In this document: positions 1-64,000 of the stretch, piece by piece | Layout: each line of letters opens with the position of its first letter | Position numbering within the stretch: the stretch's first letter is position 1 | Sequence record: OR539219.1 | Length of the DNA: 64,000 nt | Strand: one strand, 5' to 3' | Source of the DNA: Escherichia phage vB-Eco-KMB39 | Program-made: the position numbers and the translations under genes | Notes under the pieces: generated by a model | The model's input: the letters and a program-made list of their open reading frames with translations, nothing else | What the model was told of the DNA's origin: nothing | Databases searched by the model: none

Positions 1-502
1 CATCAATAATAGTCAAGATATTCCTTTTATTAAGAATACGCTTATTTTCATATTCTGTTTCAGAGTCAACTATAAGAGTAAAGAAATATTTCTTTCCCTG
101 AAATTTTACCGTAGTATCAATATAGAACAAATTTGACTTTTGTAAATTACGTTTAAACCATGCGTCACTTAAACTATAAACGCCAAGATAATCATAATCG
201 TCATTTAAATAACAAACTGTCCATTCAGGAGAAATGAAATCAGTAAATTCAACATCAAAATCACACGTCAATGAATGAATTGATTCAATACTGTTAATGA
301 GTATTCCAGGACGTATTAAAGACTTTTTACCTCTAGAAAATCTTCCAGAAAGACTTTCATCAGTTTCATATGAAGACCCCCAATAGTAATTACGTCCTTC
401 TGCCATACGTTTAAGAGCATTTAATAATTGGTCTGGAACATCAACTCGTCTTTGGAACTCTTCAAACATTGAATTGAAATCACTTTGCATTTTCATTTTC
501 AT
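1..502 (-). CDS. hypothetical protein, N-terminal part only (gene runs off the window start)
   Basis: Minus-strand frame open from the ATGAAAATGAAAATG cluster at 488-502 (GGAG upstream) to position 1, hand-translated with no stop seen; absent from ORF track because no stop lies in the window. Confidence 0.4.
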   Translation of the reverse strand, partial: MKMKMQSDFNSMFEEFQRRVDVPDQLLNALKRMAEGRNYYWGSSYETDESLSGRFSRGKKSLIRPGILINSIESIHSLTCDFDVEFTDFISPEWTVCYLNDDYDYLGVYSLSDAWFKRNLQKSNLFYIDTTVKFQGKKYFFTLIVDSETEYENKRILNKRNILTIID

Positions 503-522
503 TCCTATTTACTCCAAATATA

Positions 523-538
523 AGGGGCCGAAGCCCCT
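523..538 (-). terminator. GC-rich tetraloop hairpin (GGGGC-CGAA-GCCCC type) downstream of the 544..1137 gene
   Basis: Inverted repeat aggggccgaagcccct read directly; member of a hairpin family recurring at gene ends in this window. Confidence 0.35.
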
Positions 539-543
539 TATCA

Positions 544-1137
544 TTATTTCAGAGAATTAATGTATTCCTGAACATCGGCAGAGGTAGTTTCAACCCCGGA
601 AATATTACCGTTAAAGGTTTCAACTCGAGCAAGAGTATCTTCAATATCAACCTTAGTTAGCGCTGCGATTTCAACTACATCATCAGCAGTACTAATTCCA
701 AGGGCATTTGCCGCACGAGTTTCACGGATATATTCCAATTTAACTGCAAGTTCTTGGCGAGCATCATCTAACTCAACTACTTTCTTGGCGATTTCAATTC
801 GCATTTCAGCATAACCGTCAGCCTTAGTAGTCAGCTGCTCAGCTGTTCGACGATATAGCAAACCGAGTTTAGCGTGCATTGTTACATCTTGACCTTCGGA
901 AAGAAGTTTACGAATTTCACGCTCTTTTGATTCGGCTTGTCGATTCTTTTCGATAACAAGTTCACGAATACGTTTTTCTTCATTAATAGATTTAACAGAA
1001 GCAGTTTTTAGATCTTTAATTTTATCAAGTAGTTTTGCTGCTGCAGCAGTATACTGTTCTTCAACAGATAAATTTTTAGCCATAGCAGAACCAAGTTTAG
1101 TGCGAATAAACTCAACAATTTTCTTCAGTGTGTTCAT
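544..1137 (-). CDS. hypothetical coiled-coil protein (possible PspA/IM30-like fold, unverified)
   Basis: 197-aa ORF, AAGGAAA RBS before ATG at 1137; charged heptad-rich sequence; resemblance to PspA family is by eye only. Confidence 0.6.
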
Positions 1138-1180
1138 AGTATTTCCTTAGGTTGATTAAAAATTAAAATCTGTGAAAGAA

Positions 1181-1711
1181 TTATATCATGCTATTTAAGA
1201 GATGTAAACTATTTTTAATTTTACAAATTCGTTCAGCTTCTTCAACAGCGGCGGCGATAATGCTTTTAGCTATAGGAGTACTAATACTAGTAGCTTTTAC
1301 ACTTAACACGATTTCTTTATCTTTACCAGGCCAACCCCACGATTTTTCACTGTGAGTGCCTTTAATTACAGCAGACACCTCAAGTGAGCATCCATTATCA
1401 TATGTTTTTACATTGACAACCCAAGGTTCACTTTTCTCAATCGGTTTCTCAATCGGTTTATCCCAGTAAATATTAAGAATACGTGGGACATCAAATTTGG
1501 CAGGACAAATCTTAACCGTAAGACCTTCGCTTTCTAGCCAATTAATAAGAGGGCGTTCATACAGGCGACGATGTGGGCTTGGGATTCGACAAGCCTTATG
1601 TCCGTTGCTTGCGGCTTCACTAAGCTGTTCTAATACCTGCTTTTGCATTATTGATAAGATACCATCAAAAGATTTTTCGGAAGTTTCATTCAGTTCGGTA
1701 TAAAGAGACAT
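1181..1711 (-). CDS. hypothetical protein
   Basis: 176-aa ORF starting MSLYTEL, GAGGAAA RBS upstream, early-promoter-like motif immediately upstream. Confidence 0.6.
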   Translation of the reverse strand: MSLYTELNETSEKSFDGILSIMQKQVLEQLSEAASNGHKACRIPSPHRRLYERPLINWLESEGLTVKICPAKFDVPRILNIYWDKPIEKPIEKSEPWVVNVKTYDNGCSLEVSAVIKGTHSEKSWGWPGKDKEIVLSVKATSISTPIAKSIIAAAVEEAERICKIKNSLHLLNSMI

Positions 1712-1736
1712 AACAGTTTCCTCAAATTATAGGCTC

Positions 1737-1766
1737 ATAATATCTCAATCATGAGCCTATGTAAAC
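1737..1766 (-). promoter_or_regulatory. T4-early-type promoter candidate (GTTTAC-N18-TATTAT) for the 1181..1711 gene
   Basis: Minus strand GTTTAC (plus 1761-1766) and TATTAT (plus 1737-1742); a 10-bp inverted repeat ataggctcat/atgagcctat sits in the spacer. Confidence 0.35.
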
Positions 1767-2030
1767 TTATTTCATATTATTAAAATATTCTTCTGCGATT
1801 TCGTCGTTATCATGGTAAACTTTAGAAGACAGTTTAACATAACCTTCAGCAATGAACATGTTAATCACAACCTTTACAGTATACCACTGACCATCTTCAT
1901 TACCCATTACTGCGTAAGTTTCAAACATCGGATGATCAGGACCGATAACTTTAATATCATTCACTGTACGACCGAAATCTTCTGAAACGCATTTCATAAA
2001 GAAGTTGAACAGTTCGCCGTAATTATCCAT
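1767..2030 (-). CDS. hypothetical small protein
   Basis: ORF track gives 1767..2084; start moved to ATG at 2030 (MDNYGELF, GGAGA RBS) because the 2084 ATG lies inside the predicted promoter spacer. Confidence 0.5.
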   Translation of the reverse strand: MDNYGELFNFFMKCVSEDFGRTVNDIKVIGPDHPMFETYAVMGNEDGQWYTVKVVINMFIAEGYVKLSSKVYHDNDEIAEEYFNNMK

Positions 2031-2074
2031 TTCATTCTCCAAGTTGTTTTTCTGTATCAGTAGTTGATAGTTGT

Positions 2075-2104
2075 ATAGTACCATGGAAGAACGGGGATGT
2101 AAAC
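2075..2104 (-). promoter_or_regulatory. T4-early-type promoter candidate (GTTTAC-N18-TACTAT)
   Basis: Minus strand GTTTAC (plus 2099-2104), TACTAT (plus 2075-2080), A/T-rich upstream tract; shares leader motif TATCAACTACTGA with the 6039..6068 copy. Confidence 0.4.
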
Positions 2105-2236
2105 CGTTTTGTGAAAAAATTTTTAAAAAGTTTTAGGGAATTCTAGGGCAGGGATGGGCAATTAAAGGATAGGATAATATATTATAAAGGGTATAAACTA
2201 AATGATGCCTAGAGAGGTCCAGAAAGGCCTAGATAT

Positions 2237-2265
2237 CAAAAAGCCCCAACCTTTCGGTCGGGGCT
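2237..2265 (-). terminator. intrinsic terminator: 10-bp stem, GAAA loop, T-run
   Basis: Minus strand AGCCCCGACC-GAAA-GGTTGGGGCT followed by TTTTT, just downstream of the 2272..2745 gene. Confidence 0.55.
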
Positions 2266-2271
2266 AAAATG

Positions 2272-2745
2272 TTATTTGATTTGTTTAGCAGACCAAATGC
2301 GGTCTTTGATGATTTTTTGGATGTCTTCAACATACTCAAGAGAGTGAGCATGTGGGTTATCTTTGAAACTATAAGCACGAGCTAGCTTTTGGCCTTCGGT
2401 TTTGATTACTAAAAGCTCTTTAAGGATAGCTTCATATTTGGAGATAATTCCTTTAACAATATTTTTCTCTTGTGCGACTTTAGGATCTGCTTTAGGAGCA
2501 GGTTTACCCGAAGCCTTTGCAAAAGCAGCGCCAGTAGCAACTAAACTTTTCCAGGCCATACTAACCGCATTTCCTGTAAATCCTTCTGCTTTCATGTCGC
2601 GAGCAAATTGGAATCGCGATTCGTCAGAAGCATCTTTATAAGAATATTTACCCGCTGCAATGGCTGCTTTTGCGACAGCTTGAATTTCGGTGCTAGATGC
2701 TTCATTTAACACCGCTTCATTTAAAAATTGAGTATATGATTTCAT
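2272..2745 (-). CDS. phage internal protein (head-packaged) with capsid-targeting N-terminus
   Basis: ORF track 2272..2922 trimmed to ATG 2745 (AGGAAA RBS); N-terminus MKSYTQFLNE-AVLNE has the MK(T/S)(Y/F)xxF motif and L-x-E prohead-protease sites; basic Ala/Lys-rich body. Confidence 0.6.
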   Translation of the reverse strand: MKSYTQFLNEAVLNEASSTEIQAVAKAAIAAGKYSYKDASDESRFQFARDMKAEGFTGNAVSMAWKSLVATGAAFAKASGKPAPKADPKVAQEKNIVKGIISKYEAILKELLVIKTEGQKLARAYSFKDNPHAHSLEYVEDIQKIIKDRIWSAKQIK

Positions 2746-2783
2746 CTTATTTCCTGTTTTAATTCGTGGATTTAATATACTAA

Positions 2784-2791
2784 TATTTATA
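2784..2791 (-). promoter_or_regulatory. late promoter TATAAATA
   Basis: Exact TATAAATA on minus strand 39 nt upstream of the internal-protein ATG. Confidence 0.45.
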
Positions 2792-2793
2792 CT

Positions 2794-2822
2794 AAAAAGC
2801 CCCAACCTTTCGGTCGGGGCTA
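2794..2822 (-). terminator. intrinsic terminator, identical copy of the 2237..2265 hairpin
   Basis: Same 24-nt AGCCCCGACC-GAAA-GGTTGGGGCT plus T-run; lies at the 3' end of the tRNA/stable-RNA transcription unit. Confidence 0.55.
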
Positions 2823-2829
2823 AGCCTTG

Positions 2830-3137
2830 CGGCAACCTTGTCGGGGTTCCACCTGCTAAGGCAAGTGTTTGTACGAAACGCCGGGATTCGAACCCGGTTA
2901 TTAAGTAGTTGACGCTACTCAATATTTTTAAAAGGCCATATCTCGACCATATCCGAACGTTCCGTCAAAAACGCTACTCGGCTTATGGCAAAGATATTTC
3001 CTCGAATCGATAATTCGGTGCGCCGTTTCTGCTGTGATATAAGGGGACATTAACAAAACATAAAGATTTATTAATGCCAGTCCTTAAACAGGGAACATCA
3101 GTCCGACGACTTGCCGGTAGCGACCCGGCTTCTTGTC
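2830..3137 (-). ncRNA. candidate small stable RNA(s), tRNA-like 3' module
   Basis: No ORF; minus strand contains CCGGG-TTCGAAT-CCCGG (T-arm-like) with pairing CGGAACG/CGTTTCG but no CCA and no standard cloverleaf; position recalls T4 species 1/2 RNAs (memory only). Confidence 0.25.
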
Positions 3138-3215
3138 TGGTCGAGGCAGTAGGGATCGAACCTACGACCCAGGACTTAGAAGGTCCTTGCTCTTCCTTCT
3201 GAGCTATGCCTCGTA
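3138..3215 (-). tRNA. tRNA-Arg (anticodon TCT)
   Basis: Hand-folded cloverleaf: acceptor CGAGGCA/TGCCTCG, anticodon loop CTTCTAA, T-arm GTAGG-TTCGATC-CCTAC, encoded CCA. Confidence 0.75.
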
Positions 3216-3217
3216 TT

Positions 3218-3292
3218 TGGCGGACGTGATAGGATTCGAACCTATAACCAATCGCTTAACAGGCGATCGCTCTGCCATTGAGCTACACATCC
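3218..3292 (-). tRNA. tRNA-Asn (anticodon GTT)
   Basis: Acceptor GGATGTG/CACGTCC, anticodon stem ATCGC/GCGAT, loop CTGTTAA, T-arm TAGG-TTCGAAT-CCTA, encoded CCA. Confidence 0.7.
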
Positions 3293-3296
3293 AAAT

Positions 3297-3383
3297 TGGT
3301 GGGGAGTGGTGGAGTCGAACCACCCGAGTCGCAATGACAATGAATTTACAGTCCACACCGCTACCCCTACGGGATAACTCCCC
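3297..3383 (-). tRNA. tRNA-Tyr (anticodon GTA), type II with long variable arm
   Basis: 87 nt; acceptor GGGGAGT/ACTCCCC, anticodon loop CTGTAAA, variable arm GTC-ATTGC-GAC, T-arm GGTGG-TTCGACT-CCACC, CCA; anticodon stem needs two G-U pairs. Confidence 0.55.
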
Positions 3384-3392
3384 AAATTAATT

Positions 3393-3467
3393 TGGTGGCC
3401 CTGGGTGGAATTGAACCACCATCTGGCGATTATGAGTCGCTTGCTTGAACCTTCCAGCTACAGGGCC
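3393..3467 (-). tRNA. tRNA with CAT anticodon (Ile-lysidine or Met)
   Basis: Acceptor GGCCCTG/CAGGGCC, anticodon loop CTCATAA, T-arm GGTGG-TTCAATT-CCACC, encoded CCA. Confidence 0.7.
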
Positions 3468-3468
3468 T

Positions 3469-3545
3469 TGGTGCTGATTGACGGAATCGAACCGCCGACA
3501 TCCTCATTACAAGTGAGGTGCTCTACCTACTGAGCTAAATCAGCA
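3469..3545 (-). tRNA. tRNA-Thr (anticodon TGT)
   Basis: Acceptor TGCTGAT/ATCAGCA, anticodon stem CCTCA/TGAGG, loop CTTGTAA, T-arm GGCGG-TTCGATT-CCGTC, CCA. Confidence 0.8.
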
Positions 3546-3549
3546 AAAC

Positions 3550-3639
3550 TGGCGGAGGCGATAGGATTTGAACCTATGAGTCGCCGGAGCGACTGCCGGT
3601 TTTCAAGACCGGTGCATTCAACCACTCTGCCACGCCTCC
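3550..3639 (-). tRNA. tRNA-Ser (anticodon TGA), type II
   Basis: 90 nt; acceptor GGAGGCG/CGCCTCC, anticodon stem CCGGT/ACCGG, loop CTTGAAA, long variable arm, T-arm TAGG-TTCAAAT-CCTA, CCA. Confidence 0.8.
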
Positions 3640-3642
3640 AAA

Positions 3643-3658
3643 TATTTATATATTTATA
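3643..3658 (-). promoter_or_regulatory. two tandem TATAAATA late-promoter motifs just upstream of tRNA-Ser
   Basis: Plus-strand tatttata at 3643-3650 and 3651-3658 (TATAAATA on minus), between segB stop and tRNA-Ser 5' end; very close to the tRNA 5' end, so function uncertain. Confidence 0.3.
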
Positions 3659-4262
3659 TATTGTTAATTTGATTTAGAATTCTTTTTGCTTGAGTATGAC
3701 TTACGCCAATATGCTTAGCATATTTAGATAATTCGCCGCGTTTAGAAAAATCATATAATTTAGAAATTTCTATTCTTCTTTTTCTTTCATCCGCAGAAAC
3801 TTTTGCTTCGTTTGCTTTTGCTATTTTACGTTTAGCTTCTTGAGAATGAGTTTTACCAGCAAAGCCATTCTTCATTAATCCATTTGAAGACCATCCTTTT
3901 AATTTTCCGTTAGAATGTGCCTTTTTAACACCCAATGAAATTAATTCGCGTTGCTGATCTGTCATAGGATAATTATTTATATGATCCCATCCACCTTCAC
4001 CTCCAAGTTTTAAATTATACACATCTGGTCTATTTAAAAACTCTTCTGTGACAATATTTTTCTCGGCTTCAAGCATAGATTCTTTATCATCAAAATACTC
4101 TAATATTTCTTTAGAAAAATTTTCTATACCATATTTATCTTGGGCTCTTTTTAATAATTTACCAGAACCCATATATCCATCATCTAAATTTTCGGTAGAA
4201 TGCACACCAATATAAATTTTATTATTAATTTTATTTGTTATTTTATAAAGATAAAAATGCAT
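3654..4262 (-). CDS. segB: GIY-YIG homing endonuclease embedded in the tRNA cluster
   Basis: GIY-YIG motifs FYLYKITNKINNKIYIG and YMGSG; start moved from 4304 to ATG 4262 to avoid overlapping tRNA-Gly; segB-like position by memory of T4. Confidence 0.75.
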   Translation of the reverse strand: MHFYLYKITNKINNKIYIGVHSTENLDDGYMGSGKLLKRAQDKYGIENFSKEILEYFDDKESMLEAEKNIVTEEFLNRPDVYNLKLGGEGGWDHINNYPMTDQQRELISLGVKKAHSNGKLKGWSSNGLMKNGFAGKTHSQEAKRKIAKANEAKVSADERKRRIEISKLYDFSKRGELSKYAKHIGVSHTQAKRILNQINNI

Positions 4263-4308
4263 ATCAGTCCCTAATAAAGAACTGAGCGTCTCACGACGAG
4301 TCATAAAT

Positions 4309-4382
<74 letters not shown>

Positions 4383-4387
4383 AAATT

Positions 4388-4474
4388 TGGTGCGAGAAGT
4401 GGGACTCGAACCCACAAGGAAATAATTCCGCAGCATTTTAAGTGCTGTGCCTTTACCAATTTGACCATTCTCGC
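4388..4474 (-). tRNA. tRNA-Leu (anticodon TAA), type II
   Basis: 87 nt; anticodon loop CTTAAAA, long variable arm, T-arm GTGGG-TTCGAGT-CCCAC, CCA; matches my recollection of T4 tRNA-Leu. Confidence 0.85.
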
Positions 4475-4475
4475 G

Positions 4476-4548
4476 CTGGGAATAAAGGACTCGAACCTTT
4501 GCATCCTGGAATCAAAATCCAGTGCCTTACCAACTTGGCTAATTCCCA
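4476..4548 (-). tRNA. tRNA-Gln (anticodon TTG), CCA not encoded, 1-nt spacer to tRNA-Leu
   Basis: Acceptor TGGGAAT/ATTCCCA plus discriminator G, anticodon stem CTGGA/TCCAG, loop TTTTGAT, T-arm AAAGG-TTCGAGT-CCTTT. Confidence 0.8.
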
Positions 4549-4634
4549 ATTATTAACAAAGGCTCTTTAGCAAGAACCCTTGATGATAGAGGGTATTAAT
4601 CAGTGCGGTATGAGTTAATAATAACAAATAATTC

Positions 4635-5150
4635 TTAAAGCAAATTAATCATTTTAACGGTCGGCAAAACAATTTCTTCTTCAATATAAGCGAATTCGAC
4701 GCTTTCAACTACACGTAGGAAATCATAGTCATAGTATTCAGAAGCATGACCAAGAATATCAATGAGGCCTTCAGATATCTTATTACCATTCACAAAGAAT
4801 AAGTCAAATACACGTTCTTCGTCTTCTTCGGATTTATTACCAAGGTCAACTTCTATATCAAAGACCTTTTTAATGAATTCTGGATAAAGCTGGTCTGAGA
4901 ACAGTCCTTCAACCAAGTATTCATAAATAAAAAGCGATTGCTCGCTGAACAAGCCATTACCACAATAACGTTCAGCTTTAGTACTAGAATGTCTACTTTT
5001 AAACTTCTTTAAAAGATATTGAAATTGTAAGATTTCATGCTCTTCTACGCCAAACAGTGTTTTAGTTTTATAGTTGTCACCATCATTTTCCCATGTAGTT
5101 ACATCAATCACATAACCCTGCGGAATTGTAGTACCTAAACAAACATTCAT
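4635..5150 (-). CDS. hypothetical strongly acidic protein
   Basis: 171-aa ORF; about one residue in five is D or E; start overlaps the stop of the upstream gene. Confidence 0.6.
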   Translation of the reverse strand: MNVCLGTTIPQGYVIDVTTWENDGDNYKTKTLFGVEEHEILQFQYLLKKFKSRHSSTKAERYCGNGLFSEQSLFIYEYLVEGLFSDQLYPEFIKKVFDIEVDLGNKSEEDEERVFDLFFVNGNKISEGLIDILGHASEYYDYDFLRVVESVEFAYIEEEIVLPTVKMINLL

Positions 5151-5440
5151 TTGCTCACCATATTAATGTAAGTATATTCAATACATTCAAGACCCAAAGG
5201 ATTCTTGAAAATATCATATTCAAGAGGACCTTTTTCCGTTTCAATAAAGAAATCAAAATTTACTGTATTAAATTTACGGTCTTCCTTCACTAATTTAACC
5301 TGAGAAGATGAACGGTCAATGTAAACCTTTTCAACTTCAAAACACGTTAAAATGCCATAATCATCAATCAAGGCTTTAGCTGCTTCTTGATCATATTTAT
5401 ATCCATTTTCAACGGACGATACTTTAGCATAAAGAATCAT
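5147..5440 (-). CDS. hypothetical protein
   Basis: 97-aa ORF tightly packed in the same minus-strand operon. Confidence 0.55.
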   Translation of the reverse strand: MILYAKVSSVENGYKYDQEAAKALIDDYGILTCFEVEKVYIDRSSSQVKLVKEDRKFNTVNFDFFIETEKGPLEYDIFKNPLGLECIEYTYINMVSK

Positions 5441-5442
5441 TA

Positions 5443-5832
5443 TCAGCCTTCATCAACAATAGTATGAGTGTGAGCATTTACAATTTGCCACCAATCAAAG
5501 CGATTAGAACCATACATCGGTTTGTTTTCATTTTCTTTGATAATATCACGGAGTTCATCTTCGGTAGCGGCTTTCGCGATTAAATCAGCATATCCACCAC
5601 GAGGATAATAATTATCACCTGCAAAAAGTAAAAAGTTTGGTTTAATGTTATTGAACTCTTCAAGAGTAATAACTTTTCCTGACGGTTGAACAATCTCTAC
5701 ATATTTATATCCCAATTTTTGAGCAGCATCTACTGCTTCAAGCAAAGTATCATGAGCCCATCCAATTTGACAACCTGGCTTTTCAGATGGATTAGCCTGA
5801 TAATCCGCATACACTTTATACATTCTATTCAC
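5443..5832 (-). CDS. hypothetical protein
   Basis: 129-aa ORF; its start overlaps the upstream small ORF by 8 nt. Confidence 0.55.
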   Translation of the reverse strand: MNRMYKVYADYQANPSEKPGCQIGWAHDTLLEAVDAAQKLGYKYVEIVQPSGKVITLEEFNNIKPNFLLFAGDNYYPRGGYADLIAKAATEDELRDIIKENENKPMYGSNRFDWWQIVNAHTHTIVDEG

Positions 5833-6010
5833 CTTTAGAAATTTTATCCATAACGATAGCGATTAAACCAATTAAAAATGCTACTACAAGTGAAAAAACG
5901 TTTTCTGCTGTAGTCAATAATCCGCATATAAATCCAACAAACATTGAAAAACTAAAAGCAGAAGCAGAAATTGCAATAGCAACATTTCGAATTAATTCAC
6001 AACGTTTCAT
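5825..6010 (-). CDS. small hydrophobic (likely membrane) protein
   Basis: 61 aa with two hydrophobic stretches; GAGGAG RBS and early-type promoter directly upstream. Confidence 0.5.
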   Translation of the reverse strand: MKRCELIRNVAIAISASAFSFSMFVGFICGLLTTAENVFSLVVAFLIGLIAIVMDKISKGE

Positions 6011-6038
6011 TTTATTCTCCTCAGTAGTTGATAGGGTA

Positions 6039-6068
6039 ATAGTATCACAACTAAAACCCTATGTAAAC
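6039..6068 (-). promoter_or_regulatory. T4-early-type promoter candidate (GTTTAC-N18-TACTAT)
   Basis: Minus strand GTTTAC (plus 6063-6068), TACTAT (plus 6039-6044), A/T-rich upstream; overlaps the 3' end of the internal-protein gene. Confidence 0.45.
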
Positions 6069-6080
6069 AACTTTGTGAAA

Positions 6081-6338
6081 TTATTTTAAATCTTCTAATC
6101 GTTTCTTCATCTTAGAACCATTTTTAGCAATTTCTCCTGCATCGGAGCATAACGCTAAAAGTGCTTTAACTTTAGTTTGGTCTCCTTTAAAAGACGAAGG
6201 ATCGACCGCAGCAGCAAGTTCTTTAATACGAGAGAAAAGACGCTCAGCTTCAGCTAAAGCCATTCCAAGCTTTACTTCCATACCGTGGGAAGATTCGGTG
6301 ATAGTAGTTTTTGTAGCAAACTCTTTGAAAGTTTTCAT
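6081..6338 (-). CDS. internal protein (IPI-locus type) with capsid-targeting N-terminus
   Basis: 85 aa; N-terminus MKTFKEFATKTTITE with I-T-E protease site; sits next to 57B as ipI does in T4 (memory). Confidence 0.6.
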   Translation of the reverse strand: MKTFKEFATKTTITESSHGMEVKLGMALAEAERLFSRIKELAAAVDPSSFKGDQTKVKALLALCSDAGEIAKNGSKMKKRLEDLK

Positions 6339-6368
6339 TTTATTTTCCTAATTAATTTTGATGAGGTA

Positions 6369-6398
6369 ATAGTATCACTACCTCATCAGCATGTAAAC
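6369..6398 (-). promoter_or_regulatory. T4-early-type promoter candidate (GTTTAC-N18-TACTAT), near-identical repeat of 6039..6068
   Basis: 33-nt block atgtaaacaactttgtgaaattattttaaatc is identical at 6061-6093 and 6391-6423. Confidence 0.45.
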
Positions 6399-6410
6399 AA
6401 CTTTGTGAAA

Positions 6411-7095
<685 letters not shown>

Positions 7096-7096
<1 letters not shown>

Positions 7097-7821
7097 TATA
7101 GTACCTTTAGTGTATTTTTAATTTTAGAAAAAAGTTCTTCAAGAGAACCATCGTTTGTAATTACTAAATCGCCATCACGAATTGGCAATCCAGCTTCTGT
7201 AATATGTGTATCATTGGATTTTTGACCAGGACGAACTACATGAATTACTGTAGCACCCATCGCCCTAGCCGCATCCATTTCATGATCTTGACGGGTATCA
7301 GGAACGATATAATAATCATAACCTGAGTTAAATTTATCAAGATAATCTAAAGCAAATAATTTTACCCAATACATGCGGTCGAAGTTATTAACAATCAAAT
7401 CCGTACCTAGGGCTTGCATCAGACGACGGACTGACCATTGATCTTCAATATTATTTATAACGTCAATAATCTTGTTAAATGCTACGGAATTAACTGATTC
7501 TTGTCCTTCGTCATCAAAAACAAACACACCTTTAATTGGGCTTTTACCGTTAAGATAGCAAAATGCTTGTTCCATAATCGTGATTACTTCTAATTTAGTC
7601 AGATTTAAATTAGTCTCACGATCATAGTCAATTCCTTCAAACTCTTTACGAGTTAAGCAAGGATAGTCAGTGTTTGCTGCAAATACTCCCCATGCATAAG
7701 CCAATGCATCCTTAATAGGACCAGCAAGTTGGTATTTAACTGCAGAATAATTGCTCATGATAAAATCAGCAGTAGTATCTTTTCCACTACGCTTTACACC
7801 GCTTAAAAAGATTAGTTTCAT
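7096..7821 (-). CDS. 1: deoxynucleoside monophosphate kinase gp1
   Basis: Start set to ATG 7821 (MKLIFLSGVKRSGKDT, P-loop GxxxxGK(S/T)); track ORF begins 13 codons upstream; GAGGAG RBS. Confidence 0.9.
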
Positions 7822-7846
7822 GTGTTTCTCCTCAAATTTAATTAAG

Positions 7847-7876
7847 ATTATAACACACAAAACTGAAGCATTAAAC
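7847..7876 (-). promoter_or_regulatory. middle-type promoter candidate: MotA box TGCTTCA plus extended -10 TGtTATAAT
   Basis: Minus strand GTTTAATGCTTCA-N10-TATAAT; MotA-box-like element 11 nt upstream of the -10 hexamer. Confidence 0.4.
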
Positions 7877-8401
7877 TTCTGCTATAATTTTTCCATCTTT
7901 TTCTACTTGAAAATAGGTGTAAGGAATCGTAGCTGTACATACTAAAGCCGGGTCTGAATCTTCTGTGTAGCTAAATTCTACTTCAGACAGGTCAGAAACC
8001 CAAGGCTTATAAAAATTTATTGACATCACGATTTCAGTTTTACTATTATCTAAAATGTAAAGCGTAATGTATTCAGGACCTGTTTTTTGGGCAGTATTTT
8101 CGCCTGTAAGATAGTTACTAGTTCCTAGCATCCATTCATACATTCCTATCCATGACTTAAGCTCTTCATCAACTATAAATCTCACGATGAGTGGGTCGTA
8201 CTCAAATGTAACACCTGGACGTTGTGCTCGGCCTAGTCCAAACGGCCCAGTCACGGTATCAGTAACAGGTATCCTAATTCCCGGAATAGGAACTGACTGA
8301 GCATTTAAAGTAAAAGCAGATGTAGTATTACTATGCGGTATTGATACTACAAAGTTAGTTGTATTTGCTTGGTTAAAAATTTGTTGTAGTGCTTGCGACA
8401 T
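7871..8401 (-). CDS. 3: tail completion / sheath stabiliser protein gp3
   Basis: Start moved to ATG 8401 (MSQALQQIF...); synteny 1-3-2-4. Confidence 0.7.
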   Translation of the reverse strand: MSQALQQIFNQANTTNFVVSIPHSNTTSAFTLNAQSVPIPGIRIPVTDTVTGPFGLGRAQRPGVTFEYDPLIVRFIVDEELKSWIGMYEWMLGTSNYLTGENTAQKTGPEYITLYILDNSKTEIVMSINFYKPWVSDLSEVEFSYTEDSDPALVCTATIPYTYFQVEKDGKIIAEV

Positions 8402-8507
8402 ATATTCCTCATAATGCTTCATAAATGTTGGTGGTATAATGGGTCTAAGTCCCTTCCATTCAATTCCAATTAGAACAAACAACAGAAAAGAATGGAAGAT
8501 AATAGAA

Positions 8508-9167
8508 TTAATTTATTAGACTTCTTAAACGAGCAGAAGTCATAAATGGAAATTTTTCTAAAGTTGGCTTTCGCCAATATCTTGGATGACAAGTTGATTT
8601 AAAATCAAGAACAATTTTCTTTGCTTCATCAATAGTGTTAACTCCAAAGTTATCTAACATTATTTTCTTTTCTTTTTCCCACCGTTTATTAGCTAAAGCA
8701 GATTGAAGCTTTTTGTTTTTAAATGTGTCATTTTTTCTAGAATGAGTTGTGCCTTGTGTCGGACTCCATCCTCTTCCTAAAATAAATCCCTCAGGAATTA
8801 TATCTCCATCATGTAATTTTATACATCTTTTACCATTATTATAATATTTTCGTCCAGTTTGTGTATTTGAAATATTATTTACATGTTTTCTTTTTAACCA
8901 ACCATAAACTTTATTATTTCTCCTAACATATTTAGTTGAAACCGTCATTTTTATGGCTGCATAAGATAATTTTAAAGAATTTGGGTGTATTTTTACTAAT
9001 AGCTGATGTGCAACATAATGCTCTTCTGGAGTTAAATCAACCAAGTTAGAAGCATCATTACTACCGCCTAAACATTTCGGAATAATATGATGTCTTTCTT
9101 TATATCCAGTAAGGGCTCTATTGCGAGCCCTATCAATTAGTGAATTATAAATTTTTTCATAATTCAT
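8508..9167 (-). CDS. HNH homing endonuclease with NUMOD-like C-terminal repeats, inserted between genes 3 and 2
   Basis: Motif [29 protein letters not shown]; ATG 9167 overlaps the gp2 stop (ATGA); paralogue of 46927..47619. Confidence 0.75.
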
Positions 9168-9991
9168 CGTACATTGCTCCAAACTTTGTTTGCAGAGAAA
9201 CGTTTTCCTTTGGAGTAGAAGCTTTGGAGTGGCATCAACACAACGTTCGCCCAGTCTTTCGGGGCGATTTCAACAAGGCTACCCATAATATTACCGGGTA
9301 TATATGCCTTAATCATTTGGTCTGCACCCCTAAATCCTTTCACTTGACTCCAATCAATTTTTAATTTCGTTTTATTAGTAATAGTAGGTGTATTTGAATA
9401 TTGCTTTAAAAGCTCTTCTAGAAATTGCTGACGAGCTTTAGGTGGAATATAGTGCAAGTTTAATCCGTACATTAAATTGTGCTTACCTAAACCAAGGTAA
9501 ATTATCAAAGGAAATTTATCCCAGTAAGGAAGAGTTTCCTTGTGTTTAGCATCATAAGCAAAAGCATATATTCGTCCCGGTTGCGGGCGAACAACTTTAT
9601 GTCCTTTTACTTGCTTAATAGTTTCAGCAAACCACTTTCTGGTTTTATTATTAATTGCTGCACCTTCATTACGAATTTTATCACGCAATGTTTGTCTGAA
9701 TGAATTTATCATAAGCAGTTGTCTTTCTTGCTTATTGAGTTTATTCATTGGTTTTGATTCAAGCTTTTGAATCTTTTCAGCCGTTTTAATTCCTGAAGCA
9801 TATTTTGACATTGCTGAAGTAAACGTAGAGTATTTGATTCCTCTTTCTTCAGCAAATTGCTTTCCTGTCATTCCTTTTGCTTTGGCCTTTTTATATTCAA
9901 GACCTATCTGAATCCATTTCTTTTCGTTTAATGATTGCTTAACCTTTGGAACTTGGGGAGTGCTTTCATTAATTATTTGAAAAATAGCCAT
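9164..9991 (-). CDS. 2: DNA end protector protein gp2
   Basis: 275-aa ORF between genes 3 and 4; assigned by synteny and size. Confidence 0.7.
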
Positions 9992-10443
9992 TATGCCCCC
10001 TTAAAGCCAAGAGCTCGTAATCCATCTTCTGTTAGAATTCTAAATTTTATTCCACGCTTTTCAGCTAAAGATTGTGCTGCTTTCCATTTGTCAGTGTTCA
10101 CAGACCAGGTATAAATTTCATTCATAAATCTTTTCTTCGCTGCGGTTGTTAGATGTGCTGGTTTAACTGGTGGTTGTGTTTCTTTTTTAGGTTTTATTTC
10201 AATAAAAAATTCTTGTCCAGAAGAATCTTTCATCCAAATATCCATGAAGTATCTACGTTTTTTCCCTTCGGCATTACAAAAATAAGGAATTACTGCTGTT
10301 TCACTACCCCATGCAATAATTTCTGGATTTTTATCTAACCATTCAAAAAAGAATTTTTCCCAATTTGATCTATACGTAATTTTTTTAGGGTCACCTCTAT
10401 ATTTTGATATATTTTTAGGAACCCATTTTCCAGAATATGCCAT
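9991..10443 (-). CDS. 4: head completion protein gp4
   Basis: 150-aa ORF divergent from gene 53. Confidence 0.75.
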
Positions 10444-10454
10444 TGGATTCTCCT

Positions 10455-10462
10455 TATAAATA
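10455..10462 (+). promoter_or_regulatory. late promoter TATAAATA for gene 53
   Basis: Exact TATAAATA 28 nt upstream of the gene 53 ATG. Confidence 0.55.
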
Positions 10463-10469
10463 GATAATA

Positions 10470-10477
10470 TATTTATA
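10470..10477 (-). promoter_or_regulatory. late promoter TATAAATA for gene 4
   Basis: Exact TATAAATA on minus strand 26 nt upstream of the gene 4 ATG; crossed with the plus-strand promoter. Confidence 0.5.
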
Positions 10478-10490
10478 AACAGGAGGGCCC

Positions 10491-11081
10491 ATGCTCTTTA
10501 CATTTTTTGATCCGATTGAATATGCGGCCAAAACGGTGAATAAAAACGCGCCGACTATTCCTATGACAGATATTTTTAGAAACTATAAAGACTATTTTAA
10601 ACGCGCTCTTGCGGGATACCGCTTACGTACTTATTATATCAAAGGTTCACCACGCCCGGAAGAATTAGCAAATACTATATATGGAAATCCACAGCTGTAT
10701 TGGGTTTTATTGATGTGTAATGATAATTATGATCCATATTATGGATGGATTACTTCACAAGAAGCAGCTTATCAAGCATCTATACAAAAATACAAAAATG
10801 TAGGTGGAGACCAAATAGTATATCACGTGAATGAGAACGGTGAAAAATTTTATAATTTAATATCATACGATGATAATCCATATGTTTGGTATGATAAAGG
10901 CGATAAAGCTAGAAAATATCCTCAATATGAAGGAGCGCTTGCTGCGGTCGATACGTATGAAGCGGCTGTTCTTGAAAATGAAAAACTTCGTCAAATAAAA
11001 ATAATAGCAAAATCAGACATCAATTCATTTATGAACGACCTTATACGTATAATGGAGAAATCTTATGGAAATGATAAGTAA
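10491..11081 (+). CDS. 53: baseplate wedge protein gp53
   Basis: 196-aa protein recognised as gp53. Confidence 0.85.
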   Translation: MLFTFFDPIEYAAKTVNKNAPTIPMTDIFRNYKDYFKRALAGYRLRTYYIKGSPRPEELANTIYGNPQLYWVLLMCNDNYDPYYGWITSQEAAYQASIQKYKNVGGDQIVYHVNENGEKFYNLISYDDNPYVWYDKGDKARKYPQYEGALAAVDTYEAAVLENEKLRQIKIIAKSDINSFMNDLIRIMEKSYGNDK

Positions 11082-12792
11082 TAACCTTAATTGGTTTGTT
11101 GGTGTTGTTGAAGATAGAATGGACCCATTAAAATTAGGTCGTGTTCGTGTTCGTGTGGTTGGTCTGCATCCACCTCAAAGAGCACAAGGTGATGTAATGG
11201 GTATTCCAACTGAAAAATTACCATGGATGTCAGTTATTCAACCTATAACTTCTGCAGCAATGTCAGGAATTGGAGGTTCTGTTACTGGACCGGTAGAAGG
11301 AACTAGAGTTTATGGTCATTTTTTAGACAAATGGAAAACTAACGGAATTGTCCTTGGCACGTATGGTGGAATAGTTCGCGAAAAACCGAATAGACTTGAA
11401 GGATTTTCTGACCCAACTGGGCAATATCCTAGACGTTTAGGAAATGATACTAACGTATTAAACCAAGGCGGAGAAGTAGGATATGATTCGTCTTCTAATA
11501 TTATCCAAGATAGTAATCTAGACACTGCAATAAATCCCGATGATAGACCACTATCAGAAATTCCAACTGATGATAATCCAAATATGTCAATGGCTGAAAT
11601 GCTTCGCCGTGATGAAGGATTAAGACTAAAAGTTTATTGGGATACCGAAGGATATCCGACAATTGGTATTGGTCATCTTATCATGAAGCAGCCAGTTCGT
11701 GATATGGCTCAAATTAATAAAGTTTTATCAAAACAAGTTGGTCGTGAAATTACAGGAAATCCAGGTTCTATTACAATGGAAGAAGCGACAGCTTTATTTG
11801 AGCGTGATTTGGCTGATATGCAACGTGACATTAAATCACATTCTAAAGTAGGACCAGTCTGGCAAGCTGTCAACCGTTCTCGTCAAATGGCATTAGAAAA
11901 TATGGCATTTCAGATGGGTGTTGGCGGTGTAGCTAAATTTAACACAATGTTAACTGCTATGTTAGCCGGAGATTGGGAAAAAGCATATAAAGCTGGTCGT
12001 GATTCATTGTGGTATCAACAAACAAAAGGCCGTGCATCCCGTGTTACCATGATTATTCTTACAGGTAATTTGGAATCATACGGTATTGAAGTGAAAACAC
12101 CGGCTAGGTCTTTGTCAGCAATGGCTGCTGCTGTAACAAAGTCTTCTGATCCAGCTGACCCTCCTATTCCGAATGATTCGAGAATTTTATTTAAAGAACC
12201 TGTTTCTTCATATAAAGGTGAATATCCGTATGTTCACACAATGGAAACTGAAAGCGGTCATATTCAGGAATTTGACGATACCCCGGGACAAGAACGATAC
12301 AGATTAGTTCATCCGACTGGAACATATGAGGAAGTATCACCGTCAGGAAGAAGAACAAGAAAAACTGTTGATAATTTGTATGATATAACAAATGCTGATG
12401 GTAATTTTTTGGTAGCTGGCGATAAAAAGACTAACGTCGGTGGATCAGAAATTTATTACAACATGGATAATCGTCTTCACCAAATAGATGGAAGCAATAC
12501 GATATTTGTGCGTGGCGATGAAACTAAGACGGTTGAAGGTAATGGAACTCTCCTAGTCAAAGGTAATGTTACTATTGTAGTTGAAGGTAATGCTGACATT
12601 ACAGTTAAAGGAGATGCTACCACTTTAGTTGAAGGAAATCAGACTAATACAGTAAATGGAAATCTTTCTTGGAAAGTTGCTGGGACAGTTGATTGGGACG
12701 TTGGTGGTGATTGGACAGAAAAAATGGCATCTATGAGTTCTATTTCATCTGGTCAATACACAATTGATGGATCGAGGATTGACATTGGCTAA
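11065..12792 (+). CDS. 5: baseplate hub / tail lysozyme gp5
   Basis: 575 aa; N-terminal OB domain, central lysozyme domain, C-terminal VxGxxxxx beta-helix repeats. Confidence 0.9.
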   Translation: MEMISNNLNWFVGVVEDRMDPLKLGRVRVRVVGLHPPQRAQGDVMGIPTEKLPWMSVIQPITSAAMSGIGGSVTGPVEGTRVYGHFLDKWKTNGIVLGTYGGIVREKPNRLEGFSDPTGQYPRRLGNDTNVLNQGGEVGYDSSSNIIQDSNLDTAINPDDRPLSEIPTDDNPNMSMAEMLRRDEGLRLKVYWDTEGYPTIGIGHLIMKQPVRDMAQINKVLSKQVGREITGNPGSITMEEATALFERDLADMQRDIKSHSKVGPVWQAVNRSRQMALENMAFQMGVGGVAKFNTMLTAMLAGDWEKAYKAGRDSLWYQQTKGRASRVTMIILTGNLESYGIEVKTPARSLSAMAAAVTKSSDPADPPIPNDSRILFKEPVSSYKGEYPYVHTMETESGHIQEFDDTPGQERYRLVHPTGTYEEVSPSGRRTRKTVDNLYDITNADGNFLVAGDKKTNVGGSEIYYNMDNRLHQIDGSNTIFVRGDETKTVEGNGTLLVKGNVTIVVEGNADITVKGDATTLVEGNQTNTVNGNLSWKVAGTVDWDVGGDWTEKMASMSSISSGQYTIDGSRIDIG

Positions 12793-12826
12793 TATACTTC
12801 CAATGAGCGCTGATTTAGGAGAATCC

Positions 12827-13321
12827 ATGGAAGGTTCTTCTATCGACGTCACCTTTACTGCTCAATTAGAAACAGGTGAAACGTTAGTATCTATAAATAT
12901 AACTAGTTACGAAGAAACTCCTGGGGTTTTAGTAGAAGAAAATCGTTTATATGGAACGTATGAATCTGTATTTGGATTTGGAAATGATGCGTTGAAATAT
13001 CGTTTAGATAATGAATTTAAAACTGCTGCTTCATGGGAAGACCTTCCAACTGATTCTAATACTCAGTTATATTTATGGAAAGCTCCTCAAAACCTCCAGA
13101 AGACATTCACTTACGAAGTAACATTAATATATGACTACCAAGAACAAGGTGAATCTGGAGGTTCTGGCAGTAATTCTAGGTCATCTTCTGATACTACTGA
13201 ACCAACGAATCCTCCAGCTCCAATAAGAAAAACTCTTGTTAAAAATTACACAAAAACTATAGTTGGAAATTGGAGTCGTTGGGCTAATAAATTGAGAAGC
13301 TATGTGTATGAGAGGCAATAA
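12827..13321 (+). CDS. 5.1: gp5.1-like hypothetical protein
   Basis: Start chosen at ATG 12827 with AGGAG RBS; track ORF starts at TTG 12764 inside gene 5. Confidence 0.55.
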
Positions 13322-13614
13322 TGTCAGGATTAAGTTATGATAAGTGTGTTACTGCCGGCCATGAAGCATGGCCTCCAACAGTTGTGAATGCTACACAAAG
13401 TAAAGTATTCACTGGAGGAATTGCTGTTCTCGTAGCAGGTGATCCAATTACAGAACATACAGAAATTAAAAAGCCATATGAAACACATGGCGGAGTGACA
13501 CAACCTAGAACTTCTAAGGTATATGTCACTGGAAAGAAAGCTGTTCAAATGGCTGATCCAATATCATGCGGTGATACTGTGGCTCAGGCATCATCTAAAG
13601 TATTCATTAAATAG
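13321..13614 (+). CDS. 5.4: PAAR-repeat spike tip protein gp5.4
   Basis: 97-aa ORF between 5.1 and 6. Confidence 0.8.
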
Positions 13615-13622
13615 GATTTAAA

Positions 13623-15605
13623 ATGGCAAATACCCCTGTAAATTATCAATTAACAAGAACAGCAAATGCTATTCCCGAGATATTCGTCGGGGGTACATTT
13701 GCTGAAATAAAACAAAACCTCATTGAATGGCTTAATGGCCAAAATGAATTTTTGGATTATGATTTTGAAGGCTCAAGATTAAACGTTCTGTGTGACCTTT
13801 TAGCTTATAATACATTATACATTCAGCAGTTTGGTAATGCTGCCGTATATGAAAGCTTTATGCGTACTGCTAACTTACGTAGTTCAGTAGTTCAAGCGGC
13901 GCAAGATAATGGATATTTACCTACTTCAAAATCAGCTGCTCAAACTGAAATTATGCTAACTTGTACAGACGCATTGAATAGAAATTACATTACTATTCCT
14001 CGTGGTACTCGCTTTTTAGCATATGCAAAAGATACTTCTGTTAATCCTTATAACTTTGTCTCTACCGAAGATGTTATTGCTATTCGTGATAAAAATAACC
14101 AGTATTTTCCACGTTTAAAATTAGCCCAGGGACGTATAGTAAGAACTGAAATCATTTATGATAAATTAACACCTATTATCATTTATGACAAAAATATAGA
14201 TAGAAACCAAGTTAAACTATACGTTGATGGAGCAGAATGGATTAACTGGACAAGAAAGTCAATGGTTCATGCTGGTTCTACATCAACAATTTACTACATG
14301 CGTGAAACTATTGATGGAAATACTGAATTTTATTTTGGTGAAGGTGAGATTTCCGTTAATGCGGCAGAAGGAGCATTGACTGCTAATTATATTGGAGGTC
14401 TTAAACCTACCCAGAACTCTACGATTGTTATTGAGTACATCAGTACTAACGGTGCAGATGCGAATGGTGCAGTCGGATTTTCATACGCAGATACATTAAC
14501 AAATATAACTGTCATCAATATTAACGAAAATCCAAATGATGACCCAGATTTTGTTGGGGCAGATGGCGGCGGCGATCCAGAAGATATTGAGCGTATTCGC
14601 GAATTGGGTACTATTAAACGCGAAACCCAGCAACGCTGCGTAACTGCAACCGACTATGATACATTCGTCTCAGAAAGATTCGGTTCTATTATTCAAGCGG
14701 TTCAGACTTTCACTGATTCTACCAAACCTGGTTATGCATTTATTGCTGCTAAACCTAAATCAGGTCTGTATTTAACTACCGTACAGCGCGAAGATATTAA
14801 AAATTATCTCAAAGATTATAATTTAGCGCCTATTACACCGTCAATTATTTCTCCTAATTATCTTTTTATTAAGACTAATTTAAAAGTCACATATGCTTTA
14901 AATAAACTACAAGAATCCGAACAGTGGCTTGAAGGTCAAATAATTGATAAAATTGATCGCTATTATACCGAAGATGTAGAAATTTTTAACTCATCTTTTG
15001 CCAAGTCTAAGATGTTAACTTACGTAGATGATGCAGATCATTCTATCATTGGTTCATCAGCGACTATTCAAATTGTTCGTGAAGTACAAAACTTCTATAA
15101 AACGCCTGAAGCAGGTATTAAATACAATAATCAAATAAAAGATCGTTCTATGGAATCTAATACGTTTTCATTTAATTCTGGACGAAAGGTTGTAAATCCT
15201 GATACCGGTTTAGAAGAAGATGTATTATATGACGTTCGTATAGTATCAACAGACCGAGATTCTAAAGGAATTGGTAAAGTTATTATTGGTCCATTTGCTT
15301 CTGGCGATGTTACAGAAAATGAAAACATTCAGCCGTATACAGGCAACGATTTTAACAAATTAGCAAATTCTGATGGACGCGACAAATACTATGTTATCGG
15401 TGAAATAAATTATCCAGCTGACATGATTTATTGGAATATCGCTAAAATTAATTTAACATCTGAAAAATTTGAAGTTCAGACTATTGAATTATATTCTGAC
15501 CCAACCGATGATGTTATCTTTACTCGCGATGGTTCACTGATTGTATTTGAAAATGACTTACGTCCACAATACTTAACTATCGATTTGGAGCCTATATCAC
15601 AATGA
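13623..15605 (+). CDS. 6: baseplate wedge protein gp6
   Basis: 660 aa; synteny 5-6-7-8. Confidence 0.85.
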   Translation: MANTPVNYQLTRTANAIPEIFVGGTFAEIKQNLIEWLNGQNEFLDYDFEGSRLNVLCDLLAYNTLYIQQFGNAAVYESFMRTANLRSSVVQAAQDNGYLPTSKSAAQTEIMLTCTDALNRNYITIPRGTRFLAYAKDTSVNPYNFVSTEDVIAIRDKNNQYFPRLKLAQGRIVRTEIIYDKLTPIIIYDKNIDRNQVKLYVDGAEWINWTRKSMVHAGSTSTIYYMRETIDGNTEFYFGEGEISVNAAEGALTANYIGGLKPTQNSTIVIEYISTNGADANGAVGFSYADTLTNITVININENPNDDPDFVGADGGGDPEDIERIRELGTIKRETQQRCVTATDYDTFVSERFGSIIQAVQTFTDSTKPGYAFIAAKPKSGLYLTTVQREDIKNYLKDYNLAPITPSIISPNYLFIKTNLKVTYALNKLQESEQWLEGQIIDKIDRYYTEDVEIFNSSFAKSKMLTYVDDADHSIIGSSATIQIVREVQNFYKTPEAGIKYNNQIKDRSMESNTFSFNSGRKVVNPDTGLEEDVLYDVRIVSTDRDSKGIGKVIIGPFASGDVTENENIQPYTGNDFNKLANSDGRDKYYVIGEINYPADMIYWNIAKINLTSEKFEVQTIELYSDPTDDVIFTRDGSLIVFENDLRPQYLTIDLEPISQ

Positions 15606-18600
15606 CAGTAAAAGCACCTTCAGTCACTAGTCTCAGAATTTCCAAGTTATCCGCTAATCAGGTGCAAGTACGCTGGGATGACGTTGGTGCTAATTTCTAC
15701 TATTTTGTAGAAATCGCTGAGACAAAATCAAACTCGGGAAAAAATCTCCCGAGTAATCAATATCGTTGGATTAATTTAGGATATACAGCAAATAATAGTT
15801 TCTTTTTTGATGATGCTGATCCATTGACATCATATGTTATTAGAGTAGCTACAGCTGCGCAAGATTTTGAGCAGTCTGATTGGATTTATACCGAAGAGTT
15901 TGAAACTTTTGCTACAAATGCTTATACATTTCAAAACATGATTGAAATGCAATTAGCCAATAAATTCATTCAGGAAAAATTTACTCTTAATAATTCTGAT
16001 TATGTTAATTTCAATAATGACACAATAATGGCTGCGTTGATGAATGAATCATTTCAGTTCAGCCCATCGTATGCTGATGTCTCATCAATCAGTAATTTTA
16101 TTATTGGTGAAAACGAGTATCATGAAATACAAGGTTCTATCCAGCAAGTATGTAAGGATATTAACCGAGTTTATTTGATGGAATCAGAAGGGATTCTATA
16201 TCTTTTTGAGCGTTATCAACCCGTAGTTAAAGTATCAAATGATAAAGGACAAACTTGGAAAGCTGTAAAGCTCTTCAATGACCGTGTAGGATATCCTTTA
16301 TCTAAGACTGTATATTACCAATCTGCAAACACAACATACGTTCTAGGATACGATAAGATTTTCTATGGCCGTAAATCGACTGACGTTAGATGGTCAGCAG
16401 ATGATGTCAGATTCAGTTCACAGGATATAACATTTGCTAAATTAGGAGACCAACTTCATTTAGGATTCGATGTTGAAATCTTCGCTACTTATGCGACTTT
16501 ACCAGCGAATGTATATCGTATAGCTGAAGCCATTACTTGTACGGATGATTATATCTATGTTGTTGCCAGAGATAAAGTTAGATATATAAAAACGAGTAAT
16601 GCACCTATAGATTCTGACCCGTTATCACCAACATACTCGGAAAGACTTTTTGAACCTGATACAATGACTATAACTGGAAATCCTAAAGCTGTATGCTATA
16701 AAATGGATTCTATTGGTGATAAAGTTTTTGCTCTTATTATTGGTGAAGTTGAAACATTAAATGCTAATCCTAGAACATCAAAAATAATTGATTCCGCTGA
16801 TAAAGGAATATATGTTTTAAATCATGACGAAAAAACATGGAAAAGAGTTTTTGGTAATACCGAAGAAGAAAGAAGACGTATTCAACCCGGATATGCGAAT
16901 ATGTCAACTGATGGTAAATTAGTTTCTCTGTCTTCGAGTAATTTTAAATTTTTAAGTGATAACGTTGTTAATGACCCTGAAACTGCTGTAAAATACCAGT
17001 TAATCGGTGCTGTCAAATATGAATTTCCTCGCGAATGGTTAGCTGATAAACATTATCATATGATGGCGTTTATAGCGGATGAAAAATCTGATTGGGAGAC
17101 TTTTACTCCTCAGCCGATGAAATACTATGCAGAACCATTCTTTAACTGGTCTAAAAAATCTAACACACGCTGTTGGATAAACAACTCTGATAGAGCTGTA
17201 GTAGTTTATGCTGATTTAAAATACACCAAAGTTATAGAAAATATTCCGGAAACATCACCAGATAGATTAGTTCATGAATACTGGGATGATGGTGATTGTA
17301 CGATAGTAATGCCAAATGTTAAATTCACTGGATTTAAAAAATACGCATCAGGAATGCTTTTTTATAAGTCTTCTGGTGAAATAATTTCTTACTATGATTT
17401 TAACTATCGAGTGAGAGACACGGTTGAAATAATTTGGAAGCCAACTGAAGTATTTTTAAAAGCATTTTTACAAAACCAAGAGCGTGAAACTCCTTGGTCC
17501 CCGGAAGAAGAGCATGGATTAGCTGATCCTGATTTAAGACCATTAATTGGCACAATGATGCCTGATTCTTATTTGCTACAGGATTCTAATTTTGAGGCAT
17601 TCTGCGAAGCATATATTCAGTATCTTTCTGATGGATATGGAACTCAGTATAATAATTTACGAAATTTAATTCGTAACCAATATCCGCGAGAAGAGCACGC
17701 GTGGGAATATTTGTGGTCAGAGATATATAAAAGAAACATTTATTTAAATGCTGATAAACGTGATGCTGTTGCAAGATTTTTTGAATCACGTAGCTATGAT
17801 TTTTATTCTACTAAAGGAATTGAAGCATCATACAAGTTTCTTTTTAAAGTTCTTTATAATGAAGAAGTTGAAATTGAAATTGAATCTGGAGCTGGTACTG
17901 AATATGATATAATCGTTCAATCTGATTCTTTGACCGAAGACTTAGTAGGACAAACGATTTATACAGCTACAGGAAGATGTAATGTTACTTATATAGAAAG
18001 AAGCTATTCTAATGGTAAATTGCAATGGACCGTAACTATTCATAATCTTTTAGGAAGATTAATTGCCGGTCAAGAAGTTAAAGCAGAAAGACTCCCTAGT
18101 TTCGAAGGCGAAATTATTCGCGGGGTTAAAGGAAAGGATTTGCTTCAAAATAATATAGACTATATTAATAGAAGTAGATCATATTATGTAATGAAAATTA
18201 AATCCAATTTACCTTCTTCCCGCTGGAAATCTGACGTTATTCGTTTTGTTCATCCAGTAGGATTTGGATTTATAGCAATTACTCTTTTAACAATGTTTAT
18301 TAATGTTGGTTTAACTCTTAAACATACAGAGACTATAATTAATAAATACAAAAACTATAAATGGGATTCTGGATTGCCTACTGAATACGCTGATAGAGTA
18401 GCTAAATTGACTCCAACCGGTGAAATTGAGCATGATTCAGTAACAGGCGAAGCAATTTATGAACCTGGCCCAATGGCTGGCGTAGAATATCCTCTTCCTG
18501 ATGACTATAATGCTGAAAATAATAATTCAATATTTCAAGGTCAATTGCCTTCTGAACGACGTAAATTAATGAGTCCTCTATTTGATGCATCTGGAACAAC

Positions 18601-18700
18601 ATTTGCACAATTTAGGGATTTAGTTAATAAACGTCTAAAAGATAATATAGGAAATCCAAGAGACCCTGAAAATCCAACACAGGTTAAAATAGATGAATGA
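15602..18700 (+). CDS. 7: baseplate wedge initiator gp7
   Basis: 1032 aa; start overlaps gp6 stop. Confidence 0.85.
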   Translation: MTVKAPSVTSLRISKLSANQVQVRWDDVGANFYYFVEIAETKSNSGKNLPSNQYRWINLGYTANNSFFFDDADPLTSYVIRVATAAQDFEQSDWIYTEEFETFATNAYTFQNMIEMQLANKFIQEKFTLNNSDYVNFNNDTIMAALMNESFQFSPSYADVSSISNFIIGENEYHEIQGSIQQVCKDINRVYLMESEGILYLFERYQPVVKVSNDKGQTWKAVKLFNDRVGYPLSKTVYYQSANTTYVLGYDKIFYGRKSTDVRWSADDVRFSSQDITFAKLGDQLHLGFDVEIFATYATLPANVYRIAEAITCTDDYIYVVARDKVRYIKTSNAPIDSDPLSPTYSERLFEPDTMTITGNPKAVCYKMDSIGDKVFALIIGEVETLNANPRTSKIIDSADKGIYVLNHDEKTWKRVFGNTEEERRRIQPGYANMSTDGKLVSLSSSNFKFLSDNVVNDPETAVKYQLIGAVKYEFPREWLADKHYHMMAFIADEKSDWETFTPQPMKYYAEPFFNWSKKSNTRCWINNSDRAVVVYADLKYTKVIENIPETSPDRLVHEYWDDGDCTIVMPNVKFTGFKKYASGMLFYKSSGEIISYYDFNYRVRDTVEIIWKPTEVFLKAFLQNQERETPWSPEEEHGLADPDLRPLIGTMMPDSYLLQDSNFEAFCEAYIQYLSDGYGTQYNNLRNLIRNQYPREEHAWEYLWSEIYKRNIYLNADKRDAVARFFESRSYDFYSTKGIEASYKFLFKVLYNEEVEIEIESGAGTEYDIIVQSDSLTEDLVGQTIYTATGRCNVTYIERSYSNGKLQWTVTIHNLLGRLIAGQEVKAERLPSFEGEIIRGVKGKDLLQNNIDYINRSRSYYVMKIKSNLPSSRWKSDVIRFVHPVGFGFIAITLLTMFINVGLTLKHTETIINKYKNYKWDSGLPTEYADRVAKLTPTGEIEHDSVTGEAIYEPGPMAGVEYPLPDDYNAENNNSIFQGQLPSERRKLMSPLFDASGTTFAQFRDLVNKRLKDNIGNPRDPENPTQVKIDE

Positions 18701-19697
18701 TTCAAGTGTTATCTATCGTGCGATAGTTACTTCAAAATTTAGAACAGAAAAAATGTTGAATTTTTATAATTCAATTGGAAGTGGTCCGGATAAAAACACT
18801 ATCTTTATTACATTTGGAAGATCAGAACCGTGGTCATCAAACGAAAATGAGGTGGGATTTGCCCCACCTTATCCCACTGATTCTGTGTTAGGTGTAACTG
18901 ACATGTGGACTCATATGATGGGAACCGTGAAGGTTCTTCCATCTATGCTTGATGCAGTTATTCCTCGTCGTGATTGGGGAGATACTAGATATCCGGATCC
19001 ATACACATTTAGAATTAACGATATTGTAGTGTGTAACTCAGCTCCTTACAACGCTACCGAATCAGGCGCAGGCTGGTTAGTATATCGTTGTTTAGATGTT
19101 CCTGATACCGGAATGTGTTCAATTGAGTCTTTAACTAATAAGGATGAATGCCTTAAGTTAGGTGGAAAATGGACTCCTTCTGTTAGGTCAATGACTCCTC
19201 CTGAAGGTCGAGGAGACGCGGAAGGAACAATCGAACCTGGAGACGGGTATGTATGGGAATATCTTTTTGAGATTCCGCCTGATGTATCTATAAACAGATG
19301 CACGAATGAATATATCGTGGTTCCTTGGCCTGAGGAATTAAAAGAAGATCCGACTAGATGGGGGTATGAAGATAACCTCACTTGGCAGCAAGATGATTTT
19401 GGATTAATTTACCGGGTTAAGGCAAATACTATTCGTTTTAAAGCATACTTAGATTCAGTTTATTTTCCTGAAGCTGCATTGCCAGGAAATAAAGGATTTA
19501 GACAAATATCGATAATCACGAATCCTCTTGAAGCTAAAGTTCATCCAAATGACCCAAACGTTAAAGCTGAAAAGGATTACTATGATCCGGAAGATTTAAT
19601 GAGGCATTCGGGCGAAATGATTTATATGGAAAATAGGCCACCTATTATTATGGCAATGGATCAAACGGAAGAAATCAATATTCTGTTTACATTTTAA
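18693..19697 (+). CDS. 8: baseplate wedge protein gp8
   Basis: 334 aa; synteny. Confidence 0.85.
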   Translation: MNDSSVIYRAIVTSKFRTEKMLNFYNSIGSGPDKNTIFITFGRSEPWSSNENEVGFAPPYPTDSVLGVTDMWTHMMGTVKVLPSMLDAVIPRRDWGDTRYPDPYTFRINDIVVCNSAPYNATESGAGWLVYRCLDVPDTGMCSIESLTNKDECLKLGGKWTPSVRSMTPPEGRGDAEGTIEPGDGYVWEYLFEIPPDVSINRCTNEYIVVPWPEELKEDPTRWGYEDNLTWQQDDFGLIYRVKANTIRFKAYLDSVYFPEAALPGNKGFRQISIITNPLEAKVHPNDPNVKAEKDYYDPEDLMRHSGEMIYMENRPPIIMAMDQTEEINILFTF

Positions 19698-19702
19698 ATT
19701 AA

Positions 19703-19729
19703 GGGAGCCCATGGGCTCCCTTTTTCTTT
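19703..19729 (+). terminator. intrinsic terminator after gene 8
   Basis: GGGAGCCC-AT-GGGCTCCC hairpin followed by TTTTTCTTT. Confidence 0.5.
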
Positions 19730-19736
19730 ATAAATA
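19729..19736 (+). promoter_or_regulatory. late promoter TATAAATA for gene 9
   Basis: Exact TATAAATA 25 nt upstream of the gene 9 ATG. Confidence 0.55.
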
Positions 19737-19760
19737 CTATAAACTCATAAGGAAACCGCT

Positions 19761-20627
19761 ATGTTCATTCAAGAACCAAAGAAATTGATTGATACCGGCG
19801 AAATTGGTAACGCTTCTACTGGTGATATCTTATTCGACGGTGGTAATAAAATTAATAGTGATTTTAATGCAATTTATAACGCGTTTGGCGATCAGCGTAA
19901 AATGGCAGTAGCAAATGGTACTGGTGCTGACGGCCAAATTATCCATGCTACTGGATATTATCAAAAGCATTCTATCACAGAGTACGCAACTCCGGTGAAA
20001 GTTGGTACTAGACATGATATTGATACCTCTGCTGTAGGTGTTAAAGTTATCATTGAAAGAGGCGAACTTGGTGATTGCGTTGAATTTATTAACTCAAATG
20101 GATCTATATCAGTTACCAATCCTTTAACGATTCAAGCGATTGATTCAATTAAAGGTGTTTCAGGTAATTTGGTAGTAACTAGCCCATATAGTAAAGTTAC
20201 TTTACGTTGTATTTCATCTGATAATTCTACGTCAGTTTGGAATTATTCTATTGAAAGTATGTTTGGCCAAAAGGAATCACCGGCTGAAGGTACATGGAAT
20301 ATTTCTACATCCGGATCAGTTGACATTCCATTATTTCATCGTACTGAATATAACATGGCTAAATTGTTAGTTACTTGCCAATCGGTAGATGGAAGAAAAA
20401 TTAAAACAGCAGAAATAAATATTCTTGTAGATACTGTTAATTCAACGGTCATTTCTTCTGAATATGCTGTCATGCGGGTTGGGAATGAAACCGAAGAAGA
20501 CGAAATCGCTAATATTGCATTTAGTATTAAAGAAAATTATGTAACGGCGACTATAAGTTCTTCAACTGTCGGTATGAGAGCAGCAGTTAAAGTTATCGCT
20601 ACGCAGAAAATCGGGGTGGCTCAATAA
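19761..20627 (+). CDS. 9: baseplate wedge / long-tail-fibre socket gp9
   Basis: 288 aa; synteny. Confidence 0.85.
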   Translation: MFIQEPKKLIDTGEIGNASTGDILFDGGNKINSDFNAIYNAFGDQRKMAVANGTGADGQIIHATGYYQKHSITEYATPVKVGTRHDIDTSAVGVKVIIERGELGDCVEFINSNGSISVTNPLTIQAIDSIKGVSGNLVVTSPYSKVTLRCISSDNSTSVWNYSIESMFGQKESPAEGTWNISTSGSVDIPLFHRTEYNMAKLLVTCQSVDGRKIKTAEINILVDTVNSTVISSEYAVMRVGNETEEDEIANIAFSIKENYVTATISSSTVGMRAAVKVIATQKIGVAQ

Positions 20628-22432
20628 TGAAACAAAATATTAATATCGGTAATGTTGTAGATGATGGTACCGGTGACTACCTGCGTAAAGGTGGTATAAA
20701 AATAAATGAAAACTTTGATGAGCTTTATTATGAACTCGGTGATGGTAATGTTCCATATTCAGCCGGTGCCTGGAAAACTTATAATGCTTCATCTGGGCAA
20801 ACATTAAAAGCTGAATGGGGAAAATCATACGCTATTAATACTTCGTCTGGAAGAGTAACACTGCAACTTCCTAAAGGAACTGTTAATGATTATAATAAAG
20901 TAATTAGAGCTAGGGATGTATTTGCAACATGGAATGTTAATCCAGTTACTTTAGTAGCCGCTTCTGGTGATACTATCAAAGGATCATCGTCATCGGTTGA
21001 AATTAACGTTCAATTTAGTGATTTAGAGCTAGTTTATTGCGCTCCGGGTCGTTGGGAATATGTCAAAAATAAACAAATTGACAAAATTATTAGTTCAGAC
21101 ATTAGCAATGTAGCTCGTAAAGAATTTTTAGTCGAAGTTCAAGGACAAACAGACTTTTTAGATATTTTCCGTGGAACTAGTTATAATGTTAATAACATCA
21201 GAGTAAAACACCGCGGTAACGAATTGTATTACGGCGATGTTTTTAGCGAAAACAGTGACTTTGGCTCTCCAGGGGAAAATGAAGGAGAATTGGTTCCTCT
21301 TGATGGATTTAATATTAGATTAAGACAGCCTTGTAATATTGGTGACACTGTTCAAATTGAAACATTTATGGATGGTGTATCGCAGTGGAGAAGTTCATAC
21401 ACAAGACGTCAAATAAAAGTATTAGATTCAAAATTAACATCAAAAACTTCTTTGGAAGGAAGTATTTACGTTACTGATTTATCGACAATGAAATCAATTC
21501 CATTCTCCGCATTTGGATTAATTCCAGGAGAACCTATTAATCCTAATTCTCTTGAAGTTCGTTTTAATGGAATTTTACAACAACAAGCTGGAACAGCAGG
21601 ATATCCTCTGTTTTTATGTGAAGGCGCTAATTCAGATACACAAGAAGGATGTATATCTCTTGGTGGTGAATGGAAAGAATCAAACACAGATTATTCTATA
21701 GAATATGAAGATGGAAAACCGATCAGTCTTTTATTTGATAGAAAATTTGAATCAGGTGATATAATCGTTATAACATGGTTCAATAATGATTTAGGAACTC
21801 TTTTGGAAAAAGATGACATTATTGAATTAACTGATGAACGCTATGTTAGCAAAGGATCATCTACTGAAGTTACTGGTGATGTAGCCTTAACTGATTTTGA
21901 TAAAATCGGTTGGCCAAATGTTGAAAAAGTTGATTCTTATACTAGAACATATAATTCAATATCATCTATTTTCGATAGCATTTATCCCATTGGTTCAATT
22001 TATGAAAATGCTATAAACCCAAATAATCCGGTGACTTATATGGGATTTGGTTCATGGAAATTATTTGGTAAAGGACAAGTTTTAGTAGGATGGAATGATG
22101 ATGTTACGGATCCAAACTTTGCATTAAATAACAATGATTTAGATTCTAGCGGAAATCCTTCGCATACTGCCGGTGGAACAGTTGGAACAACATCAGTGAC
22201 ACTTGAGAACGCAAATCTTCCTGCAACTAAAACTGATGAAAAAGTTTTAATTGAAGATGAAAACGGATCAGTTATTATTGGAGGTTGCCAATATGACCCA
22301 GATGAAACTGGTCCTATATATACAAAATACCGTGAAGACTACGCAACAACAAACTCTTCACATACTCCTCCTGCTAATATTAGTAATATTCAACCGTCTA
22401 TTACTGTATACCGTTGGATAAGGATTGCATAA
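20627..22432 (+). CDS. 10: baseplate wedge / short-tail-fibre attachment gp10
   Basis: 601 aa; synteny. Confidence 0.85.
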
Positions 22433-23091
22433 TGAGTTTACTTAATAATAAAGCGGGAGTTATTTCCCGCTTAGCAGATTTTCTTGGTTTTAGAACTAAG
22501 AAAAATGATATTTCGGTTATGAATAATCAGCCAGTAGGTGCTGTAACAATTTCACAAATAGCAAAAGGTTTTTATGACCCAAATGTAGAATCTGCTATCA
22601 ATGATGTTAGAAATATGGCAGAGCAACAGGTTGGAGCTGTATTAGTTAATATAAGTGGCGTATCTCCTACTGGCGTGCAGCAAACAGACTATTGGTCATT
22701 TGAAGGAACTGTTACTGATACTTCAGCCAAACCAGGTGACCCAGTTATTGTTAATATGTTTGGCATTCCTGTTAAAGCTACTAATGGAATGACTTCAATC
22801 GAATTTACCAGTGCCGTTAGAACAGCTCTACAGGAAATGGTTGCAAAATTTATTGCAATTGATTCATTTGAAGACCATCCTACCATAGGAAATAAAATAC
22901 AAGTTAAGTATTTAGATAACCAAGAACATATCTTAGAACAATACTCTGATAAAGGAATTACTTTCAAACAGGAAATAATTTCTCCTTCTAAACCTGGGTA
23001 TGGAACTTGGCAATTATTAGGTGCGCAAACTGTTACGCTAGATAGTCACACCCAACCTACAGTATTTTATTATTTTGAGAGAATAGCATGA
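22432..23091 (+). CDS. 11: baseplate wedge protein gp11
   Basis: Start moved to ATG 22432 (TAATG overlap with gp10 stop), giving 219 aa. Confidence 0.85.
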
Positions 23092-24638
23092 GTAACAATA
23101 CATATCAGCACGTATCAAATGAATCGAAATACGTTAAATTCGATCCTGCAGGATCGAATTTTCCTGACACTGTCACGACAGTGCAGTCAGCATTATCAAA
23201 AATAAGTAATATCGGCGTAAATGGTATTCCTGATGCAACTATGGAAGTTAAAGGAATAGCAATGATTGCATCGGAGCAAGAGGTTTTAGATGGAACTAAT
23301 AATTCTAAAATCGTTACACCAGCTACATTAGCAACAAGATTATTGTATCCAAATGCTACTGAAACTAAATATGGGTTAACGCGCTATTCAACAAATGAAG
23401 AAACTTTAGAAGGCTCAGATAATAATTCATCAATAACGCCGCAAAAACTGAAATACCATACTGACGATGTATTCCAAAATAGGTATTCATCTGAATCATC
23501 AAATGGAGTTATTAAAATATCATCTACTCCTGCGGCTTTGGCTGGTATAGATGATACTACGGCGATGACTCCGTTGAAAACCCAAAAACTCGCAATAAAA
23601 TTAATTTCGCAAATAGCTCCTTCAGAAGACACAGCATCAGAATCTGTTAGAGGTGTAGTTCAGTTATCAACTGTCGCTCAAACTCGTCAAGGAACTCTCC
23701 GCGAAGGATATGCAATTTCTCCGTATACCTTTATGAATTCTGTTGCAACACAAGAATATAAGGGTGTTATACGTTTAGGAACACAATCAGAAATTAACAG
23801 TAATTTGGGAGATGTTGCAGTAACAGGTGAAACACTAAATGGTCGAGGAGCTACCGGTTCTATGCGTGGGGTAGTAAAATTAACGACGCAAGCCGGTATT
23901 GCCCCTGAAGGTGATAGCTCTGGGGCATTAGCCTGGAACGCAGATGTAATTAATACTCGTGGTGGACAAACTATTAATGGTTCTTTAAATTTAGACCATC
24001 TCACGGCAAATGGAATTTGGTCGCGCGGCGGAATGTGGAAAAATGGCGATCAGCCTGTTGCCACTGAAAGATATGCGTCCGAACGGGTTCCGGTTGGAAC
24101 TATTATGATGTTTGCGGGTGATTCAGCACCTCCAGGTTGGATTATGTGTCATGGTGGAACTGTGTCAGGAGATCAATATCCTGATTATAGAAACACAGTT
24201 GGAACAAGATTTGGTGGGGATTGGAATAATCCAGGGATTCCTGATATGCGAGGTCTTTTCGTCAGAGGAGCGGGCACAGGTGGTCATATTTTAAATCAAC
24301 GAGGACAAGATGGTTATGGGAAGGATAGACTTGGTGTAGGATGTGATGGAATGCATGTTGGTGGTGTTCAAGCGCAACAAATGTCATACCATAAACACGC
24401 TGGTGGTTGGGGAGAATATAACAGAAGTGAAGGTCCATTTGGCGCGTCTGTTTATCAAGGATATCTTGGAACTAGAAAATATGCCGACTGGGATAACGCT
24501 TCATACTTCACCAATGATGGATTTGAATTAGGTGGACCGAGAGATGCCCTTGGTACACTTAATCGTGAAGGATTAATTGGTTATGAAACTAGACCATGGA
24601 ATATATCATTAAACTATATTATTAAAATTCATTACTAA
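23088..24638 (+). CDS. 12: short tail fibre gp12
   Basis: 516 aa; repetitive N-terminal shaft and C-terminal receptor-binding region. Confidence 0.85.
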
Positions 24639-24647
24639 GGATTACAA

Positions 24648-26105
24648 ATGATTGAATTAAAAGAGTTACCTTTTGTTGATAGCGTTCCTGGCGAAGGTCA
24701 GGAGCGTATTTCATGGATTAAAAATGGTGAAGAAATATTAGGAGCTAGTACTAAGTATGGAAACGATGGATCAATGAATAGACCAACTGTTTCCGTGTTT
24801 AAAAATGTTGAGGTTCTTGACGAAAATATAGGAATTCTTAAAACAGCATTAGAAACATCCCAGGAAGATATTAAAACCATTCAGGGTATCTTAGATGTAT
24901 CTGGTGATATAGAAGCTTTATCGCAAATAAGTATCAATAAAAAGGATATCACTGATCTTAAAACGCTTACGAGTGAACATACCGAAATATTAAATGGAAC
25001 TAATAATACTGTCGATAGCATTCTTGCTGACATTGGTCCATTTAATTCGCAAGCAAATTCAGTTTATAGAACGATTAGAAATGATTTGTTATGGATTAAA
25101 AGGGAATTAGGACAATATGCTGGGCAAGACATTAACGGTCTTCCTGTTGTAGGAAATAGCAGCACGGGTATGAAGCACCGTATCATTAATAATACAGATG
25201 CTATAACTTCCCAAGGAATACGTCTAAGTGATTTGGAAGAAAAATTTATTGAATCTGATGTAGGTTCACTGACAATTGAAGTCGGAAATCTTAGACAAGA
25301 ACTTGGACAAAGACCATCTTCATTTAGTGAAAGCATATATTCACGTGTGCATAATTTAGATCAATCTCAAATTAATCTTAGTTCCGAAATTAAATCTATC
25401 AAAACTTCTATTGGATATCCAGGAAATACTTCAATAATCACAGATGTTAACACTAATACCCAAGAAATTTCAGCTTTAAATGATGAACTAAATAAAAGCG
25501 GAGGTATTAAACAGCGATTGACTGTCATTGAAACATCAATTGGCTCAGATGATATTCCTTCTAGTATTAAAGGTCGAATTAAAGATAATACAACATCTAT
25601 TGAGTTTTTAAATGGAATTGTTGGTGAAAACACTTCATCTGGACTACGAGCAAATGTTTCATGGCTAAACCAAATCGTTGGAACTGATTCTAGTGGAGGT
25701 CAGCCTTCTCCTCCTGGGTCTCTTTTAAATAGGGTTTCAACTATTGAAACTTCCGTTAATAGATTGAACAATGATGTTCAAAACTTACAAGTTGAAATTG
25801 GTAATAACAATTCCGGAATTAAAGGACAAGTTGTAGCATTAAATAAATTAGTAAATGGAACAAATCCAAATGGTTCAACTGTCGAAGAACGCGGATTGAC
25901 TAATTCAATAAAAGCTAATGAGACTAACATTGCTTCAATTAATCAAGAAATGCGTAGTATTAAAAGTAATGTATCTTCGTTACAGGGGGATGTTCAGACT
26001 TTGCAGGAAGCAGGTTATATTCCTGAAGCTCCAAAAGATGGTCAAGCTTACGTTCGTAAAGACGGCGAATGGGTATTACTTTCTACCTTTTTATCACCAG
26101 CATAA
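24648..26105 (+). CDS. wac: fibritin (whisker) Wac
   Basis: 485 aa coiled coil ending in the foldon [27 protein letters not shown]. Confidence 0.9.
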
Positions 26106-26107
26106 CA

Positions 26108-26123
26108 TGGGGCCGCAAGGCCC
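26108..26123 (+). terminator. GC-rich tetraloop hairpin after wac
   Basis: GGGGCC-GCAA-GGCCCC; no clear T-run, so may be an RNA-stability element rather than a terminator. Confidence 0.35.
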
Positions 26124-26136
26124 CAAAGGATTTTAA

Positions 26137-27839
<1,703 letters not shown>

Positions 27840-27881
27840 TAAATATTAATAAACTAATTAAAGCCCAGATTAGGAGAAATC

Positions 27882-31022
<3,141 letters not shown>

Positions 31023-31050
31023 TATTAAAGCATATTAAAGAGGATTAAAA

Positions 31051-33030
31051 ATGACTTTATTATCTCCGGGCATTGAGCTCAAAGAAACTACGGTTCAAAG
31101 CACCGTTGTTAATAACTCTACTGGTACAGCAGCTTTGGCCGGTAAATTCCAGTGGGGTCCTGCTTTTCAGATTAAACAGGTTACAAATGAAGTAGATTTA
31201 GTTAATACTTTTGGTCAACCTACAGCTGAAACTGCTGATTATTTTATGTCTGCAATGAATTTCTTACAATATGGAAATGATTTGCGAGTTGTGCGTGCTG
31301 TCGATAGAGATACCGCTAAAAACTCATCTCCGATTGCTGGTAATATTGAATACACTATTTCAGCCCCAGGTAGTAACTACGCGGTTGGAGATAAAATCAC
31401 GGTTAAGTATGTTTCAGAAAATGTTGAAACAGAGGGTAAAATTACTGAAGTAGACGCAGATGGAAAAATTAAGAAAATTAATATTCCTACTGCAAAAATT
31501 ATTGCTAAAGCGAAAGAAGTCGGTGAATATCCAGCATTAGGTTCTAACTGGACTGCAGAAATTTCTTCATCTTCTTCCGGTTTAGCTGCAGTAATAACTC
31601 TTGGAAAAATTATTACTGATTCCGGTATTTTATTAGCTGAAATCGAGAGCGCTGAAACTGCTATGACAGCAGTTGATTTTCAGGCAAATCTTGAAAAATA
31701 TGGAATTCCAGGAGTAGTAGCTCTCTATCCAGGCGAATTAGGCGATAAAATTGAAATTGAAATCGTATCTAAAGCTGACTACGCAAAAGGTGCTTCTGCA
31801 TTACTCCCAATTTATCCAGGTGGTGGAACACGCGCATCTACTGCCAAGGCAGTGTTTGGATATGGACCACAAACTGATTCACAATACGCTATTATAGTTC
31901 GTCGTAATGATGCTATTGTTCAAAGCGTTGTTCTTTCAACAAAGCGTGGTGAAAAAGATATTTACGATAGTAACATCTATATTGATGACTTTTTCGCAAA
32001 AGGTGGTTCAGAATATATTTTTGCAACTGCACAAAACTGGCCAGAAGGCTTCTCTGGAATTTTAACTCTGTCTGGTGGATTATCATCAAATGCTGAAGTA
32101 ACAGCAGGAGATTTGATGGAAGCCTGGGACTTCTTTGCTGACCGTGAATCTGTTGACGTTCAACTGTTTATTGCGGGTTCTTGTGCTGGTGAATCTTTAG
32201 AAACAGCATCTACTGTCCAAAAACACGTCGTTTCAATTGGTGATGCTCGCCAGGATTGCTTAGTATTGTGCTCACCACCGCGTGAAACTGTAGTTGGAAT
32301 TCCTGTAACCCGTGCTGTTGATAACTTAGTCAATTGGAGAACTGCAGCAGGTTCATACACTGATAATAACTTTAATATCAGTTCAACCTACGCAGCAATT
32401 GATGGCAACTACAAATATCAGTATGACAAATATAATGATGTGAATCGTTGGGTCCCATTAGCAGCTGATATTGCTGGATTGTGTGCAAGAACTGATAACG
32501 TATCTCAGACTTGGATGTCTCCAGCTGGTTATAATCGTGGCCAGATTCTTAACGTTATTAAACTTGCTATTGAAACTCGCCAGGCTCAGCGCGACCGTTT
32601 ATACCAAGAAGCTATCAACCCGGTAACTGGTACAGGTGGTGATGGTTACGTATTGTATGGTGATAAAACAGCTACTTCTGTTCCTTCTCCATTTGATCGT
32701 ATTAACGTTCGTCGTCTGTTTAATATGTTGAAAACGAATATCGGACGTAGTTCAAAATATCGTTTGTTCGAATTAAACAATGCGTTTACTCGTTCATCAT
32801 TCCGCACAGAAACTGCCCAGTACTTACAGGGAATTAAAGCTCTCGGTGGAATTTATGAATATCGTGTAGTTTGCGATACAACAAATAACACTCCGTCAGT
32901 AATTGATAGAAATGAGTTTGTTGCAACATTCTACATCCAACCGGCTCGTAGTATAAATTATATCCAACTTAATTTCGTCGCAACTGCTACTGGTGCAGAT
33001 TTCGATGAGTTAACTGGTCTTGCAGGTTAA
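31051..33030 (+). CDS. 18: tail sheath protein gp18
   Basis: 659 aa; recognised tail sheath sequence. Confidence 0.9.
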   Translation: MTLLSPGIELKETTVQSTVVNNSTGTAALAGKFQWGPAFQIKQVTNEVDLVNTFGQPTAETADYFMSAMNFLQYGNDLRVVRAVDRDTAKNSSPIAGNIEYTISAPGSNYAVGDKITVKYVSENVETEGKITEVDADGKIKKINIPTAKIIAKAKEVGEYPALGSNWTAEISSSSSGLAAVITLGKIITDSGILLAEIESAETAMTAVDFQANLEKYGIPGVVALYPGELGDKIEIEIVSKADYAKGASALLPIYPGGGTRASTAKAVFGYGPQTDSQYAIIVRRNDAIVQSVVLSTKRGEKDIYDSNIYIDDFFAKGGSEYIFATAQNWPEGFSGILTLSGGLSSNAEVTAGDLMEAWDFFADRESVDVQLFIAGSCAGESLETASTVQKHVVSIGDARQDCLVLCSPPRETVVGIPVTRAVDNLVNWRTAAGSYTDNNFNISSTYAAIDGNYKYQYDKYNDVNRWVPLAADIAGLCARTDNVSQTWMSPAGYNRGQILNVIKLAIETRQAQRDRLYQEAINPVTGTGGDGYVLYGDKTATSVPSPFDRINVRRLFNMLKTNIGRSSKYRLFELNNAFTRSSFRTETAQYLQGIKALGGIYEYRVVCDTTNNTPSVIDRNEFVATFYIQPARSINYIQLNFVATATGADFDELTGLAG

Positions 33031-33038
33031 TTGATTGT

Positions 33039-33052
33039 GGGGCTTCGGCCCC
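33039..33052 (+). terminator. GC-rich UUCG-type hairpin after gene 18
   Basis: GGGGC-TTCG-GCCCC; weak T-run. Confidence 0.35.
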
Positions 33053-33069
33053 TATTCTCGAGGAAACAA

Positions 33070-33675
33070 GTGATTATTTCTAAGTTTGTTACAATAAAAC
33101 CAAGAAATCATTCAAAAATGTGGTCGGCAATTCTAGGATATGAAGTATCATATCATGATACAGTATCTGTTCCAATAGAATTAATGCCAAAGAATAGTAA
33201 TAAAATAGTTGACGCTAAATGTGATTTGTGCGGTATTAAATTTAGTAGAAGCATTCAGCTTTTAAATAGAACACCCACACATGCGTGTAGAAAATGCAGT
33301 ATTAAACAAGTTGCTATTAAAAATTCGGAAGTTCAATCCGGAATAAGCAGACCATGGCAAAGAGGCGATAAACATCCTCGATGGACTGGTAAAAGAAAAG
33401 AGTTTGCATTATATGCTAGTAGAGTTCATTCTATAACTAAGTCAGCTAAAATAAGAAAAATTTGGTCAAAATGGCCGAATGCTGATAAAATAGGAGTGTG
33501 CGGTGTAGAAGGTGCTTATCAACTCGATCATAAAGTATCTATCAAATATGGATTTGATAATTTAATTCCGCCGGAAATTATAGCAAGCGTAAAAAATTTA
33601 GAAATAATCACTTGGGAATCTAACCGAGAAAAGTCAAAAAGAAATAGCGTAGATCTTTGGGATTTACTAGAATGA
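33070..33675 (+). CDS. HNH homing endonuclease with zinc-finger, inserted between genes 18 and 19
   Basis: Cys pairs CDLCG...CRKC and HNH-like AYQLDHKVSIKYGF...NLEIITWESNREK; GTG start at 33070 after GAGGAAA chosen instead of track TTG 33031. Confidence 0.65.
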   Translation: MIISKFVTIKPRNHSKMWSAILGYEVSYHDTVSVPIELMPKNSNKIVDAKCDLCGIKFSRSIQLLNRTPTHACRKCSIKQVAIKNSEVQSGISRPWQRGDKHPRWTGKRKEFALYASRVHSITKSAKIRKIWSKWPNADKIGVCGVEGAYQLDHKVSIKYGFDNLIPPEIIASVKNLEIITWESNREKSKRNSVDLWDLLE

Positions 33676-33682
33676 TTCTAAA

Positions 33683-33700
33683 GGCCTGTTTCGGCAGGCC
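33683..33700 (+). terminator. hairpin after the HNH gene
   Basis: GGCCTG-TTTCGG-CAGGCC inverted repeat. Confidence 0.35.
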
Positions 33701-33701
33701 A

Positions 33702-33709
33702 TATAAATA
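33702..33709 (+). promoter_or_regulatory. late promoter TATAAATA (distal copy) upstream of gene 19
   Basis: Exact TATAAATA. Confidence 0.5.
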
Positions 33710-33760
33710 CACTATATCCTTAATTCTTTAATTCTATATGCCCTAGGTTAAACATAGGGA

Positions 33761-33768
33761 TATAAATA
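33761..33768 (+). promoter_or_regulatory. late promoter TATAAATA (proximal copy) for gene 19
   Basis: Exact TATAAATA 15 nt upstream of the gene 19 ATG. Confidence 0.55.
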
Positions 33769-33782
33769 CTACAGAGGCTAAT

Positions 33783-34274
33783 ATGTTTGTAGATGATGTA
33801 ACACGAGCGTTTGAATCTGGTGATTTTGCTCGACCTAACTTATTCCAAGTAGAAATTTCTTATCTTGGACAAAATTTTACGTTCCAATGTAAAGCCACTG
33901 CTTTACCAGCTGGTATTGTAGAAAAAATTCCAGTCGGATTTATGAACCGTAAAATTAACGTGGCAGGCGATCGTACATTCGATGACTGGACTGTTACAGT
34001 AATGAACGATGAAGCTCATGATGCTCGCCAGAAGTTTGTTGATTGGCAAAGCATTGCTGCTGGTCAAGGAAACGAAATTACTGGTGGAAAACCTGCAGAG
34101 TATAAAAAGAGCGCTATTGTTCGTCAATATGCTCGTGATGCTAAAACAGTAACAAAAGAAATTGAAATTAAAGGTCTGTGGCCTACTAACGTGGGTGAAC
34201 TTCAATTAGATTGGGATTCAAACAATGAAATCCAAACCTTTGAAGTAACTCTTGCTCTCGATTATTGGGAATAA
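33783..34274 (+). CDS. 19: tail tube protein gp19
   Basis: 163 aa; recognised. Confidence 0.9.
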   Translation: MFVDDVTRAFESGDFARPNLFQVEISYLGQNFTFQCKATALPAGIVEKIPVGFMNRKINVAGDRTFDDWTVTVMNDEAHDARQKFVDWQSIAAGQGNEITGGKPAEYKKSAIVRQYARDAKTVTKEIEIKGLWPTNVGELQLDWDSNNEIQTFEVTLALDYWE

Positions 34275-34306
34275 AATGAATGGGGAGAAATCCCCATCCT
34301 GCTTAA

Positions 34307-35931
<1,625 letters not shown>

Positions 35932-35932
<1 letters not shown>

Positions 35933-36177
35933 TGGAAGGTTTAATTGAAGCTATTAAATCAAACGACCTCGTAGCCGCTCGTAAATTATTTGCTGAAGCC
36001 ATGGCTGCAAGAACGATTGATTTAATTAAAGAAGAAAAAATCGCTATCGCTCGTAATTTCTTAATCGAAGGTGAAGAACCTGAAGACGAGGATGATGAAG
36101 ACGAAGATAGTGATGATAAAGAAGACAAAAAAGACAAAGACTCTGATGAAGATGACGAAGACGAGGATGATGAATAA
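35932..36177 (+). CDS. 67: prohead core protein gp67
   Basis: 81 aa with acidic D/E-rich C-terminal half. Confidence 0.8.
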
Positions 36178-36602
36178 TGCTTCTGATCCCTGAAACTCAT
36201 GAATTAGTTCTCGAGAATGTCGAAGCACTTATTCCTGAAGCACAGGGTCGCTTTGACGAATTGTCTTCTGCTTTAAATAAAGACGATATAAATACAATTA
36301 TCGAGAATATGCTTGATGATGAAACTGATTTAGCAGTTGCATTAGCTTCTATTAATGAAAATATGCCGTTAAATGAATTCATTGTTAAGCATGTTTCAGC
36401 TCGTGGTGAAATTACACGTACTAAAGACCGCAAAACACGCGAACGTAATGCATTTCAAACCACTGGGCTGTCTAAAGCAAAACGTAGACAAATTGCTCGC
36501 AAAGCTACCAAAACGAAGATTGCCAATCCAGCAGGTCAATCTCGTGCTCAGCGTAAGCGTAAAAAAGCTCTTAAACGCCGTAAAGCATTAGGATTAAGCT
36601 AA
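36177..36602 (+). CDS. 68: prohead core protein gp68
   Basis: 141 aa; synteny. Confidence 0.8.
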
Positions 36603-37240
36603 TGAATGAACCCCAATTACTAATTGAAACTTGGGGTCAACCTGGCGAAATTATTGATGGTGTGCCAATGCTTGAATCCCACGATGGAAAAGACTTAGGT
36701 TTAAAACCTGGTTTATACATCGAAGGAATATTCATGCAAGCAGAAGTCGTCAATAGAAATAAACGTCTTTATCCAAAACGCATATTAGAAAAAGCGGTAA
36801 AAGACTATATTAATGAGCAAGTTTTAACTAAACAAGCTCTCGGAGAATTAAATCATCCTCCACGCGCTAATGTTGACCCGATGCAAGCCGCTATCATTAT
36901 AGAAGATATGTGGTGGAAAGGAAATGACGTATACGGACGAGCTCGTGTTATTGAAGGTGACCATGGTCCTGGAGATAAATTAGCAGCTAATATTCGTGCC
37001 GGATGGATTCCAGGAGTTTCTTCTCGTGGATTAGGTTCATTGACTGACACAAATAAAGGTTATCGTATCGTAAACGAAGGATTCAAATTAACTGTAGGTG
37101 TTGATGCAGTATGGGGTCCAAGTGCTCCAGATGCATGGGTAACTCCTAAGGAAATTACCGAATCACAGACGGCGGAAGCCGATACAAGTGCCGATGACGC
37201 CTATATGGCTCTCGCAGAGGCCATGAAAAAAGCGTTATAA
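36602..37240 (+). CDS. 21: prohead core protease gp21
   Basis: 212 aa; synteny 20-67-68-21-22-23. Confidence 0.9.
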   Translation: MNEPQLLIETWGQPGEIIDGVPMLESHDGKDLGLKPGLYIEGIFMQAEVVNRNKRLYPKRILEKAVKDYINEQVLTKQALGELNHPPRANVDPMQAAIIIEDMWWKGNDVYGRARVIEGDHGPGDKLAANIRAGWIPGVSSRGLGSLTDTNKGYRIVNEGFKLTVGVDAVWGPSAPDAWVTPKEITESQTAEADTSADDAYMALAEAMKKAL

Positions 37241-37243
37241 ATA
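37236..37243 (+). promoter_or_regulatory. late promoter TATAAATA for gene 22
   Basis: Exact TATAAATA overlapping the gp21 stop. Confidence 0.5.
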
Positions 37244-37270
37244 TTATTATCTAAACAACAGGACTACAAA

Positions 37271-38080
37271 ATGCTTAAAGAACAACTGATTGCCGAAGCG
37301 CAGAAAATTGATGCTTCCGTTGCTCTTGATAGTATTTTCGAATCAGTTAATATTTCTCCGGAAGCAAAAGAAACTTTCGGCACTGTATTCGAAGCTACCG
37401 TCAAGCAGCACGCCGTTAAATTAGCTGAATCTCATATCGCTAAAATTGCTGAAAAAGCAGAAGAAGAAGTAGAAAAAAATAAAGAAGAAGCCGAAGAAAA
37501 AGCTGAGAAGAAAATCGCTGAGCAAGCTTCTAAATTCATTGACCATCTTGCAAAAGAATGGCTCGCTGAAAATAAATTAGCAGTTGATAAAGGCATCAAA
37601 GCCGAACTGTTTGAATCCATGCTTGGTGGATTAAAAGAGCTCTTTGTTGAACACAACGTTGTTGTTCCAGAAGAATCAGTTGATGTTGTAGCTGAAATGG
37701 AAGAAGAGCTGCAAGAACATAAAGAAGAATCAGCTCGTCTGTTCGAAGAACTCAATATGCGCGACGCATATATCAATTATGTGCAGCGTGAAGTGGCATT
37801 GAGCGAAAGTACTAAAGATCTGACTGAGTCTCAAAAAGAAAAAGTCTCTGCTCTGGTCGAAGGTATGGATTATTCAGATGAATTCTCAAATAAATTGAGT
37901 GCCATCGTAGAAATGGTGAAGAAGTCTAATAAAGATGAAAGCACTATTACTGAGGGTATAAATACTCCTGATACTGAAGCAGCCGGACTGAATTTCGTCA
38001 CTGAAGCTGTAGAAGATAAAGCTGCACAGGGTGCAGAAGATATTGTAAGTGTATATGCGAAAGTCGCATCTCGTTTCTAA
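37271..38080 (+). CDS. 22: prohead scaffold core protein gp22
   Basis: 269 aa acidic coiled-coil protein. Confidence 0.85.
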   Translation: MLKEQLIAEAQKIDASVALDSIFESVNISPEAKETFGTVFEATVKQHAVKLAESHIAKIAEKAEEEVEKNKEEAEEKAEKKIAEQASKFIDHLAKEWLAENKLAVDKGIKAELFESMLGGLKELFVEHNVVVPEESVDVVAEMEEELQEHKEESARLFEELNMRDAYINYVQREVALSESTKDLTESQKEKVSALVEGMDYSDEFSNKLSAIVEMVKKSNKDESTITEGINTPDTEAAGLNFVTEAVEDKAAQGAEDIVSVYAKVASRF

Positions 38081-38098
38081 TTTTAAAGGTTAACACAA

Positions 38099-39664
38099 AT
38101 GACTATCAAAACTAAAGCTGAACTTTTGAACAAATGGAAGCCATTACTGGAAGGTGAAGGTTTACCGGAAATTGCTAATAGCAAACAAGCGATTATCGCT
38201 AAAATCTTTGAAAACCAGGAAAAAGATTTCCAGACAGCTCCGGAATATAAAGACGAAAAAATTGCTCAGGCATTCGGTTCTTTCTTAACAGAAGCTGAAA
38301 TCGGTGGTGACCACGGTTACAATGCTACCAACATCGCTGCAGGTCAGACTTCTGGCGCAGTAACTCAGATTGGCCCAGCTGTTATGGGTATGGTACGTCG
38401 TGCTATTCCTAACCTGATTGCTTTCGATATTTGCGGTGTTCAGCCGATGAACAGCCCAACTGGTCAGGTATTCGCACTGCGCGCAGTATATGGTAAAGAC
38501 CCAATCGCTGCCGGCGCTAAAGAAGCATTCCACCCAATGTATGGTCCAGATGCAATGTTCTCTGGTCAGGGTGCTGCTAAGAAATTCCCAGCTCTGGCTG
38601 CTAGCACACAAACCGTTGTAGGTGATATCTATACTCACTTCTTCCAGGAAACTGGTACTGTGTATCTGCAGGCTTCTGCTGTAGTAACAATCGATGCTGG
38701 TGCATCTGACGCAGCTAAATTAGATGCAGAAATTAAGAAACAAATGGAAGCTGGTGTACTGGTAGAAATCGCTGAAGGTATGGCTACTTCTATCGCTGAA
38801 CTCCAGGAAGGTTTCAACGGTTCTACCGATAACCCATGGAATGAAATGGGCTTCCGTATCGATAAACAAGTTATCGAAGCTAAATCTCGCCAGCTGAAAG
38901 CTGCTTACTCTATCGAATTAGCACAAGACCTCCGCGCTGTTCACGGTATGGATGCTGATGCTGAACTGTCTGGTATTCTGGCTACCGAAATCATGCTGGA
39001 AATCAACCGTGAAGTTGTTGATTGGATTAACTACTCAGCTCAGGTTGGTAAATCTGGTATGACCCTGACTCCAGGTTCTAAAGCTGGTGTATTTGACTTC
39101 CAGGATCCGATTGATATTCGTGGTGCTCGCTGGGCGGGTGAATCCTTTAAAGCTCTGTTGTTCCAGATTGACAAAGAAGCAGTTGAAATTGCTCGTCAGA
39201 CCGGTCGTGGTGAAGGTAACTTCATTATCGCTTCCCGTAACGTAGTTAACGTTCTGGCTTCAGTTGATACCGGCATTTCTTATGCTGCACAGGGTCTGGC
39301 TACCGGCTTTAACACTGATACTACCAAGTCAGTATTTGCTGGTGTTCTGGGTGGTAAATACCGTGTATATATCGACCAGTATGCTAAACAGGATTATTTC
39401 ACTGTAGGTTATAAAGGTCCGAACGAAATGGATGCTGGTATTTACTATGCTCCATATGTAGCTCTGACTCCGCTGCGTGGTTCCGATCCGAAGAACTTCC
39501 AACCAGTAATGGGATTCAAAACTCGTTACGGTATCGGTATCAACCCATTTGCAGAATCCGCTGCTCAGGCTCCGGCTTCTCGCATCCAGAGCGGTATGCC
39601 TTCTATTCTGAATAGCCTTGGTAAAAACGCTTACTTCCGCCGTGTATATGTTAAAGGTATCTAA
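38099..39664 (+). CDS. 23: major capsid protein gp23
   Basis: 521 aa beginning MTIKTKAELLNKWKPLLEGEG, recognised as T4-type gp23. Confidence 0.95.
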   Translation: MTIKTKAELLNKWKPLLEGEGLPEIANSKQAIIAKIFENQEKDFQTAPEYKDEKIAQAFGSFLTEAEIGGDHGYNATNIAAGQTSGAVTQIGPAVMGMVRRAIPNLIAFDICGVQPMNSPTGQVFALRAVYGKDPIAAGAKEAFHPMYGPDAMFSGQGAAKKFPALAASTQTVVGDIYTHFFQETGTVYLQASAVVTIDAGASDAAKLDAEIKKQMEAGVLVEIAEGMATSIAELQEGFNGSTDNPWNEMGFRIDKQVIEAKSRQLKAAYSIELAQDLRAVHGMDADAELSGILATEIMLEINREVVDWINYSAQVGKSGMTLTPGSKAGVFDFQDPIDIRGARWAGESFKALLFQIDKEAVEIARQTGRGEGNFIIASRNVVNVLASVDTGISYAAQGLATGFNTDTTKSVFAGVLGGKYRVYIDQYAKQDYFTVGYKGPNEMDAGIYYAPYVALTPLRGSDPKNFQPVMGFKTRYGIGINPFAESAAQAPASRIQSGMPSILNSLGKNAYFRRVYVKGI

Positions 39665-39679
39665 TCTTTGACGATTTAA

Positions 39680-39695
39680 GGGACCTTCGGGTCCC
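39680..39695 (+). terminator. hairpin plus T-run after gene 23
   Basis: GGGACC-TTCG-GGTCCC followed by TTTAGTTGTTTTTA. Confidence 0.5.
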
Positions 39696-39712
39696 TTTAG
39701 TTGTTTTTATGG

Positions 39713-39720
39713 TATAAATA
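39713..39720 (+). promoter_or_regulatory. late promoter TATAAATA for gene 24
   Basis: Exact TATAAATA 28 nt upstream of the gene 24 ATG. Confidence 0.55.
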
Positions 39721-39747
39721 AATCATATAAACCAAAAGGAAAGCGCA

Positions 39748-41031
39748 ATGGCTAAAATCAACGAACTTCTGCGCGAATCAACCACAACGAATAGCAACTC
39801 AATCGGTCGCCCAAATCTCGTTGCTTTGACTCGCGCTACCACTAAATTAATATATTCTGACATTGTAGCAACGCAAAGAACTAATCAACCTGTTGCTGCT
39901 TTTTATGGTATTAAATACCTTAACCCAGATAACGAATTTACATTTAAAACTGGTGCTACTTACGCTGGCGAAGCTGGGTATGTAGACCGAGAACAAATCA
40001 CAGAATTAACAGAAGAGTCTAAATTAACTCTCAATAAAGGCGATTTATTCAAATATAATAATATCGTTTATAAAGTATTAGAAGATACACCATTTGATAC
40101 CATTGAAGAAAGCGATTTAGAATTAGCTCTTCAGATTGCAATTGTTCTTTTAAAGGTTCGTCTATTTTCTGACGCAGCGTCAACGAGCAAATTTGAAAGC
40201 TCTGATAGTGAAATTGCGGATGCTAGATTCCAGATTAATAAATGGCAAACTGCAGTTAAATCTCGTAAACTTAAAACTGGCATCACAGTTGAATTAGCAC
40301 AAGATTTAGAAGCAAATGGATTCGATGCTCCTAATTTCCTGGAAGATTTGCTTGCAACTGAAATGGCGGATGAAATCAATAAAGATATTTTACAGTCTTT
40401 GATTACAGTATCAAAACGCTATAAAGTTACAGGAATTACTGATACTGGATTCATTGATTTGAGTTATGCATCTGCACCTGAAGCTGGTCGTTCATTATAC
40501 CGAATGGTATGTGAAATGGTTTCACATATCCAAAAAGAATCAACTTATACAGCAACGTTCTGCGTTGCTTCAGCTCGTGCCGCTGCGATTCTTGCTGCAT
40601 CAGGTTGGTTAAAACATAAACCAGAAGATGACAAATATCTTTCACAAAATGCCTACGGGTTCTTAGCTAATGGTTTACCACTTTATTGTGATACTAACAG
40701 CCCATTAGATTATGTAATCGTTGGTGTGGTAGAAAATATTGGCGAAAAAGAAATTGTTGGATCAATTTTCTATGCTCCGTATACAGAAGGTCTTGATTTA
40801 GATGACCCTGAACATGTAGGTGCATTTAAAGTTGTAGTTGATCCAGAAAGTTTGCAGCCATCTATCGGTTTATTGGTTAGATATGCTTTATCTGCAAATC
40901 CTTACACTGTAGCAAAAGATGAAAAAGAAGCAAGAATAATTGATGGTGGAGACATGGATAAAATGGCGGGTCGTTCAGATTTGTCTGTTTTATTAGGTGT
41001 TAAGCTACCAAAAATTATCGTTGATGAATAA
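39748..41031 (+). CDS. 24: capsid vertex protein gp24
   Basis: 427 aa; gp23 paralogue fold, follows gene 23. Confidence 0.9.
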   Translation: MAKINELLRESTTTNSNSIGRPNLVALTRATTKLIYSDIVATQRTNQPVAAFYGIKYLNPDNEFTFKTGATYAGEAGYVDREQITELTEESKLTLNKGDLFKYNNIVYKVLEDTPFDTIEESDLELALQIAIVLLKVRLFSDAASTSKFESSDSEIADARFQINKWQTAVKSRKLKTGITVELAQDLEANGFDAPNFLEDLLATEMADEINKDILQSLITVSKRYKVTGITDTGFIDLSYASAPEAGRSLYRMVCEMVSHIQKESTYTATFCVASARAAAILAASGWLKHKPEDDKYLSQNAYGFLANGLPLYCDTNSPLDYVIVGVVENIGEKEIVGSIFYAPYTEGLDLDDPEHVGAFKVVVDPESLQPSIGLLVRYALSANPYTVAKDEKEARIIDGGDMDKMAGRSDLSVLLGVKLPKIIVDE

Positions 41032-41037
41032 AACAAA

Positions 41038-41053
41038 GGGACCGAAAGGTCCC
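41038..41053. terminator. bidirectional terminator between convergent genes 24 and rnlB
   Basis: GGGACC-GAAA-GGTCCC with T-runs on both strands. Confidence 0.5.
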
Positions 41054-41060
41054 TTTTTAT

Positions 41061-42065
41061 TTAGCTTACCAATTCAATCCAAGCCGGACGAAGTACATCT
41101 TGTACCATTTTAACTAATTCCTTTTTAATCAAAGAAGGATTATCCGCTTGAGTTAGAGTAATACCTTCACGAGAAGTTTCTTCCAAAATATCTTGAACAG
41201 TTAGTCCCATCACTTTTCCAAAATCCTTCGGACCAATTTCGCCAATTTTAGAAATAACGTTATTTACTCGGTTCAGTGTAACGTAACAAGCTAAAATTCC
41301 CAGCAATTTATTATCAGCTTCTGACAGTTCAACTTTAGCTTTAATAGGCTTATCAGACTTTTTCTTTTCACTAAATTTAGAGTTCTTGCATTTAATCGCT
41401 ACGCGATTGCCATTAGGCATCCAAGAAGGATAACAAGGTTTCAATACATATCCTTCAGCAGTAAATACTTCGCCTTTTGCTTCGGCATTCCAAACGCATT
41501 TATTTGCATCAACTAATCCAGCATGGTCTACTGTAAAATTATAATCTTGAACGACAGAATCTAAATCGTTTGGCAATTTAATAAGCTCTTCAAATTTACC
41601 GCGACCCAAAAGTGGAGCCATTTTAAATTTAAATGTATTACAGAATGATTCCATCATATAATCATCGACATAAGTCACATCACCACTTTCGGTAGTAACA
41701 ATAATGTCAAATACATAAAAATCTTTATCACCATAATCGACATTCTTCTGAATGCCAGGTCCAGCAAATTCGCCAAAGACTTGATAAGATACAACTGCCG
41801 AAGTTTCCATAATATCTTGTACTGCTTTAATGGAATCAGCGTAATTTTTTAGAATAATTTCATACCCAAAGAAATCTTCAGCAGGAAGAATAGGACCAGT
41901 ACGTTTAGCACAAGTTGCTTTATCGCGTTCAATAATCAGTGAGAAATTTGTGCCATGAATCTTTTCACGAGCTACCCATTCGCCGCCAGTCAATCCTAAA
42001 CTGTAAAGTTTTTCAATGAATTTAGAATTGTAATGATTTTCAAGACTGCTATACTTTTTAAACAT
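41061..42065 (-). CDS. rnlB: RNA ligase 2
   Basis: 334 aa; nucleotidyltransferase motif KIHGTN. Confidence 0.85.
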
Positions 42066-42074
42066 AATTAATCC

Positions 42075-42353
42075 TCAAAATGTAATTTCTAACCAATCAC
42101 CATCACGCTGGTCACTATTGACTTTAAAGCTAAATCCTTCTTTTCTCAGCCAATCACCAATTTCTTCAGTAATCAATTTATCGCGAGCAGTGCAATAATA
42201 ACTAAAATATGTTTTACCTTGTTCAGCTGCTTTATTAGCAAGTTCCGAAAAATCTTTAATAAAACACTCTAGCTTAAACTGTTTGCTTTTAAGTGCTTTT
42301 TCGCGTAATTGATTAGCAAAAGATTCATTTTCATAAAGATCATACTGTTCCAT
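42075..42353 (-). CDS. hypothetical protein
   Basis: 92-aa ORF between rnlB and hoc. Confidence 0.55.
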   Translation of the reverse strand: MEQYDLYENESFANQLREKALKSKQFKLECFIKDFSELANKAAEQGKTYFSYYCTARDKLITEEIGDWLRKEGFSFKVNSDQRDGDWLEITF

Positions 42354-42555
42354 TTTTCACCTTCTTATTAATATGTCTTTTTCTATAGACAACTTTTTCT
42401 CGAGTCTCAAATTTATTCTTAGCAGTCATAGCTCGAGCCCATAATACAGCCACTTCCTTTGCCTGTAAGTTCAATTCACGAGCAATTTCAATGAATGACT
42501 TTCCAGACTCATGGAGTGTAAACACCACAACCTCAGTTCTCATAATCAATCTCAT
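42340..42555 (-). CDS. hypothetical small protein, possible helix-turn-helix
   Basis: 71-aa ORF with HTH-like segment SFIEIARELNLQAKEV; no convincing RBS. Confidence 0.45.
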   Translation of the reverse strand: MRLIMRTEVVVFTLHESGKSFIEIARELNLQAKEVAVLWARAMTAKNKFETREKVVYRKRHINKKVKNGTV

Positions 42556-42623
42556 GTTATCGAGTTGGTGCCATTATATACATCGTTTTCTGATTGTGTT
42601 TTGTGTGCTTTCAAAATGAAGAA

Positions 42624-42639
42624 AGGGGCCGAAGCCCCT
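42624..42639 (-). terminator. hairpin plus T-run after hoc
   Basis: AGGGGC-TTCG-GCCCCT on minus strand followed by TTTCTTCATTTT. Confidence 0.45.
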
Positions 42640-42643
42640 GAGA

Positions 42644-44062
42644 TTATGGATAGGTATAGATGATACCAGTTTCTAAAGCAGTTTTATGAATGATGTATCC
42701 ATTACGCGATTCTTGAACATCAACTTCTGGATAGTCTTTCATCATCTTCTGAAGAGTGTAACGATGCAAGTAGTACTTACTATCTGGATCGTCAGTTTTC
42801 CAATCTTTACCTTCTTCAGTCATTTTTTGGATTTCATCCATAACCCACCAACCGCACCAGATATAAGCTGAAGTACGATGTGGAAGAGGATGAACATAAG
42901 GCAATTCACCTTCTGGTTCCGGAGCAACTTTATCAGTTACCTGAACTTGACCAGTCGCTTTAACTGTTTTACTATCATAGTCAGTTGCTGTAACGACAGC
43001 AGTAACTTCAATAGTTTGGCTTCCAATAGATGAGGTATCAACAGTATATACGTTAGTTGACCCTTCTACAGGAGAAGAATCTTTCTTCCATGAATACGTA
43101 ATTTGTGCTTCTTCCGGAGCATCCGTAACATTAGCGGTAAATGTAGCCGAAGCATCTTGCTGAACATTAATAGAAGGAGGAGTCAATGTAACCTGTGGAT
43201 TCATTGTCTTCTTATTAACCGTTAATGATACTTCATTAGAAGTAACTGTTTTTGCGTCGTAATCCGTTGCTGTTACTTGGGCTATGCATTTAATTTTTTT
43301 AACTCCAGCCACAGTTGGAGTATAGTTAAATGTAGAGTTAGTTTCTCCATCAACTTGTGAATCATCTACATACCACTGATACGTGGCAGACGCTCCATCA
43401 GGTTGAGAAGCTAAGGCAGCAGTAAATTGAACCGGGGTTCCAATTACTCCAGCAGCAGGACTATCAGGAGTTACTGCCAAGGTAGTTGTCTGCGTCTTTT
43501 TATTAACAGTCAGTGACACTTCATTAGAAGTAACTTCCTTTGTATCATAATCTGCCGCGGTTACTTGAGCTACACACTTAATTGTTTTAACTCCGCTTGT
43601 GGAAGGAGTGTAATTAAATGTAGCAGAAGTTGCTTCGCCCACAGGAGAACCGTCAACGTACCATTGATATGTAGCAGTTGCGCCCGATGGCTGCGAAGCT
43701 AAAGCAGCAGTAAATTCAACAGCTGTTCCAATTACTCCTTCTGGAGGACTATTAGGAGTTACAGCTAAAGTAGTTGTCTGTGTCTTATTTTGAACTGTGA
43801 TAGTTGTAGTAGCTTCTGCTGTTTCAGCATCAGTATCTGGAACTGGGTTTGTTGCAACTACTTTAATAGTTTTTTGACCGGCAGGTCCTTTTAATACATA
43901 ACTAAAAGTTGCAGATGTTTCTTCCTGTGGAACATCATCTACAGTCCAAGCATATGTAATAGGTCCATCTCCAGTTTGACCACTGGGTGTAGCAGTAAAC
44001 TGCTGAGTCTGATCTATAACTCCAGTAGGTGTTTTAGGAGTTATATCAACTGTAAAAGCCAT
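42644..44062 (-). CDS. hoc: outer capsid protein Hoc, four Ig-like repeats plus capsid-binding C-terminus
   Basis: 472 aa; two near-identical ~96-aa Ig-like repeats in tandem plus two diverged ones; position between rnlB and inh. Confidence 0.8.
   Translation of the reverse strand: MAFTVDITPKTPTGVIDQTQQFTATPSGQTGDGPITYAWTVDDVPQEETSATFSYVLKGPAGQKTIKVVATNPVPDTDAETAEATTTITVQNKTQTTTLAVTPNSPPEGVIGTAVEFTAALASQPSGATATYQWYVDGSPVGEATSATFNYTPSTSGVKTIKCVAQVTAADYDTKEVTSNEVSLTVNKKTQTTTLAVTPDSPAAGVIGTPVQFTAALASQPDGASATYQWYVDDSQVDGETNSTFNYTPTVAGVKKIKCIAQVTATDYDAKTVTSNEVSLTVNKKTMNPQVTLTPPSINVQQDASATFTANVTDAPEEAQITYSWKKDSSPVEGSTNVYTVDTSSIGSQTIEVTAVVTATDYDSKTVKATGQVQVTDKVAPEPEGELPYVHPLPHRTSAYIWCGWWVMDEIQKMTEEGKDWKTDDPDSKYYLHRYTLQKMMKDYPEVDVQESRNGYIIHKTALETGIIYTYP
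43205..43780 (-). repeat. tandem duplication of a 288-bp Ig-like domain unit inside hoc
   Basis: Units 43493..43780 and 43205..43492 encode QTTTLAVTP...SNEVSLTVNKKT twice, with high identity at DNA level. Confidence 0.65.
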
Positions 44063-44071
44063 AAGTTATCC

Positions 44072-44752
44072 TTATTTTAATGTTACGAAAGAAGAGTTGC
44101 GTGTTTCACGAATTAAAACTGATCCGTCACGGTTAATGTAGTAAATTAAGCTAAATAAAGTTTGGTGTGCCGACGCGTGTTCAAAACTAGTTGGGTGAGA
44201 TTTCCAATCCGGAGTTTCAGCGATCCATTGATAAATCCACCAAGGAACCGTGCAAAATCCTGGATTTTTTCCAATCAGCTGAAGATTCGGACTAAAGTTT
44301 TCCGGAAGAGTAAATACAGACGGCTTTTCAGATTCAATAATCTCAGCTACAGCCTGTTCGAATTTTTCTTCAACAAAAGGAGTATCTTCAATCAAAACGT
44401 CAGTATTTTCGGGAATTTTATCCGTTTCTACTACTTCAATTTTAATGTCAGATTTAACCGGAGAATCAATCAGAAGTGCTGCTTCTGGATTGACTTCTTC
44501 ATCGTCATATTTTAACCCCTCTGCGGCATCAGCAGCATTGATTAAGTCTTTAATAGATAACCCATCAGTCTCTGGCATAGGTTCACTAGCGAGCTTCTGG
44601 AGGGCTTCTTCAATATCAATAACGATATTATCAAAAGATTTATTCTTTTTGACCTTTATACCAAACTGTTCAGCATATTCAGCTAATTTAGCTTTAGCTT
44701 CTTTATTATCATCAAGAGCCTTCAGCTCTGCAATATAATCTTTATCTATCAT
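44072..44752 (-). CDS. inh: prohead protease inhibitor Inh
   Basis: 226 aa; assigned by synteny hoc-inh-segE-uvsW. Confidence 0.7.
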   Translation of the reverse strand: MIDKDYIAELKALDDNKEAKAKLAEYAEQFGIKVKKNKSFDNIVIDIEEALQKLASEPMPETDGLSIKDLINAADAAEGLKYDDEEVNPEAALLIDSPVKSDIKIEVVETDKIPENTDVLIEDTPFVEEKFEQAVAEIIESEKPSVFTLPENFSPNLQLIGKNPGFCTVPWWIYQWIAETPDWKSHPTSFEHASAHQTLFSLIYYINRDGSVLIRETRNSSFVTLK

Positions 44753-44765
44753 AATATTTCCTCAG

Positions 44766-44773
44766 TATAAATA
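44766..44773 (+). promoter_or_regulatory. late promoter TATAAATA upstream of segE
   Basis: Exact TATAAATA 29 nt upstream of the segE ATG. Confidence 0.45.
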
Positions 44774-44801
44774 TAGATATATTTATTACTCGGAAAATAG
44801 T

Positions 44802-45419
44802 ATGTACCACTTTGTATATGAAACAACAAATCTAATAAACGGTAAAAAGTATATAGGAAAACACTCTACTGATGACTTGAATGATGGTTACCTTGGTTCC
44901 GGTAAGGCAATTCAGCAGGCTATAAAGAAATATGGTGAAAACAATTTCTCTAGAACAATACTAAAAGAGTTTAAAACTTCCGAAGAAGCGTACATGTATG
45001 AAGAAGAAATTATAACTCCTGAAATAATAAAAAGCAAAAATTATTATAATATGAAACCTGGTGGAATTGGTGGAATTGTTATGACTACAGAGGTTATAGC
45101 AAAGATGAAAGAATCTTCCGCTAAGAGATTTGAAAACTCACCGGGCACGGTATTAGGTACAACTTGTTACACCAATGGAACTAAAAATATTTTTATTAAA
45201 CCTGGAGAACTTGTTCCAGAAGGATTTGTAAAAGGGATGGTTCATCCTAATAGAAAGTCCAGAAAAGGATGTAAAGTCAAACCGACTACCACAGGAACTT
45301 TTTGGGTCAATAATGGCGCAATAAATAAATTAATACAACCAGACGGTATTATTCCCGACGGATTTATTAAAGGTCGTCTCATGAAAAGAGATTCTAAAGG
45401 CAAATTTAGTAAGGCATAA
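44802..45419 (+). CDS. segE: GIY-YIG homing endonuclease
   Basis: GIY-YIG motifs FVYETTNLINGKKYIGKH and YLGSG; position before uvsW as in T4 (memory). Confidence 0.75.
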   Translation: MYHFVYETTNLINGKKYIGKHSTDDLNDGYLGSGKAIQQAIKKYGENNFSRTILKEFKTSEEAYMYEEEIITPEIIKSKNYYNMKPGGIGGIVMTTEVIAKMKESSAKRFENSPGTVLGTTCYTNGTKNIFIKPGELVPEGFVKGMVHPNRKSRKGCKVKPTTTGTFWVNNGAINKLIQPDGIIPDGFIKGRLMKRDSKGKFSKA

Positions 45420-45421
45420 TT

Positions 45422-46930
45422 ATGGATATTAAAGTACATTTTCACGACTTCAGTCATGTACGCATCGATTGTGAAGAGAGCACGTTCCACGAATTAAGAG
45501 ATTTCTTTTCGTTTGAGGCAGATGGATATAGGTTTAATCCTCGCTTCAGATATGGCAACTGGGATGGACGAATCCGTCTTTTAGATTATAATCGTCTTCT
45601 TCCGTTCGGCTTAGTCGGGCAAATTAAAAAGTTCTGCGATAACTTTGGCTATAAAGCCTGGATTGACCCTCAAATTAATGAAAAAGAAGAATTATCAAGA
45701 AAAGATTTTGATGAATGGCTTTCTAAATTAGAAATCTATTCAGGAAATAAAAGAATTGAACCACACTGGTATCAAAAAGATGCAGTGTTCGAAGGATTAG
45801 TTAATCGTCGCAGAATTCTTAATCTTCCAACATCCGCAGGTAAATCTTTAATTCAAGCTTTGCTTGCACGTTATTATTTGGAAAATTATGAAGGTAAAAT
45901 TCTTATCATTGTTCCAACAACTGCTCTGACAACTCAGATGGCTGATGACTTTGTTGACTATCGTTTATTCAGTCATGCAATGATAAAGAAAATCGGCGGC
46001 GGAGCATCAAAAGATGATAAATATAAAAATGATGCACCAGTCGTCGTTGGTACATGGCAAACTGTAGTTAAACAACCGAAAGAATGGTTCTCACAGTTTG
46101 GAATGATGATGAATGATGAATGTCATCTTGCTACAGGAAAAAGTATTTCATCTATCATATCAGGATTAAATAACTGTATGTTTAAATTTGGTCTATCAGG
46201 TTCATTACGTGATGGCAAAGCCAATATCATGCAGTATGTTGGAATGTTTGGTGAAATATTTAAACCAGTAACGACTTCTAAATTAATGGAAGATGGACAA
46301 GTAACTGAGCTAAAAATTAATAGTATTTTTCTTCGCTATCCCGATGAGTTCACTACTAAATTAAAGGGAAAAACTTACCAAGAAGAAATAAAAATTATTA
46401 CTGGACTCAGTAAAAGAAATAAATGGATTGCTAAATTAGCTATTAAACTTGCACAAAAAGATGAAAACGCTTTTGTCATGTTTAAGCATGTATCACATGG
46501 TAAAGCTATTTTCGATTTAATTAAAAATGAATACGATAAAGTTTATTACGTATCAGGGGAAGTTGATACCGAAACACGCAACGTAATGAAAACCCTAGCT
46601 GAAAACGGTAAAGGAATAATTATAGTAGCTAGTTATGGTGTATTTTCTACTGGTATTTCAGTTAAAAATCTGCATCACGTTGTTTTAGCGCACGGTGTTA
46701 AATCAAAAATCATTGTATTACAAACAATCGGTCGTGTATTACGTAAGCATGGTTCTAAGACAATAGCAACAGTCTGGGATCTTATAGATGACGCGGGCGT
46801 AGTTTCTAAATCAAAAACATCTTCTAAAAAATACTCGCATTTAAACTATCTTTTAAAACATGGACTTGATCGTATTCAGCGTTATGCTGATGAAAAGTTT
46901 AATTATGTGATGAAAGAGGTTAAACTTTGA
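45422..46930 (+). CDS. uvsW: UvsW helicase (SF2, DECH box)
   Basis: 502 aa; Walker A PTSAGKS, DECH at MMMNDECHL. Confidence 0.9.
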   Translation: MDIKVHFHDFSHVRIDCEESTFHELRDFFSFEADGYRFNPRFRYGNWDGRIRLLDYNRLLPFGLVGQIKKFCDNFGYKAWIDPQINEKEELSRKDFDEWLSKLEIYSGNKRIEPHWYQKDAVFEGLVNRRRILNLPTSAGKSLIQALLARYYLENYEGKILIIVPTTALTTQMADDFVDYRLFSHAMIKKIGGGASKDDKYKNDAPVVVGTWQTVVKQPKEWFSQFGMMMNDECHLATGKSISSIISGLNNCMFKFGLSGSLRDGKANIMQYVGMFGEIFKPVTTSKLMEDGQVTELKINSIFLRYPDEFTTKLKGKTYQEEIKIITGLSKRNKWIAKLAIKLAQKDENAFVMFKHVSHGKAIFDLIKNEYDKVYYVSGEVDTETRNVMKTLAENGKGIIIVASYGVFSTGISVKNLHHVVLAHGVKSKIIVLQTIGRVLRKHGSKTIATVWDLIDDAGVVSKSKTSSKKYSHLNYLLKHGLDRIQRYADEKFNYVMKEVKL

Positions 46931-47619
46931 ATTATAAATTAATATATGATAATTTAATTAATAGAGCCCAGAATCGGGCTCGCCTTAATGGATACACTGA
47001 AACACATCATATAATTCCTAGATGTATGGGTGGTACAAATGATAAGTGTAATTTAGTAGAACTAACGGCTGAAGAACATTTTATAGCCCATAAACTTTTA
47101 GCTAAAATTCATCCAAACCATTACGGTATAATTAAAGCTGTTATATGTATGGGGATGAATTCAAATACTCATGAAAGACACGTCAATAAATCTTACGCAT
47201 GGGAACGTCGTAAAATGGCAGAACTTCAATCCGGCGAAGGTAATCCATTTTACGGAAAACACCATACGGAAGAACATAAACAATATATGTCAAAACTCAT
47301 GAAAAGTCGTCCAATTACATGGGGAAATAAAATTAGTAAAACTAAAAGAATGAACCCAACGAAATGGACTGAAGAAGCTAAAAGATTACATTCAATCAAT
47401 CAATCGGGTAAAAATAACGGCATGTATGGAAGGAAACATTCCGCTAAATCTATTCAGAAAATTAAAGATAACATGCCAGATAATTCAGGAGCTAATAACC
47501 CAGCTGCTAAACCTATAGAAGTAAATGGTGTTAAGTATAAATGTATGAAAGATGCTTCTAAAGCTACTGGATTATCAATGTACAAACTAAGAATACTTAG
47601 AAAAACAGTTAATTTATAA
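46927..47619 (+). CDS. HNH homing endonuclease with NUMOD-like repeats, inserted between uvsW and uvsW.1
   Basis: Motif HHIIPRCMGGTNDKCNLVELTAEEHFIAH; apparent TTG start overlapping the uvsW stop (TTGA); paralogue of 8508..9167. Confidence 0.7.
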   Translation: MNYKLIYDNLINRAQNRARLNGYTETHHIIPRCMGGTNDKCNLVELTAEEHFIAHKLLAKIHPNHYGIIKAVICMGMNSNTHERHVNKSYAWERRKMAELQSGEGNPFYGKHHTEEHKQYMSKLMKSRPITWGNKISKTKRMNPTKWTEEAKRLHSINQSGKNNGMYGRKHSAKSIQKIKDNMPDNSGANNPAAKPIEVNGVKYKCMKDASKATGLSMYKLRILRKTVNL

Positions 47620-47631
47620 GGGCTTCGGCCC
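47620..47631 (+). terminator. UUCG-type hairpin after the HNH gene
   Basis: GGGC-TTCG-GCCC followed by TTTGG; weak. Confidence 0.3.
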
Positions 47632-47644
47632 TTTGGAGAAAAAG

Positions 47645-47875
47645 ATGTTACTAGAATTTAAACAATTTCTTTATGAAGCTTCTATTGATGAATTTATGGG
47701 TAAAATTGCCTCTTGTCAAACATTAGAAGGTTTAGAAGAACTTGAAGCTTATTATAAGAAAAGAGTTAAAGAAACTGAATTAAAAGATACTGATGACATC
47801 TCTGTGAGAGATGCTTTGGCAGGAAAAAGAGCTGAATTAGAAGATTCAGATGATGAAGTAGAAGAAAGCTTTTAA
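47645..47875 (+). CDS. uvsW.1: UvsW.1, small acidic helicase-associated protein
   Basis: Start moved from track 47633 to ATG 47645 (MLLEFKQFLYEA..., GGAGAAAAAG RBS); acidic C-terminus. Confidence 0.7.
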   Translation: MLLEFKQFLYEASIDEFMGKIASCQTLEGLEELEAYYKKRVKETELKDTDDISVRDALAGKRAELEDSDDEVEESF

Positions 47876-47930
47876 ATTAAAAAAGGCCCAACCAAAAAGG
47901 AAGGGCCAAAACTATAGACTAAAGGTCACA

Positions 47931-48098
47931 CTATAGCAAAAGTTGTGTTTCATTTAATTGTTCTTCCGAACTTTCTGAAACTGGTAGTTCTTTAATGTAA
48001 TTATAACAAGGCCCAGGATGTACAGGACCTTTGTCTGTTTCAACAACCAATGCAGAATCGATTGGAGTTTTACAGACAACACAAATCTTATCTGACAT
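47931..48098 (-). CDS. small zinc-ribbon protein, not in ORF track (55 aa)
   Basis: Hand translation MSDKICVVCKTPIDSALVVETDKGPVHPGPCYNY... with AGGAG RBS; CxxC plus second Cys; uvsY.-1-like position. Confidence 0.45.
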   Translation of the reverse strand: MSDKICVVCKTPIDSALVVETDKGPVHPGPCYNYIKELPVSESSEEQLNETQLLL

Positions 48099-48126
48099 GA
48101 TTGTCTCCTCTAAATTATATATCTAT

Positions 48127-48351
48127 TTATATAACTCTCATATGCATATCAATACCCATATCTTTAGAATAAAAATATTCATCAAGATATCCAGCAAATT
48201 TTCCTTTAATATAAAGGACATCTTCACCACACGGGTGGTCGGCCAGGATACGAATATCCTGACGCTTAAGATTATACTTTTTCATTAAGAATTGAATCTC
48301 AGTTTCAAATTCTTCTTCATAATTAAAAGCATCATCAATGCTATATCTCAT
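48127..48351 (-). CDS. hypothetical protein (uvsY.-2-like position)
   Basis: 74-aa ORF whose stop overlaps the uvsY start. Confidence 0.55.
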   Translation of the reverse strand: MRYSIDDAFNYEEEFETEIQFLMKKYNLKRQDIRILADHPCGEDVLYIKGKFAGYLDEYFYSKDMGIDMHMRVI

Positions 48352-48764
48352 TATTTTCCAGCCTCAAATGCTCGCATGTCTTGAATGTGCTTAATAGCAA
48401 ATCCACGTGATTTAATAGCATCAAGAGCTCCGCTACAGAAATCTAATAAAATCCCCCAATACTGTAACGAGGTATCAACCTTTAAAACATCCTTATCAGC
48501 TGATAGAACTGTCTTCATTTCTGATTTCTCGTAACGATCCATACTAAATTCATCACCATCTCCTCGTCCCGAGTAGTAGTCTAATTTAGCTTTAAGAGCA
48601 ACTTTCTTTTGCGCGTCAATTCTAAGCATTTCCTTTTTAATACTTGAATGCTTATTAAGCCATTTACTATATAACATCACATTATTAGCTGCTTCATACT
48701 GTAATTTAGTCGAATCTATAAACACATCTTTCTTCAATTCTTCTTGAAGATCTTCTAATCTCAT
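48351..48764 (-). CDS. uvsY: recombination mediator UvsY
   Basis: 137 aa MRLEDLQEELKKDVFIDSTKLQYEAANN..., recognised. Confidence 0.9.
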   Translation of the reverse strand: MRLEDLQEELKKDVFIDSTKLQYEAANNVMLYSKWLNKHSSIKKEMLRIDAQKKVALKAKLDYYSGRGDGDEFSMDRYEKSEMKTVLSADKDVLKVDTSLQYWGILLDFCSGALDAIKSRGFAIKHIQDMRAFEAGK

Positions 48765-48830
48765 ATTGTTCTCTATTCAATTGTTATTGGATGGACTTAG
48801 ATTCATTATACCACGTTTTAACGTGAAGCA

Positions 48831-49229
48831 TTATACTCTATTACTAGAAGCCAGTTGCAGTTTTATCTGCTCAATATCATCAGGGTTATCGATGACCGAA
48901 AAACGTATTTCTACTATCAGAGTATAATCATCATAAACGGGTATCACATTAACTGCTAATTTATCAATACGTGGCTCATAGTTTCTTACTGCGCTTTCGA
49001 TATTACGCTCAACTGTGTCAGCAGTAAGAGGAGTCATATTTTCAAAAAGCTGGTCTGATAAATCACATCCAAATTCAGGGTCAAACGGTCTTGAACCTTT
49101 TCTTGTTGTAATAATTCCCAAAAGACTGTTTTTAATTGACCTTAATCCAAGTGATCTGGAAACGTCTTTGTTCCAATCCATTTTCATTTCCGGGTCAATG
49201 TCAGAATAAAGCTTATTAATATTTGACAT
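48831..49229 (-). CDS. 25: baseplate wedge protein gp25
   Basis: 132 aa, GPW/gp25 family; synteny. Confidence 0.85.
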   Translation of the reverse strand: MSNINKLYSDIDPEMKMDWNKDVSRSLGLRSIKNSLLGIITTRKGSRPFDPEFGCDLSDQLFENMTPLTADTVERNIESAVRNYEPRIDKLAVNVIPVYDDYTLIVEIRFSVIDNPDDIEQIKLQLASSNRV

Positions 49230-49855
49230 TATAGTAACTCAAAGAACTCTTTGAGGCCTCTTATTACGTGAGCATGGGTTTTTCCACACTCTGGACACTT
49301 AATTGGAACAGCCAAATAAACAGTAGGCTTTAAAAGCATATCTTTTATAGCTACAATATCTGACTCTGTGATGATAGAATATAAATCTTCCAGTTCTTTT
49401 TCATTTAAGTCTTCAACTGGAATGCTTTCCCCGTTAGCATGAATCGTTTCTATACATGATACTATCATGTGGGCTATATTTTTATCATCAAAAATTTTAG
49501 GGTATCGGAATTTAATTTTAATGTCACCCAGTGTATACCAGAGGTCTTCTGGTGCATCTATTTGTGTATGTAATAGATTTATATGGGTTGGTATTTCAGT
49601 TCCACAGGTGCACTTCCAGGAGTTTTCGTGATTAACTTCACCGAGAGAATGTGCCCATAAATGAATCAACAATAGTTCTGATTCTTGGCGGTTTAAATCT
49701 TTTGCATTTGTGCAGTCTTTGATTAGCTTTTTAACAATTACTTCTACGGAACCATTATTTTTGGCAGTAATAAGTTCTAGATATTCTTTAAGCGTGAATG
49801 CGCGACAATTGATTATTTTAGAACCAACTCTCACATCAAATTTGTATTCATACAT
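49229..49855 (-). CDS. 26: baseplate hub protein gp26
   Basis: 208 aa; divergent from gene 51. Confidence 0.8.
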
Positions 49856-49876
49856 ATTTAGCTCCTTTATTTATCA

Positions 49877-49884
49877 TATTTATA
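49877..49884 (-). promoter_or_regulatory. late promoter TATAAATA for genes 26/25
   Basis: TATAAATA on minus strand 22 nt upstream of the gene 26 ATG; overlaps the plus-strand motif by 4 nt. Confidence 0.5.
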
Positions 49885-49888
49885 AATA
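49881..49888 (+). promoter_or_regulatory. late promoter TATAAATA for gene 51
   Basis: Exact TATAAATA 18 nt upstream of the gene 51 ATG. Confidence 0.5.
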
Positions 49889-49905
49889 GAATAAAAGGAG
49901 CATCT

Positions 49906-50655
49906 ATGGCAAACATTATTCGTTGTAAATTACCAGATGGTGTTCATCGTTTTAAACCATTTACGGTAGAAGATTATCGAGATTTTTTGTTAGTTCGAAA
50001 CGATATAGAACATCGGTCACCACAAGAACAGAAAGAAATAATTACTGATTTAATTGATGATTATTTTGGAGACTATCCGAAGACTTGGCAACCATTTATA
50101 TTTTTGCAGGTATTTGTAGGGTCAATAGGTAAAACAAAAGTACCGGTCACATTTGTATGTCCAAAATGTAAAAAAGAAAAGACAGTTCCATTTGAAATAT
50201 ATCAAAAAGAATTAAAGGAACCTGTTTTTGATGTAGCTAATGTTAAAATTAAATTAAAGTTTCCTTCTGAGTTTTATGAAAATAAAGCAAAGATGATTAC
50301 TGAAAATATTCATTCTGTTCAAGTAGATGAAATATGGTATGATTGGAAGGAAATTAGTGAATCCAGTCAAATAGAACTTGTTGATGCCATCGAGATAGAA
50401 ACATTAGAAAAAATTCTCGATGCAATGAATCCTATTAATTTAACTCTACATATGTCATGCTGTAATAAGTACATTAAAAAATACACTGATATAGTAGACG
50501 TGTTTAAGCTATTAGTTAACCCAGATGAGATATTTACTTTTTATCAAATTAATCACACACTCGTAAAAAGTAATTATAGCTTAAATTCAATAATGAAAAT
50601 GATTCCTGCCGAGCGCGGATTCGTATTAAAACTGATTGAGAAGGATAAACAATAA
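49906..50655 (+). CDS. 51: baseplate hub assembly catalyst gp51
   Basis: 249 aa; synteny. Confidence 0.8.
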
Positions 50656-51827
50656 TGAGTATGTTGCAACGCCCCGGATATCCAAATCTCAGCGTTAAAT
50701 TATTTGATAGCTACGACGCTTGGAGTAATAATAGATTTGTTGAATTAGCTGCTACTATTACTACATTAACTATGCGGGATTCTCTTTATGGCCGAAATGA
50801 AGGAATGCTGCAGTTTTATGATTCTAAAAACATCCATACAAAAATGGATGGAAATGAAATAATTCAGATTTCTGTAGCTAATGCAAATGATATTAATAAT
50901 GTTAAAACACGAATTTATGGATGTAAGCATTTTTCCGTGTCAGTAGATTCAAAAGGTGATAACATCATTGCTATTGAATTGGGAACTATTCATTCTATAG
51001 AAAATCTTAAATTTGGTAGACCATTTTTCCCTGATGCGGGTGAATCAATAAAAGAAATGCTTGGTGTCATTTATCAAGACCGTACACTATTAACTCCAGC
51101 AATAAATGCTATAAATGCTTATGTTCCTGATATTCCATGGACTAGCACATTTGAAAACTATTTGTCATATGTAAGAGAAGTTGCTCTAGCTGTAGGAAGT
51201 GACAAATTTGTATTTGTGTGGCAAGACATCATGGGAGTTAACATGATGGACTATGATATGATGATAAACCAAGAACCATATCCAATGATTGTCGGCGAGC
51301 CATCTTTAATAGGTCAATTCATCCAAGAATTAAAATACCCATTAGCATATGATTTCGTTTGGTTGACTAAATCGAATCCTCACAAACGTGACCCAATGAA
51401 AAATGCTACTATCTATGCTCATTCATTTTTAGATTCTTCATTGCCAATGATTACTACGGGAAAGGGCGAAAACTCTATTGTAGTGTCAAGGTCAGGTGCT
51501 TATTCTGAAATGACTTATAGGAATGGTTATGAAGAAGCTATTCGTCTTCAAACTATGGCACAATATGACGGCTATGCTAAATGTTCTACTGTTGGTAATT
51601 TTAACTTGACTCCTGGTGTTAAAATTATTTTTAATGATAGTAAAAACCAATTTAAAACAGAATTTTACGTTGATGAAGTTATCCATGAATTATCCAATAA
51701 TAACTCAGTAACTCATCTATATATGTTCACTAATGCAACGAAACTGGAAACAATAGACCCAGTTAAGGTTAAAAATGAATTTAAATCTGATACTACCACT
51801 GAAGAAAGTAGTTCTTCCAATAAGTAA
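50655..51827 (+). CDS. 27: baseplate hub protein gp27
   Basis: 390 aa; synteny. Confidence 0.85.
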
Positions 51828-52308
51828 TAAAGAAGTTTCTATTCCTAAAATGGGTCTTAAACATTATAACATTTTAAAAGATGTTAAAGGCCCTGATGAA
51901 AATTTAAAACTTCTTATTGATTCTATTTGTCCGAATTTGTCACCAGCAGAAGTTGATTTCGTTTCTATTCATTTATTGGAATTTAATGGAAAGATTAAAT
52001 CTCGTAAAGAAATAGATGGTTATACTTATGACATTAATGATGTTTATGTGTGCCAAAGATTAGAATTTCAATACCAAGGAAATACATTTTATTTTAGACC
52101 TCCTGGAAAATTTGAACAATTTTTAACGGTGAGCGATATGTTATCTAAATGCTTACTTAAGGTCAACGATGAAGTTAAAGAAATTAATTTTCTTGAGATG
52201 CCAGCATTCGTTTTAAAATGGGCAAATGATATTTTTACAACTTTAGCAATTCCTGGCCCTAATGGTCCAATAACTGGAATTGGCAATATTATTGGATTAT
52301 TTGAATGA
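51775..52308 (+). CDS. 28: baseplate hub distal protein gp28
   Basis: 177 aa; ATG lies inside the 3' end of gene 27. Confidence 0.75.
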
Positions 52309-54077
52309 AAAAGCCACAAGAAATGCAAACGATGCGTAGAAAAGTTATTTCAGATAATAAACCAACACAGGAAGCGGCTAAATCCGCTTCTAACACTTTA
52401 TCTGGACTTAATGATATATCTACGAAATTGGATGATGCTCAAGCTGCTTCTGAATTAATAGCTCAAACTGTCGAAGAAAAATCGAATGAAATAGTTGGAG
52501 CAATTGGTAACGTAGAAAGCGCAGTGAGTGATACTACTGCCGGTTCTGAGTTAATTGCTGAAACTGTCGAAATTGGCAACAATATTAATAAAGAAATCGG
52601 TGAATCACTCGGAAGCAAATTAGATAAATTAACAAGTTTACTGGAACAAAAAATTCAGACAGCTGGAATTCAGCAAACTGGAACGAGTTTAGCTACGGTT
52701 GAAAGCGCTATTCCCGTTAAAGTCGTTGAGGATGGTACTGCTGAATCTGTGGGTCCTTTATTACCAGCTCCTGAAGCAGTTAATAATGATCCTGACGCTG
52801 ATTTTTTCCCTACCCCTCAGCCAGTTGAGCCAAAGCAAGAATCACCAGAAGAAAAACAGAAAAAAGAAGCATTTAACTTAAAATTATCTCAAGCTTTAGA
52901 TAAATTAACAAAGACAGTTGATTTTGGATTTAAGAAATCCATTTCAATTACTGATAAAATATCAAGCATGCTATTTAAGTATACCGTCAGTGCTGCTATT
53001 GAAGCTGCTAAAATGACTGCAATGATATTGGCTGTTGTTGTTGGAATAGACCTGTTGATGGTTCATTTTAAATACTGGTCAGATAAATTTTCAAAAGCCT
53101 GGGATTTATTTAATACTGACTTTACTAAATTCTCTAGCGAAACCGGAACATGGGGTCCTTTATTACAGAGCATCTTTGATTCTATTGATAAAATTAAACA
53201 ACTTTGGGAAGCGGGAGATTGGGGTGGATTGACAGCAGCTATTGTTGAAGGACTCGGAAGTGTTCTTTTTAATTTAGGTGAACTTATTCAATTAGGTATG
53301 GCTAAATTATCTGCAGCAATTCTTCGAGTCATTCCTGGTATGAAGGATACTGCTGATGAAGTAGAAGGAAGAGCATTAGAAAATTTCCAAAATTCTACTG
53401 GAGCATCTCTCAATAAAGAAGACCAGGAAAAAGTTGCAAATTATCAAGATAAACGAATGAATGGAGACCTTGGTCCGATAGCAAAAGGATTAGATAAAAT
53501 TGCTAATTGGAAAACTCGTGCATCTAATTGGATTCGTGGGGTTGATAATAAAGAAGCACTAACTACCGACGAAGAACGCGCAGCAGAAGAAGAAAAATTA
53601 AAGCAACTTTCACCTGAAGAAAGAAAAAATGCTTTAATGAAGGCTAATGAAGCCCGTGCCGCAATGATTCGCTTTGAAAAATATGCTGATTCAGCTGATA
53701 TGAGTAAAGACTCAACGGTTAAATCAGTTGAAGCTGCCTATGAAGACCTTAAAAAACGGATGGATGACCCGGATTTAAATAATTCGCCGGCAGTTAAAAA
53801 AGAACTTGCTGCTAGATTTTCTAAAATTGATGCTACTTATCAAGAGCTCAAGAAAAATCAGCCTAATGCCAAACCTGAAACTTCTGCTAAATCGCCAGAA
53901 GCAAAACAAGTCCAGGTAATAGAAAAGAACAAAGCACAGCAAGCTCCTGTTCAACAAGCATCTCCTTCAATCAATAATACTAATAATGTTATTAAGAAAA
54001 ATACTGTCGTTCATAATATGACACCCGTAACGAGCACGACTGCTCCTGGTGTATTTGATGCGACTGGAGTTAATTAA
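52305..54077 (+). CDS. 29: baseplate hub / tail length determinator gp29
   Basis: 590 aa, long helical tape-measure-like protein. Confidence 0.85.
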   Translation: MKKPQEMQTMRRKVISDNKPTQEAAKSASNTLSGLNDISTKLDDAQAASELIAQTVEEKSNEIVGAIGNVESAVSDTTAGSELIAETVEIGNNINKEIGESLGSKLDKLTSLLEQKIQTAGIQQTGTSLATVESAIPVKVVEDGTAESVGPLLPAPEAVNNDPDADFFPTPQPVEPKQESPEEKQKKEAFNLKLSQALDKLTKTVDFGFKKSISITDKISSMLFKYTVSAAIEAAKMTAMILAVVVGIDLLMVHFKYWSDKFSKAWDLFNTDFTKFSSETGTWGPLLQSIFDSIDKIKQLWEAGDWGGLTAAIVEGLGSVLFNLGELIQLGMAKLSAAILRVIPGMKDTADEVEGRALENFQNSTGASLNKEDQEKVANYQDKRMNGDLGPIAKGLDKIANWKTRASNWIRGVDNKEALTTDEERAAEEEKLKQLSPEERKNALMKANEARAAMIRFEKYADSADMSKDSTVKSVEAAYEDLKKRMDDPDLNNSPAVKKELAARFSKIDATYQELKKNQPNAKPETSAKSPEAKQVQVIEKNKAQQAPVQQASPSINNTNNVIKKNTVVHNMTPVTSTTAPGVFDATGVN

Positions 54078-54085
54078 GGAATAAT

Positions 54086-55180
54086 ATGGCAATTGTTAAA
54101 GAAATAACTGCTGATTTAATTAAAAAGTCCGGTGAGAAAATTTCAGCCGGACAGAGTACTAAATCAGAAGTAGGAACTAAAACATACACTGCCCAGTTTC
54201 CAACTGGGCGTGCTAGTGGTAATGACACTACAGGGGACTTCCAGGTAACAGATCTATATAAGAATGGATTATTATTTACTGCATACAATATGTCATCTAG
54301 GGATTCTGGAAGTCTTAGATCGATGAGATCTAACTACTCTTCTTCATCTTCGAGTATTTTACGTACAGCCAGAAACACTATTAGTAGTACAGTATCAAAA
54401 CTATCAAATGGATTAATATCAGATAATAATTCAGGAACAATAAGTAAAGCTCCTATCGCAAACATTCTTTTACCGAGATCTAAATCTGATGTTGATACAT
54501 CATCACACAGATTTAATGATGTTCAAGAAAGCCTTATCAGTAGAGGCGGAGGTACTGCTACTGGTGTGCTAAGTAATATTGCTTCAACCGCAGTATTTGG
54601 GGCGCTGGAAAGTATAACACAAGGTATAATGGCTGATAATAATGAACAGATTTATACGACAGCCAGAAGTATGTATGGTGGTGCTGAAAATAGAACTAAA
54701 GTGTTTACATGGGATTTGACTCCACGTTCAACAGAAGATTTAATGGCTATTATTAATATCTATCAATATTTTAACTATTTTTCTTATGGTGAAACGGGTA
54801 AATCTCAATATGCTGCTGAAATAAAGGGGTATTTAGATGATTGGTATCGTTCTACGTTAATTGAACCTTTATCTCCGGAAGACGCAGCTAAAAATAAAAC
54901 ACTATTTGAGAAAATGACATCGAGTTTAACTAACGTTCTAGTGGTTTCAAACCCGACAATTTGGATGGTGAAAAACTTTGGTGCAACATCTAAGTTTGAT
55001 GGAAAAACGGAAATATTTGGTCCATGTCAAATACAGAGTATCAGATTTGATAAAACACCTAATGGTAACTTTAACGGATTAGCTATTGCTCCAAACCTCC
55101 CTAGTACATTTACTCTTGAGATTACTATGAGAGAAATTATCACGTTAAACCGTGCTTCTTTATATGCGGGGACTTTTTAA
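54086..55180 (+). CDS. 48: baseplate tail-tube cap gp48
   Basis: 364 aa; synteny. Confidence 0.85.
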   Translation: MAIVKEITADLIKKSGEKISAGQSTKSEVGTKTYTAQFPTGRASGNDTTGDFQVTDLYKNGLLFTAYNMSSRDSGSLRSMRSNYSSSSSSILRTARNTISSTVSKLSNGLISDNNSGTISKAPIANILLPRSKSDVDTSSHRFNDVQESLISRGGGTATGVLSNIASTAVFGALESITQGIMADNNEQIYTTARSMYGGAENRTKVFTWDLTPRSTEDLMAIINIYQYFNYFSYGETGKSQYAAEIKGYLDDWYRSTLIEPLSPEDAAKNKTLFEKMTSSLTNVLVVSNPTIWMVKNFGATSKFDGKTEIFGPCQIQSIRFDKTPNGNFNGLAIAPNLPSTFTLEITMREIITLNRASLYAGTF

Positions 55181-56145
55181 TGTATTCTTTAGAGGAATTT
55201 AATAATCAAGCAATAAACGCAGATTTCCAACGTAATAATATGTTTAGCTGCGTTTTTGCGACAACTCCATCAACTAAAAGCTCTTCGTTGATAAGTTCAA
55301 TTAGCAACTTTTCTTATAATAACTTGGGTCTAAATTCAGATTGGTTAGGATTGACTCAAGGCGATATTAATCAGGGAATTACCGCGCTAATTACAGCTGG
55401 CACACAAAAACTGATAAGAAAATCAGGAGTTAGTAAATATCTTATTGGTGCCATGAGTCAACGTACAGTTCAAAGTTTATTAGGCTCATTTACAGTTGGT
55501 ACATATTTAATTGACTTCTTTAACATGGCATATAACTCATCTGGATTGATGATATATTCTGTAAAAATGCCAGAGAATAGATTATCCTATGAAACTGACT
55601 GGAACTATAATTCTCCTAATATTCGTATAACTGGGAGAGAATTAGACCCTTTGGTTATTTCATTTAGAATGGATTCAGAAGCTTGTAACTATCGTGCAAT
55701 GCAAGACTGGGTTAACGCTGTTCAAGACCCAGTAACTGGACTGCGTGCTTTGCCACAAGATGTCGAGGCAGATATTCAGGTTAATCTTCATTCTCGCAAT
55801 GGATTACCTCATACTGCGGTAATGTTCACCGGATGCATTCCAATGTCAGTGAGCGCTCCTGAATTATCATATGATGGAGATAACCAAATAACTACATTTG
55901 ATGTTACTTTTGCGTATAGAGTCATGCAGGCTGGAGCAGTTGATAGGCAAGCTGCGCTTGAATGGCTTGAATCTGCTGCTATAAATGGTATTCAAAGCGT
56001 TCTCGGAAATAGTGGAGGTGTTACTGGACTATCTAATTCGCTTTCACGACTCAGTAGATTAGGTGGAACTGCAGGAAGCATTTCAAACATTAATACTATG
56101 ACAGGAATTGTCAATTCGCAAAGTAAAATATTAGGAGCAATATAA
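55180..56145 (+). CDS. 54: baseplate tail-tube initiator gp54
   Basis: 321 aa; synteny. Confidence 0.85.
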   Translation: MYSLEEFNNQAINADFQRNNMFSCVFATTPSTKSSSLISSISNFSYNNLGLNSDWLGLTQGDINQGITALITAGTQKLIRKSGVSKYLIGAMSQRTVQSLLGSFTVGTYLIDFFNMAYNSSGLMIYSVKMPENRLSYETDWNYNSPNIRITGRELDPLVISFRMDSEACNYRAMQDWVNAVQDPVTGLRALPQDVEADIQVNLHSRNGLPHTAVMFTGCIPMSVSAPELSYDGDNQITTFDVTFAYRVMQAGAVDRQAALEWLESAAINGIQSVLGNSGGVTGLSNSLSRLSRLGGTAGSISNINTMTGIVNSQSKILGAI

Positions 56146-56149
56146 CAAT

Positions 56150-56167
56150 GGGGACCTTTCGGTCCCC
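56150..56167. terminator. bidirectional terminator between gene 54 and the convergent minus-strand genes
   Basis: GGGGACC-TTTC-GGTCCCC followed by ATATTTTTATTTA. Confidence 0.5.
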
Positions 56168-56173
56168 ATATTT

Positions 56174-56464
56174 TTATTTACGGAATGAAATGAAAGCAGC
56201 AACTGAAGCAACTAAACTGTCTTCAATATAAACTTCAATTTTTACCGGAGCTTCTGACTCAAATTTACCTGTTACTACACCCTGAAAAATACTTTCAGTC
56301 TGTTTTGGCTTTGAAAAATTTTCAGAAGGAAAAATTCCGAACTTTTTATCTGTTCCAAAAATTTTGATAAATTCATCGTAAACTGCTTCATTAAAAGCGT
56401 TATCAGCAGGAATAACGCCTTCAACTACAAGTTCTTGACCTAAAAAGCGCAAAGAAGATTTCAT
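56174..56464 (-). CDS. hypothetical protein
   Basis: 96-aa ORF with GAGGA RBS and an early-type promoter upstream. Confidence 0.55.
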   Translation of the reverse strand: MKSSLRFLGQELVVEGVIPADNAFNEAVYDEFIKIFGTDKKFGIFPSENFSKPKQTESIFQGVVTGKFESEAPVKIEVYIEDSLVASVAAFISFRK

Positions 56465-56495
56465 TTTGTGTTCCTCATGTTATGTCAGTAAGACT

Positions 56496-56525
56496 ACTAT
56501 AACACAACATAAGGAACTTGTAAAC
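56496..56525 (-). promoter_or_regulatory. T4-early-type promoter candidate (GTTTAC-N18-TGtTATAGT)
   Basis: Minus strand GTTTAC (plus 56520-56525) overlapping the Alt-like stop; extended -10 at plus 56496-56501. Confidence 0.4.
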
Positions 56526-58582
56526 TACATTTTGAACTTTTTAGACATTCCGTTGATGTTAACCAAAGAAGCCAAGATTTGAGAAACTTCGTTTTCCTCT
56601 TCTTTTGATTCTTCTACAAGAAATTGATTAAATCCAGCCATTGGACGAACTTCACCAGTTTCCATTAGATGGTCTCCATCATATACTGATTCTTCTAATT
56701 GTTCAGAAGGAGGAACGATTGTACCTTCAATTAGATACTTGTTATAAGCAGTTTCTTTCATAAAGTACGTACTTACTTTATTAATCTTCAGTAAAATTCC
56801 ACGCGGTAGAATAACTTCAGCTTCTGATGGAAATCCTGATAAATGACCTGGAACGATAACTTTGATTCGCTCAGCTCCTTTAATTACCATACCCACGCTA
56901 GTTTCAGCATCTTCATTAGCATATGTAGAATGACTACCCATATGCATCAAATCTTCTGCATCAACGGAATCTTCTCCTTCACCGGAAAATACTGCGCCGG
57001 AATCATCTAGAGCCATATAGTTTTTACCATGCTCACCGAAGATATTTGGTTTAAGCGATGTGGATACGAAGTTCTTGAAATAAAACATTTTATTTTCAAT
57101 GTTATGACGCAAAGTTTTAAAGGTAACTTCTTGTCCACGGTAAAGCGTAGTTCCTGGAGGAAGAACTGAACCTTTAGCGAATGCAGAATCCAACGTCTCG
57201 ATGTGCTTAATAGCACGTTCCATATATTCTTCACGGGTAGAATCTGGTTTACCCAAAAGGAACGAGTTCATTTCAACATATGAATCTGCACAATAATCTT
57301 CAATTACATCAGACTCAGCCTGAGTCAGTCCTTTTGGAGTTACTTCAGTGCTTGCGTATTCATATGCCTGAGCAGCAGATTCATTAATCAATTTATAAAT
57401 GCCATTCATGACAAATTGAATAATAGCTGTCTTTTCATCTGGCGTAGCTTTAGAACCTTTAACCAAATCATTGATAATTTTCTTAATAACATCAAAGCTA
57501 TTAGAAATATTAATGTCAGCAAGATCGCTTAAAATTTTATCGGTTTTATAATCAAAGAATTCTTTATTCTTTAAATATTCTTGAGAACCTTGATATGTTA
57601 TATCGCTCTGCAGCTTGATAGATGGATCACGTAAACGCGCATGGGCCAATGCGATATGATTTCGGAAGTTTTCTAGTTCATAATCGCTAGATTTAAAACG
57701 AGAAGCACTCCTCATACCACCAATAGCTCCTTTGCTGAAGTTTGAACCAATCTGGATAACGCCAGAGTTCATTGGTCCTTCTGCTTTATATACCGGAACT
57801 TTAGATTCAAACTCTTGATATTTCTTGGCAGCGAAGCTATCACCCTGAAGTGAAGCATCAACAGTAGAATATTGAGCTTGTGCTGCTAATCGACGACTGA
57901 TTTTAGTTTTCTGAATAACAGCTTGGTCCGTGCGTTTATCATTTTCTAAAGCAATAGAAGCAGCAACAGCGACAGCTTTAGGAACAGCATTTCCTGTTTT
58001 AACGTCTACATAAACATCACCGACCTTTGATTCAACTTTTGTGAATAACTCAGTTGAAATAGGAGGTACACCTGGAATGTCTTCTAAATTGGCATTTTTA
58101 CGGTAAACCATAATATATGCATACTTTTTATCATAGTCCCAGATTTCCTTTAAAAGAACATATCGACCTGCTCCTTTAGTACGTACTAAACGGTCAGCAA
58201 TAACTTGCATTTGACGAGCTGCGCCATTTGTTTTACTCTTTAGTACACGGAATAAGCACGCGTCAATTTTGTACTGCTTCATTGTTTGAAGAGCAGTATC
58301 AAAAACAGCATTAATGACGCCAATTGGATTTCCACCCAAGTTTCTAAGCTTAACCAGCGATAATTTCTCGTTGACACCTATCATTACGATATGCATCATT
58401 TTATCGCCTAGTTTAACGTTTTTATTTGTATCACCACCAGAGGTGTATGTACAAAATCTAAATCCAGGAAGCACGCTTTCTTCGCCGGCTTGGATAGCAA
58501 AAATTTGAGGTATTTTATGCTTAGGATTTAAGTTAACAACCGGCGCCGAAGCGCCGTCAAATAATTCTGTAATAAGTTCCAT
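56525..58582 (-). CDS. Alt-like ADP-ribosyltransferase, paralogue A
   Basis: 685 aa; N-terminal ~230 aa closely match the upstream paralogue; C-terminal R...STS...ExE motifs (YRGQ, FVSTSL, SEAEV); AGGA RBS. Confidence 0.8.
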   Translation of the reverse strand: MELITELFDGASAPVVNLNPKHKIPQIFAIQAGEESVLPGFRFCTYTSGGDTNKNVKLGDKMMHIVMIGVNEKLSLVKLRNLGGNPIGVINAVFDTALQTMKQYKIDACLFRVLKSKTNGAARQMQVIADRLVRTKGAGRYVLLKEIWDYDKKYAYIMVYRKNANLEDIPGVPPISTELFTKVESKVGDVYVDVKTGNAVPKAVAVAASIALENDKRTDQAVIQKTKISRRLAAQAQYSTVDASLQGDSFAAKKYQEFESKVPVYKAEGPMNSGVIQIGSNFSKGAIGGMRSASRFKSSDYELENFRNHIALAHARLRDPSIKLQSDITYQGSQEYLKNKEFFDYKTDKILSDLADINISNSFDVIKKIINDLVKGSKATPDEKTAIIQFVMNGIYKLINESAAQAYEYASTEVTPKGLTQAESDVIEDYCADSYVEMNSFLLGKPDSTREEYMERAIKHIETLDSAFAKGSVLPPGTTLYRGQEVTFKTLRHNIENKMFYFKNFVSTSLKPNIFGEHGKNYMALDDSGAVFSGEGEDSVDAEDLMHMGSHSTYANEDAETSVGMVIKGAERIKVIVPGHLSGFPSEAEVILPRGILLKINKVSTYFMKETAYNKYLIEGTIVPPSEQLEESVYDGDHLMETGEVRPMAGFNQFLVEESKEEENEVSQILASLVNINGMSKKFKM

Positions 58583-58585
58583 GAT

Positions 58586-60679
58586 TTATCCTTGAACGAA
58601 CTTGTAAGGCATGTTTGTAATATCTATGCAAGACGCAATAATTCCAAGAGATGATTCTACTTTCTGTTTAACATTTGATGAAACAAATGATGCAAAGTCA
58701 ACTTTGTCTTCTATTTCAATATCACCTGTCATTGCAACTACTTCGCCGGTTTCCATTAAACGGTCACCGTCATAAATTACCGATTCGGTGAGTTCTTCTG
58801 TGGTCATAACTTCAGCTTGAATGAGTTTTGTATTATTAGACGTGATTCCGTCATTATTAGAAGCATCAGTTATTTTATTAACTTTGACCATCAATCCACG
58901 CGGTAGAATAACTTCAGCTTCTGTTGCTATTCCGAGACTTCCTGGATATACAACATTAACTTTATGAGCTCCATCAATTGCCCATCCTATTTGAACTTTA
59001 ACGTATTCAGGATTTTCTTTATACGCTCTTATTTCGTTTGGATTAATAGTTATTCCTTCTTCATTTTTATCAACTGTTAATTCATTGCGAGCTTCTGGTT
59101 CTAAAAGACCAATACCAGCATGTGTAATTCCAAAACGTCCAAAAATGATAGGAGTTAAAGAAGTAGATACAAAATTTCTGAAATAGAACACTTTATTTTT
59201 AACTAGTGCTTCGTATATAGGAGCAGTCATACTTTGAGCACGATAAACTGTAATGCCTTCTGGTATACGGTCACCATTTTCAAAAGCTGAATCTAAATTA
59301 TTTATAGCAGATTCAATTTCTTTTTCACTCATTATATCATATCGTTCTGGATTGTAACGACCTAAAAGAAGATTATTGATGTCTGTATATCCTGAACCAC
59401 AATACTCTCTAATGCCGCGCTTTTGTGATGGAGTATATTTAGAACCATCACGGGCAATAGTAATATCAATCATTGGACCTGCACCAATTCCGGAAAAGCT
59501 ATAAATCATTCGTTTGAGGAATTTAGTTTTTGCTGCATTCCAGGCATTTTTAGTTATTTCTCCCCAGACTTCATCTGGCTGCCCTTTACGAGTTTTATTA
59601 TGTTTATCAAGCCAATTATCTTTATATTCTTCAAATAATTGATTAACAGCTGCTGCGTATTTCTCTAAACATTTTATTGAAGTAGTTGGTTCATTTTTAA
59701 TCGCATTAAGAATTACATCTTTAATTTTTTCTGAAACTTCACCGACTTGACTCATTGGAAAGAATTTATAATCATAGTGAAGTTCATCTGCCGTTCCTTC
59801 AGCAATAATTTTTGCTGCCTTAGTTTTAGAAGCTAATGAATTAATTCCAAGCTTCATTTCTTCTGCTTCGGGAATTAAAGGTGCAGTAGCAGGTTTATTG
59901 AAATTAGCTGCGGTAGATTCATACTTCTGGAATAATTCACTTTCAAATCTAGAAGATTCCAATGACTGACTTTGTGCAATTGCTCTACGGGAAATTTTAA
60001 CTTTAACGATTACGGCTTGGTCAGAACGTTTATCGTTTTCTTGTGCAATAGATGCAGCAATTGCCTCATTTTTGGTTACTTGAGCTCCAGTATCTTTATT
60101 AATATAAACATCACCGACCTTCGATTCAACTTTAGTAAAGAGCTCGGTACTAATTTCCGGAACTCCTGGAATGTCTTCTAGTGATACATTTTTGCGATGT
60201 ATAAGAATATATGCATACTTTTTATCATAATCCCAGAGTTCCTTAAGAAGGACGTATCTGCCACCTGAACGACTACGGATAAGTCTATCAGCAATAACTT
60301 GAATTTGTCGAGCTTGGCCAGCAGTTTTAGACTTAAGAATACGAAGCATACAAGCATCAATTTTATACTGACGCATTGTTTGCATTGCAACAGTAAAAAC
60401 TGAATTGATATAATTAATTGGGCTTGGACCAAGACCTTTTAATTTAGCAATTGAACCTTTAGCAGTTAATGTAAAAGGAACAATATGCATCATTTTGTCG
60501 CCCATTTTTAAATCGCGATTAGTATCACCTCCAGATGTATAGGTACATAAACGAAAGCCTGGTTGTTCAATTGCATCATCAACATGAACTGAAAAAATTT
60601 GTGGTATTTTCTTCTTTGGATTTAAGTTTGTAATCGGAAGAGTAGTATCTTCGTCAAATAATTCTGTAATAAGTTCCAT
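58586..60679 (-). CDS. alt: Alt ADP-ribosyltransferase, paralogue B
   Basis: 697 aa beginning MELITELFDEDTTLPITNL; ART motifs YRAQ, FVSTSL, TEAEV; late promoter directly upstream; which paralogue is orthologous to T4 alt is not resolved. Confidence 0.8.
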   Translation of the reverse strand: MELITELFDEDTTLPITNLNPKKKIPQIFSVHVDDAIEQPGFRLCTYTSGGDTNRDLKMGDKMMHIVPFTLTAKGSIAKLKGLGPSPINYINSVFTVAMQTMRQYKIDACMLRILKSKTAGQARQIQVIADRLIRSRSGGRYVLLKELWDYDKKYAYILIHRKNVSLEDIPGVPEISTELFTKVESKVGDVYINKDTGAQVTKNEAIAASIAQENDKRSDQAVIVKVKISRRAIAQSQSLESSRFESELFQKYESTAANFNKPATAPLIPEAEEMKLGINSLASKTKAAKIIAEGTADELHYDYKFFPMSQVGEVSEKIKDVILNAIKNEPTTSIKCLEKYAAAVNQLFEEYKDNWLDKHNKTRKGQPDEVWGEITKNAWNAAKTKFLKRMIYSFSGIGAGPMIDITIARDGSKYTPSQKRGIREYCGSGYTDINNLLLGRYNPERYDIMSEKEIESAINNLDSAFENGDRIPEGITVYRAQSMTAPIYEALVKNKVFYFRNFVSTSLTPIIFGRFGITHAGIGLLEPEARNELTVDKNEEGITINPNEIRAYKENPEYVKVQIGWAIDGAHKVNVVYPGSLGIATEAEVILPRGLMVKVNKITDASNNDGITSNNTKLIQAEVMTTEELTESVIYDGDRLMETGEVVAMTGDIEIEDKVDFASFVSSNVKQKVESSLGIIASCIDITNMPYKFVQG

Positions 60680-60702
60680 GTTATCCTCTCTAGTGTTTAT
60701 TC

Positions 60703-60710
60703 TATTTATA
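60703..60710 (-). promoter_or_regulatory. late promoter TATAAATA for the alt pair
   Basis: Exact TATAAATA on minus strand 24 nt upstream of the 60679 ATG. Confidence 0.5.
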
Positions 60711-60718
60711 AAATTAAA

Positions 60719-60730
60719 GGCCCGAAGGCC
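60719..60730 (-). terminator. GC hairpin after the 60736..60921 gene
   Basis: GGCC-TTCG-GGCC flanked by A/T triplets. Confidence 0.35.
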
Positions 60731-60735
60731 TTTAA

Positions 60736-60921
60736 TTAATAGAGAGCTAAAAGAGTACGATATACTTCAAACTTTGGACCTTTTTCATATGGATCAAATC
60801 TTTCCATGAATTCATCATATGCTAGTTTATCTGGGAATTCAAGAATAACCTGCGATACCGCAGTGGAAACATCTCCACCTTCTTTTTGAGCCACGACAAT
60901 TGTTTCTAAGTAAGCTTTCAT
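60736..60921 (-). CDS. hypothetical small protein
   Basis: 61-aa ORF whose start overlaps the gene 30 stop. Confidence 0.5.
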   Translation of the reverse strand: MKAYLETIVVAQKEGGDVSTAVSQVILEFPDKLAYDEFMERFDPYEKGPKFEVYRTLLALY

Positions 60922-62381
60922 AAACCAGTTACCTCATGAAAATCGCCAAATACATCTTCGAACGTATTAGCTTTAGTTTTATCTTCACGTAAACGAATTG
61001 CAATTGGAAGAAATAGCTTAACGTAATCAGTACGTCCATCTAATTTTACCCAGCCGTTGCATTCGCACTCTAGAATTTTTCCAATATAATAATTTTGGTT
61101 TTCCATAATGCGAGTACGATCAAGTTCATGCGATTTTATACCGGCTTTATCTTTTAAGCCTGAACCAGCATTTACTTTAATTTTTCCACACTCTGATTCA
61201 AGAATGAAACCACCTGCTTTAGTAGGGTCTTTACGGTGAGGATAAATTCCTACAATTTTTAAATCAACATCAATTACTTCTTTAAATTTATAAAGATTTT
61301 TTGAACGAGCATTTTCCCATAATCCATCGATATTTTTAAGAATAATACCTTCAAGACCTTGGTCAATATACTTTTTATAAATTACCTTAGCTTCATCTAG
61401 GTTATTTACTACTTGGTTTTCAATTAAAATTACTTTATCATAGCCTGATGTCATTTGTTCTAGTTTAGAAAAACGTACATCATATTTTAAACGAAATGCT
61501 GGAAGACCATATATTTCTACTAATGGAACATAGTCCCAGACCTGAAACTTCATGCATTGTGCTTCTTTTTCAGAAATGGTTCCCTTTAAAGATTTATTAG
61601 CGATTCCATTAGAAGTAGTACGTGATTCAGCTACTTCGGCGAATTCTTTAGCTTTACTAATTTCAGGATAAGCATCAAAAAGAAAATCTAGGCCTTCTGG
61701 TTCCTTTTTAACTTGCTCATGGTATACCAATTCGCCATCAATTAACACACCTTCTGGATGAATCTGGCGAGCTTCTGCAGTCATTTTGATTAACTCTTCC
61801 TTGAGAAGATCTAATCCTAGATATTCATTACCAGCTCGTGATAAAAGACGAACATCATCTAATTCATCACCTCTGACTTCAGCAAAACAGCGAGCTCCAT
61901 CAGCTTTTAGCTGTGCAAAGGCTGGAAATTTGATATTCTTATTAATGCCTTTTTCGTCATAAGAACTTGCTAGCATTTGAGGTTGTTCAGGAATTAAACC
62001 TGGCCAAACTTTGTTTGCAATAGATACTGATGCACCGCATTCAAGGTCTCGCATCATCACCCGACGCAAAACTTCAACATCATCTTTTTTACCGTCAGTA
62101 ATATATCCAGTTAATTCCTCAATTGCCGCATTTCCAGTCAATTTCCGAGTAGCTAACGTGAATTCAATGAAGTCAAGCATATCGGTAAGAGTCAACATTC
62201 CAAAACTCTGGGTAGTAATACCCGGTTTAGGCCATTTCTTGATATAATACTGTAACCCACGAGAATAAGTCAGACGATATACTCGTTTAAGCAATTCATT
62301 ATCTTTATTCTTTTCAAGAATTGCTTGCTTCTGCTTAGTTGAACCAATAGATGCTATTTCGTTCAGAATTTTAAGAATCAT
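60918..62381 (-). CDS. 30: ATP-dependent DNA ligase gp30
   Basis: 487 aa MILKILNEIASIGSTKQKQAILEK..., recognised as T4 DNA ligase. Confidence 0.9.
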   Translation of the reverse strand: MILKILNEIASIGSTKQKQAILEKNKDNELLKRVYRLTYSRGLQYYIKKWPKPGITTQSFGMLTLTDMLDFIEFTLATRKLTGNAAIEELTGYITDGKKDDVEVLRRVMMRDLECGASVSIANKVWPGLIPEQPQMLASSYDEKGINKNIKFPAFAQLKADGARCFAEVRGDELDDVRLLSRAGNEYLGLDLLKEELIKMTAEARQIHPEGVLIDGELVYHEQVKKEPEGLDFLFDAYPEISKAKEFAEVAESRTTSNGIANKSLKGTISEKEAQCMKFQVWDYVPLVEIYGLPAFRLKYDVRFSKLEQMTSGYDKVILIENQVVNNLDEAKVIYKKYIDQGLEGIILKNIDGLWENARSKNLYKFKEVIDVDLKIVGIYPHRKDPTKAGGFILESECGKIKVNAGSGLKDKAGIKSHELDRTRIMENQNYYIGKILECECNGWVKLDGRTDYVKLFLPIAIRLREDKTKANTFEDVFGDFHEVTGL

Positions 62382-62647
62382 TGTTCATCCTTTAGAGTTT
62401 GGTTTACAGCTCTATTATAAATCAATTCATCATTAAGCTCAGTCAAAGACCTGTGATACGTGGTTCTAACTTTATTTCCTTGCATCCAGTGCTTGACATA
62501 AATGAAACCTTGCTCTACACATTTTTTAAAAATTCGTTCGTCTTTTTGAGCTCGGAATTCTGGATTGCATCTAAAAAATTGATTTACGTGACCGTAATCA
62601 CGTGTAGTATTACCTTCATTTTCATAAATAGTGTGAACGACAAACAT
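62378..62647 (-). CDS. hypothetical protein
   Basis: 89-aa ORF in the gene 30 operon, overlapping start/stop. Confidence 0.55.
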   Translation of the reverse strand: MFVVHTIYENEGNTTRDYGHVNQFFRCNPEFRAQKDERIFKKCVEQGFIYVKHWMQGNKVRTTYHRSLTELNDELIYNRAVNQTLKDEQ

Positions 62648-63483
62648 TAGAATGCTCCTTGGAAAATATTATCACCACTAGTAGGTCTATTATACAAATA
62701 CTCTATGCCACCGGGTTTAATATAGTTCCATGTCTGAAACGGATGCGTCTGATATGGATGATATAGATTATAAGGATTAAATCCAGGAGTTCTCCAGGTA
62801 GTGTTCCAAGGAAAAGAATCGTTTTTAATCATCTTTTCAATTACATCTTTTATAGCTTTTTCACTATCAAAACTTTCTTTATTTTCATTCGATGGAAAAA
62901 GCTTATTCTCTACATCATTCCATGTATAAACTCGCTGTGCAGCTTTTGGAATATTGTCACGCTCTCCTCGAGCCATCCAATAAACAGGAACATTTAATAT
63001 TTCACTCGCATGATCGCAGTGGTGAGCGAGATCGTCAATATAACAAATTACGTTATATTTCTCTTTTGCCTTTTTGAACAACTCTTCTTTTGAAGAATCA
63101 TGACCACACATCAATACTTCTGAGAAGGCATCAGGAAAAAGAGCATTCAAATTAAATTGACGATTCAGCAGAGCGTCAATAGAATCACCCAGTGCTGTAA
63201 CAGCTACAAAATTATAATCTTCTTTTAATTTGTTAATTACACACAGGGCATCTTTATATGGAGACAAATAGCGAATAAAATCTGAACGATTATACTTTTC
63301 GATTAATTTAACACCAAGTTCTTCATCGCAATTAAAGAGCTTACCAGGAGAAATAAATTTTTCGTCCTGAATCATTTTTAAAATATGTTCCAACGGAAGA
63401 TTATATTTTTGGGCAAAATAAGGAAGGCCTGATTGCCAGCTTAAACATACTCCATCAATATCAGTTAAAATAGTAGGCTTCAT
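62647..63483 (-). CDS. hypothetical protein
   Basis: 278-aa ORF in the same operon. Confidence 0.6.
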   Translation of the reverse strand: MKPTILTDIDGVCLSWQSGLPYFAQKYNLPLEHILKMIQDEKFISPGKLFNCDEELGVKLIEKYNRSDFIRYLSPYKDALCVINKLKEDYNFVAVTALGDSIDALLNRQFNLNALFPDAFSEVLMCGHDSSKEELFKKAKEKYNVICYIDDLAHHCDHASEILNVPVYWMARGERDNIPKAAQRVYTWNDVENKLFPSNENKESFDSEKAIKDVIEKMIKNDSFPWNTTWRTPGFNPYNLYHPYQTHPFQTWNYIKPGGIEYLYNRPTSGDNIFQGAF

Positions 63484-63938
63484 AGAGAGTCTCTTAATAG
63501 GTTTAACACATCAATAAATTCAGCTTCGGTTAGTATTGTATCATCTTTTGTTAGACCACTAGCCATGCTATGCTTCAAAATTTTTCCTTTTGAGGCTTGT
63601 AAGGCATCACGAAACCCCTTGTTTTGGATCGCTGCTTCAAAATATGCATTTGTATACAATTCTTTCCACGCTGGAGAGTATCTTGAAAACGGAACTCCAA
63701 GCCAGAAGAGGGTCCCACGGTCTTGAGCTCTAGCATAAGACCTTCCAGCTTGTTGGGCGGCAAGCCCGGATAACCCAAATATACGACGTTGTTGTTCAGC
63801 ATTTTTCACCTTACATCCTTGAAGGAATCCTTCGAGACCTCCAAATTGGATACCATCCATAACGAAAGGCCATTGGGCGAAATTGCTTAATGCACATGAT
63901 GGCCATCTAAAATTGCTTCTTATTTCTAGCTCAGACAT
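63480..63938 (-). CDS. hypothetical protein
   Basis: Start moved from track TTG 63944 to ATG 63938 (MSELEIRS...). Confidence 0.55.
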   Translation of the reverse strand: MSELEIRSNFRWPSCALSNFAQWPFVMDGIQFGGLEGFLQGCKVKNAEQQRRIFGLSGLAAQQAGRSYARAQDRGTLFWLGVPFSRYSPAWKELYTNAYFEAAIQNKGFRDALQASKGKILKHSMASGLTKDDTILTEAEFIDVLNLLRDSL

Positions 63939-64000
63939 TTTCAATACTTATAATTTCAACATCAGCCCAATGACCATAGCAAGGAAGACGAAATTCAACT

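Follow-up and report, generated by a model that had tools for sequence, protein, structure and literature searches.

The open reading frame (ORF) that separates the tail sheath gene (gene 18) from the tail tube gene (gene 19) in Escherichia phage vB-Eco-KMB39 is most likely an uncharacterized free-standing HNH homing endonuclease gene and a new member of a family type that is already known. The window, which is the whole stretch of 64,000 nucleotides analyzed here (OR539219.1), contains this ORF at 33070-33675 on the plus strand. It encodes 201 amino acids, begins with GTG at 33070 and ends with TGA at 33673-33675, and is flanked by the TAA stop codon of gene 18 at 33028-33030 and the ATG of gene 19 at 33783. 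An ORF of about 200 residues with two CxxC pairs had been noted between these two genes in the preliminary description, and its presence was confirmed. The explanation that we favor, and that we consider probable, is a homing gene of a divergent, unannotated HNH family, carried in a compact cassette that sits precisely behind the tail sheath stop codon.

Alignment of the window with T4 and T6 placed the inserted cassette at 33031-33674 (plus strand), where 644 nt replace 8 nt of T4, TACGGTGC, so that the ORF is an insertion relative to T4, as had been suggested. Several relatives from IMG/VR shared the 8-nt site of T4, with downstream flanks 100% identical and gene 18 about 95-97% identical to those of the window. 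The site was filled in about 117 phage (Tequatrovirus) records, and a query with the empty site matched 533 records, roughly 400 of them Tequatrovirus-like. This presence/absence polymorphism between near-identical phages, with precise boundaries and intact neighboring genes, is the pattern of a homing gene. At the 5' end of the cassette, the sequence and its predicted fold gave a UUCG tetraloop hairpin, GGGGCUUCGGCCCC (33039-33052, plus strand; GGGGC-UUCG-GCCCC with a C(UUCG)G loop), followed by the Shine-Dalgarno sequence GAGGA (33060-33064, plus strand), 5 nt ahead of the start codon. The order of hairpin and GTG start therefore agreed with the earlier reading. The same 14-nt hairpin precedes the homologue in Shewanella phage Thanatos-2, RB5, and HY03. 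Hiding of the ribosome-binding site by the hairpin was considered and rejected, since the predicted folds, whose z-scores were unremarkable, left the Shine-Dalgarno sequence free.

The ORF listing, a match of the window protein to PHROG 5104 (E 9e-83, function unknown), and the comparison with T6 identified the ORF (33070-33675) as a homologue of T6 ORF19.1, a putative free-standing HNH homing endonuclease. It was 97.6% identical to the T6 gene at the nucleotide level and 97.5% at the amino acid level, with the GTG start, the hairpin, and the flanks shared; it is the same gene in the same place without structural difference. ORF19.1 has been present in a T6 sequence record since 1994 and was also annotated as T6ORF160. 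The T6 gene is labeled "ORF19.1", "hypothetical protein" or, wrongly, "putative head morphogenesis protein", and its function is absent from the T6 records. Nearly all of the 242 homologue-bearing phage records listed use the label "hypothetical", and the literature search found no paper on ORF19.1. The family comprised 6961 clusters at E<=1e-3.

At its 3' end, gene 18 carries a recoded patch (32947-32979, plus strand; codons R-S-I-N-Y-I-Q-L-N-F-V), in which 14 of 33 bases differ from T4 and all codon changes except one are synonymous. Counted from the end of the stop codon, the differences span positions -84 to -52. Of all 33-nt stretches across genes 17-18 (3.8 kb), this one is the most diverged, the runner-up having 7 differences. 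None of the 117 filled records had the T4 version of the patch (best match 94.1%). Two further near-isogenic pairs, VR26 versus its ORF-less relatives and L029 versus L031, show comparable patches that start 97-100 nt ahead of the gene 18 stop; gene 18 of L029 departs from that of the sister phage over its final ~100 nt. The I-N codons ATA AAT were found in 12 of 28 ORF-bearing and 3 of 81 ORF-less distinct gene 18 tails (Fisher p 2.7e-6, with relatedness ignored and the ORF-bearing loci partly gathered by the ORF search). From these sequences, the patch is a candidate mark of cleavage, immunity, or co-conversion left by the cassette. The association with the ORF ran in one direction only, as none of the filled records was of the T4 type and ORF-less genomes were sometimes of the window type. 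Linkage over 60-90 bp could explain this association within the genus. The patch also contains TATAAATT (32952-32959), which could conceivably be an embedded variant late promoter for the ORF but gained no statistical support, as the window holds 12 copies where 12.9 are expected. In several homologues with ATA AAT, the spacer contains a separate promoter.

In the mechanism that we propose, the cassette would consist of the UUCG hairpin, the Shine-Dalgarno sequence, and the GTG-initiated ORF. Transcription of the ORF would probably come from readthrough of late gene 18 transcripts, because the 39-nt spacer between gene 18 and the ORF contains no promoter, and translation from the GTG codon would probably be weak. 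During mixed infection, the enzyme would nick or cut an ORF-less genome in or beside the highly conserved 3' end of gene 18, and T4-type recombination-dependent repair would then transfer the ORF, along with a short piece of the donor's gene 18, to the genome that was cut. Lying 52-84 nt ahead of the gene 18 stop, the dense synonymous patch would at once record this co-conversion and protect the carrier from being cut. Against this reading, roughly a third of the ORF-less Tequatrovirus records have an ATA-AAT-type patch, and OES_C-2, with an empty site, nevertheless matched the window's version of the patch at 99.1%. ATA AAT was also missing next to intact homologues in vB_EcoM_005, phiM12, and AS-zj, and the conservation of the site across subfamilies could reflect an old resident gene lost repeatedly.

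The recognition site may instead be the empty junction itself, which comprises the stop codon of gene 18, the bases just before it, and TACGGTGC/ATTCTAAAGG, so that insertion of the same homing element would by itself destroy the target and the patch would be hitch-hiking donor sequence. We regard this placement of the target as unlikely, though less so than the alternatives that follow. The insertion abuts the stop codon exactly and has clean ends. Filled and empty genomes hardly differ either in the final 50 nt of gene 18 or anywhere in the downstream spacer, so that nothing else there could tell self from target; the ORF-less genomes with a window-type patch further imply that the patch is insufficient to mark carriers. 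However, the spacer sequences differ between genera, yet the family keeps its position behind gene 18, even next to genes other than gene 19. In addition, three independent comparisons put the left edge of the diverged patch at -84 to -100, a position more in keeping with a fixed break in that region than with one at the stop codon, and ATA AAT recurred in ORF-bearing lineages of different genera.

The position directly after gene 18 was occupied by family members in at least five T4-like lineages. Homologues with 30-45% identity were located there in Jiaodavirus PKO111, Acinetobacter phage AbTZA1, Shewanella phage Thanatos-2, Aeromonas phage AS-zj, VR26 (locus L013), and Sinorhizobium phage phiM12, in the last of which gene 19 is not the next gene. 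Among the IMG/VR loci holding family members, 29 of 80 had the member directly after gene 18. RB5 and HY03 have the same insertion boundaries as the window and identical cassette ends, and they carry a second allele whose N-terminal 130 codons could not be aligned with those of the window ORF. The N-terminal domain of the RB5 type was 55-57% identical to that of Klebsiella and Shewanella phage alleles and only 37% identical to the T6 type, whereas RB5 gp18 and the window gp18 were about 100% identical over the last 400 residues. The near-identical pair L029 and L031 holds two different family members at two sub-sites, that of L031 being located immediately before gene 19. These pairwise identities, together with the N-domain swap and the L029/L031 sub-sites, suggest that allele relationships disagree with phage relationships and that alternative alleles occupy one site, as expected from horizontal spread.

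Such a distribution could also be produced by an old, dispensable resident nuclease gene, used to attack host or competitor DNA or to process DNA, that descended vertically and was lost many times, including in T4. The shared position in many subfamilies and the size of the family agree with this view, and the protein is under strong purifying selection (dN/dS 0.08 versus T6, and 0.14 for the C-terminal part versus RB5). Several homologues have promoters of their own, namely TATAAATA in AbTZA1, VR26, and vB_EcoM_005 and a T4-early-like promoter in L029. We nevertheless find simple descent with loss distinctly unlikely, since the T4-type empty sites share an identical 8-nt filler and show no deletion scars, and since alleles were swapped between near-identical phages and resemble the alleles of other genera more closely. 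The two sub-sites of L029 and L031 point the same way, as does Salmonella phage S16, in which a 106-residue protein matching only the C-terminal nuclease part is possibly a decayed copy.

The protein encoded by the window ORF very probably consists of a divergent HNH-type nuclease at the C-terminus and a zinc-binding module at the N-terminus, as judged from the AlphaFold model (pLDDT 88.6), the invariant catalytic-type residues, and the low dN/dS versus T6. In the model, a flexible linker connects an N-terminal four-cysteine treble-clef domain with a beta-beta-alpha-metal nuclease core at the C-terminus. The cysteine pairs C51-x2-C54 and C73-x2-C76 form the zinc module of treble-clef geometry (33220-33297, plus strand), which is presumed to be the DNA-recognition part; a helix at residues 74-89 comes after the zinc knuckle, and the four cysteines were invariant or nearly so in 35 homologues. 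A weak match to DUF4379, a treble clef, was obtained for 14 of the 35 (best E 8e-4), and profile search gave weak matches to the treble-clef repeats of mS66. The nuclease core extends from Y150 to K188 (33517-33633, plus strand) and contains the motif Y150-Q-L-D153-H154 ... N176-L ... N185-R-x-K188. Y150, Q151, D153, H154, S157, G161, N176, L177, W182, N185, R186, and K188 were invariant in the 35 homologues down to 34% identity. D153 and H154 are placed at the end of strand 1 in the model, N176 ahead of strand 2, and N185 within the helix, so that the predicted fold is that of the HNH or His-Me finger nucleases, with a catalytic His preceded by Asp, a structural Asn, and a metal-binding Asn in the helix. 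The preliminary description was right about a C-terminal motif, which is of the D-H...N...N form and not a literal H-N-H; the HNH endonuclease of zinc-finger type that it proposed also very probably holds, with the difference that the cysteine pairs lie outside the nuclease core, in an N-terminal domain of their own.

Alternatively, the protein might be a zinc-ribbon DNA- or RNA-binding protein without nuclease activity, for example a regulator of late or tail genes, the C-terminal motif being merely HNH-like. Sequence models give this alternative some ground. No Pfam model, those for HNH included, matched the window protein, no NCBIfam model matched the ORF19.1 protein, and HNH_4 was matched by 1 of the 35 members (E 0.078) and not by the long relatives. 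The profile searches of Pfam, NCBIfam, and PDB sequences gave weak zinc-finger matches only and no nuclease family, the PDB matches all being zinc fingers or ribosomal zinc ribbons, and PHROG 14913, "HNH endonuclease", was matched at only E 3e-3 and over the zinc-finger region. The gene also lies within the late structural operon. In contrast, HNH nucleases ranked first in structure comparison, and the BFVD search returned annotated phage HNH and homing endonucleases (E 3.5e-5 to 3e-3). The alignment by hhalign placed D153, H154, N176, and N185 onto D839, H840, N854, and N863 of SpCas9 (E 0.074), and the invariant residues coincide exactly with those of the Cas9/McrA-type active site and fall in the matching secondary-structure elements. 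The ORF is absent from T4 and most relatives and is therefore not needed for tail gene expression. On this evidence a non-nuclease protein appears very improbable.

Downstream of the ORF, the two exact TATAAATA motifs reported earlier were confirmed at 33702-33709 and 33761-33768 (both plus strand), the second 15 nt ahead of the gene 19 ATG at 33783. TATAAATA is the 8-bp consensus box of the gp55-dependent late promoters of T4 (PMC2988020). The window contains 25 copies, compared with 10.0 +/- 3.3 after shuffling, and the box is therefore a real signal in this genome; the two copies described here, as exact boxes upstream of a late gene, have the sequence features of late promoters. Folding also predicted a second UUCG hairpin, GGCCUGU-UUCG-GCAGGCC (33683-33700, plus strand), in the resident 18-19 spacer outside the cassette, and a long imperfect hairpin between the motifs (33713-33764, plus strand), whose 3' arm overlaps the second motif. 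T4, which has no ORF, contains a 116-nt 18-19 spacer with both motifs and both hairpins, base for base equal to 33675-33790 of the window, and the same two-motif spacer was found in RB5, HY03, and the ORF-less IMG/VR relatives. Because of this identity, the double motif is, by sequence comparison, the ancestral T4-type leader of gene 19, upstream of which the cassette inserted, and the motifs play no part in the element. Displacement or duplication of the gene 19 late promoter by the insertion, an idea prompted by two exact motifs 59 nt apart directly past the ORF, is almost certainly wrong and was rejected by the T4 comparison, since ORF-less T4 and other ORF-less relatives hold the same two motifs with 100% identity. 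The refuting condition named in the preliminary description, that T4 carry the ORF together with both promoters, was thus half borne out, the promoters being present and the ORF absent, and the double late promoter of gene 19 should no longer be linked to the insertion.

Among known systems, MobE of T4 and the other free-standing HNH homing endonucleases of T-even phages (mobA-E, hef) are small ORFs between conserved genes and are optional among relatives (PMC2790892; PMC2988022). By analogy with MobE, ORF19.1, also a small, optional HNH-type ORF between two conserved genes, would be expected to cut a nearby ORF-less allele and to spread with flanking markers. It differs from this group in that its sequence relationship to the Pfam HNH models is undetectable and in that its zinc finger is N-terminal and its nuclease C-terminal, and its locus is 18/19 rather than nrdA/nrdB as for MobE. 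Gme HNH (PDB 4h9d), the HNH protein of phage GVE2 (PDB 5h0o), and the HNH domain of Cas9 share 8-18% sequence identity with ORF19.1, have no N-terminal treble-clef domain, and are not known to be linked to tail genes.

The free-standing GIY-YIG endonucleases SegF and SegG of T4 cut inside a neighboring conserved gene, away from their own insertion point; the carrier's own allele is shielded by silent polymorphisms, and nearby markers are co-converted. Our proposal for gene 18 follows this pattern by analogy, with a different catalytic family and a cleavage site predicted from sequence patterns. Other mobile endonuclease ORFs, such as the Allomyces atp6 element, bring a replacement 3' end for the gene that they invade. 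L029 and PKO111 may resemble the latter, for the family member is flanked by a significant direct repeat (z 5.9 and 7.4, respectively) that corresponds to the S-I-N-Y-I segment of gene 18, and L029 looks as if a new gene 18 3' end had arrived with the ORF. The window differs from the atp6-type pattern, since its flanking repeat is weak and not significant (z 1.8) and the last 50 nt of its gene 18 are T4-like.

A wider form of the homing reading, which we hold possible but doubtful, would assign ORF19.1 to an unannotated homing family of thousands of clusters that combine a treble clef with HNH. One branch would have become a specialist for myovirus tail sheath genes, at their conserved 3' end, moving with the recoded, cleavage-resistant last ~50-100 nt of gene 18 and switching specificity by swaps of the N-terminal zinc finger. 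If this is true, the hypervariable synonymous patch of gene 18 would be a readable record of an arms race between endonuclease and target. Homing endonucleases shape the survival of markers in T-even co-infection and are a source of sequence-specific nucleases, and the ORF19.1 family is covered by no curated model. In T4 gene 18, the segment that encodes P-A-R-S-I-N-Y-I-T-L-N-F is the candidate target, with the 33-nt patch of the window as the predicted resistant variant, and the RB5-type allele would provide a natural domain swap for studying how specificity is encoded. Within the 64,000-nt window, no HNH ORF besides the ORF19.1 homologue was confirmed, and GIY-YIG and NUMOD3 endonuclease-like ORFs were confirmed.

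The ORF19.1 locus lies in the late region of a T-even (Tequatrovirus) phage, and the window at ~27-36 kb matched phage T6 coordinate for coordinate while differing from it elsewhere. Gene 17 (29187-31019) and the tail sheath gene 18 (31051-33030, stop codon at 33028-33030) are followed by the hairpin GGGGC-UUCG-GCCCC (33039-33052), the Shine-Dalgarno sequence GAGGA (33060-33064), and ORF19.1, which contains 201 codons from the GTG at 33070 to the TGA at 33673-33675. Downstream of the ORF are the hairpin GGCCUGU-UUCG-GCAGGCC (33683-33700), found by folding and identical in T4, two exact late-promoter boxes TATAAATA (33702 and 33761), the tail tube gene 19 (33783-34274), and gene 20 (from 34346). 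An imperfect hairpin of 52 nt (33713-33764), conserved base for base in T4, lies between both boxes, with its 3' arm overlapping the second. Both a note in the T6 record and homologues that open with ATG at the aligned M-I-I-S/T-K support the GTG start. The protein contains CDLC (51-54) and CRKC (73-76), as well as YQLDH...NL...NREK near the C-terminus. The ORF, the CxxC pairs, the C-terminal motif, the GTG after the hairpin, and the two exact boxes listed in the preliminary description were all present in the sequence.

Comparison with T4 showed a clean replacement at this site, with 644 nt (33031-33674) in the window and 8 nt (TACGGTGC) in T4. The same 8 nt were observed in ORF-less IMG/VR relatives, and a cassette with the same ends was observed in RB5 and HY03. 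T4 has no ORF at the site, and the 116 nt that separate its genes 18 and 19 were identical to 33675-33790 of the window. The two TATAAATA boxes, the long hairpin between them, and the GGCCUGU-UUCG-GCAGGCC hairpin are all part of this T4 spacer. This comparison refuted the earlier suggestion that the insertion displaced or duplicated the gene 19 promoter. Since the boxes are identical in the ORF-less T4, the double promoter is the ordinary leader of gene 19, and the cassette entered upstream of this leader. The 52-nt hairpin could affect the choice of box or the stability of the gene 19 mRNA.

The box TATAAATA was over-represented in the window (25 found versus 10.0 +/- 3.3 in shuffles), which is expected because T4 late promoters consist of this 8-bp sequence (PMC2988020). 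In the 39-nt spacer before ORF19.1, no promoter-like or terminator-like site was found, and the ORF is probably expressed by read-through of the late gene 18 transcripts, whose TATAAATA is at 31015. The ribosome-binding site was not covered by the hairpin in the predicted folds, and the GTG start suggests a low output of ORF19.1. Low output is usual for genes of this kind. At one homologous locus, L029 (IMG/VR 2974497520), the spacer before the ORF contained GTTTAC...TGGTATAAT, a good T4-early-type promoter, and then a GC-rich stem-loop, an arrangement that resembles the 'promoter-early stem-loop' cassettes of T4-type phages (PMC2839356).

ORF19.1 had been described as a zinc-finger HNH endonuclease. 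The insertion and the nuclease assignment are reasonable. The zinc finger forms an N-terminal module of its own, outside the nuclease core. The protein had no Pfam or NCBIfam match, and none of the curated HNH sequence models matched it; DUF4379, a treble-clef zinc finger, matched weakly in 14 of the 35 relatives, and a PDB-sequence profile search gave weak zinc-finger matches and nothing else. Across 35 aligned homologues, with identities as low as 34%, C51, C54, and C73 were invariant and C76 nearly so, together with the invariant Y150, Q151, D153, H154, S157, G161, N176, L177, W182, N185, R186, and K188. The AlphaFold model built from this alignment was confident, with a mean pLDDT of 88.6, and its sole soft stretch, residues 91-110, looks like a linker. 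In the model, the N-terminal domain was β-rich, with the two cysteine pairs forming a knuckle and helix start in treble-clef geometry, and the C-terminal unit consisted of the strands 150-154 and 177-181 and the helix 182-190. Foldseek found nothing for the whole model in the PDB; among predicted viral structures, it retrieved the family first, followed by proteins with the annotations 'HNH endonuclease' (3.5e-5), 'Endonuclease-like', and 'Homing endonuclease' (2.8e-3). When profiles were aligned, the match to the HNH segment of SpCas9 was weak (E 0.074) but in the right register, placing D153/H154, N176, and N185 on D839/H840, N854, and N863. A divergent HNH core in ORF19.1 is likely, and membership of the HNH superfamily rests on the predicted fold and the motif. 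The dN/dS was 0.08 between the window and T6, and 0.14 between the C-terminal 78 codons and the RB5 allele, which implied that the protein was kept functional. In the distant relatives P0134 and P0155, the C-terminal nuclease domain is joined to DUF7487, which replaces the treble-clef N-domain.

Sequence comparison points to ORF19.1 as a homing endonuclease gene by its distribution, site, and horizontal behaviour. The filled site was found in ~117 records, with flanks near-identical to those of the empty sites, and 533 records matched the empty-site query with a query coverage of 80% or more, roughly 400 of them Tequatrovirus-like. In Jiaodavirus PKO111, Acinetobacter phage AbTZA1, Shewanella phage Thanatos-2, Aeromonas phage AS-zj, and VR26, gene 18 was immediately followed by a homologue with 30-45% identity. 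Sinorhizobium phage phiM12 also has one directly after gene 18, with a gene other than gene 19 downstream. Family members were gene 18-adjacent at 29 of 80 IMG/VR loci, and more distant relatives sharing the C-terminal domain alone sit elsewhere. This adjacency across phages, even without gene 19, makes the 3' end of gene 18 the constant partner; the end of gp18 (...PARSINYITLNFVAT...GADFDEL) ranks among its most conserved peptides.

In the second allele, present in RB5 and HY03, the hairpin, the Shine-Dalgarno sequence, and the GTG were kept and the last 230 nt were ~90% identical, but its first ~130 codons were unalignable with the window at the DNA level. Its N-domain shared 55-57% identity with the N-domains of the Klebsiella and Shewanella phage alleles and 37% with the T6 type, and the gp18 C-terminal halves of RB5 and the window were ~100% identical. 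By sequence, the ORF19.1 alleles appear not to follow the phages. The near-identical phages L029 and L031 (vB_EcoM_005) carry different members. The copy in L029 has 206 aa and directly follows gene 18, that in L031 has 227 aa and directly precedes gene 19, and each has a shared ~130-nt spacer on its other side. In Thanatos-2, a distant phage whose gp18 C-terminal half was 67% identical, the 38-nt spacer after gene 18 contained the hairpin GGGGCTTCGGCCCC, identical to 33039-33052 of the window, indicating that this 14-nt UUCG hairpin either moves together with the ORF or is selected along with it. A 106-aa protein of Salmonella phage S16 (BFVD M1HDJ8) matched the C-terminal nuclease part only, with 61% identity, and may be a decayed or truncated copy.

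In genes 17 and 18, 5% of the positions differed between the window and T4, and 14 differences were concentrated in 33 nt (32947-32979; next densest window 7). Counted from the end of the gene 18 stop codon, this patch spans -84 to -52. It altered ten codons in a row (R-S-I-N-Y-I-T/Q-L-N-F-V) but only one amino acid, and its flanks had 0 differences in the preceding 110 nt and one after. A patch was also observed at -97 to -49 between VR26, with the ORF, and the loci L012 and L014, without it, and from -100 to the stop between L029 and L031, which differ in family member and location. We favour the explanation that the enzyme would cut ORF-less genomes in the conserved gene 18 segment, and repair would copy the donor's segment along with the ORF, the donor's version being resistant to cutting. 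It is a fair alternative that the empty junction itself is the target and the patch just hitch-hikes, but the consistent left edge of the patch across the comparisons and the recurrence across genera make this less likely.

With a chimeric BLAST query of the T4 patch and the filled junction, the best match among the 117 filled records was 94.1%, so no sequenced carrier has the T4 version of the patch. The reverse query, with the window patch and the empty junction, was matched by OES_C-2 at 99.1%, and about one third of the empty sites that were sampled had a related patch. When 109 distinct tails of gene 18 were compared, I-N was encoded by ATA AAT in 12 of the 28 ORF-bearing and 3 of the 81 ORF-less ones (p 2.7e-6 by a Fisher test that ignores relatedness and how the loci were collected), with vB_EcoM_005, phiM12, and AS-zj as intact ORF-bearing counter-examples. 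An embedded promoter in the patch deserves little weight, since TATAAATT (32952-32959), which differs from the late-promoter box by one base, occurred in the window no more often than expected (12 versus 12.9) and several ATA-AAT homologues possess their own promoters.

Direct repeats flanked the ORF in Klebsiella phage PKO111 (AGAT(C)GATAAATTATATTAC, z 7.4) and L029 (ATAAATTATATC.C.CTTAAT, z 5.9), with one copy in the gene 18 S-I-N-Y-I codons and one after the ORF. Such a repeat could be the footprint of the cassette's first entry. The window equivalent, TATAAAT..TATATCC..CTTAATT (gene 18 versus 33702-33730), was weak (z 1.8).

ORF19.1 is functionally closest to the free-standing endonuclease genes of T-even phages. 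Among these, SegF and SegG cleave within the gene next to them and have silent-site immunity; in this pattern, which is the one proposed for ORF19.1, they are the nearest. MobE is nearest in enzyme class (PMC2790892, PMC2988022). The locus is of interest chiefly for offering a specific candidate target and a candidate resistant variant that can now be tested. The window also contains a GIY-YIG/NUMOD3 seg-like ORF (3654-4304, minus strand), a segE-like GIY-YIG ORF (44802-45419, plus strand), and a NUMOD3-containing ORF (46927-47619, plus strand) overlapping the end of a uvsW-like ORF (45422-46930); none of the ten candidates scanned was a further Pfam-detectable HNH ORF. Genes 13 and 14 abut in the window (26137-27839) with no ORF between them. 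At this position, T6 (MH550421, 26256-27068) has an ORF noted as identical to an HNH endonuclease, which is absent in the window.

Our literature search found no paper describing ORF19.1, and a 2010 census counted one 'other HNH' gene for T6 without stating which. The gene has been in databases since 1994, uncharacterised, and its family is large and without annotation (6961 clusters at E<=1e-3). By tblastn, a homologue was present in 242 phage records, with at least 95% identity in 69. Nearly all listed homologue records carried the label 'hypothetical' and one said HNH endonuclease, while the homologue in the Roth-series Klebsiella phage records (Roth04, Roth17, and Roth19) was labelled 'type II restriction endonuclease'.

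Follow-up and report, generated by a model that had tools for sequence, protein, structure and literature searches.

The four-Ig hoc gene of Escherichia phage vB-Eco-KMB39 belongs to a common allele class and carries an old duplication of its middle Ig-like unit

The hoc gene of Escherichia phage vB-Eco-KMB39 contains two consecutive 288-bp units which a preliminary description had taken as nearly identical Ig-like repeats produced by a recent tandem duplication. This raises the question whether the gene documents a fresh evolutionary event, with repeats prone to further expansion and contraction, or represents a standard allele. The locus was analysed within a window of 64,000 nucleotides (the whole stretch of DNA studied here, from record OR539219.1), to which all positions refer.

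The minus-strand ORF at positions 42644-44062 (1419 bp) codes for a protein of 472 amino acids (aa) followed by the stop codon. A sequence search of the PDB with this protein matched T4 Hoc (5vf3_Z; E = 1e-214). In the window, the ORF order rnlB-24.2-24.3-hoc-inh-segE-uvsW is that of the T4 annotation. The gene is located between inh on one side and 24.3, 24.2 and rnlB on the other, as expected of a T4-like Hoc, and its flanking genes share 95-99% DNA identity with those of T4. By reading frame, PDB match and gene order, the gene is hoc, present as its four-Ig allele and encoding the T4-like head fibre protein (head outer capsid decoration protein). Directly past the hoc stop codon, at 42613-42639 on the minus strand, a hairpin resembling an intrinsic terminator (AGGGGC-TTCG-GCCCCT) and a subsequent T-rich run were noted on reading the sequence. 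The T4 spacer has an identical hairpin 3' of hoc, and in phage DalCa a rho-independent terminator is annotated at the equivalent position. No exact match to the late-promoter sequence TATAAATA was found upstream of inh and hoc on the hoc strand; the nearest exact match to TATAAATA is at 44766-44773 on the plus strand, upstream of segE. Small plus-strand ORFs within hoc and inh (42686-42871, 44162-44515 and 44445-44738) were taken as antisense chance ORFs.

The protein begins with Ig-like domain 1 (D1; aa 1-92, encoded at 43787-44062 on the minus strand, as are all domains that follow). Its coding region shares 85% nucleotide identity with that for aa 1-92 of T4 Hoc, and AlphaFold2 predicts a beta-sandwich with a pLDDT of ~90. 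Two middle units come next. Unit u1, designated type 1 (aa 93-188; 43499-43786, minus strand), is without counterpart in T4 and sits in the gap of the T4 alignment. Unit u2, designated type 2 (aa 189-284; 43211-43498, minus strand), is orthologous to domain 2 of T4 Hoc, with 90% nucleotide identity to the T4 unit and a Pfam PKD signature at aa 195-253. The last Ig-like domain (aa 285-380; 42923-43210, minus strand) is orthologous to domain 3 of T4 Hoc; it is 87% identical in nucleotides to the T4 segment for aa 189-284 and carries the Pfam signatures Ig_3 and I-set at aa 289-374. The C-terminal domain for capsid binding (aa 381-472; 42647-42922, minus strand) shows 95% nucleotide identity to T4 and a dN of 0.004.

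An AlphaFold2 model built with 21 sequences comprised four beta-sandwich domains with a pLDDT of ~90 up to aa 380; it was weak on the C-terminal domain, with pLDDT below 50 at aa 380-403 and 445-472. The positions that vary from unit to unit fall mostly in predicted loops of this model. In a Foldseek comparison with the PDB, the top hits were arrays of four Ig domains, namely those of Dscam, Sidekick and ICAM-5 D1-D4. Membership among Hoc proteins was defined by a C-terminal capsid-binding domain homologous to aa 281-376 of T4 Hoc. The window protein possesses this domain and, ahead of it, the N-terminal string of Ig-like domains that also characterises Hoc. In the T4 alignment, the C-terminal domain keeps all of the gp23-contact residues (Y, H, R, WW and ESRNG) listed for T4 Hoc, i.e. 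Y293, H295, R300, W309, W310 and ESRNG 355-359 in T4 numbering (Fokine et al. 2023, PMC10385173). The preliminary description of a 472-aa Hoc made up of four Ig-like domains plus a capsid-binding C-terminus is therefore correct, with PDB, Pfam, AlphaFold2 and Foldseek results all in agreement.

T4 Hoc (NP_049793; PDB 5vf3 and others) has 376 aa. Global alignment with the window protein was colinear from end to end and contained one gap, 96 aa long and set by the aligner opposite aa 93-188. T4 Hoc had been described as about one domain shorter, and the alignment run here makes the difference exactly one 96-aa unit. T4 Hoc has three Ig domains and the window Hoc four, the extra one being u1; D1, the sole middle unit and the final Ig domain of T4 are orthologous to those of the window (85-90% nucleotide identity), and the genomic position of the gene is identical.

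The two units were delimited by self-comparison of the protein, in which an offset of 96 aa gave 68 matches at 90 positions while every other offset from 80 to 109 gave 28 or fewer. In addition, a repeat search detected two long direct-repeat families with a spacing of 288 nt and 75-80% identity. Both results bear out the presence of two consecutive 288-bp units in hoc; the interval originally assigned to them, 43205-43780, equals the 576 bp of u1 plus u2 displaced by 6 nt from the domain register. The units are not nearly identical, however. DNA identity was 74.7% (73 mismatches in 288 positions), as compared with 25.9 +/- 2.5% for shuffled sequence, protein identity was 77%, and the longest exact run was 18 nt. 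By thirds of the unit, nucleotide identity amounted to 83%, 61.5% (central third) and 79%. Tandem Repeats Finder did not report any repeat over 42000-45000 because u1 and u2 are too diverged, and the repeat is shown instead by the offset identity and the repeat search. Between u1 and u2, dS was 1.29 and dN was 0.145 (dN/dS ~0.11), with saturation of synonymous sites in the central third; both units are kept by purifying selection. Among nine units, synonymous diversity at codons with an invariant amino acid was 0.19 at the 3' unit boundary versus 0.37-0.38 in the centre. The lower value at the boundary is suggestive of a 'recombination linker' acting at the nucleotide level.

To judge the age of the duplication, the dS of 1.29 was set against the divergence of window and T4, which it exceeds by a factor of four to nine: window-T4 dS was 0.27-0.36 in the orthologous parts of hoc and 0.14-0.26 in the neighbouring genes inh, rnlB and 24.2. 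In the same neighbouring genes, dS between the window and RB69, a phage of another genus, was at least 1.6. For the T4 middle unit, dS was 0.27 with respect to u2 and 0.87 with respect to u1, and nucleotide identity to u1 was 77%. Units of other phages could be matched one by one to those of the window. Phage OES_C-2 has a u1 and a u2 that are 96% and 98% identical in nucleotides to their respective window counterparts, whereas all u1-u2 cross-comparisons gave 75-77%. Similarly, u1 is 94% identical in nucleotides to the single middle unit of F25, a phage with a 376-aa Hoc. As the dS is this high, the units are closer to their counterparts in other phages and the allele is shared, the duplication must be regarded as old and inherited. 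It is an ordinary feature of the gene, and its description as recent is refuted.

Further, 167 middle units from 120 proteins (118 standard-length database proteins, T4 and the window) were clustered by protein sequence, which yielded two main types, type 1 and type 2. In Hocs with two middle units, the first was of type 1 in 29 of 30 cases and the second of type 2 in 26 of 30. The sole middle unit of 376-aa Hocs was of type 1 in 76 of 82 proteins and of type 2 in the other six, T4 included, so that the lone unit of T4 represents the rarer type among the sampled 376-aa forms. Of the multi-unit Hocs scored, 36 without and 37 with the window, none exceeded 85% protein identity between its units. 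The copies are thus neither near-identical nor each other's closest relatives, nor is the pair restricted to a narrow clade, all three of which would be expected of a recent tandem duplication.

The frequency of the allele was read from a sample and from a list of best matches ranked by similarity to the query, which do not amount to a census. A megablast search with the hoc gene gave 678 matching phage records, of which 60 were sampled in even steps down the ranking. Genes of 1416-1419 bp, corresponding to the 472-aa type, were found in 20 of the sampled records (approximately one third) and genes of 1129-1137 bp, corresponding to 376 aa, in 30 (approximately half); the sample also included two five-Ig genes and two genes of ~845 bp (~280 aa). 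Among the best 120 proteins from a collection of 5.8 billion proteins, 81 had 376 aa, 29 had 472 aa, nine had 567-570 aa and one had 468 aa. The 472-aa Hocs of many sequenced Tequatrovirus phages, among them OES_C-2, ECO07P4, PP01, slur02 and vB_EcoM-G28, have the same length and domain order as that of the window and show point differences only (92-97% nucleotide identity over the whole gene, protein identity up to 98-100%). The window gene is another member of this common class of 472-aa, four-Ig Tequatrovirus hoc alleles. In the records, 472-aa Hocs are annotated as Hoc, as Hoc-like head decoration or as PKD domain protein.

Hoc lengths of 280/282, 376, 472 and 568/570 aa correspond to zero to three copies of the middle unit, i.e. 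to steps of whole units. At the lower end, the Hoc of JQD51 (280 aa) consists of D1, the last Ig domain and the C-terminus and has no middle unit, and that of AV111 (282 aa) contains a hybrid domain in which a type-2 middle unit runs, in register, into the end of the last Ig domain, the junction being a TATDYD motif that both share. At the upper end, the 570-aa Hoc of UGKSEcP2 contains three middle units with mutual DNA identities of 76-78%. In F25, D1 is 100% identical in DNA to that of the window, and the single middle unit starts at the 5' end as type 1 and shows patches of type 2 toward the 3' end. Four pairs of proteins differ in unit number while their flanks (280 aa) are 100% identical (P0003/P0115, P0023/P0111, P0035/P0115 and P0037/P0115), and in two further proteins, P0098 and P0072, domains of the T4 type are combined with domains of the RB69 type. 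Because of this rampant mosaicism, trees of hoc are unreliable.

Closely related genomes thus differ by whole units, as expected of a locus with variable copy number. The long exact tracts between copies that frequent slippage or unequal crossover would call for are lacking, the maximum being 18 nt. The proposal that the repeats serve as a substrate for expansion and contraction accordingly holds at the scale of populations, in which zero to three copies occur, but frequent length changes within a single phage stock are not expected, given that u1 and u2 match exactly over such short stretches only. Unequal recombination within one molecule may work poorly at this homology, and a large share of the variation may stem from exchange in co-infections.

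Several explanations for the adjacency of u1 and u2 were weighed. A recent tandem duplication in the lineage of this phage, leaving near-identical units as a hot substrate for expansion and contraction, would account for two adjacent in-frame units of 288 bp, one of which is missing from T4. It is nevertheless scarcely credible, being refuted by the divergence of the units in DNA identity, dS and exact runs, and Tandem Repeats Finder gave no hit; moreover, OES_C-2 has the same two units, approximately one third of the sampled records carry the two-unit allele, and no multi-unit Hoc sampled has copies above 85% protein identity. Nor would sequence error rescue it, as the Hocs of independent assemblies (P0009-P0011) are 98-100% identical to that of the window; P0009 differs by one residue, and relatives at 98% identity occur in independent assemblies. 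The probability that the repeat as such results from misassembly or from misreading is practically negligible. With 73 differing positions, reads are placed unambiguously; the same 1419-bp gene is found in hundreds of independent records; no break interrupts the reading frame, and all four Ig domains have a confidently predicted fold. Nothing in support of an artefact was found in the analysis of the window hoc, the matching records and the model.

Horizontal acquisition of the extra domain, with another genus supplying a four-Ig hoc either of the RB69 type (Mosigvirus) or of the JS10/Jiaodavirus type, was considered in view of the Hocs of RB69, JS10, DalCa and phiKp_22, which have 468-471 aa and four Ig domains, and of the chimeras P0098 and P0072. 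It was rejected by the domain identity matrix and is very improbable: against the 77% between u1 and u2, identities of u1 and u2 were 52% and 57% to RB69 D2, and 42% and 38% to RB69 D3, while u1 reached 27-38% with the domains of JS10 and phiKp_22. In the latter two phages the last Ig domain was duplicated (D3-D4 58-76% identical), in events independent of that in the window. Unlikely, yet to be taken seriously, is an out-of-register crossover in a mixed infection that joined diverged type 1 and type 2 alleles of 376 aa, an event which might be much younger than the divergence of the units. Both types do occur as sole middle unit, u1 shares 97% protein identity with the lone middle units of P0086 and P0097, unit number varies between flank-identical pairs, and the hybrid junctions show that Ig units are exchanged in and out of register. 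Against such a crossover speak the nearly fixed order of type 1 and type 2 and the wide spread of an allele with internal divergence; one ancient origin with later losses would explain both at least as well. In addition, single-unit alleles may have come from the tandem form by deletion, as the 3' type-2 patches of F25 would suggest, and the data fit gain as well as loss of a middle unit.

Taken together, the window very probably carries the common allele with two middle units, derived from an old duplication in the T4 lineage and forming part of a recombining copy-number cassette. According to this old-duplication model, the u1/u2 pair would have arisen inside the T4-type hoc lineage, after its split from RB69-type hoc and long before the divergence of present-day Tequatrovirus isolates, and both units would then have been retained under purifying selection. 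The middle unit would behave as a cassette at the level of the population, present in 0, 1, 2 or 3 copies (280, 376, 472 or 568 aa). Homologous recombination in register, acting on Ig units that are paralogous or allelic, would reshuffle its diverged types, with exchange at conserved boundary and core motifs during co-infection. We infer this type of recombination from the hybrid junctions, the mosaic units, the flank-identical pairs, the chimeras and the series of zero to three copies; judged from these sequence comparisons, it would most plausibly take place in mixed infections. More tentatively, and with somewhat less than even confidence, we propose that reshuffling of old unit types at boundary motifs generates discrete fibre lengths and mixed binding surfaces, and that selection for fibre length or valency, e.g. 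in adherence to mucus or to bacterial surfaces, might maintain the polymorphism.

Each gp23 hexamer holds Hoc at its centre, where the C-terminal domain of Hoc serves as the anchor and from where Hoc projects its string of Ig-like domains. It has been implicated in adherence to mucus and bacterial surfaces and is the main display scaffold of T4 nanoparticle vaccines. By homology with T4 Hoc, the window Hoc should bind with its C-terminus at hexamer centres and project its Ig string; as its anchor domain is near-identical to that of T4 Hoc, it would probably do so as a monomer at the gp23 hexamer centres of the mature capsid. Since T4 Hoc has been described as a 180-Å fibre of four domains (PMC10385173), the window fibre is predicted to be one Ig domain, or roughly 4-5 nm, longer than that of T4. 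Hoc variants differing in domain number use different MUC2-binding sites (PMC11853027), which makes an effect of the four-Ig allele on adhesion plausible.

Natural T4-like phages thus carry discrete Hoc alleles with 2, 3, 4 or 5 Ig domains, the 376-aa form of T4 being just one of them, and the four-Ig Hoc of the window is a standard allele rather than the trace of a fresh evolutionary event. Knowledge of the series is useful for the annotation of isolates, the choice of therapeutic phages and the design of display constructs. Variability in the number of Ig domains of Hoc is already published: homologs have one to ten Ig-like domains in variable strings, and close relatives of T4 differ greatly (Fokine et al. 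2023, PMC10385173). The literature searched yielded such general statements and the report on a two-Ig variant in PhiPNJ-9 (PMC11853027); no explicit description of the 376/472/568 series (0-3 copies), of a four-Ig Hoc in Tequatrovirus or of hybrid junctions was found in the searchable literature. The series of zero to three copies and the hybrid junctions extend a known theme to a modest degree.

Among known systems, the Hoc homolog of Serratia phage Muldoon (10 Ig domains; PMC10385173) resembles that of the window in combining a conserved C-terminal anchor with a variable Ig string. Muldoon-type phages are far more distant, and the window represents a small-scale, within-genus version of the same variability in Ig number. 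The Hoc of PhiPNJ-9 (PMC11853027) has two Ig domains and lacks domain 3, while D1, the middle unit and the anchor are kept. Like the Hocs of AV111 and JQD51, it is one whole Ig module short of T4 Hoc, and these three are contractions in contrast to the expansion seen in the window. The Hoc of RB69 (471 aa, Mosigvirus), which is also found in the Tequatrovirus DalCa, has four Ig-like domains and a C-terminal anchor as in the window, but its extra domain is of other origin: RB69 D3 represents a separate, older lineage, and u1 and u2 of the window are co-orthologs of RB69 D2. JS10 and phiKp_22 have duplicated their last Ig domain, unlike the window, in which the middle unit is duplicated. On the evidence of these domain relationships, internal Ig duplication has taken place repeatedly and independently in Hoc, the u1/u2 event being specific to the T4-type lineage.

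Judged by nucleotide identity, hoc (window 42644-44062, minus strand) is a local hot spot of divergence within its 16-kb surroundings (window 36000-52000). Phage Pu-Krd-SF6 was 98.1% identical to the window across this 16-kb region but only 93.4% identical in hoc. In the comparison with T4, the Ig-coding parts of hoc reached 85-90% identity, as against 95-99% for the flanking genes.

The segment encoding the capsid-binding domain at the C terminus (window 42647-42922, minus strand; residues 381-472) shares 96% nucleotide identity with the corresponding end of RB69 hoc, and the megablast match was confined to that segment. Since dS between the window and RB69 ranged from 1.1 to more than 2 in the remainder of hoc and in the neighbouring genes, the conservation of the anchor module suggests either a recent inter-genus exchange or an unusual constraint at the nucleotide level. 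DalCa, which is classed as a Tequatrovirus, carries an RB69-type hoc, and two Hoc proteins from the database (P0098 and P0072) are chimeras of T4-type with RB69-type Hoc at the level of domains, with switch points coinciding with domain boundaries. In the record of JQD51 (PV204681.1), annotation labels appear to be shifted: the gene upstream of hoc, at the position of inh in other records, is labelled 'putative helicase', hoc itself is listed as 'hypothetical protein', and the name 'Hoc-like head decoration protein' is given to the small gene downstream, at the position of 24.3.

Between inh and uvsW lies segE (window 44802-45419, plus strand), which encodes a GIY-YIG homing endonuclease. Just upstream of it, a copy of the T4 late-promoter core TATAAATA is located at 44766-44773 (plus strand). 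This core occurs 25 times in the whole window (10.0 ± 3.3 expected), an excess that a T4-like genome would be expected to show. Among five hoc-neighbouring genes compared, segE is the closest to its T4 counterpart (98.7% DNA identity; 202 of 205 amino acids), the other four showing 94.8-96.9% DNA identity. The gene is also present in F25; it is absent between inh and uvsW in OES_C-2, UGKSEcP2, DalCa, RB69 and JS10, where inh directly adjoins uvsW. A speculative link is that SegE, by making double-strand breaks approximately 0.8 kb away from hoc, could promote the recombination observed in that gene.

Duplication of an Ig-like domain was also evident in other phages. The last Ig-like domain is the one duplicated in JS10 and phiKp_22, where the third and fourth domains are 58-76% identical. 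A second JS10 gene (286 amino acids; JS10 locus positions 2455-3315, minus strand) also carries a Hoc-like annotation; it is located immediately downstream of hoc on the opposite strand. Matches to Hoc proteins of Klebsiella phages comprised long alleles (about 468 amino acids) and shorter matches lacking the first ~110 residues of the query, which looks like a parallel copy-number polymorphism.

Follow-up and report, generated by a model that had tools for sequence, protein, structure and literature searches.

The junction between uvsW and uvsW.1 in Escherichia phage vB-Eco-KMB39 (sequence record OR539219.1) is occupied by an additional open reading frame (ORF), which raises the question of what this gene is, where its translation begins, and how it came to lie between two phage genes. 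Coordinates below are those of the window, the whole stretch of 64,000 nucleotides (nt) that was analyzed. A first-pass annotation of the window had placed an HNH endonuclease ORF at this junction, and its position and neighbors were confirmed as follows:

44802 to 45419, plus strand: segE, a GIY-YIG free-standing homing endonuclease gene (Pfam SegE_GIY-YIG, 3e-09)
45422 to 46930, plus strand: uvsW, helicase gene, 502 amino acids (aa)
46927 to 47619, plus strand: predicted HNH homing endonuclease gene, MobE-like and free-standing, 230 aa, with a very probable TTG start
47645 to 47875, plus strand: uvsW.1, 76 aa (Pfam UvsW-1, E value of 1.5e-30)

Because segE, which is annotated at the equivalent position in T4 and PST, lies upstream and the HNH gene lies downstream, uvsW is flanked by two homing endonuclease genes. 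T4 SegE is listed as targeting uvsW (table in PMC2988022). Like SegE, the HNH gene is a neighboring selfish element with uvsW as the common host gene; unlike SegE, it belongs to another nuclease family and sits at the opposite end of uvsW.

Judged by its sequence, the gene belongs to the T4 MobE-like HNH family of free-standing homing endonuclease genes and is an ordinary selfish phage gene. The protein matches PHROG 655 ("homing endonuclease") at 3.9e-60 over residues 1 to 217, and tblastn against the T4 mobE locus gave 42% identity over the N-terminal 168 aa. Its context is free-standing, with uvsW and uvsW.1 directly adjoining it. The group I intron context given by some annotators was ruled out by an Rfam search of positions 45000 to 48500, where families including group I introns were unmatched at E values up to 1 and a single chance miRNA match was returned. 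Three parts of the protein were delimited:

46993 to 47109, plus strand: HNH catalytic core, residues 23 to 61 (alignments, family profile, and AlphaFold2 model)
47206 to 47481, plus strand: two NUMOD3 motifs and linker, residues ~94 to 122 and ~161 to 185
47503 to 47610, plus strand: C-terminal two-strand, two-helix module, residues ~193 to 228, resembling the I-TevI DNA-binding domain

Residues Y23, H28, N42, H51, and H55 are invariant among 52 homologues, and E25 and H27 are at least 90% conserved. The family profile matches the McrA HNH domain (6ghc) at 3.5e-4, with E-HH-P-GG-N-L-H aligned, and a Cas8-HNH domain aligned too; the Pfam HNH score of 16.2 bits is under the cutoff of 21.4. A single-sequence AlphaFold2 model was unusable (pLDDT of 42), and a model built with the 52 homologues was used instead (mean pLDDT of 89.5; ~95 in the HNH core). 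There, strands at residues 25 to 28 and 43 to 46 and a helix at residues 48 to 61 form a predicted beta-beta-alpha unit. NUMOD3 (PF07460) was matched in two stretches at 51.8 bits (7.6e-14; cutoff, 20.4), the bounds of the second being estimated from the repeat GxNNxxYGxxHS, and this part of the protein probably serves as an extended DNA-binding segment. Beyond it, the best match by sequence and by fold was the I-TevI DNA-binding domain: residues ~157 to 216 align to it with an E value of 0.006, and Foldseek returned it with a probability of 1.00, a TM score of 0.53, and 27% identity, while the Pfam I-TevI_DNA-bd score of 14.7 is under the cutoff of 27. As in the I-TevI domain (PDB 1i3j and 1t2t), a NUMOD3-type motif is followed by a predicted helix-turn-helix, whereas the catalytic domain of I-TevI is of the GIY-YIG type and that described here is HNH. 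I-HmuI, the SPO1 HNH nicking endonuclease (PDB 1u3e), is intron encoded; the match to it is not significant, and it is used as a working analogy only.

The gene is already annotated in T6 and is therefore a known gene. It is carried by 48 of 497 Tequatrovirus-type records (about 10%), namely, T6, PST, and 46 others, with identical junctions; T4 and about 449 other related records have no HNH gene between uvsW and uvsW.1. Orthologues at the same junction occur in seven other T4-like lineages, other genera included, and are present in 13 Jiaodavirus-type and 4 Gaprivervirus records. These comparisons drew on GenBank phage records and on contigs encoding homologues; an IMG/VR scan yielded two close relatives only. 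The first-pass annotation had called for the junction to be compared among relatives, and an orthologue at the site proved not to be universal. Alignment with T4 and with other genomes lacking a homing endonuclease gene at the junction (HEG-less genomes) defined the boundaries of the element, 46915/46916 on the left and 47601/47602 on the right, and the sequences around them:

46760 to 46915, plus strand: foreign tract of about 155 nt at the uvsW 3' end, with 72 to 82% identity to T4 compared with 97 to 100% elsewhere (sliding identity)
46916 to 46930, plus strand: substitute uvsW end, GAG GTT AAA CTT TGA (EVKL*), from the T4 alignment; includes GAGG and TTG
47602 to 47619, plus strand: original uvsW end, AAA ACA GTT AAT TTA TAA (KTVNL*), now the last codons and stop of the endonuclease ORF
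47620 to 47631, plus strand: hairpin GGGCUUCGGCCC with a UUCG loop, between the HNH gene and uvsW.1
47635 to 47638, plus strand: GGAG, Shine-Dalgarno sequence of uvsW.1, 3' of the UUCG hairpin

The element was inserted five codons short of the uvsW stop. HEG-less genomes align with the window only as far as 46915 on the left and match it at 100% from exactly 47602 on the right; the UUCG hairpin and the GGAG before uvsW.1 are native in those of the T4 type. On these alignments, the EVKL* end is one that was brought in with the element, and the native uvsW end AAAGAGGTTATTATTTGA of a metagenomic phage contig (L105) resembles it. The element had been described as splitting uvsW from uvsW.1. This did not hold, as the two are separate ORFs in all HEG-less T4-like phages and the element sits inside the last five uvsW codons. 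A split created by the endonuclease, or a fused uvsW/uvsW.1 form, was rejected on the literature and on all empty sites examined, which have two ORFs; the single uvsW ORF of the T4 RefSeq record stems from an old sequencing error, and an apparent fusion or stop in vB_KpnM_GF likewise looks like a sequence error. An endonuclease ORF that ends in a duplicated uvsW end is clear in the T6 type and Gaprivervirus only, is shorter in Roth16, and is absent or degenerate in the remaining orthologous lineages; this lineage comparison rules out a universal duplication.

The left flank of the element differs between carriers and noncarriers. Over positions 46640 to 46926, identity to the window is 95% or more in the 48 carriers and 80 to 90% in 445 noncarriers. 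The tract at 46760 to 46915 is linked to the endonuclease gene and would be a co-converted donor flank, the cleavage-site region, or both, which gives T4-type uvsW a candidate target region. OES_C-1 is a recombinant that has the foreign block without the HNH gene, and a carrier/noncarrier pair in Gaprivervirus shows no special flank divergence; on account of these two results, the target site is not located. The distribution and the flank suggest how the gene would spread. During mixed infection, the protein would bind the 3' region of a co-infecting phage's HEG-less uvsW and would nick or cut it, and repair off the carrier genome would copy in the gene together with its left flank.

Homing might instead have been lost and the element kept for a benefit to the phage, such as the exclusion of competitor markers or an influence on uvsW and uvsW.1 expression. 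Purifying selection persists, and since the element supplies the UvsW C terminus and stop, its precise loss is constrained. In Gaprivervirus carriers and four further lineages, moreover, the start of uvsW.1 overlaps the stop of the endonuclease gene, so that the coupling chain extends to uvsW.1. In the window, however, uvsW.1 retains the hairpin and GGAG of HEG-less phages unchanged. An active homing cycle, moreover, usually shows itself in features like those seen here: patchy distribution, a foreign flank, a recombinant such as OES_C-1, and a copy in decay. We therefore regard retention for phage benefit as improbable and continue with the reading of the gene as a homing element.

Where translation of this element begins bears on whether it encodes a nuclease at all, and the region around the uvsW stop contains these signals:

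46916 to 46919, plus strand: Shine-Dalgarno sequence GAGG, 7 nt 5' of the TTG
46921 to 46923, plus strand: TAA in the HNH frame, two codons before the TTG and followed by ACT and TTG only
46927 to 46929, plus strand: TTG, the very probable start of the HNH gene, overlapping the uvsW stop TGA at 46928 to 46930

The gene very probably starts at the weak TTG at 46927, overlapping the uvsW stop. The first-pass annotation had proposed this TTG as the only in-frame start after the GAGG, and both parts of the proposal stand: TTG and GAGG are invariant in all 48 carriers, a TAA lies just upstream, and the next in-frame ATG, GTG, or TTG does not occur until codon 34, at 47026. In seven homologues that begin MNY or MDY, an ATG stands at the position aligned with the TTG. 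Among eight orthologous lineages, the start overlaps the uvsW stop in every one (ATG in four, TTG in three, and GTG in one); the overlap, TTGA here, takes the form NTGA or TAATG across the eight, and the first base of the start codon is A, T, or G.

Some GenBank annotators hold that the TTG is unused and that translation starts at the ATG at 47026 (Met34) or does not occur, the gene being a decaying remnant. The orthologous internal ATG is annotated as the start in W143, UPEC01, and pEC-M719-6WT.2, and TTG starts are rare, with none among the 85 coding sequences annotated in the first 50 kb of T4, the sample used for start codon usage. The BF15 copy is truncated, and the HY03/ZN18 sublineage carries G35D, a change at a position where at least 90% of homologues have glycine, so the activity of some copies may be impaired. 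Against an internal start, the Met34 product would be without Y23, E25, H27, and H28, residues that are invariant or nearly so in the family and that include catalytic histidines, and the N-terminal MNYxxIY is conserved family-wide. Between sublineages, codons 2 to 33 differ by two synonymous and no nonsynonymous changes, and the GAGG and TTG do not vary in the 48 records. Against a remnant, the whole ORF differs between sublineages by ~19 synonymous and 4 to 5 nonsynonymous codons. Taken together, these observations make an internal start or a remnant unlikely and argue for the TTG. The comparative evidence fixes the start of a gene that is inconsistently annotated: public records give the same gene as having a TTG start, as starting at an internal ATG, which eliminates the active site, as "hypothetical," as "mobD," and as "group I intron endonuclease."

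The window contains another gene of this family:

8508 to 9167, minus strand: MobE-like HNH paralogue at the gene 2/gene 3 junction, with an ATG start that overlaps the stop of gene 2 (ATGA)

The first-pass annotation had assigned both ORFs to one family, with N-terminal 70 aa about 60% identical, and had taken the pair as a sign of recent intragenomic spread. The first two points were borne out: both proteins fall in PHROG 655 (1e-58 for the 8508-9167 protein), and 43 of their first 70 residues (61%) are identical (BLASTP, 54/96 or 56%; E value of 5e-34). If the uvsW junction gene were a recent duplicate of the 8508-9167 copy within this genome, the shared family, the 56 to 61% identity of the N-terminal domain, and the overlap (NTGA) of the start of each copy with the stop of the gene upstream would follow. 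The DNA, however, is 70.5% identical over the first 190 nt only, the proteins have no similarity past residue 96, and the C-terminal DNA-binding halves are unrelated. Carriage is also independent, with partial overlap: the gene 2/3 copy occurs in 36 of 503 related records, RB32 and RB33 included, compared with 48 for the uvsW junction gene; ESh30, KFS-EC3, and HY03 have both, and Pinarejo has the gene 2/3 copy and a HEG-less uvsW junction. Finally, other phages carry orthologues of each copy at the corresponding site, those of the uvsW junction gene extending to other genera. Recent duplication is thus very unlikely, and the suggested intragenomic spread was not upheld. The production of a UvsW-HNH fusion by ribosomal frameshifting is scarcely credible, for although the HNH frame is -1 relative to uvsW with a 4-nt overlap, the TAA two codons before the TTG confines any shift to AAA CTT TGA, where there is no slippery heptamer, and orthologues keep the stop/start overlap with different sequence.

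For the homing gene read from its TTG, signals that may govern expression were sought in and upstream of the ORF:

44766 to 44773, plus strand: exact match to the T4 late promoter consensus, TATAAATA, 29 nt upstream of segE
46894 to 46928, plus strand: predicted RNA hairpin over the ribosome binding site (RBS), with arms at 46894 to 46904 and 46918 to 46928
46964 to 46981, plus strand: GC-rich hairpin GAGCCC-AGAAUC-GGGCUC, ORF nt 38 to 55

The TATAAATA at 44766 is the only exact plus-strand match from there to 49881; in the window as a whole, there are 25 exact matches compared with 10 expected. From T4 biology and a review (PMC2988022), this promoter would drive one late transcript of segE, uvsW, the HNH gene, and uvsW.1. 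The sequence TATAAATT at 46932 to 46939, within the ORF, was rejected as a late promoter on its inexact consensus and its absence from orthologues. A scan for sigma-70 promoters was not enriched (10 found and 14 expected) and was not used.

The 3' arm of the RBS hairpin runs from the last two G residues of the GAGG through the spacer into the first two bases of the UUG. Its predicted energy is -8.7 kcal/mol (z score of -2.9), a value equaled by 3 of 200 shuffles; the DK-13 and Roth16 orthologues lack the hairpin, which is therefore weakly supported. The GC-rich hairpin inside the ORF is conserved by position, not by sequence, in all orthologues, the window paralogue, and T4 mobE. The stems fall in two registers, and synonymous recodings served as the control. 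Including that of T4 mobE, nine other genes have the hairpin at nt 32 to 57, and in 10 of 10 genes it is more stable than synonymous recodings; that of the 46927 gene is the weakest of the ten (115 of 2,000 recodings as stable). In T4 mobE, the hairpin at the equivalent position has been documented as a weak internal terminator, and overlap-based translational coupling has been proposed for mobE (PMC2988022). Here, no U-tract follows the stem, GCCUUAAUGG coming next, and for that reason the ORF hairpin is not classed as a terminator.

These features suggest the following scheme. The HNH gene, without a promoter of its own, would be carried on the late segE-uvsW transcript, and the UUG at 46927 would support low-level translation by ribosomes that end at the overlapping uvsW UGA and then reinitiate or by ribosomes that use the GAGG 7 nt upstream; the RBS hairpin and the GC-rich hairpin would reduce expression further. 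The tightly limited expression suggested in the first-pass annotation is accordingly plausible. We consider the account as a whole (a MobE-like homing gene with a UUG start, read from a late read-through transcript and homing into HEG-less uvsW) to be likely. It leaves the current understanding of homing endonucleases unchanged.

More tentatively, and with somewhat less than even confidence, we propose that the uvsW junction endonucleases and T4 mobE may share an undescribed conserved expression module, consisting of a start embedded in the host gene's stop and a hairpin within the ORF. The first base of the start may coincide with the wobble position of the final host gene codon and so drift among AUG, UUG, and GUG, with the overlap kept in 8 of 8 lineages; such drift fits reinitiation at the overlap. 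The second part, the GC-rich hairpin at nt 32 to 57, may be kept by compensatory changes while the peptide varies. The hairpin documented in T4 mobE is hereby extended to all ten MobE-like genes examined. Should it function as an attenuator, the family as a whole would have a device for holding nuclease levels low, which could work through transcription, through mRNA decay, or through a block to reinitiating ribosomes.

Like T4 MobE, which is encoded between nrdA and nrdB, the protein belongs to PHROG 655 and comes from a free-standing gene without its own promoter; in both genes the start overlaps the upstream stop (UAAUGA in mobE) and a GC hairpin follows (ORF nt ~33 to 54 in mobE). Unlike mobE, the present gene has another insertion site, another C-terminal DNA-binding region, UUG for AUG, a hairpin without a U-tract, and an ORF that ends in the captured last codons of its host gene. 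Homing endonuclease genes can also interrupt a host gene, as Aeh1 mobE does in nrdA, and a split between genes 39 and 60 is noted in the T4 record. Like the T4 mobA/gene 60 cassette and Aeh1 mobE, the uvsW junction element is an HNH gene in or at the edge of an essential DNA metabolism gene whose function is preserved. It differs from both in that the uvsW/uvsW.1 division predates the element, being present in every HEG-less relative, and in that the replacement is confined to the last five uvsW codons. The locus thus offers a well-delimited example of a homing gene at the stop/start junction of an essential gene pair, neither member of which is harmed, by way of a replacement gene end.

The limits given for ORF 46927-47619 are correct, and the ORF is a genuine, free-standing gene for a predicted homing endonuclease of the MobE-like HNH type. 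The window comes from a T-even phage (Tequatrovirus), with T6 as its nearest record (97.1% identity over 24 kb), and the genes around the ORF are as follows.

44802-45419, plus strand: segE, GIY-YIG endonuclease
45422-46930, plus strand: uvsW
46927-47619, plus strand: HNH homing endonuclease ORF, 230 amino acids
47645-47875, plus strand: uvsW.1 (Pfam UvsW-1, 1.5e-30)

Two homing endonuclease genes of unlike families, segE upstream and the HNH gene downstream, bracket uvsW, which is a known target of SegE (PMC2988022). Farther upstream, hoc (42644-44062, minus strand) encodes 472 amino acids, compared with 376 (1,131 nt) in T4; segments that are visibly repeated suggest one or more additional Ig-like repeats.

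The 46927-47619 protein and that of the copy between genes 2 and 3 (8508-9167, minus strand) both matched PHROG 655, "homing endonuclease" (4e-60 and 1e-58, respectively). The former carries two NUMOD3 motifs (51.8 bits, Pfam cutoff of 20.4), is 42% identical over 168 amino acids to the T4 mobE locus, and aligned with the I-TevI DNA-binding domain (PDB 1i3j; E value of 0.006); Pfam matches to HNH and to the I-TevI DNA-binding domain were weak. Alignment of 52 homologues showed Y3, Y23, H28, P31, C33, G36, N42, L46, E50, H51, H55, and L58 to be invariant, and the family profile matched the McrA HNH domain (3.5e-4). An AlphaFold2 model built on this alignment (mean pLDDT of 89.5) has a beta-beta-alpha core (strands 25 to 28 and 43 to 46, helix 48 to 61) and, at the C terminus, a unit made of two strands and two helices. 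The top hit of a structural search with the model was the I-TevI DNA-binding domain (Foldseek probability of 1.00, E value of 0.18), while HNH domains and I-HmuI appeared at noise level only; the fold evidence is thus supportive, not decisive. The gene is considered free-standing because no Rfam family, group I introns included, was matched in its region.

The first-pass annotation had assigned this ORF a TTG start overlapping the uvsW stop and an N terminus similar to that of 8508-9167, and its position and all of these details were reproduced in the window. The TTG (46927-46929) overlaps the uvsW TGA (46928-46930) and lies 7 nt downstream of a GAGG (46916-46919). The ORF frame is closed by a TAA at 46921-46923; past the TTG, no further ATG, GTG, or TTG occurs until codon 34 (47026). 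Searching with a 70-nt probe that spans the left junction identified 48 carriers of the gene, with the flanks present in 497 related records; 37 carriers were identical over the probe and 11 differed by one synonymous base, outside the GAGG and TTG, which are unchanged in all 48. Metagenomic homologues have an ATG (MNY or MDY) aligned exactly with the TTG. Upstream of Met34, Y23 and H28 are invariant and E25 and H27 are conserved in at least 90% of homologues, so initiation at Met34 would yield a protein lacking the active site. Two sublineages of the gene differ by ~19 synonymous and 4 to 5 nonsynonymous codons over the ORF, with 2 synonymous and no nonsynonymous differences in codons 2 to 33. 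TTG starts are rare in this group (the T4 annotation lists 78 ATG, 7 GTG, and 0 TTG starts over its first 50 kb). On these sequence comparisons, the TTG start is well supported.

Alignment of the window with genomes lacking the gene runs to 46915 on the left and resumes at 47602, with 100% identity, on the right. T4-type uvsW ends ATG AAA/ACA GTT AAT TTA TAA. In the window, this original end (47602-47619, KTVNL*) provides the last codons and stop of the endonuclease ORF, and uvsW carries a substitute end, GAG GTT AAA CTT TGA (EVKL*), that contains the GAGG and TTG; the element therefore lies within uvsW, five codons ahead of the stop. To the left of the element, 155 nt (46760-46915) are 72 to 82% identical to T4, versus 97 to 100% for the remainder of the region. 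Across the final 287 nt of uvsW, identity to the window was ≥95% in all 48 carriers, whereas 445 noncarriers were 80 to 90% identical and four (OES_C-1 and three further records) fell in an intermediate band of 90 to 95%. OES_C-1 (PQ553088) has the foreign uvsW block and a T4-type uvsW end without the endonuclease gene and is the product of either recombination or partial conversion; its carrier-type variable block corresponds to window 46780-46850 and encodes VVSKSKTSSKKYS. A metagenomic T4-like contig has a native uvsW end, AAAGAGGTTATTATTTGA, of the type seen in the substitute, which fits a donor from another lineage. In Gaprivervirus carriers, 17 nt of the uvsW 3′ end (ATTAAACAGGTGGAAAT) form a perfect direct repeat on both sides of the endonuclease gene (1604-1620 and 2299-2315 of the DK-13 record, L089; also in records L098 to L100), so that UvsW and the endonuclease both end in IKQVEI*. 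VR7 (L101) represents the corresponding empty site.

The proposal that the endonuclease split uvsW from uvsW.1 did not hold. The two are separate ORFs in every T4-like phage examined in the literature, and the T4 RefSeq record shows a single 587-amino-acid uvsW ORF owing to an acknowledged sequencing error (PMC1524935, PMC6486255). They were also separate at all four empty sites inspected (OES_C-1, JS98, Phi_KR8, and VR7). The T4 record (NC_000866; L001, 4160-4200) reads TTAATA-AGC where other T4-type genomes have TTATAAGGGC, an error that masks uvsW.1; OES_C-1, which has T4-type flanks, differs from the T4 RefSeq record in having TTATAAGGGC at the uvsW stop. In the partial genome of vB_KpnM_GF (L091, 1585-1625), a premature TAA and one base absent relative to relatives at the uvsW end look like a sequence error rather than a real variant.

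Recent intragenomic spread, also proposed earlier, is contradicted by comparison of the two window copies. Their first 70 residues are 61% identical (43/70) and the alignment extends to 54/96 (56%; E value of 5e-34), with no protein similarity past this stretch and unrelated C-terminal halves; at the DNA level, 70.5% identity over the first 190 nt is all that is shared. The copies also occur separately among phages. The gene 2/3 copy is found in 36 of 503 records, RB32 and RB33 among them, and Pinarejo combines it with a uvsW junction lacking the gene; T6 and PST have the uvsW copy, and ESh30, KFS-EC3, and HY03 have both. The two are old members of one family that were acquired separately and differ in their DNA-binding modules. 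T4 has five mob genes (PMC2988022).

Full-length orthologues (54 to 70% identity) lie between uvsW and uvsW.1 in seven other lineages: Klebsiella Jiaodavirus-type phages (Roth16 and 12 others), Gaprivervirus (DK-13, UPEC01, TH40, and pEC-M719-6WT.2), Morganella phage Rgz1, and four metagenomic contigs. In all eight lineages, the window's included, the start overlaps the uvsW stop (NTGA or TAATG), and the start codon takes its first base from the third position of the final uvsW codon. Four lineages use ATG, three TTG (the T6 type, Gaprivervirus, and metagenomic contig L105), and one GTG. At the other end of the gene, five of the other lineages have an endonuclease stop that overlaps the uvsW.1 start, and in Rgz1 the stop lies 2 nt before that start. 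The simplest reading of this arrangement is that ribosomes may translate the gene by reinitiating after they terminate at uvsW. The first base of the start codon would then matter little, and TTG would be a tolerated low-efficiency variant that need not be a special device.

An exact plus-strand late-promoter consensus occurs only once in the vicinity, at 44766-44773 upstream of segE, and the gene is probably carried on a late transcript from this site. TATAAATT (46932-46939), just inside the ORF 3′ of the TTG, is one base off the T4 late-promoter consensus; it is not present in orthologues and is probably a by-product of Asn-Tyr-Lys-Leu codons. A predicted hairpin at 46894-46928 (−8.7 kcal/mol, z score of −2.9) spans part of the GAGG, the spacer, and two bases of the UUG and showed no conservation in orthologues. 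A second, GC-rich hairpin lies at 46964-46981 (ORF nucleotides 38 to 55). All 10 MobE-like genes compared (eight lineages, the window paralogue, and T4 mobE) have a hairpin 32 to 57 nt into the ORF (window 9112-9131, minus strand, in the paralogue; also in comparison records L004, L089, and L102 to L107). The stems differ in sequence, GAAA is a frequent loop, and the peptide encoded there is variable. In each of the 10 genes the hairpin is stabler than synonymous recodings (1 to 115 of 2,000 recodings were as stable or more), and that of 46927-47619 is the weakest. The T4 mobE hairpin, at the same ORF position, is a weak terminator that stops ~30% of transcripts (PMC2988022), but no U-tract follows the stem in the window gene, and we therefore do not call it a terminator.

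MobE-like homing endonucleases are a well-known kind, and this gene has been annotated before and is uncharacterized. It is missing from T4 at this junction; T6 (AP018814, NC_054907) and Yersinia phage PST have it with the same coordinates and TTG start, as "homing endonuclease" and "mobD," respectively, and further records use assorted other names. No paper describing it was found in the literature. Our analysis adds its exact insertion anatomy, the comparative case for its start codon, the drift among ATG, TTG, and GTG at a retained stop/start overlap, and a family-wide hairpin in the 5′ coding region. In W143 (L086), UPEC01 (L098), and pEC-M719-6WT.2 (L099), an internal ATG is annotated as the start, with loss of the catalytic histidines. 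The BF15 copy (L087) is cut to 195 amino acids, apparently by a small deletion. One sublineage (ZN18, HY03, W143, EC121, KFS-EC3, and NIC06P2) carries G35D (window 47029-47031); residue 35, which adjoins invariant G36, is glycine in at least 90% of the 52 homologues.

Follow-up and report, generated by a model that had tools for sequence, protein, structure and literature searches.

T4 Alt is an NAD+–arginine ADP-ribosyltransferase that is packaged in the phage head, injected into the host, and modifies RNA polymerase alpha at Arg265 together with other host proteins. The catalytic fold and motifs of Alt-type phage proteins are shared with the C3, VIP2, iota, CDTa and Vis toxins (PF03496). To this common core, the phage proteins add an N-terminal head-associated domain of ~240 aa, a variable region made of helices and a C-terminal tail that can be cleaved off, and their delivery is by phage ejection instead of a binary-toxin B component. 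Proteolytic cleavage of T4 Alt has been mapped by mass spectrometry to ITE-6 and LTE-619 (PMC5694885).

Paralogues of alt were listed by Nolan et al. (2006), RB49 and 44RR being among the phages that carry them, and a paralogue pair has already been reported, with functional divergence proposed (PMC13600099, published in 2026). In sequence databases, the second gene is annotated in RB32 and T6 as alt.-2, ‘similar to alt’; in RefSeq, both genes go under the name ‘Alt-like RNA polymerase ADP-ribosyltransferase’ (T2, T6, CM8, RB27 and others), and the T4 annotation calls alt.-1/alt.-2 a duplication of alt. Mentions of Alt.-2 in the searchable literature are at annotation level (Nolan et al. 2006; PMC13600099), with no experimental work on the protein. 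A paper on anti-restriction by injected proteins concerns the Ip proteins and not Alt.

The alt locus of phage vB-Eco-KMB39

The window analysed here is a 64,000-nt stretch of Escherichia phage vB-Eco-KMB39 (OR539219.1). Between gene 30/alt.1 and alt.-3/gene 54, it carries on the minus strand the two tandem ORFs of 685 and 697 aa that the first-pass annotation had recorded. The upstream gene, alt (58586-60679), is an intact ORF of 697 aa and a T2/T6/RB32-type allele, its product being 98% identical to T2 Alt; from its N-terminal domain, the protein runs through a variable helical region into the R-S-ExE ADP-ribosyltransferase domain and ends in a C-terminal propeptide. The downstream gene, the full-length form of alt.-2 (56525-58582), is likewise intact and encodes a second Alt-family ADP-ribosyltransferase of 685 aa. 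It is the same gene as the alt.-2 of RB32, T2 and T6: it matches theirs in position and length, its product is 97-99% identical, and there is no difference of substance. The two genes are separated by 3 nt, which makes translational coupling possible. The ribosome-binding site attributed to the second gene is present as well: a Shine-Dalgarno sequence, AAGGA (58589-58593, minus strand), lies 6 nt before the alt.-2 ATG and overlaps the last codons and the stop of alt.

At 95-99% identity, the entire 4.85-kb locus is present in at least 349 phage records, T2, T6 and RB32 included, and Alt.-2 is found at ≥95% identity in 396 records; an Alt homologue of some kind occurs in roughly 1,200. The first-pass annotation had put the pair forward as its top candidate for something undescribed, a view that these relatives, with both genes already named, and the published report set aside. 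The tandem pair is known, and it is real but ordinary, because most T4-like coliphages carry it and it is already annotated in databases.

A T4-type late-promoter motif, TATAAATA, occurs on the minus strand at 60703-60710, 23 nt ahead of the alt ATG; the window contains 25 occurrences of this motif, where 10 would be expected. The pair had been placed under this one late promoter, and the motif is indeed there, but a second copy of TATAAATA, in the same orientation, falls within the alt coding sequence (59299-59306), 717 nt ahead of alt.-2, so that the pair does not have a strictly single such motif. This internal copy, which is kept in T2-type alleles and missing from T4-type alleles, may be a chance match within coding sequence, or could provide separate expression of alt.-2.

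Upstream, a GC-rich hairpin with a T-run (AAAGGCC-TTCG-GGCCTTT, 60716-60733, minus strand) directly follows the alt.1 stop; it was seen by eye in the sequence and is not among the matches of the terminator consensus scan. It is likely a terminator dividing the gene 30/alt.1 unit from the alt unit, and a terminator upstream of alt is kept in five of six T4-like genomes (Nolan et al. 2006). Downstream, the consensus scan found no minus-strand terminator-like hairpin within alt, alt.-2 or alt.-3 ahead of a bidirectional terminator hairpin between alt.-3 and gene 54 (56148-56169), which probably marks the end of a late alt/alt.-2/alt.-3 transcript. The last gene before it, alt.-3 (56174-56464, minus strand), encodes a 96-aa DUF5498 protein and is separated from alt.-2 by 60 nt; this gap contains an early-type promoter-like site on the minus strand, (G)TTTACA-17-TATAGT (56496-56524), matching the consensus at 10 of 12 positions and with a TG in the consensus scan.

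Domain organization, catalytic motifs and predicted fold

Four regions can be distinguished along Alt.-2, all encoded on the minus strand. The N-terminal alpha/beta domain (57869-58582, codons 1-238), presumed to be the packaging domain, includes the ITE-6 prohead-protease site. It is followed by a variable, all-helical central region (57338-57868, codons 239-415), by the catalytic domain (56708-57337, codons 416-625) and by a C-terminal tail (56525-56707, codons 626-685), which contains a putative second processing site, LEE-631, and a conserved YDGDxLMETGE. The tail is predicted to be disordered after residue 630 and is presumed to be a propeptide.

Both proteins retain the R/STS/ExE motifs that the first-pass annotation had picked out, in that order: Y481-R482 (YRGQ), S507-T-S509 and E587-A-E589 in Alt.-2, and Y479-R480 (YRAQ), S505-T-S507 and E587-A-E589 in Alt. 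Across a 19-member family alignment, residues R482, S507, S509, E587 and E589 (numbered as in Alt.-2) do not vary, and neither copy has lost a catalytic residue. By these motifs, both proteins carry the R-S-ExE triad of arginine-specific C3/VIP2-type mono-ADP-ribosyltransferases. The presence of ExE rather than QxE predicts arginine specificity, by analogy with the rule that distinguishes C2/iota from C3.

Profile searches agree with this assignment. Pfam ADPrib_exo_Tox (PF03496) scores 72 bits against Alt.-2 and 129 bits against Alt, for a gathering score of 23.4, and phrog_802 matches each over its whole length (Alt, E = 9e-272; Alt.-2, E = 6e-256). A precomputed protein-database label, PF26846, is attached to these proteins, and NCBIfam has no family for either. 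As a sequence search of the PDB with Alt.-2 returned no relative, the fold was compared through a predicted model, an AlphaFold model of Alt.-2 alone of moderate confidence (pLDDT 75, pTM 0.63), in which the variable loop 516-560 is poorly predicted. Foldseek aligned this model with Vis, C3, CDTa, VIP2 and Certhrax at a probability of 1.00, with E values down to 3e-8 and a target-normalised TM-score of about 0.6. Alt.-2 is thus predicted to adopt the C3/VIP2-type ADP-ribosyltransferase fold.

Divergence of the two proteins

Over their full length, Alt and Alt.-2 are 40% identical (BLASTP, E = 5e-162), and this identity is very unevenly distributed. Across the N-terminal ~238 aa, protein identity is 66-68% and DNA identity 65%; the region had been described as near-identical over ~230 aa, and it is indeed shared, at a lower identity than that wording conveys. 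The strong divergence reported for the central region is borne out, with identity of about 13% (5-20%), and it extends to the catalytic domain, which is 35% identical and whose STS-ExE loops are unrelated in the two proteins.

T4 Alt occupies the same genomic position and is homologous over the full length of both proteins, with 70% identity to the Alt of the window and 41% to Alt.-2 (BLASTP). T4 Alt and the window genes also have in common the R-S-ExE motifs, the late-promoter motif and the two cleavage motifs for gp21. T4 Alt differs from the Alt of the window in its cassette, with protein identities of 32% in the central region and 65% in the catalytic domain, and the cassette of Alt.-2 is more distant still (13% and 35%). 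At the DNA level, the exchangeable cassette inside alt (58826-59941, minus strand, gene nt 739-1854) shares 57% identity with T4 alt, against 97% and 92.5% for its flanks.

These comparisons bear on the possibility that Alt.-2 supplies a redundant second dose of RNA polymerase alpha ADP-ribosylation without acting on any separate set of targets. The two proteins do belong to the same family and transcription unit and share the arginine-type ExE motif. Such redundancy is nonetheless unlikely given the low identity of the central and catalytic regions and the unrelated STS-ExE loop, and given that each of the two cassette types forms its own conserved lineage across genera, an argument for functions that are selected separately.

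Predicted packaging and processing

Both Alt and Alt.-2 have the ITE-6 motif of the prohead protease gp21. At the site aligned with LTE-619 of T4 Alt, Alt has LTE-633 followed by S and Alt.-2 has LEE-631 followed by S; E6 and E631 of Alt.-2 are invariant in the 19-member family alignment. At the level of motifs, both gp21 cleavage sites of T4 Alt therefore appear to be kept in the two proteins.

Were Alt.-2 not packaged, it might instead act late in the producing cell as a third Mod-like enzyme. The internal TATAAATA could give alt.-2 a late transcript of its own, and virion proteomics covering Alt.-2 is absent from the searchable literature. We regard this as very improbable: the N-terminal domain is common to Alt.-2 and the packaged Alt (68% identity), and neither this domain nor the two conserved gp21 motifs would have an obvious use in a non-packaged enzyme.

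Loss of alt.-2 in T4, selection and age of the duplication

T4 has a single intact copy of alt, as the first-pass annotation stated. Full-length alt.-2 is matched by T4 alt.-1/alt.-2 over its first 350 nt and its last ~20 nt; the gene was lost in T4 through a 1-nt frameshift combined with a deletion of 1.7 kb between short direct repeats. Judged from this alignment, T4 alt.-1/alt.-2 are the remnant of a full-length alt.-2, and T4 represents a derived deletion state and not the norm. The T4-type deletion junction is present in 8 of 40 records taken as an even sample of the ranking (about 20%). Its loss in T4 implies that alt.-2 is dispensable on laboratory hosts, and since about one fifth of Tequatroviruses have no intact copy, its contribution is conditional at best.

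Where the gene is present, it is well preserved. Ten orthologues, all intact and free of indels, give Alt.-2 an overall dN/dS of 0.05, with 0.04 for the catalytic domain and 0.09 for the central region taken separately. The protein is under strong purifying selection. Alt.-2 could be viewed as a catalytically dead or decaying duplicate, a pseudo-enzyme filling the head and heading to the T4 state, a view to which the loss in T4 and about 20% of relatives lends some weight, as does the finding that T4 can do without Alt itself (PMC9026906). It is highly unlikely in the light of the invariant catalytic residues, the low catalytic-domain dN/dS with every sampled orthologue intact, and the fold kept in the predicted model.

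Dhakavirus PSD9 follows the same tandem-paralogue principle at the same locus, with three alt copies where Tequatrovirus has two. Its second copy resembles the Alt of the window (catalytic domain 94% identical) and its third resembles Alt.-2 (catalytic domain 57% and central region 44% identical), the Alt.-2-type cassette being the last copy of the array. Because Alt.-2-type cassettes also occur in this three-gene array, the alt/alt.-2 duplication is old. Of the duplicated, diversifying pair that had been proposed, the paralogy stands, and present diversification does not. A recent duplication under diversifying selection was considered and rejected on the dN/dS of 0.05 and the pre-existence of both cassette types in another genus; the view of alt.-2 as a pseudogene was rejected on the same evidence.

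Across genera, the N-terminal domains are only 42-47% identical and are genus-specific. The Alt proteins thus seem to be modular, the N-terminal domain tracking the genus and the central-plus-catalytic cassette tracking the cassette type across genera. This modularity is what the present analysis itself adds to the known picture.

Proposed function

Taken as a whole, the evidence makes it probable that Alt and Alt.-2 are old Alt-family paralogues, made late and injected, which each modify the arginines of different host proteins. Both enzymes would be produced late, off one transcript, and injected along with the DNA. Each would then transfer ADP-ribose from NAD+ onto arginines in a different set of host proteins, with the unrelated central helical region, together with variable loops in the catalytic domain, determining which targets are chosen. 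The divergent cassette of Alt.-2 makes RNA polymerase alpha uncertain as a common target.

A broader proposal, to which we give slightly less than an even chance, is that the Alt locus of the Tevenvirinae constitutes an arsenal of interchangeable injected effectors, whose cassettes are recombined and each have their own host target. A genus-specific N-terminal packaging domain would be joined to alternative helical/ADP-ribosyltransferase cassettes through recombination within and between genera. The cassette types (T4-type, T2-type, Alt.-2-type and that of the first Dhakavirus copy) would each act on a different host target at injection. Alt.-2 would accordingly have a specific target, possibly a host defence protein; MazF is reportedly modified by Alt. 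Such an arsenal would explain why about 80% of Tequatroviruses retain alt.-2 and laboratory T4 has lost it.

Implications

The discovery value of the pair is small, as it is present in hundreds of deposited genomes, named in RefSeq and remarked on in print. What it brings out is that T4 is atypical at the alt locus, and that work on ‘the three T4 ADP-ribosyltransferases’ misses a fourth, conserved and apparently active enzyme, which T2, T6 and the majority of wild relatives carry. Should Alt.-2 have a target of its own, identifying it would add to the view of how T-even phages act in the first seconds of infection, and a counter-defence function might emerge.

Organization of the alt locus

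The window is a segment of a T-even (Tequatrovirus) genome in which ORF calling places gp29, gp48 and gp54 on the plus strand and alt.-3, alt.-2, alt, alt.1 and the DNA ligase gene (gene 30) on the minus strand around the alt pair, with the same gene order as in T4, RB32, T2 and T6. The first-pass annotation placed its two genes correctly: alt (58586-60679, 697 aa) and alt.-2 (56525-58582, 685 aa) lie on the minus strand, separated by 3 nt. A T4-type late-promoter motif, TATAAATA, is found at 60703-60710 on the coding strand of alt, 23 nt 5′ of its ATG, and a GC-rich hairpin with a T-run lies ahead of it, directly after the alt.1 stop. The alt.1 gene (60736-60921) shares 4 nt with the end of the ligase gene, and the whole of its 61-aa product is covered by a match to Pfam PF24647 ‘Phage blade protein’ (E = 4e-28). 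The motif at 60703-60710 does precede the pair, as had been proposed, but it is not the only one: a second TATAAATA (59299-59306, coding strand) lies inside alt, across the codons for A-I-N-N, is kept in T2-type alt alleles and missing from T4-type alleles, and may on its sequence either serve alt.-2 as an internal late promoter or have arisen by chance.

The second gene has, as expected, its own ribosome-binding site, a Shine-Dalgarno AAGGA overlapping the 3′ end of alt. No terminator-like hairpin was found on the minus strand between alt, alt.-2 and alt.-3, so that read-through from alt to alt.-3 is probable; a bidirectional terminator (56148-56169) lies beyond alt.-3. The 60-nt gap after alt.-2 contains an early-type promoter-like site, (G)TTTACA-17-TATAGT (56496-56524), and alt.-3 (56174-56464) encodes a 96-aa DUF5498 protein, whose C-terminal extension mutants in T4 escape the CmdTAC defence system (PMC11618068).

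Distribution and prior annotation

The tandem alt/alt.-2 pair had been thought possibly undescribed, but it is already known. Hundreds of phage genomes contain the 4.85-kb locus at 95-99% identity, and 349 records span at least 80% of it. The Alt.-2 protein itself has matches of 95% identity or higher in 396 records, and the cluster to which it belongs at 90% identity holds 772 member sequences. In the RB32 (2006) and T6 records the downstream gene bears the name alt.-2, with the remark ‘apparent insertion in alt.-2; similar to alt’. The RefSeq product name for both copies is ‘Alt-like RNA polymerase ADP-ribosyltransferase’ in T2, T6, CM8, RB27, Sf22 and others. In the T4 record, alt.-1 and alt.-2 are said to ‘reflect an old duplication of the first part of gene alt’, and alt paralogues have been listed for RB49, 44RR and T4 (Nolan et al. 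2006). Close relatives thus carry both genes in annotated form, the observation named beforehand as one that would refute novelty.

Divergence and predicted fold of Alt and Alt.-2

Alt and Alt.-2 are 40% identical across their whole length (E = 5e-162), both score well over the gathering score for Pfam ADPrib_exo_Tox, and each is covered from end to end by a match to the PHROG family ‘Alt-like RNA polymerase ADP-ribosyltransferase’. The catalytic motifs first read in the two genes are present in both, the catalytic arginine, both serines and both glutamates being invariant in a 19-sequence family alignment, and their interpretation as a tandem pair of Alt-like enzymes with intact catalytic residues and predicted activity stands. 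Their N-termini, initially called near-identical, share 66-68% of protein and 65% of DNA positions over about 238 residues; within this genome, protein identity is 68% in the N-terminal domain, 13% in the central region and 35% in the catalytic domain.

In the AlphaFold model of Alt.-2 (mean pLDDT 75, pTM 0.63), the N-terminal domain is alpha/beta (about residues 14-215), the middle is entirely helical (about 250-470) and the C-terminal domain mixes alpha and beta elements; from residue 630 the tail is disordered. Foldseek matches it to the PDB structures of Vis toxin, C3 exoenzyme, CDTa, iota-like toxins, VIP2 and Certhrax with probability 1.00, and the modelled fold is that of the R-S-E clade. 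In this clade, ExE rather than QxE denotes arginine specificity, and the ExE motif predicts that Alt and Alt.-2 are both arginine-specific. The loop between STS and ExE is unrelated in sequence and length among Alt, Alt.-2 and T4 Alt; in Alt.-2 (residues 516-560, window about 56903-57037) it is very acidic and has the lowest model confidence within the catalytic domain. Substrate choice may depend on this loop.

Constraint on alt.-2 and its remnant in T4

In ten orthologues of alt.-2 (this window, RB32, T2, T6, WL-3, FL34, BF15, SHFML-26, Shinka and HP3), the gene is open in every case and aligns with zero indels. The Nei-Gojobori dN/dS is 0.05 for the whole gene, and 0.02, 0.09, 0.04 and 0.04 for the N-terminal domain, central region, catalytic domain and C-terminal tail, respectively. 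The gene is under strong purifying selection, and the pattern is neither the ongoing diversification first suggested for the pair nor decay.

T4 represents the derived state. Its alt.-1/alt.-2 region (1066-1451 of the T4 locus, L003) matches window alt.-2 over the initial ~350 nt of the gene and resumes at its final ~20 nt, about 1.7 kb being gone; the junction lies within a short direct repeat (CTAAAGAGT / CTAAAAAGT), and upstream of it a 1-nt deletion shifts the frame. The T4-type junction occurs in 8 of 40 records sampled evenly from 501 matching ones, and therefore about one fifth of Tequatroviruses share the deletion, while the gene is complete in about four fifths. In some phages, such as SHFML-26, an alt allele of the T4 type stands beside an intact alt.-2.

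Cassette exchange and the Dhakavirus arrays

Window Alt is 70% identical to T4 Alt. DNA identity to T4 alt is 97.4% over alt nt 1-738, 57% over nt 739-1854 (window 58826-59941), the cassette of central and catalytic regions, and 92.5% over nt 1855-2094, with sharp cassette edges. Judged by sequence, window alt is a recombination mosaic, and at least two cassette alleles occur in Tequatrovirus, the T2 type in about 316 records and the T4 type in about 212.

At the same locus, the Dhakavirus PSD9, a Shigella phage, differs in having three tandem alt genes (L008 3097-9209), whose N-terminal domains share 62-67% identity. The first of them, of 631 aa, is unlike any Tequatrovirus copy in its central region (9-15% identity) and its tail (19-23%). 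Window Alt, with its T2-type cassette, is 47%, 67% and 94% identical to the second copy in its N-terminal, central and catalytic parts, and Alt.-2 is 45-46%, 44% and 56-57% identical to the third copy and to JS10 Alt. By these identities, the N-terminal domain tracks genus and the cassette tracks type across genera, and the duplication is therefore older than the split of Tequatrovirus and Dhakavirus. Either the N-terminal domain co-evolves with the head of each phage or it is homogenized between tandem copies. The T2-type cassette, at least, appears to have moved between genera recently.

Predicted packaging and a proposed mechanism

In T4 heads, Alt is trimmed by the prohead protease gp21, which removes 6 N-terminal (ITE-6) and 63 C-terminal (LTE-619) residues, as found by mass spectrometry (PMC5694885; PMC9026906). 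Both Alt and Alt.-2 start with MELITE↓L, and the site aligned to LTE-619 reads LTE↓S in window Alt and LEE↓S in Alt.-2, with the conserved V(I)YDGDxLMETGE coming next; neither E6 nor E631 varies in the Alt family alignment. Given both cleavage motifs and the shared N-terminal domain, incorporation of Alt.-2 into the head and its processing is the most economical reading.

From features observed at the sequence level, we infer how Alt.-2 would be expressed, be packaged, act and find its targets. Late transcription would start from the motif at 60703-60710, and the transcript would probably extend from alt over alt.-2 and alt.-3 as far as the bidirectional terminator, alt.-2 being translated via its own Shine-Dalgarno and possibly coupled to alt. 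Both proteins would enter the prohead core, be trimmed by gp21 and be ejected along with the DNA, each then ADP-ribosylating arginines of host proteins, with the unrelated cassettes setting the targets. The target of Alt.-2 was not found addressed in the searchable literature. In the general view, head-packaged ADP-ribosyltransferases are injected effectors of modular build (Iyer et al. 2022); the cassette modularity of alt agrees with this view and leaves the classification unchanged, and the modularity of the Alt proteins is what the present analysis adds.
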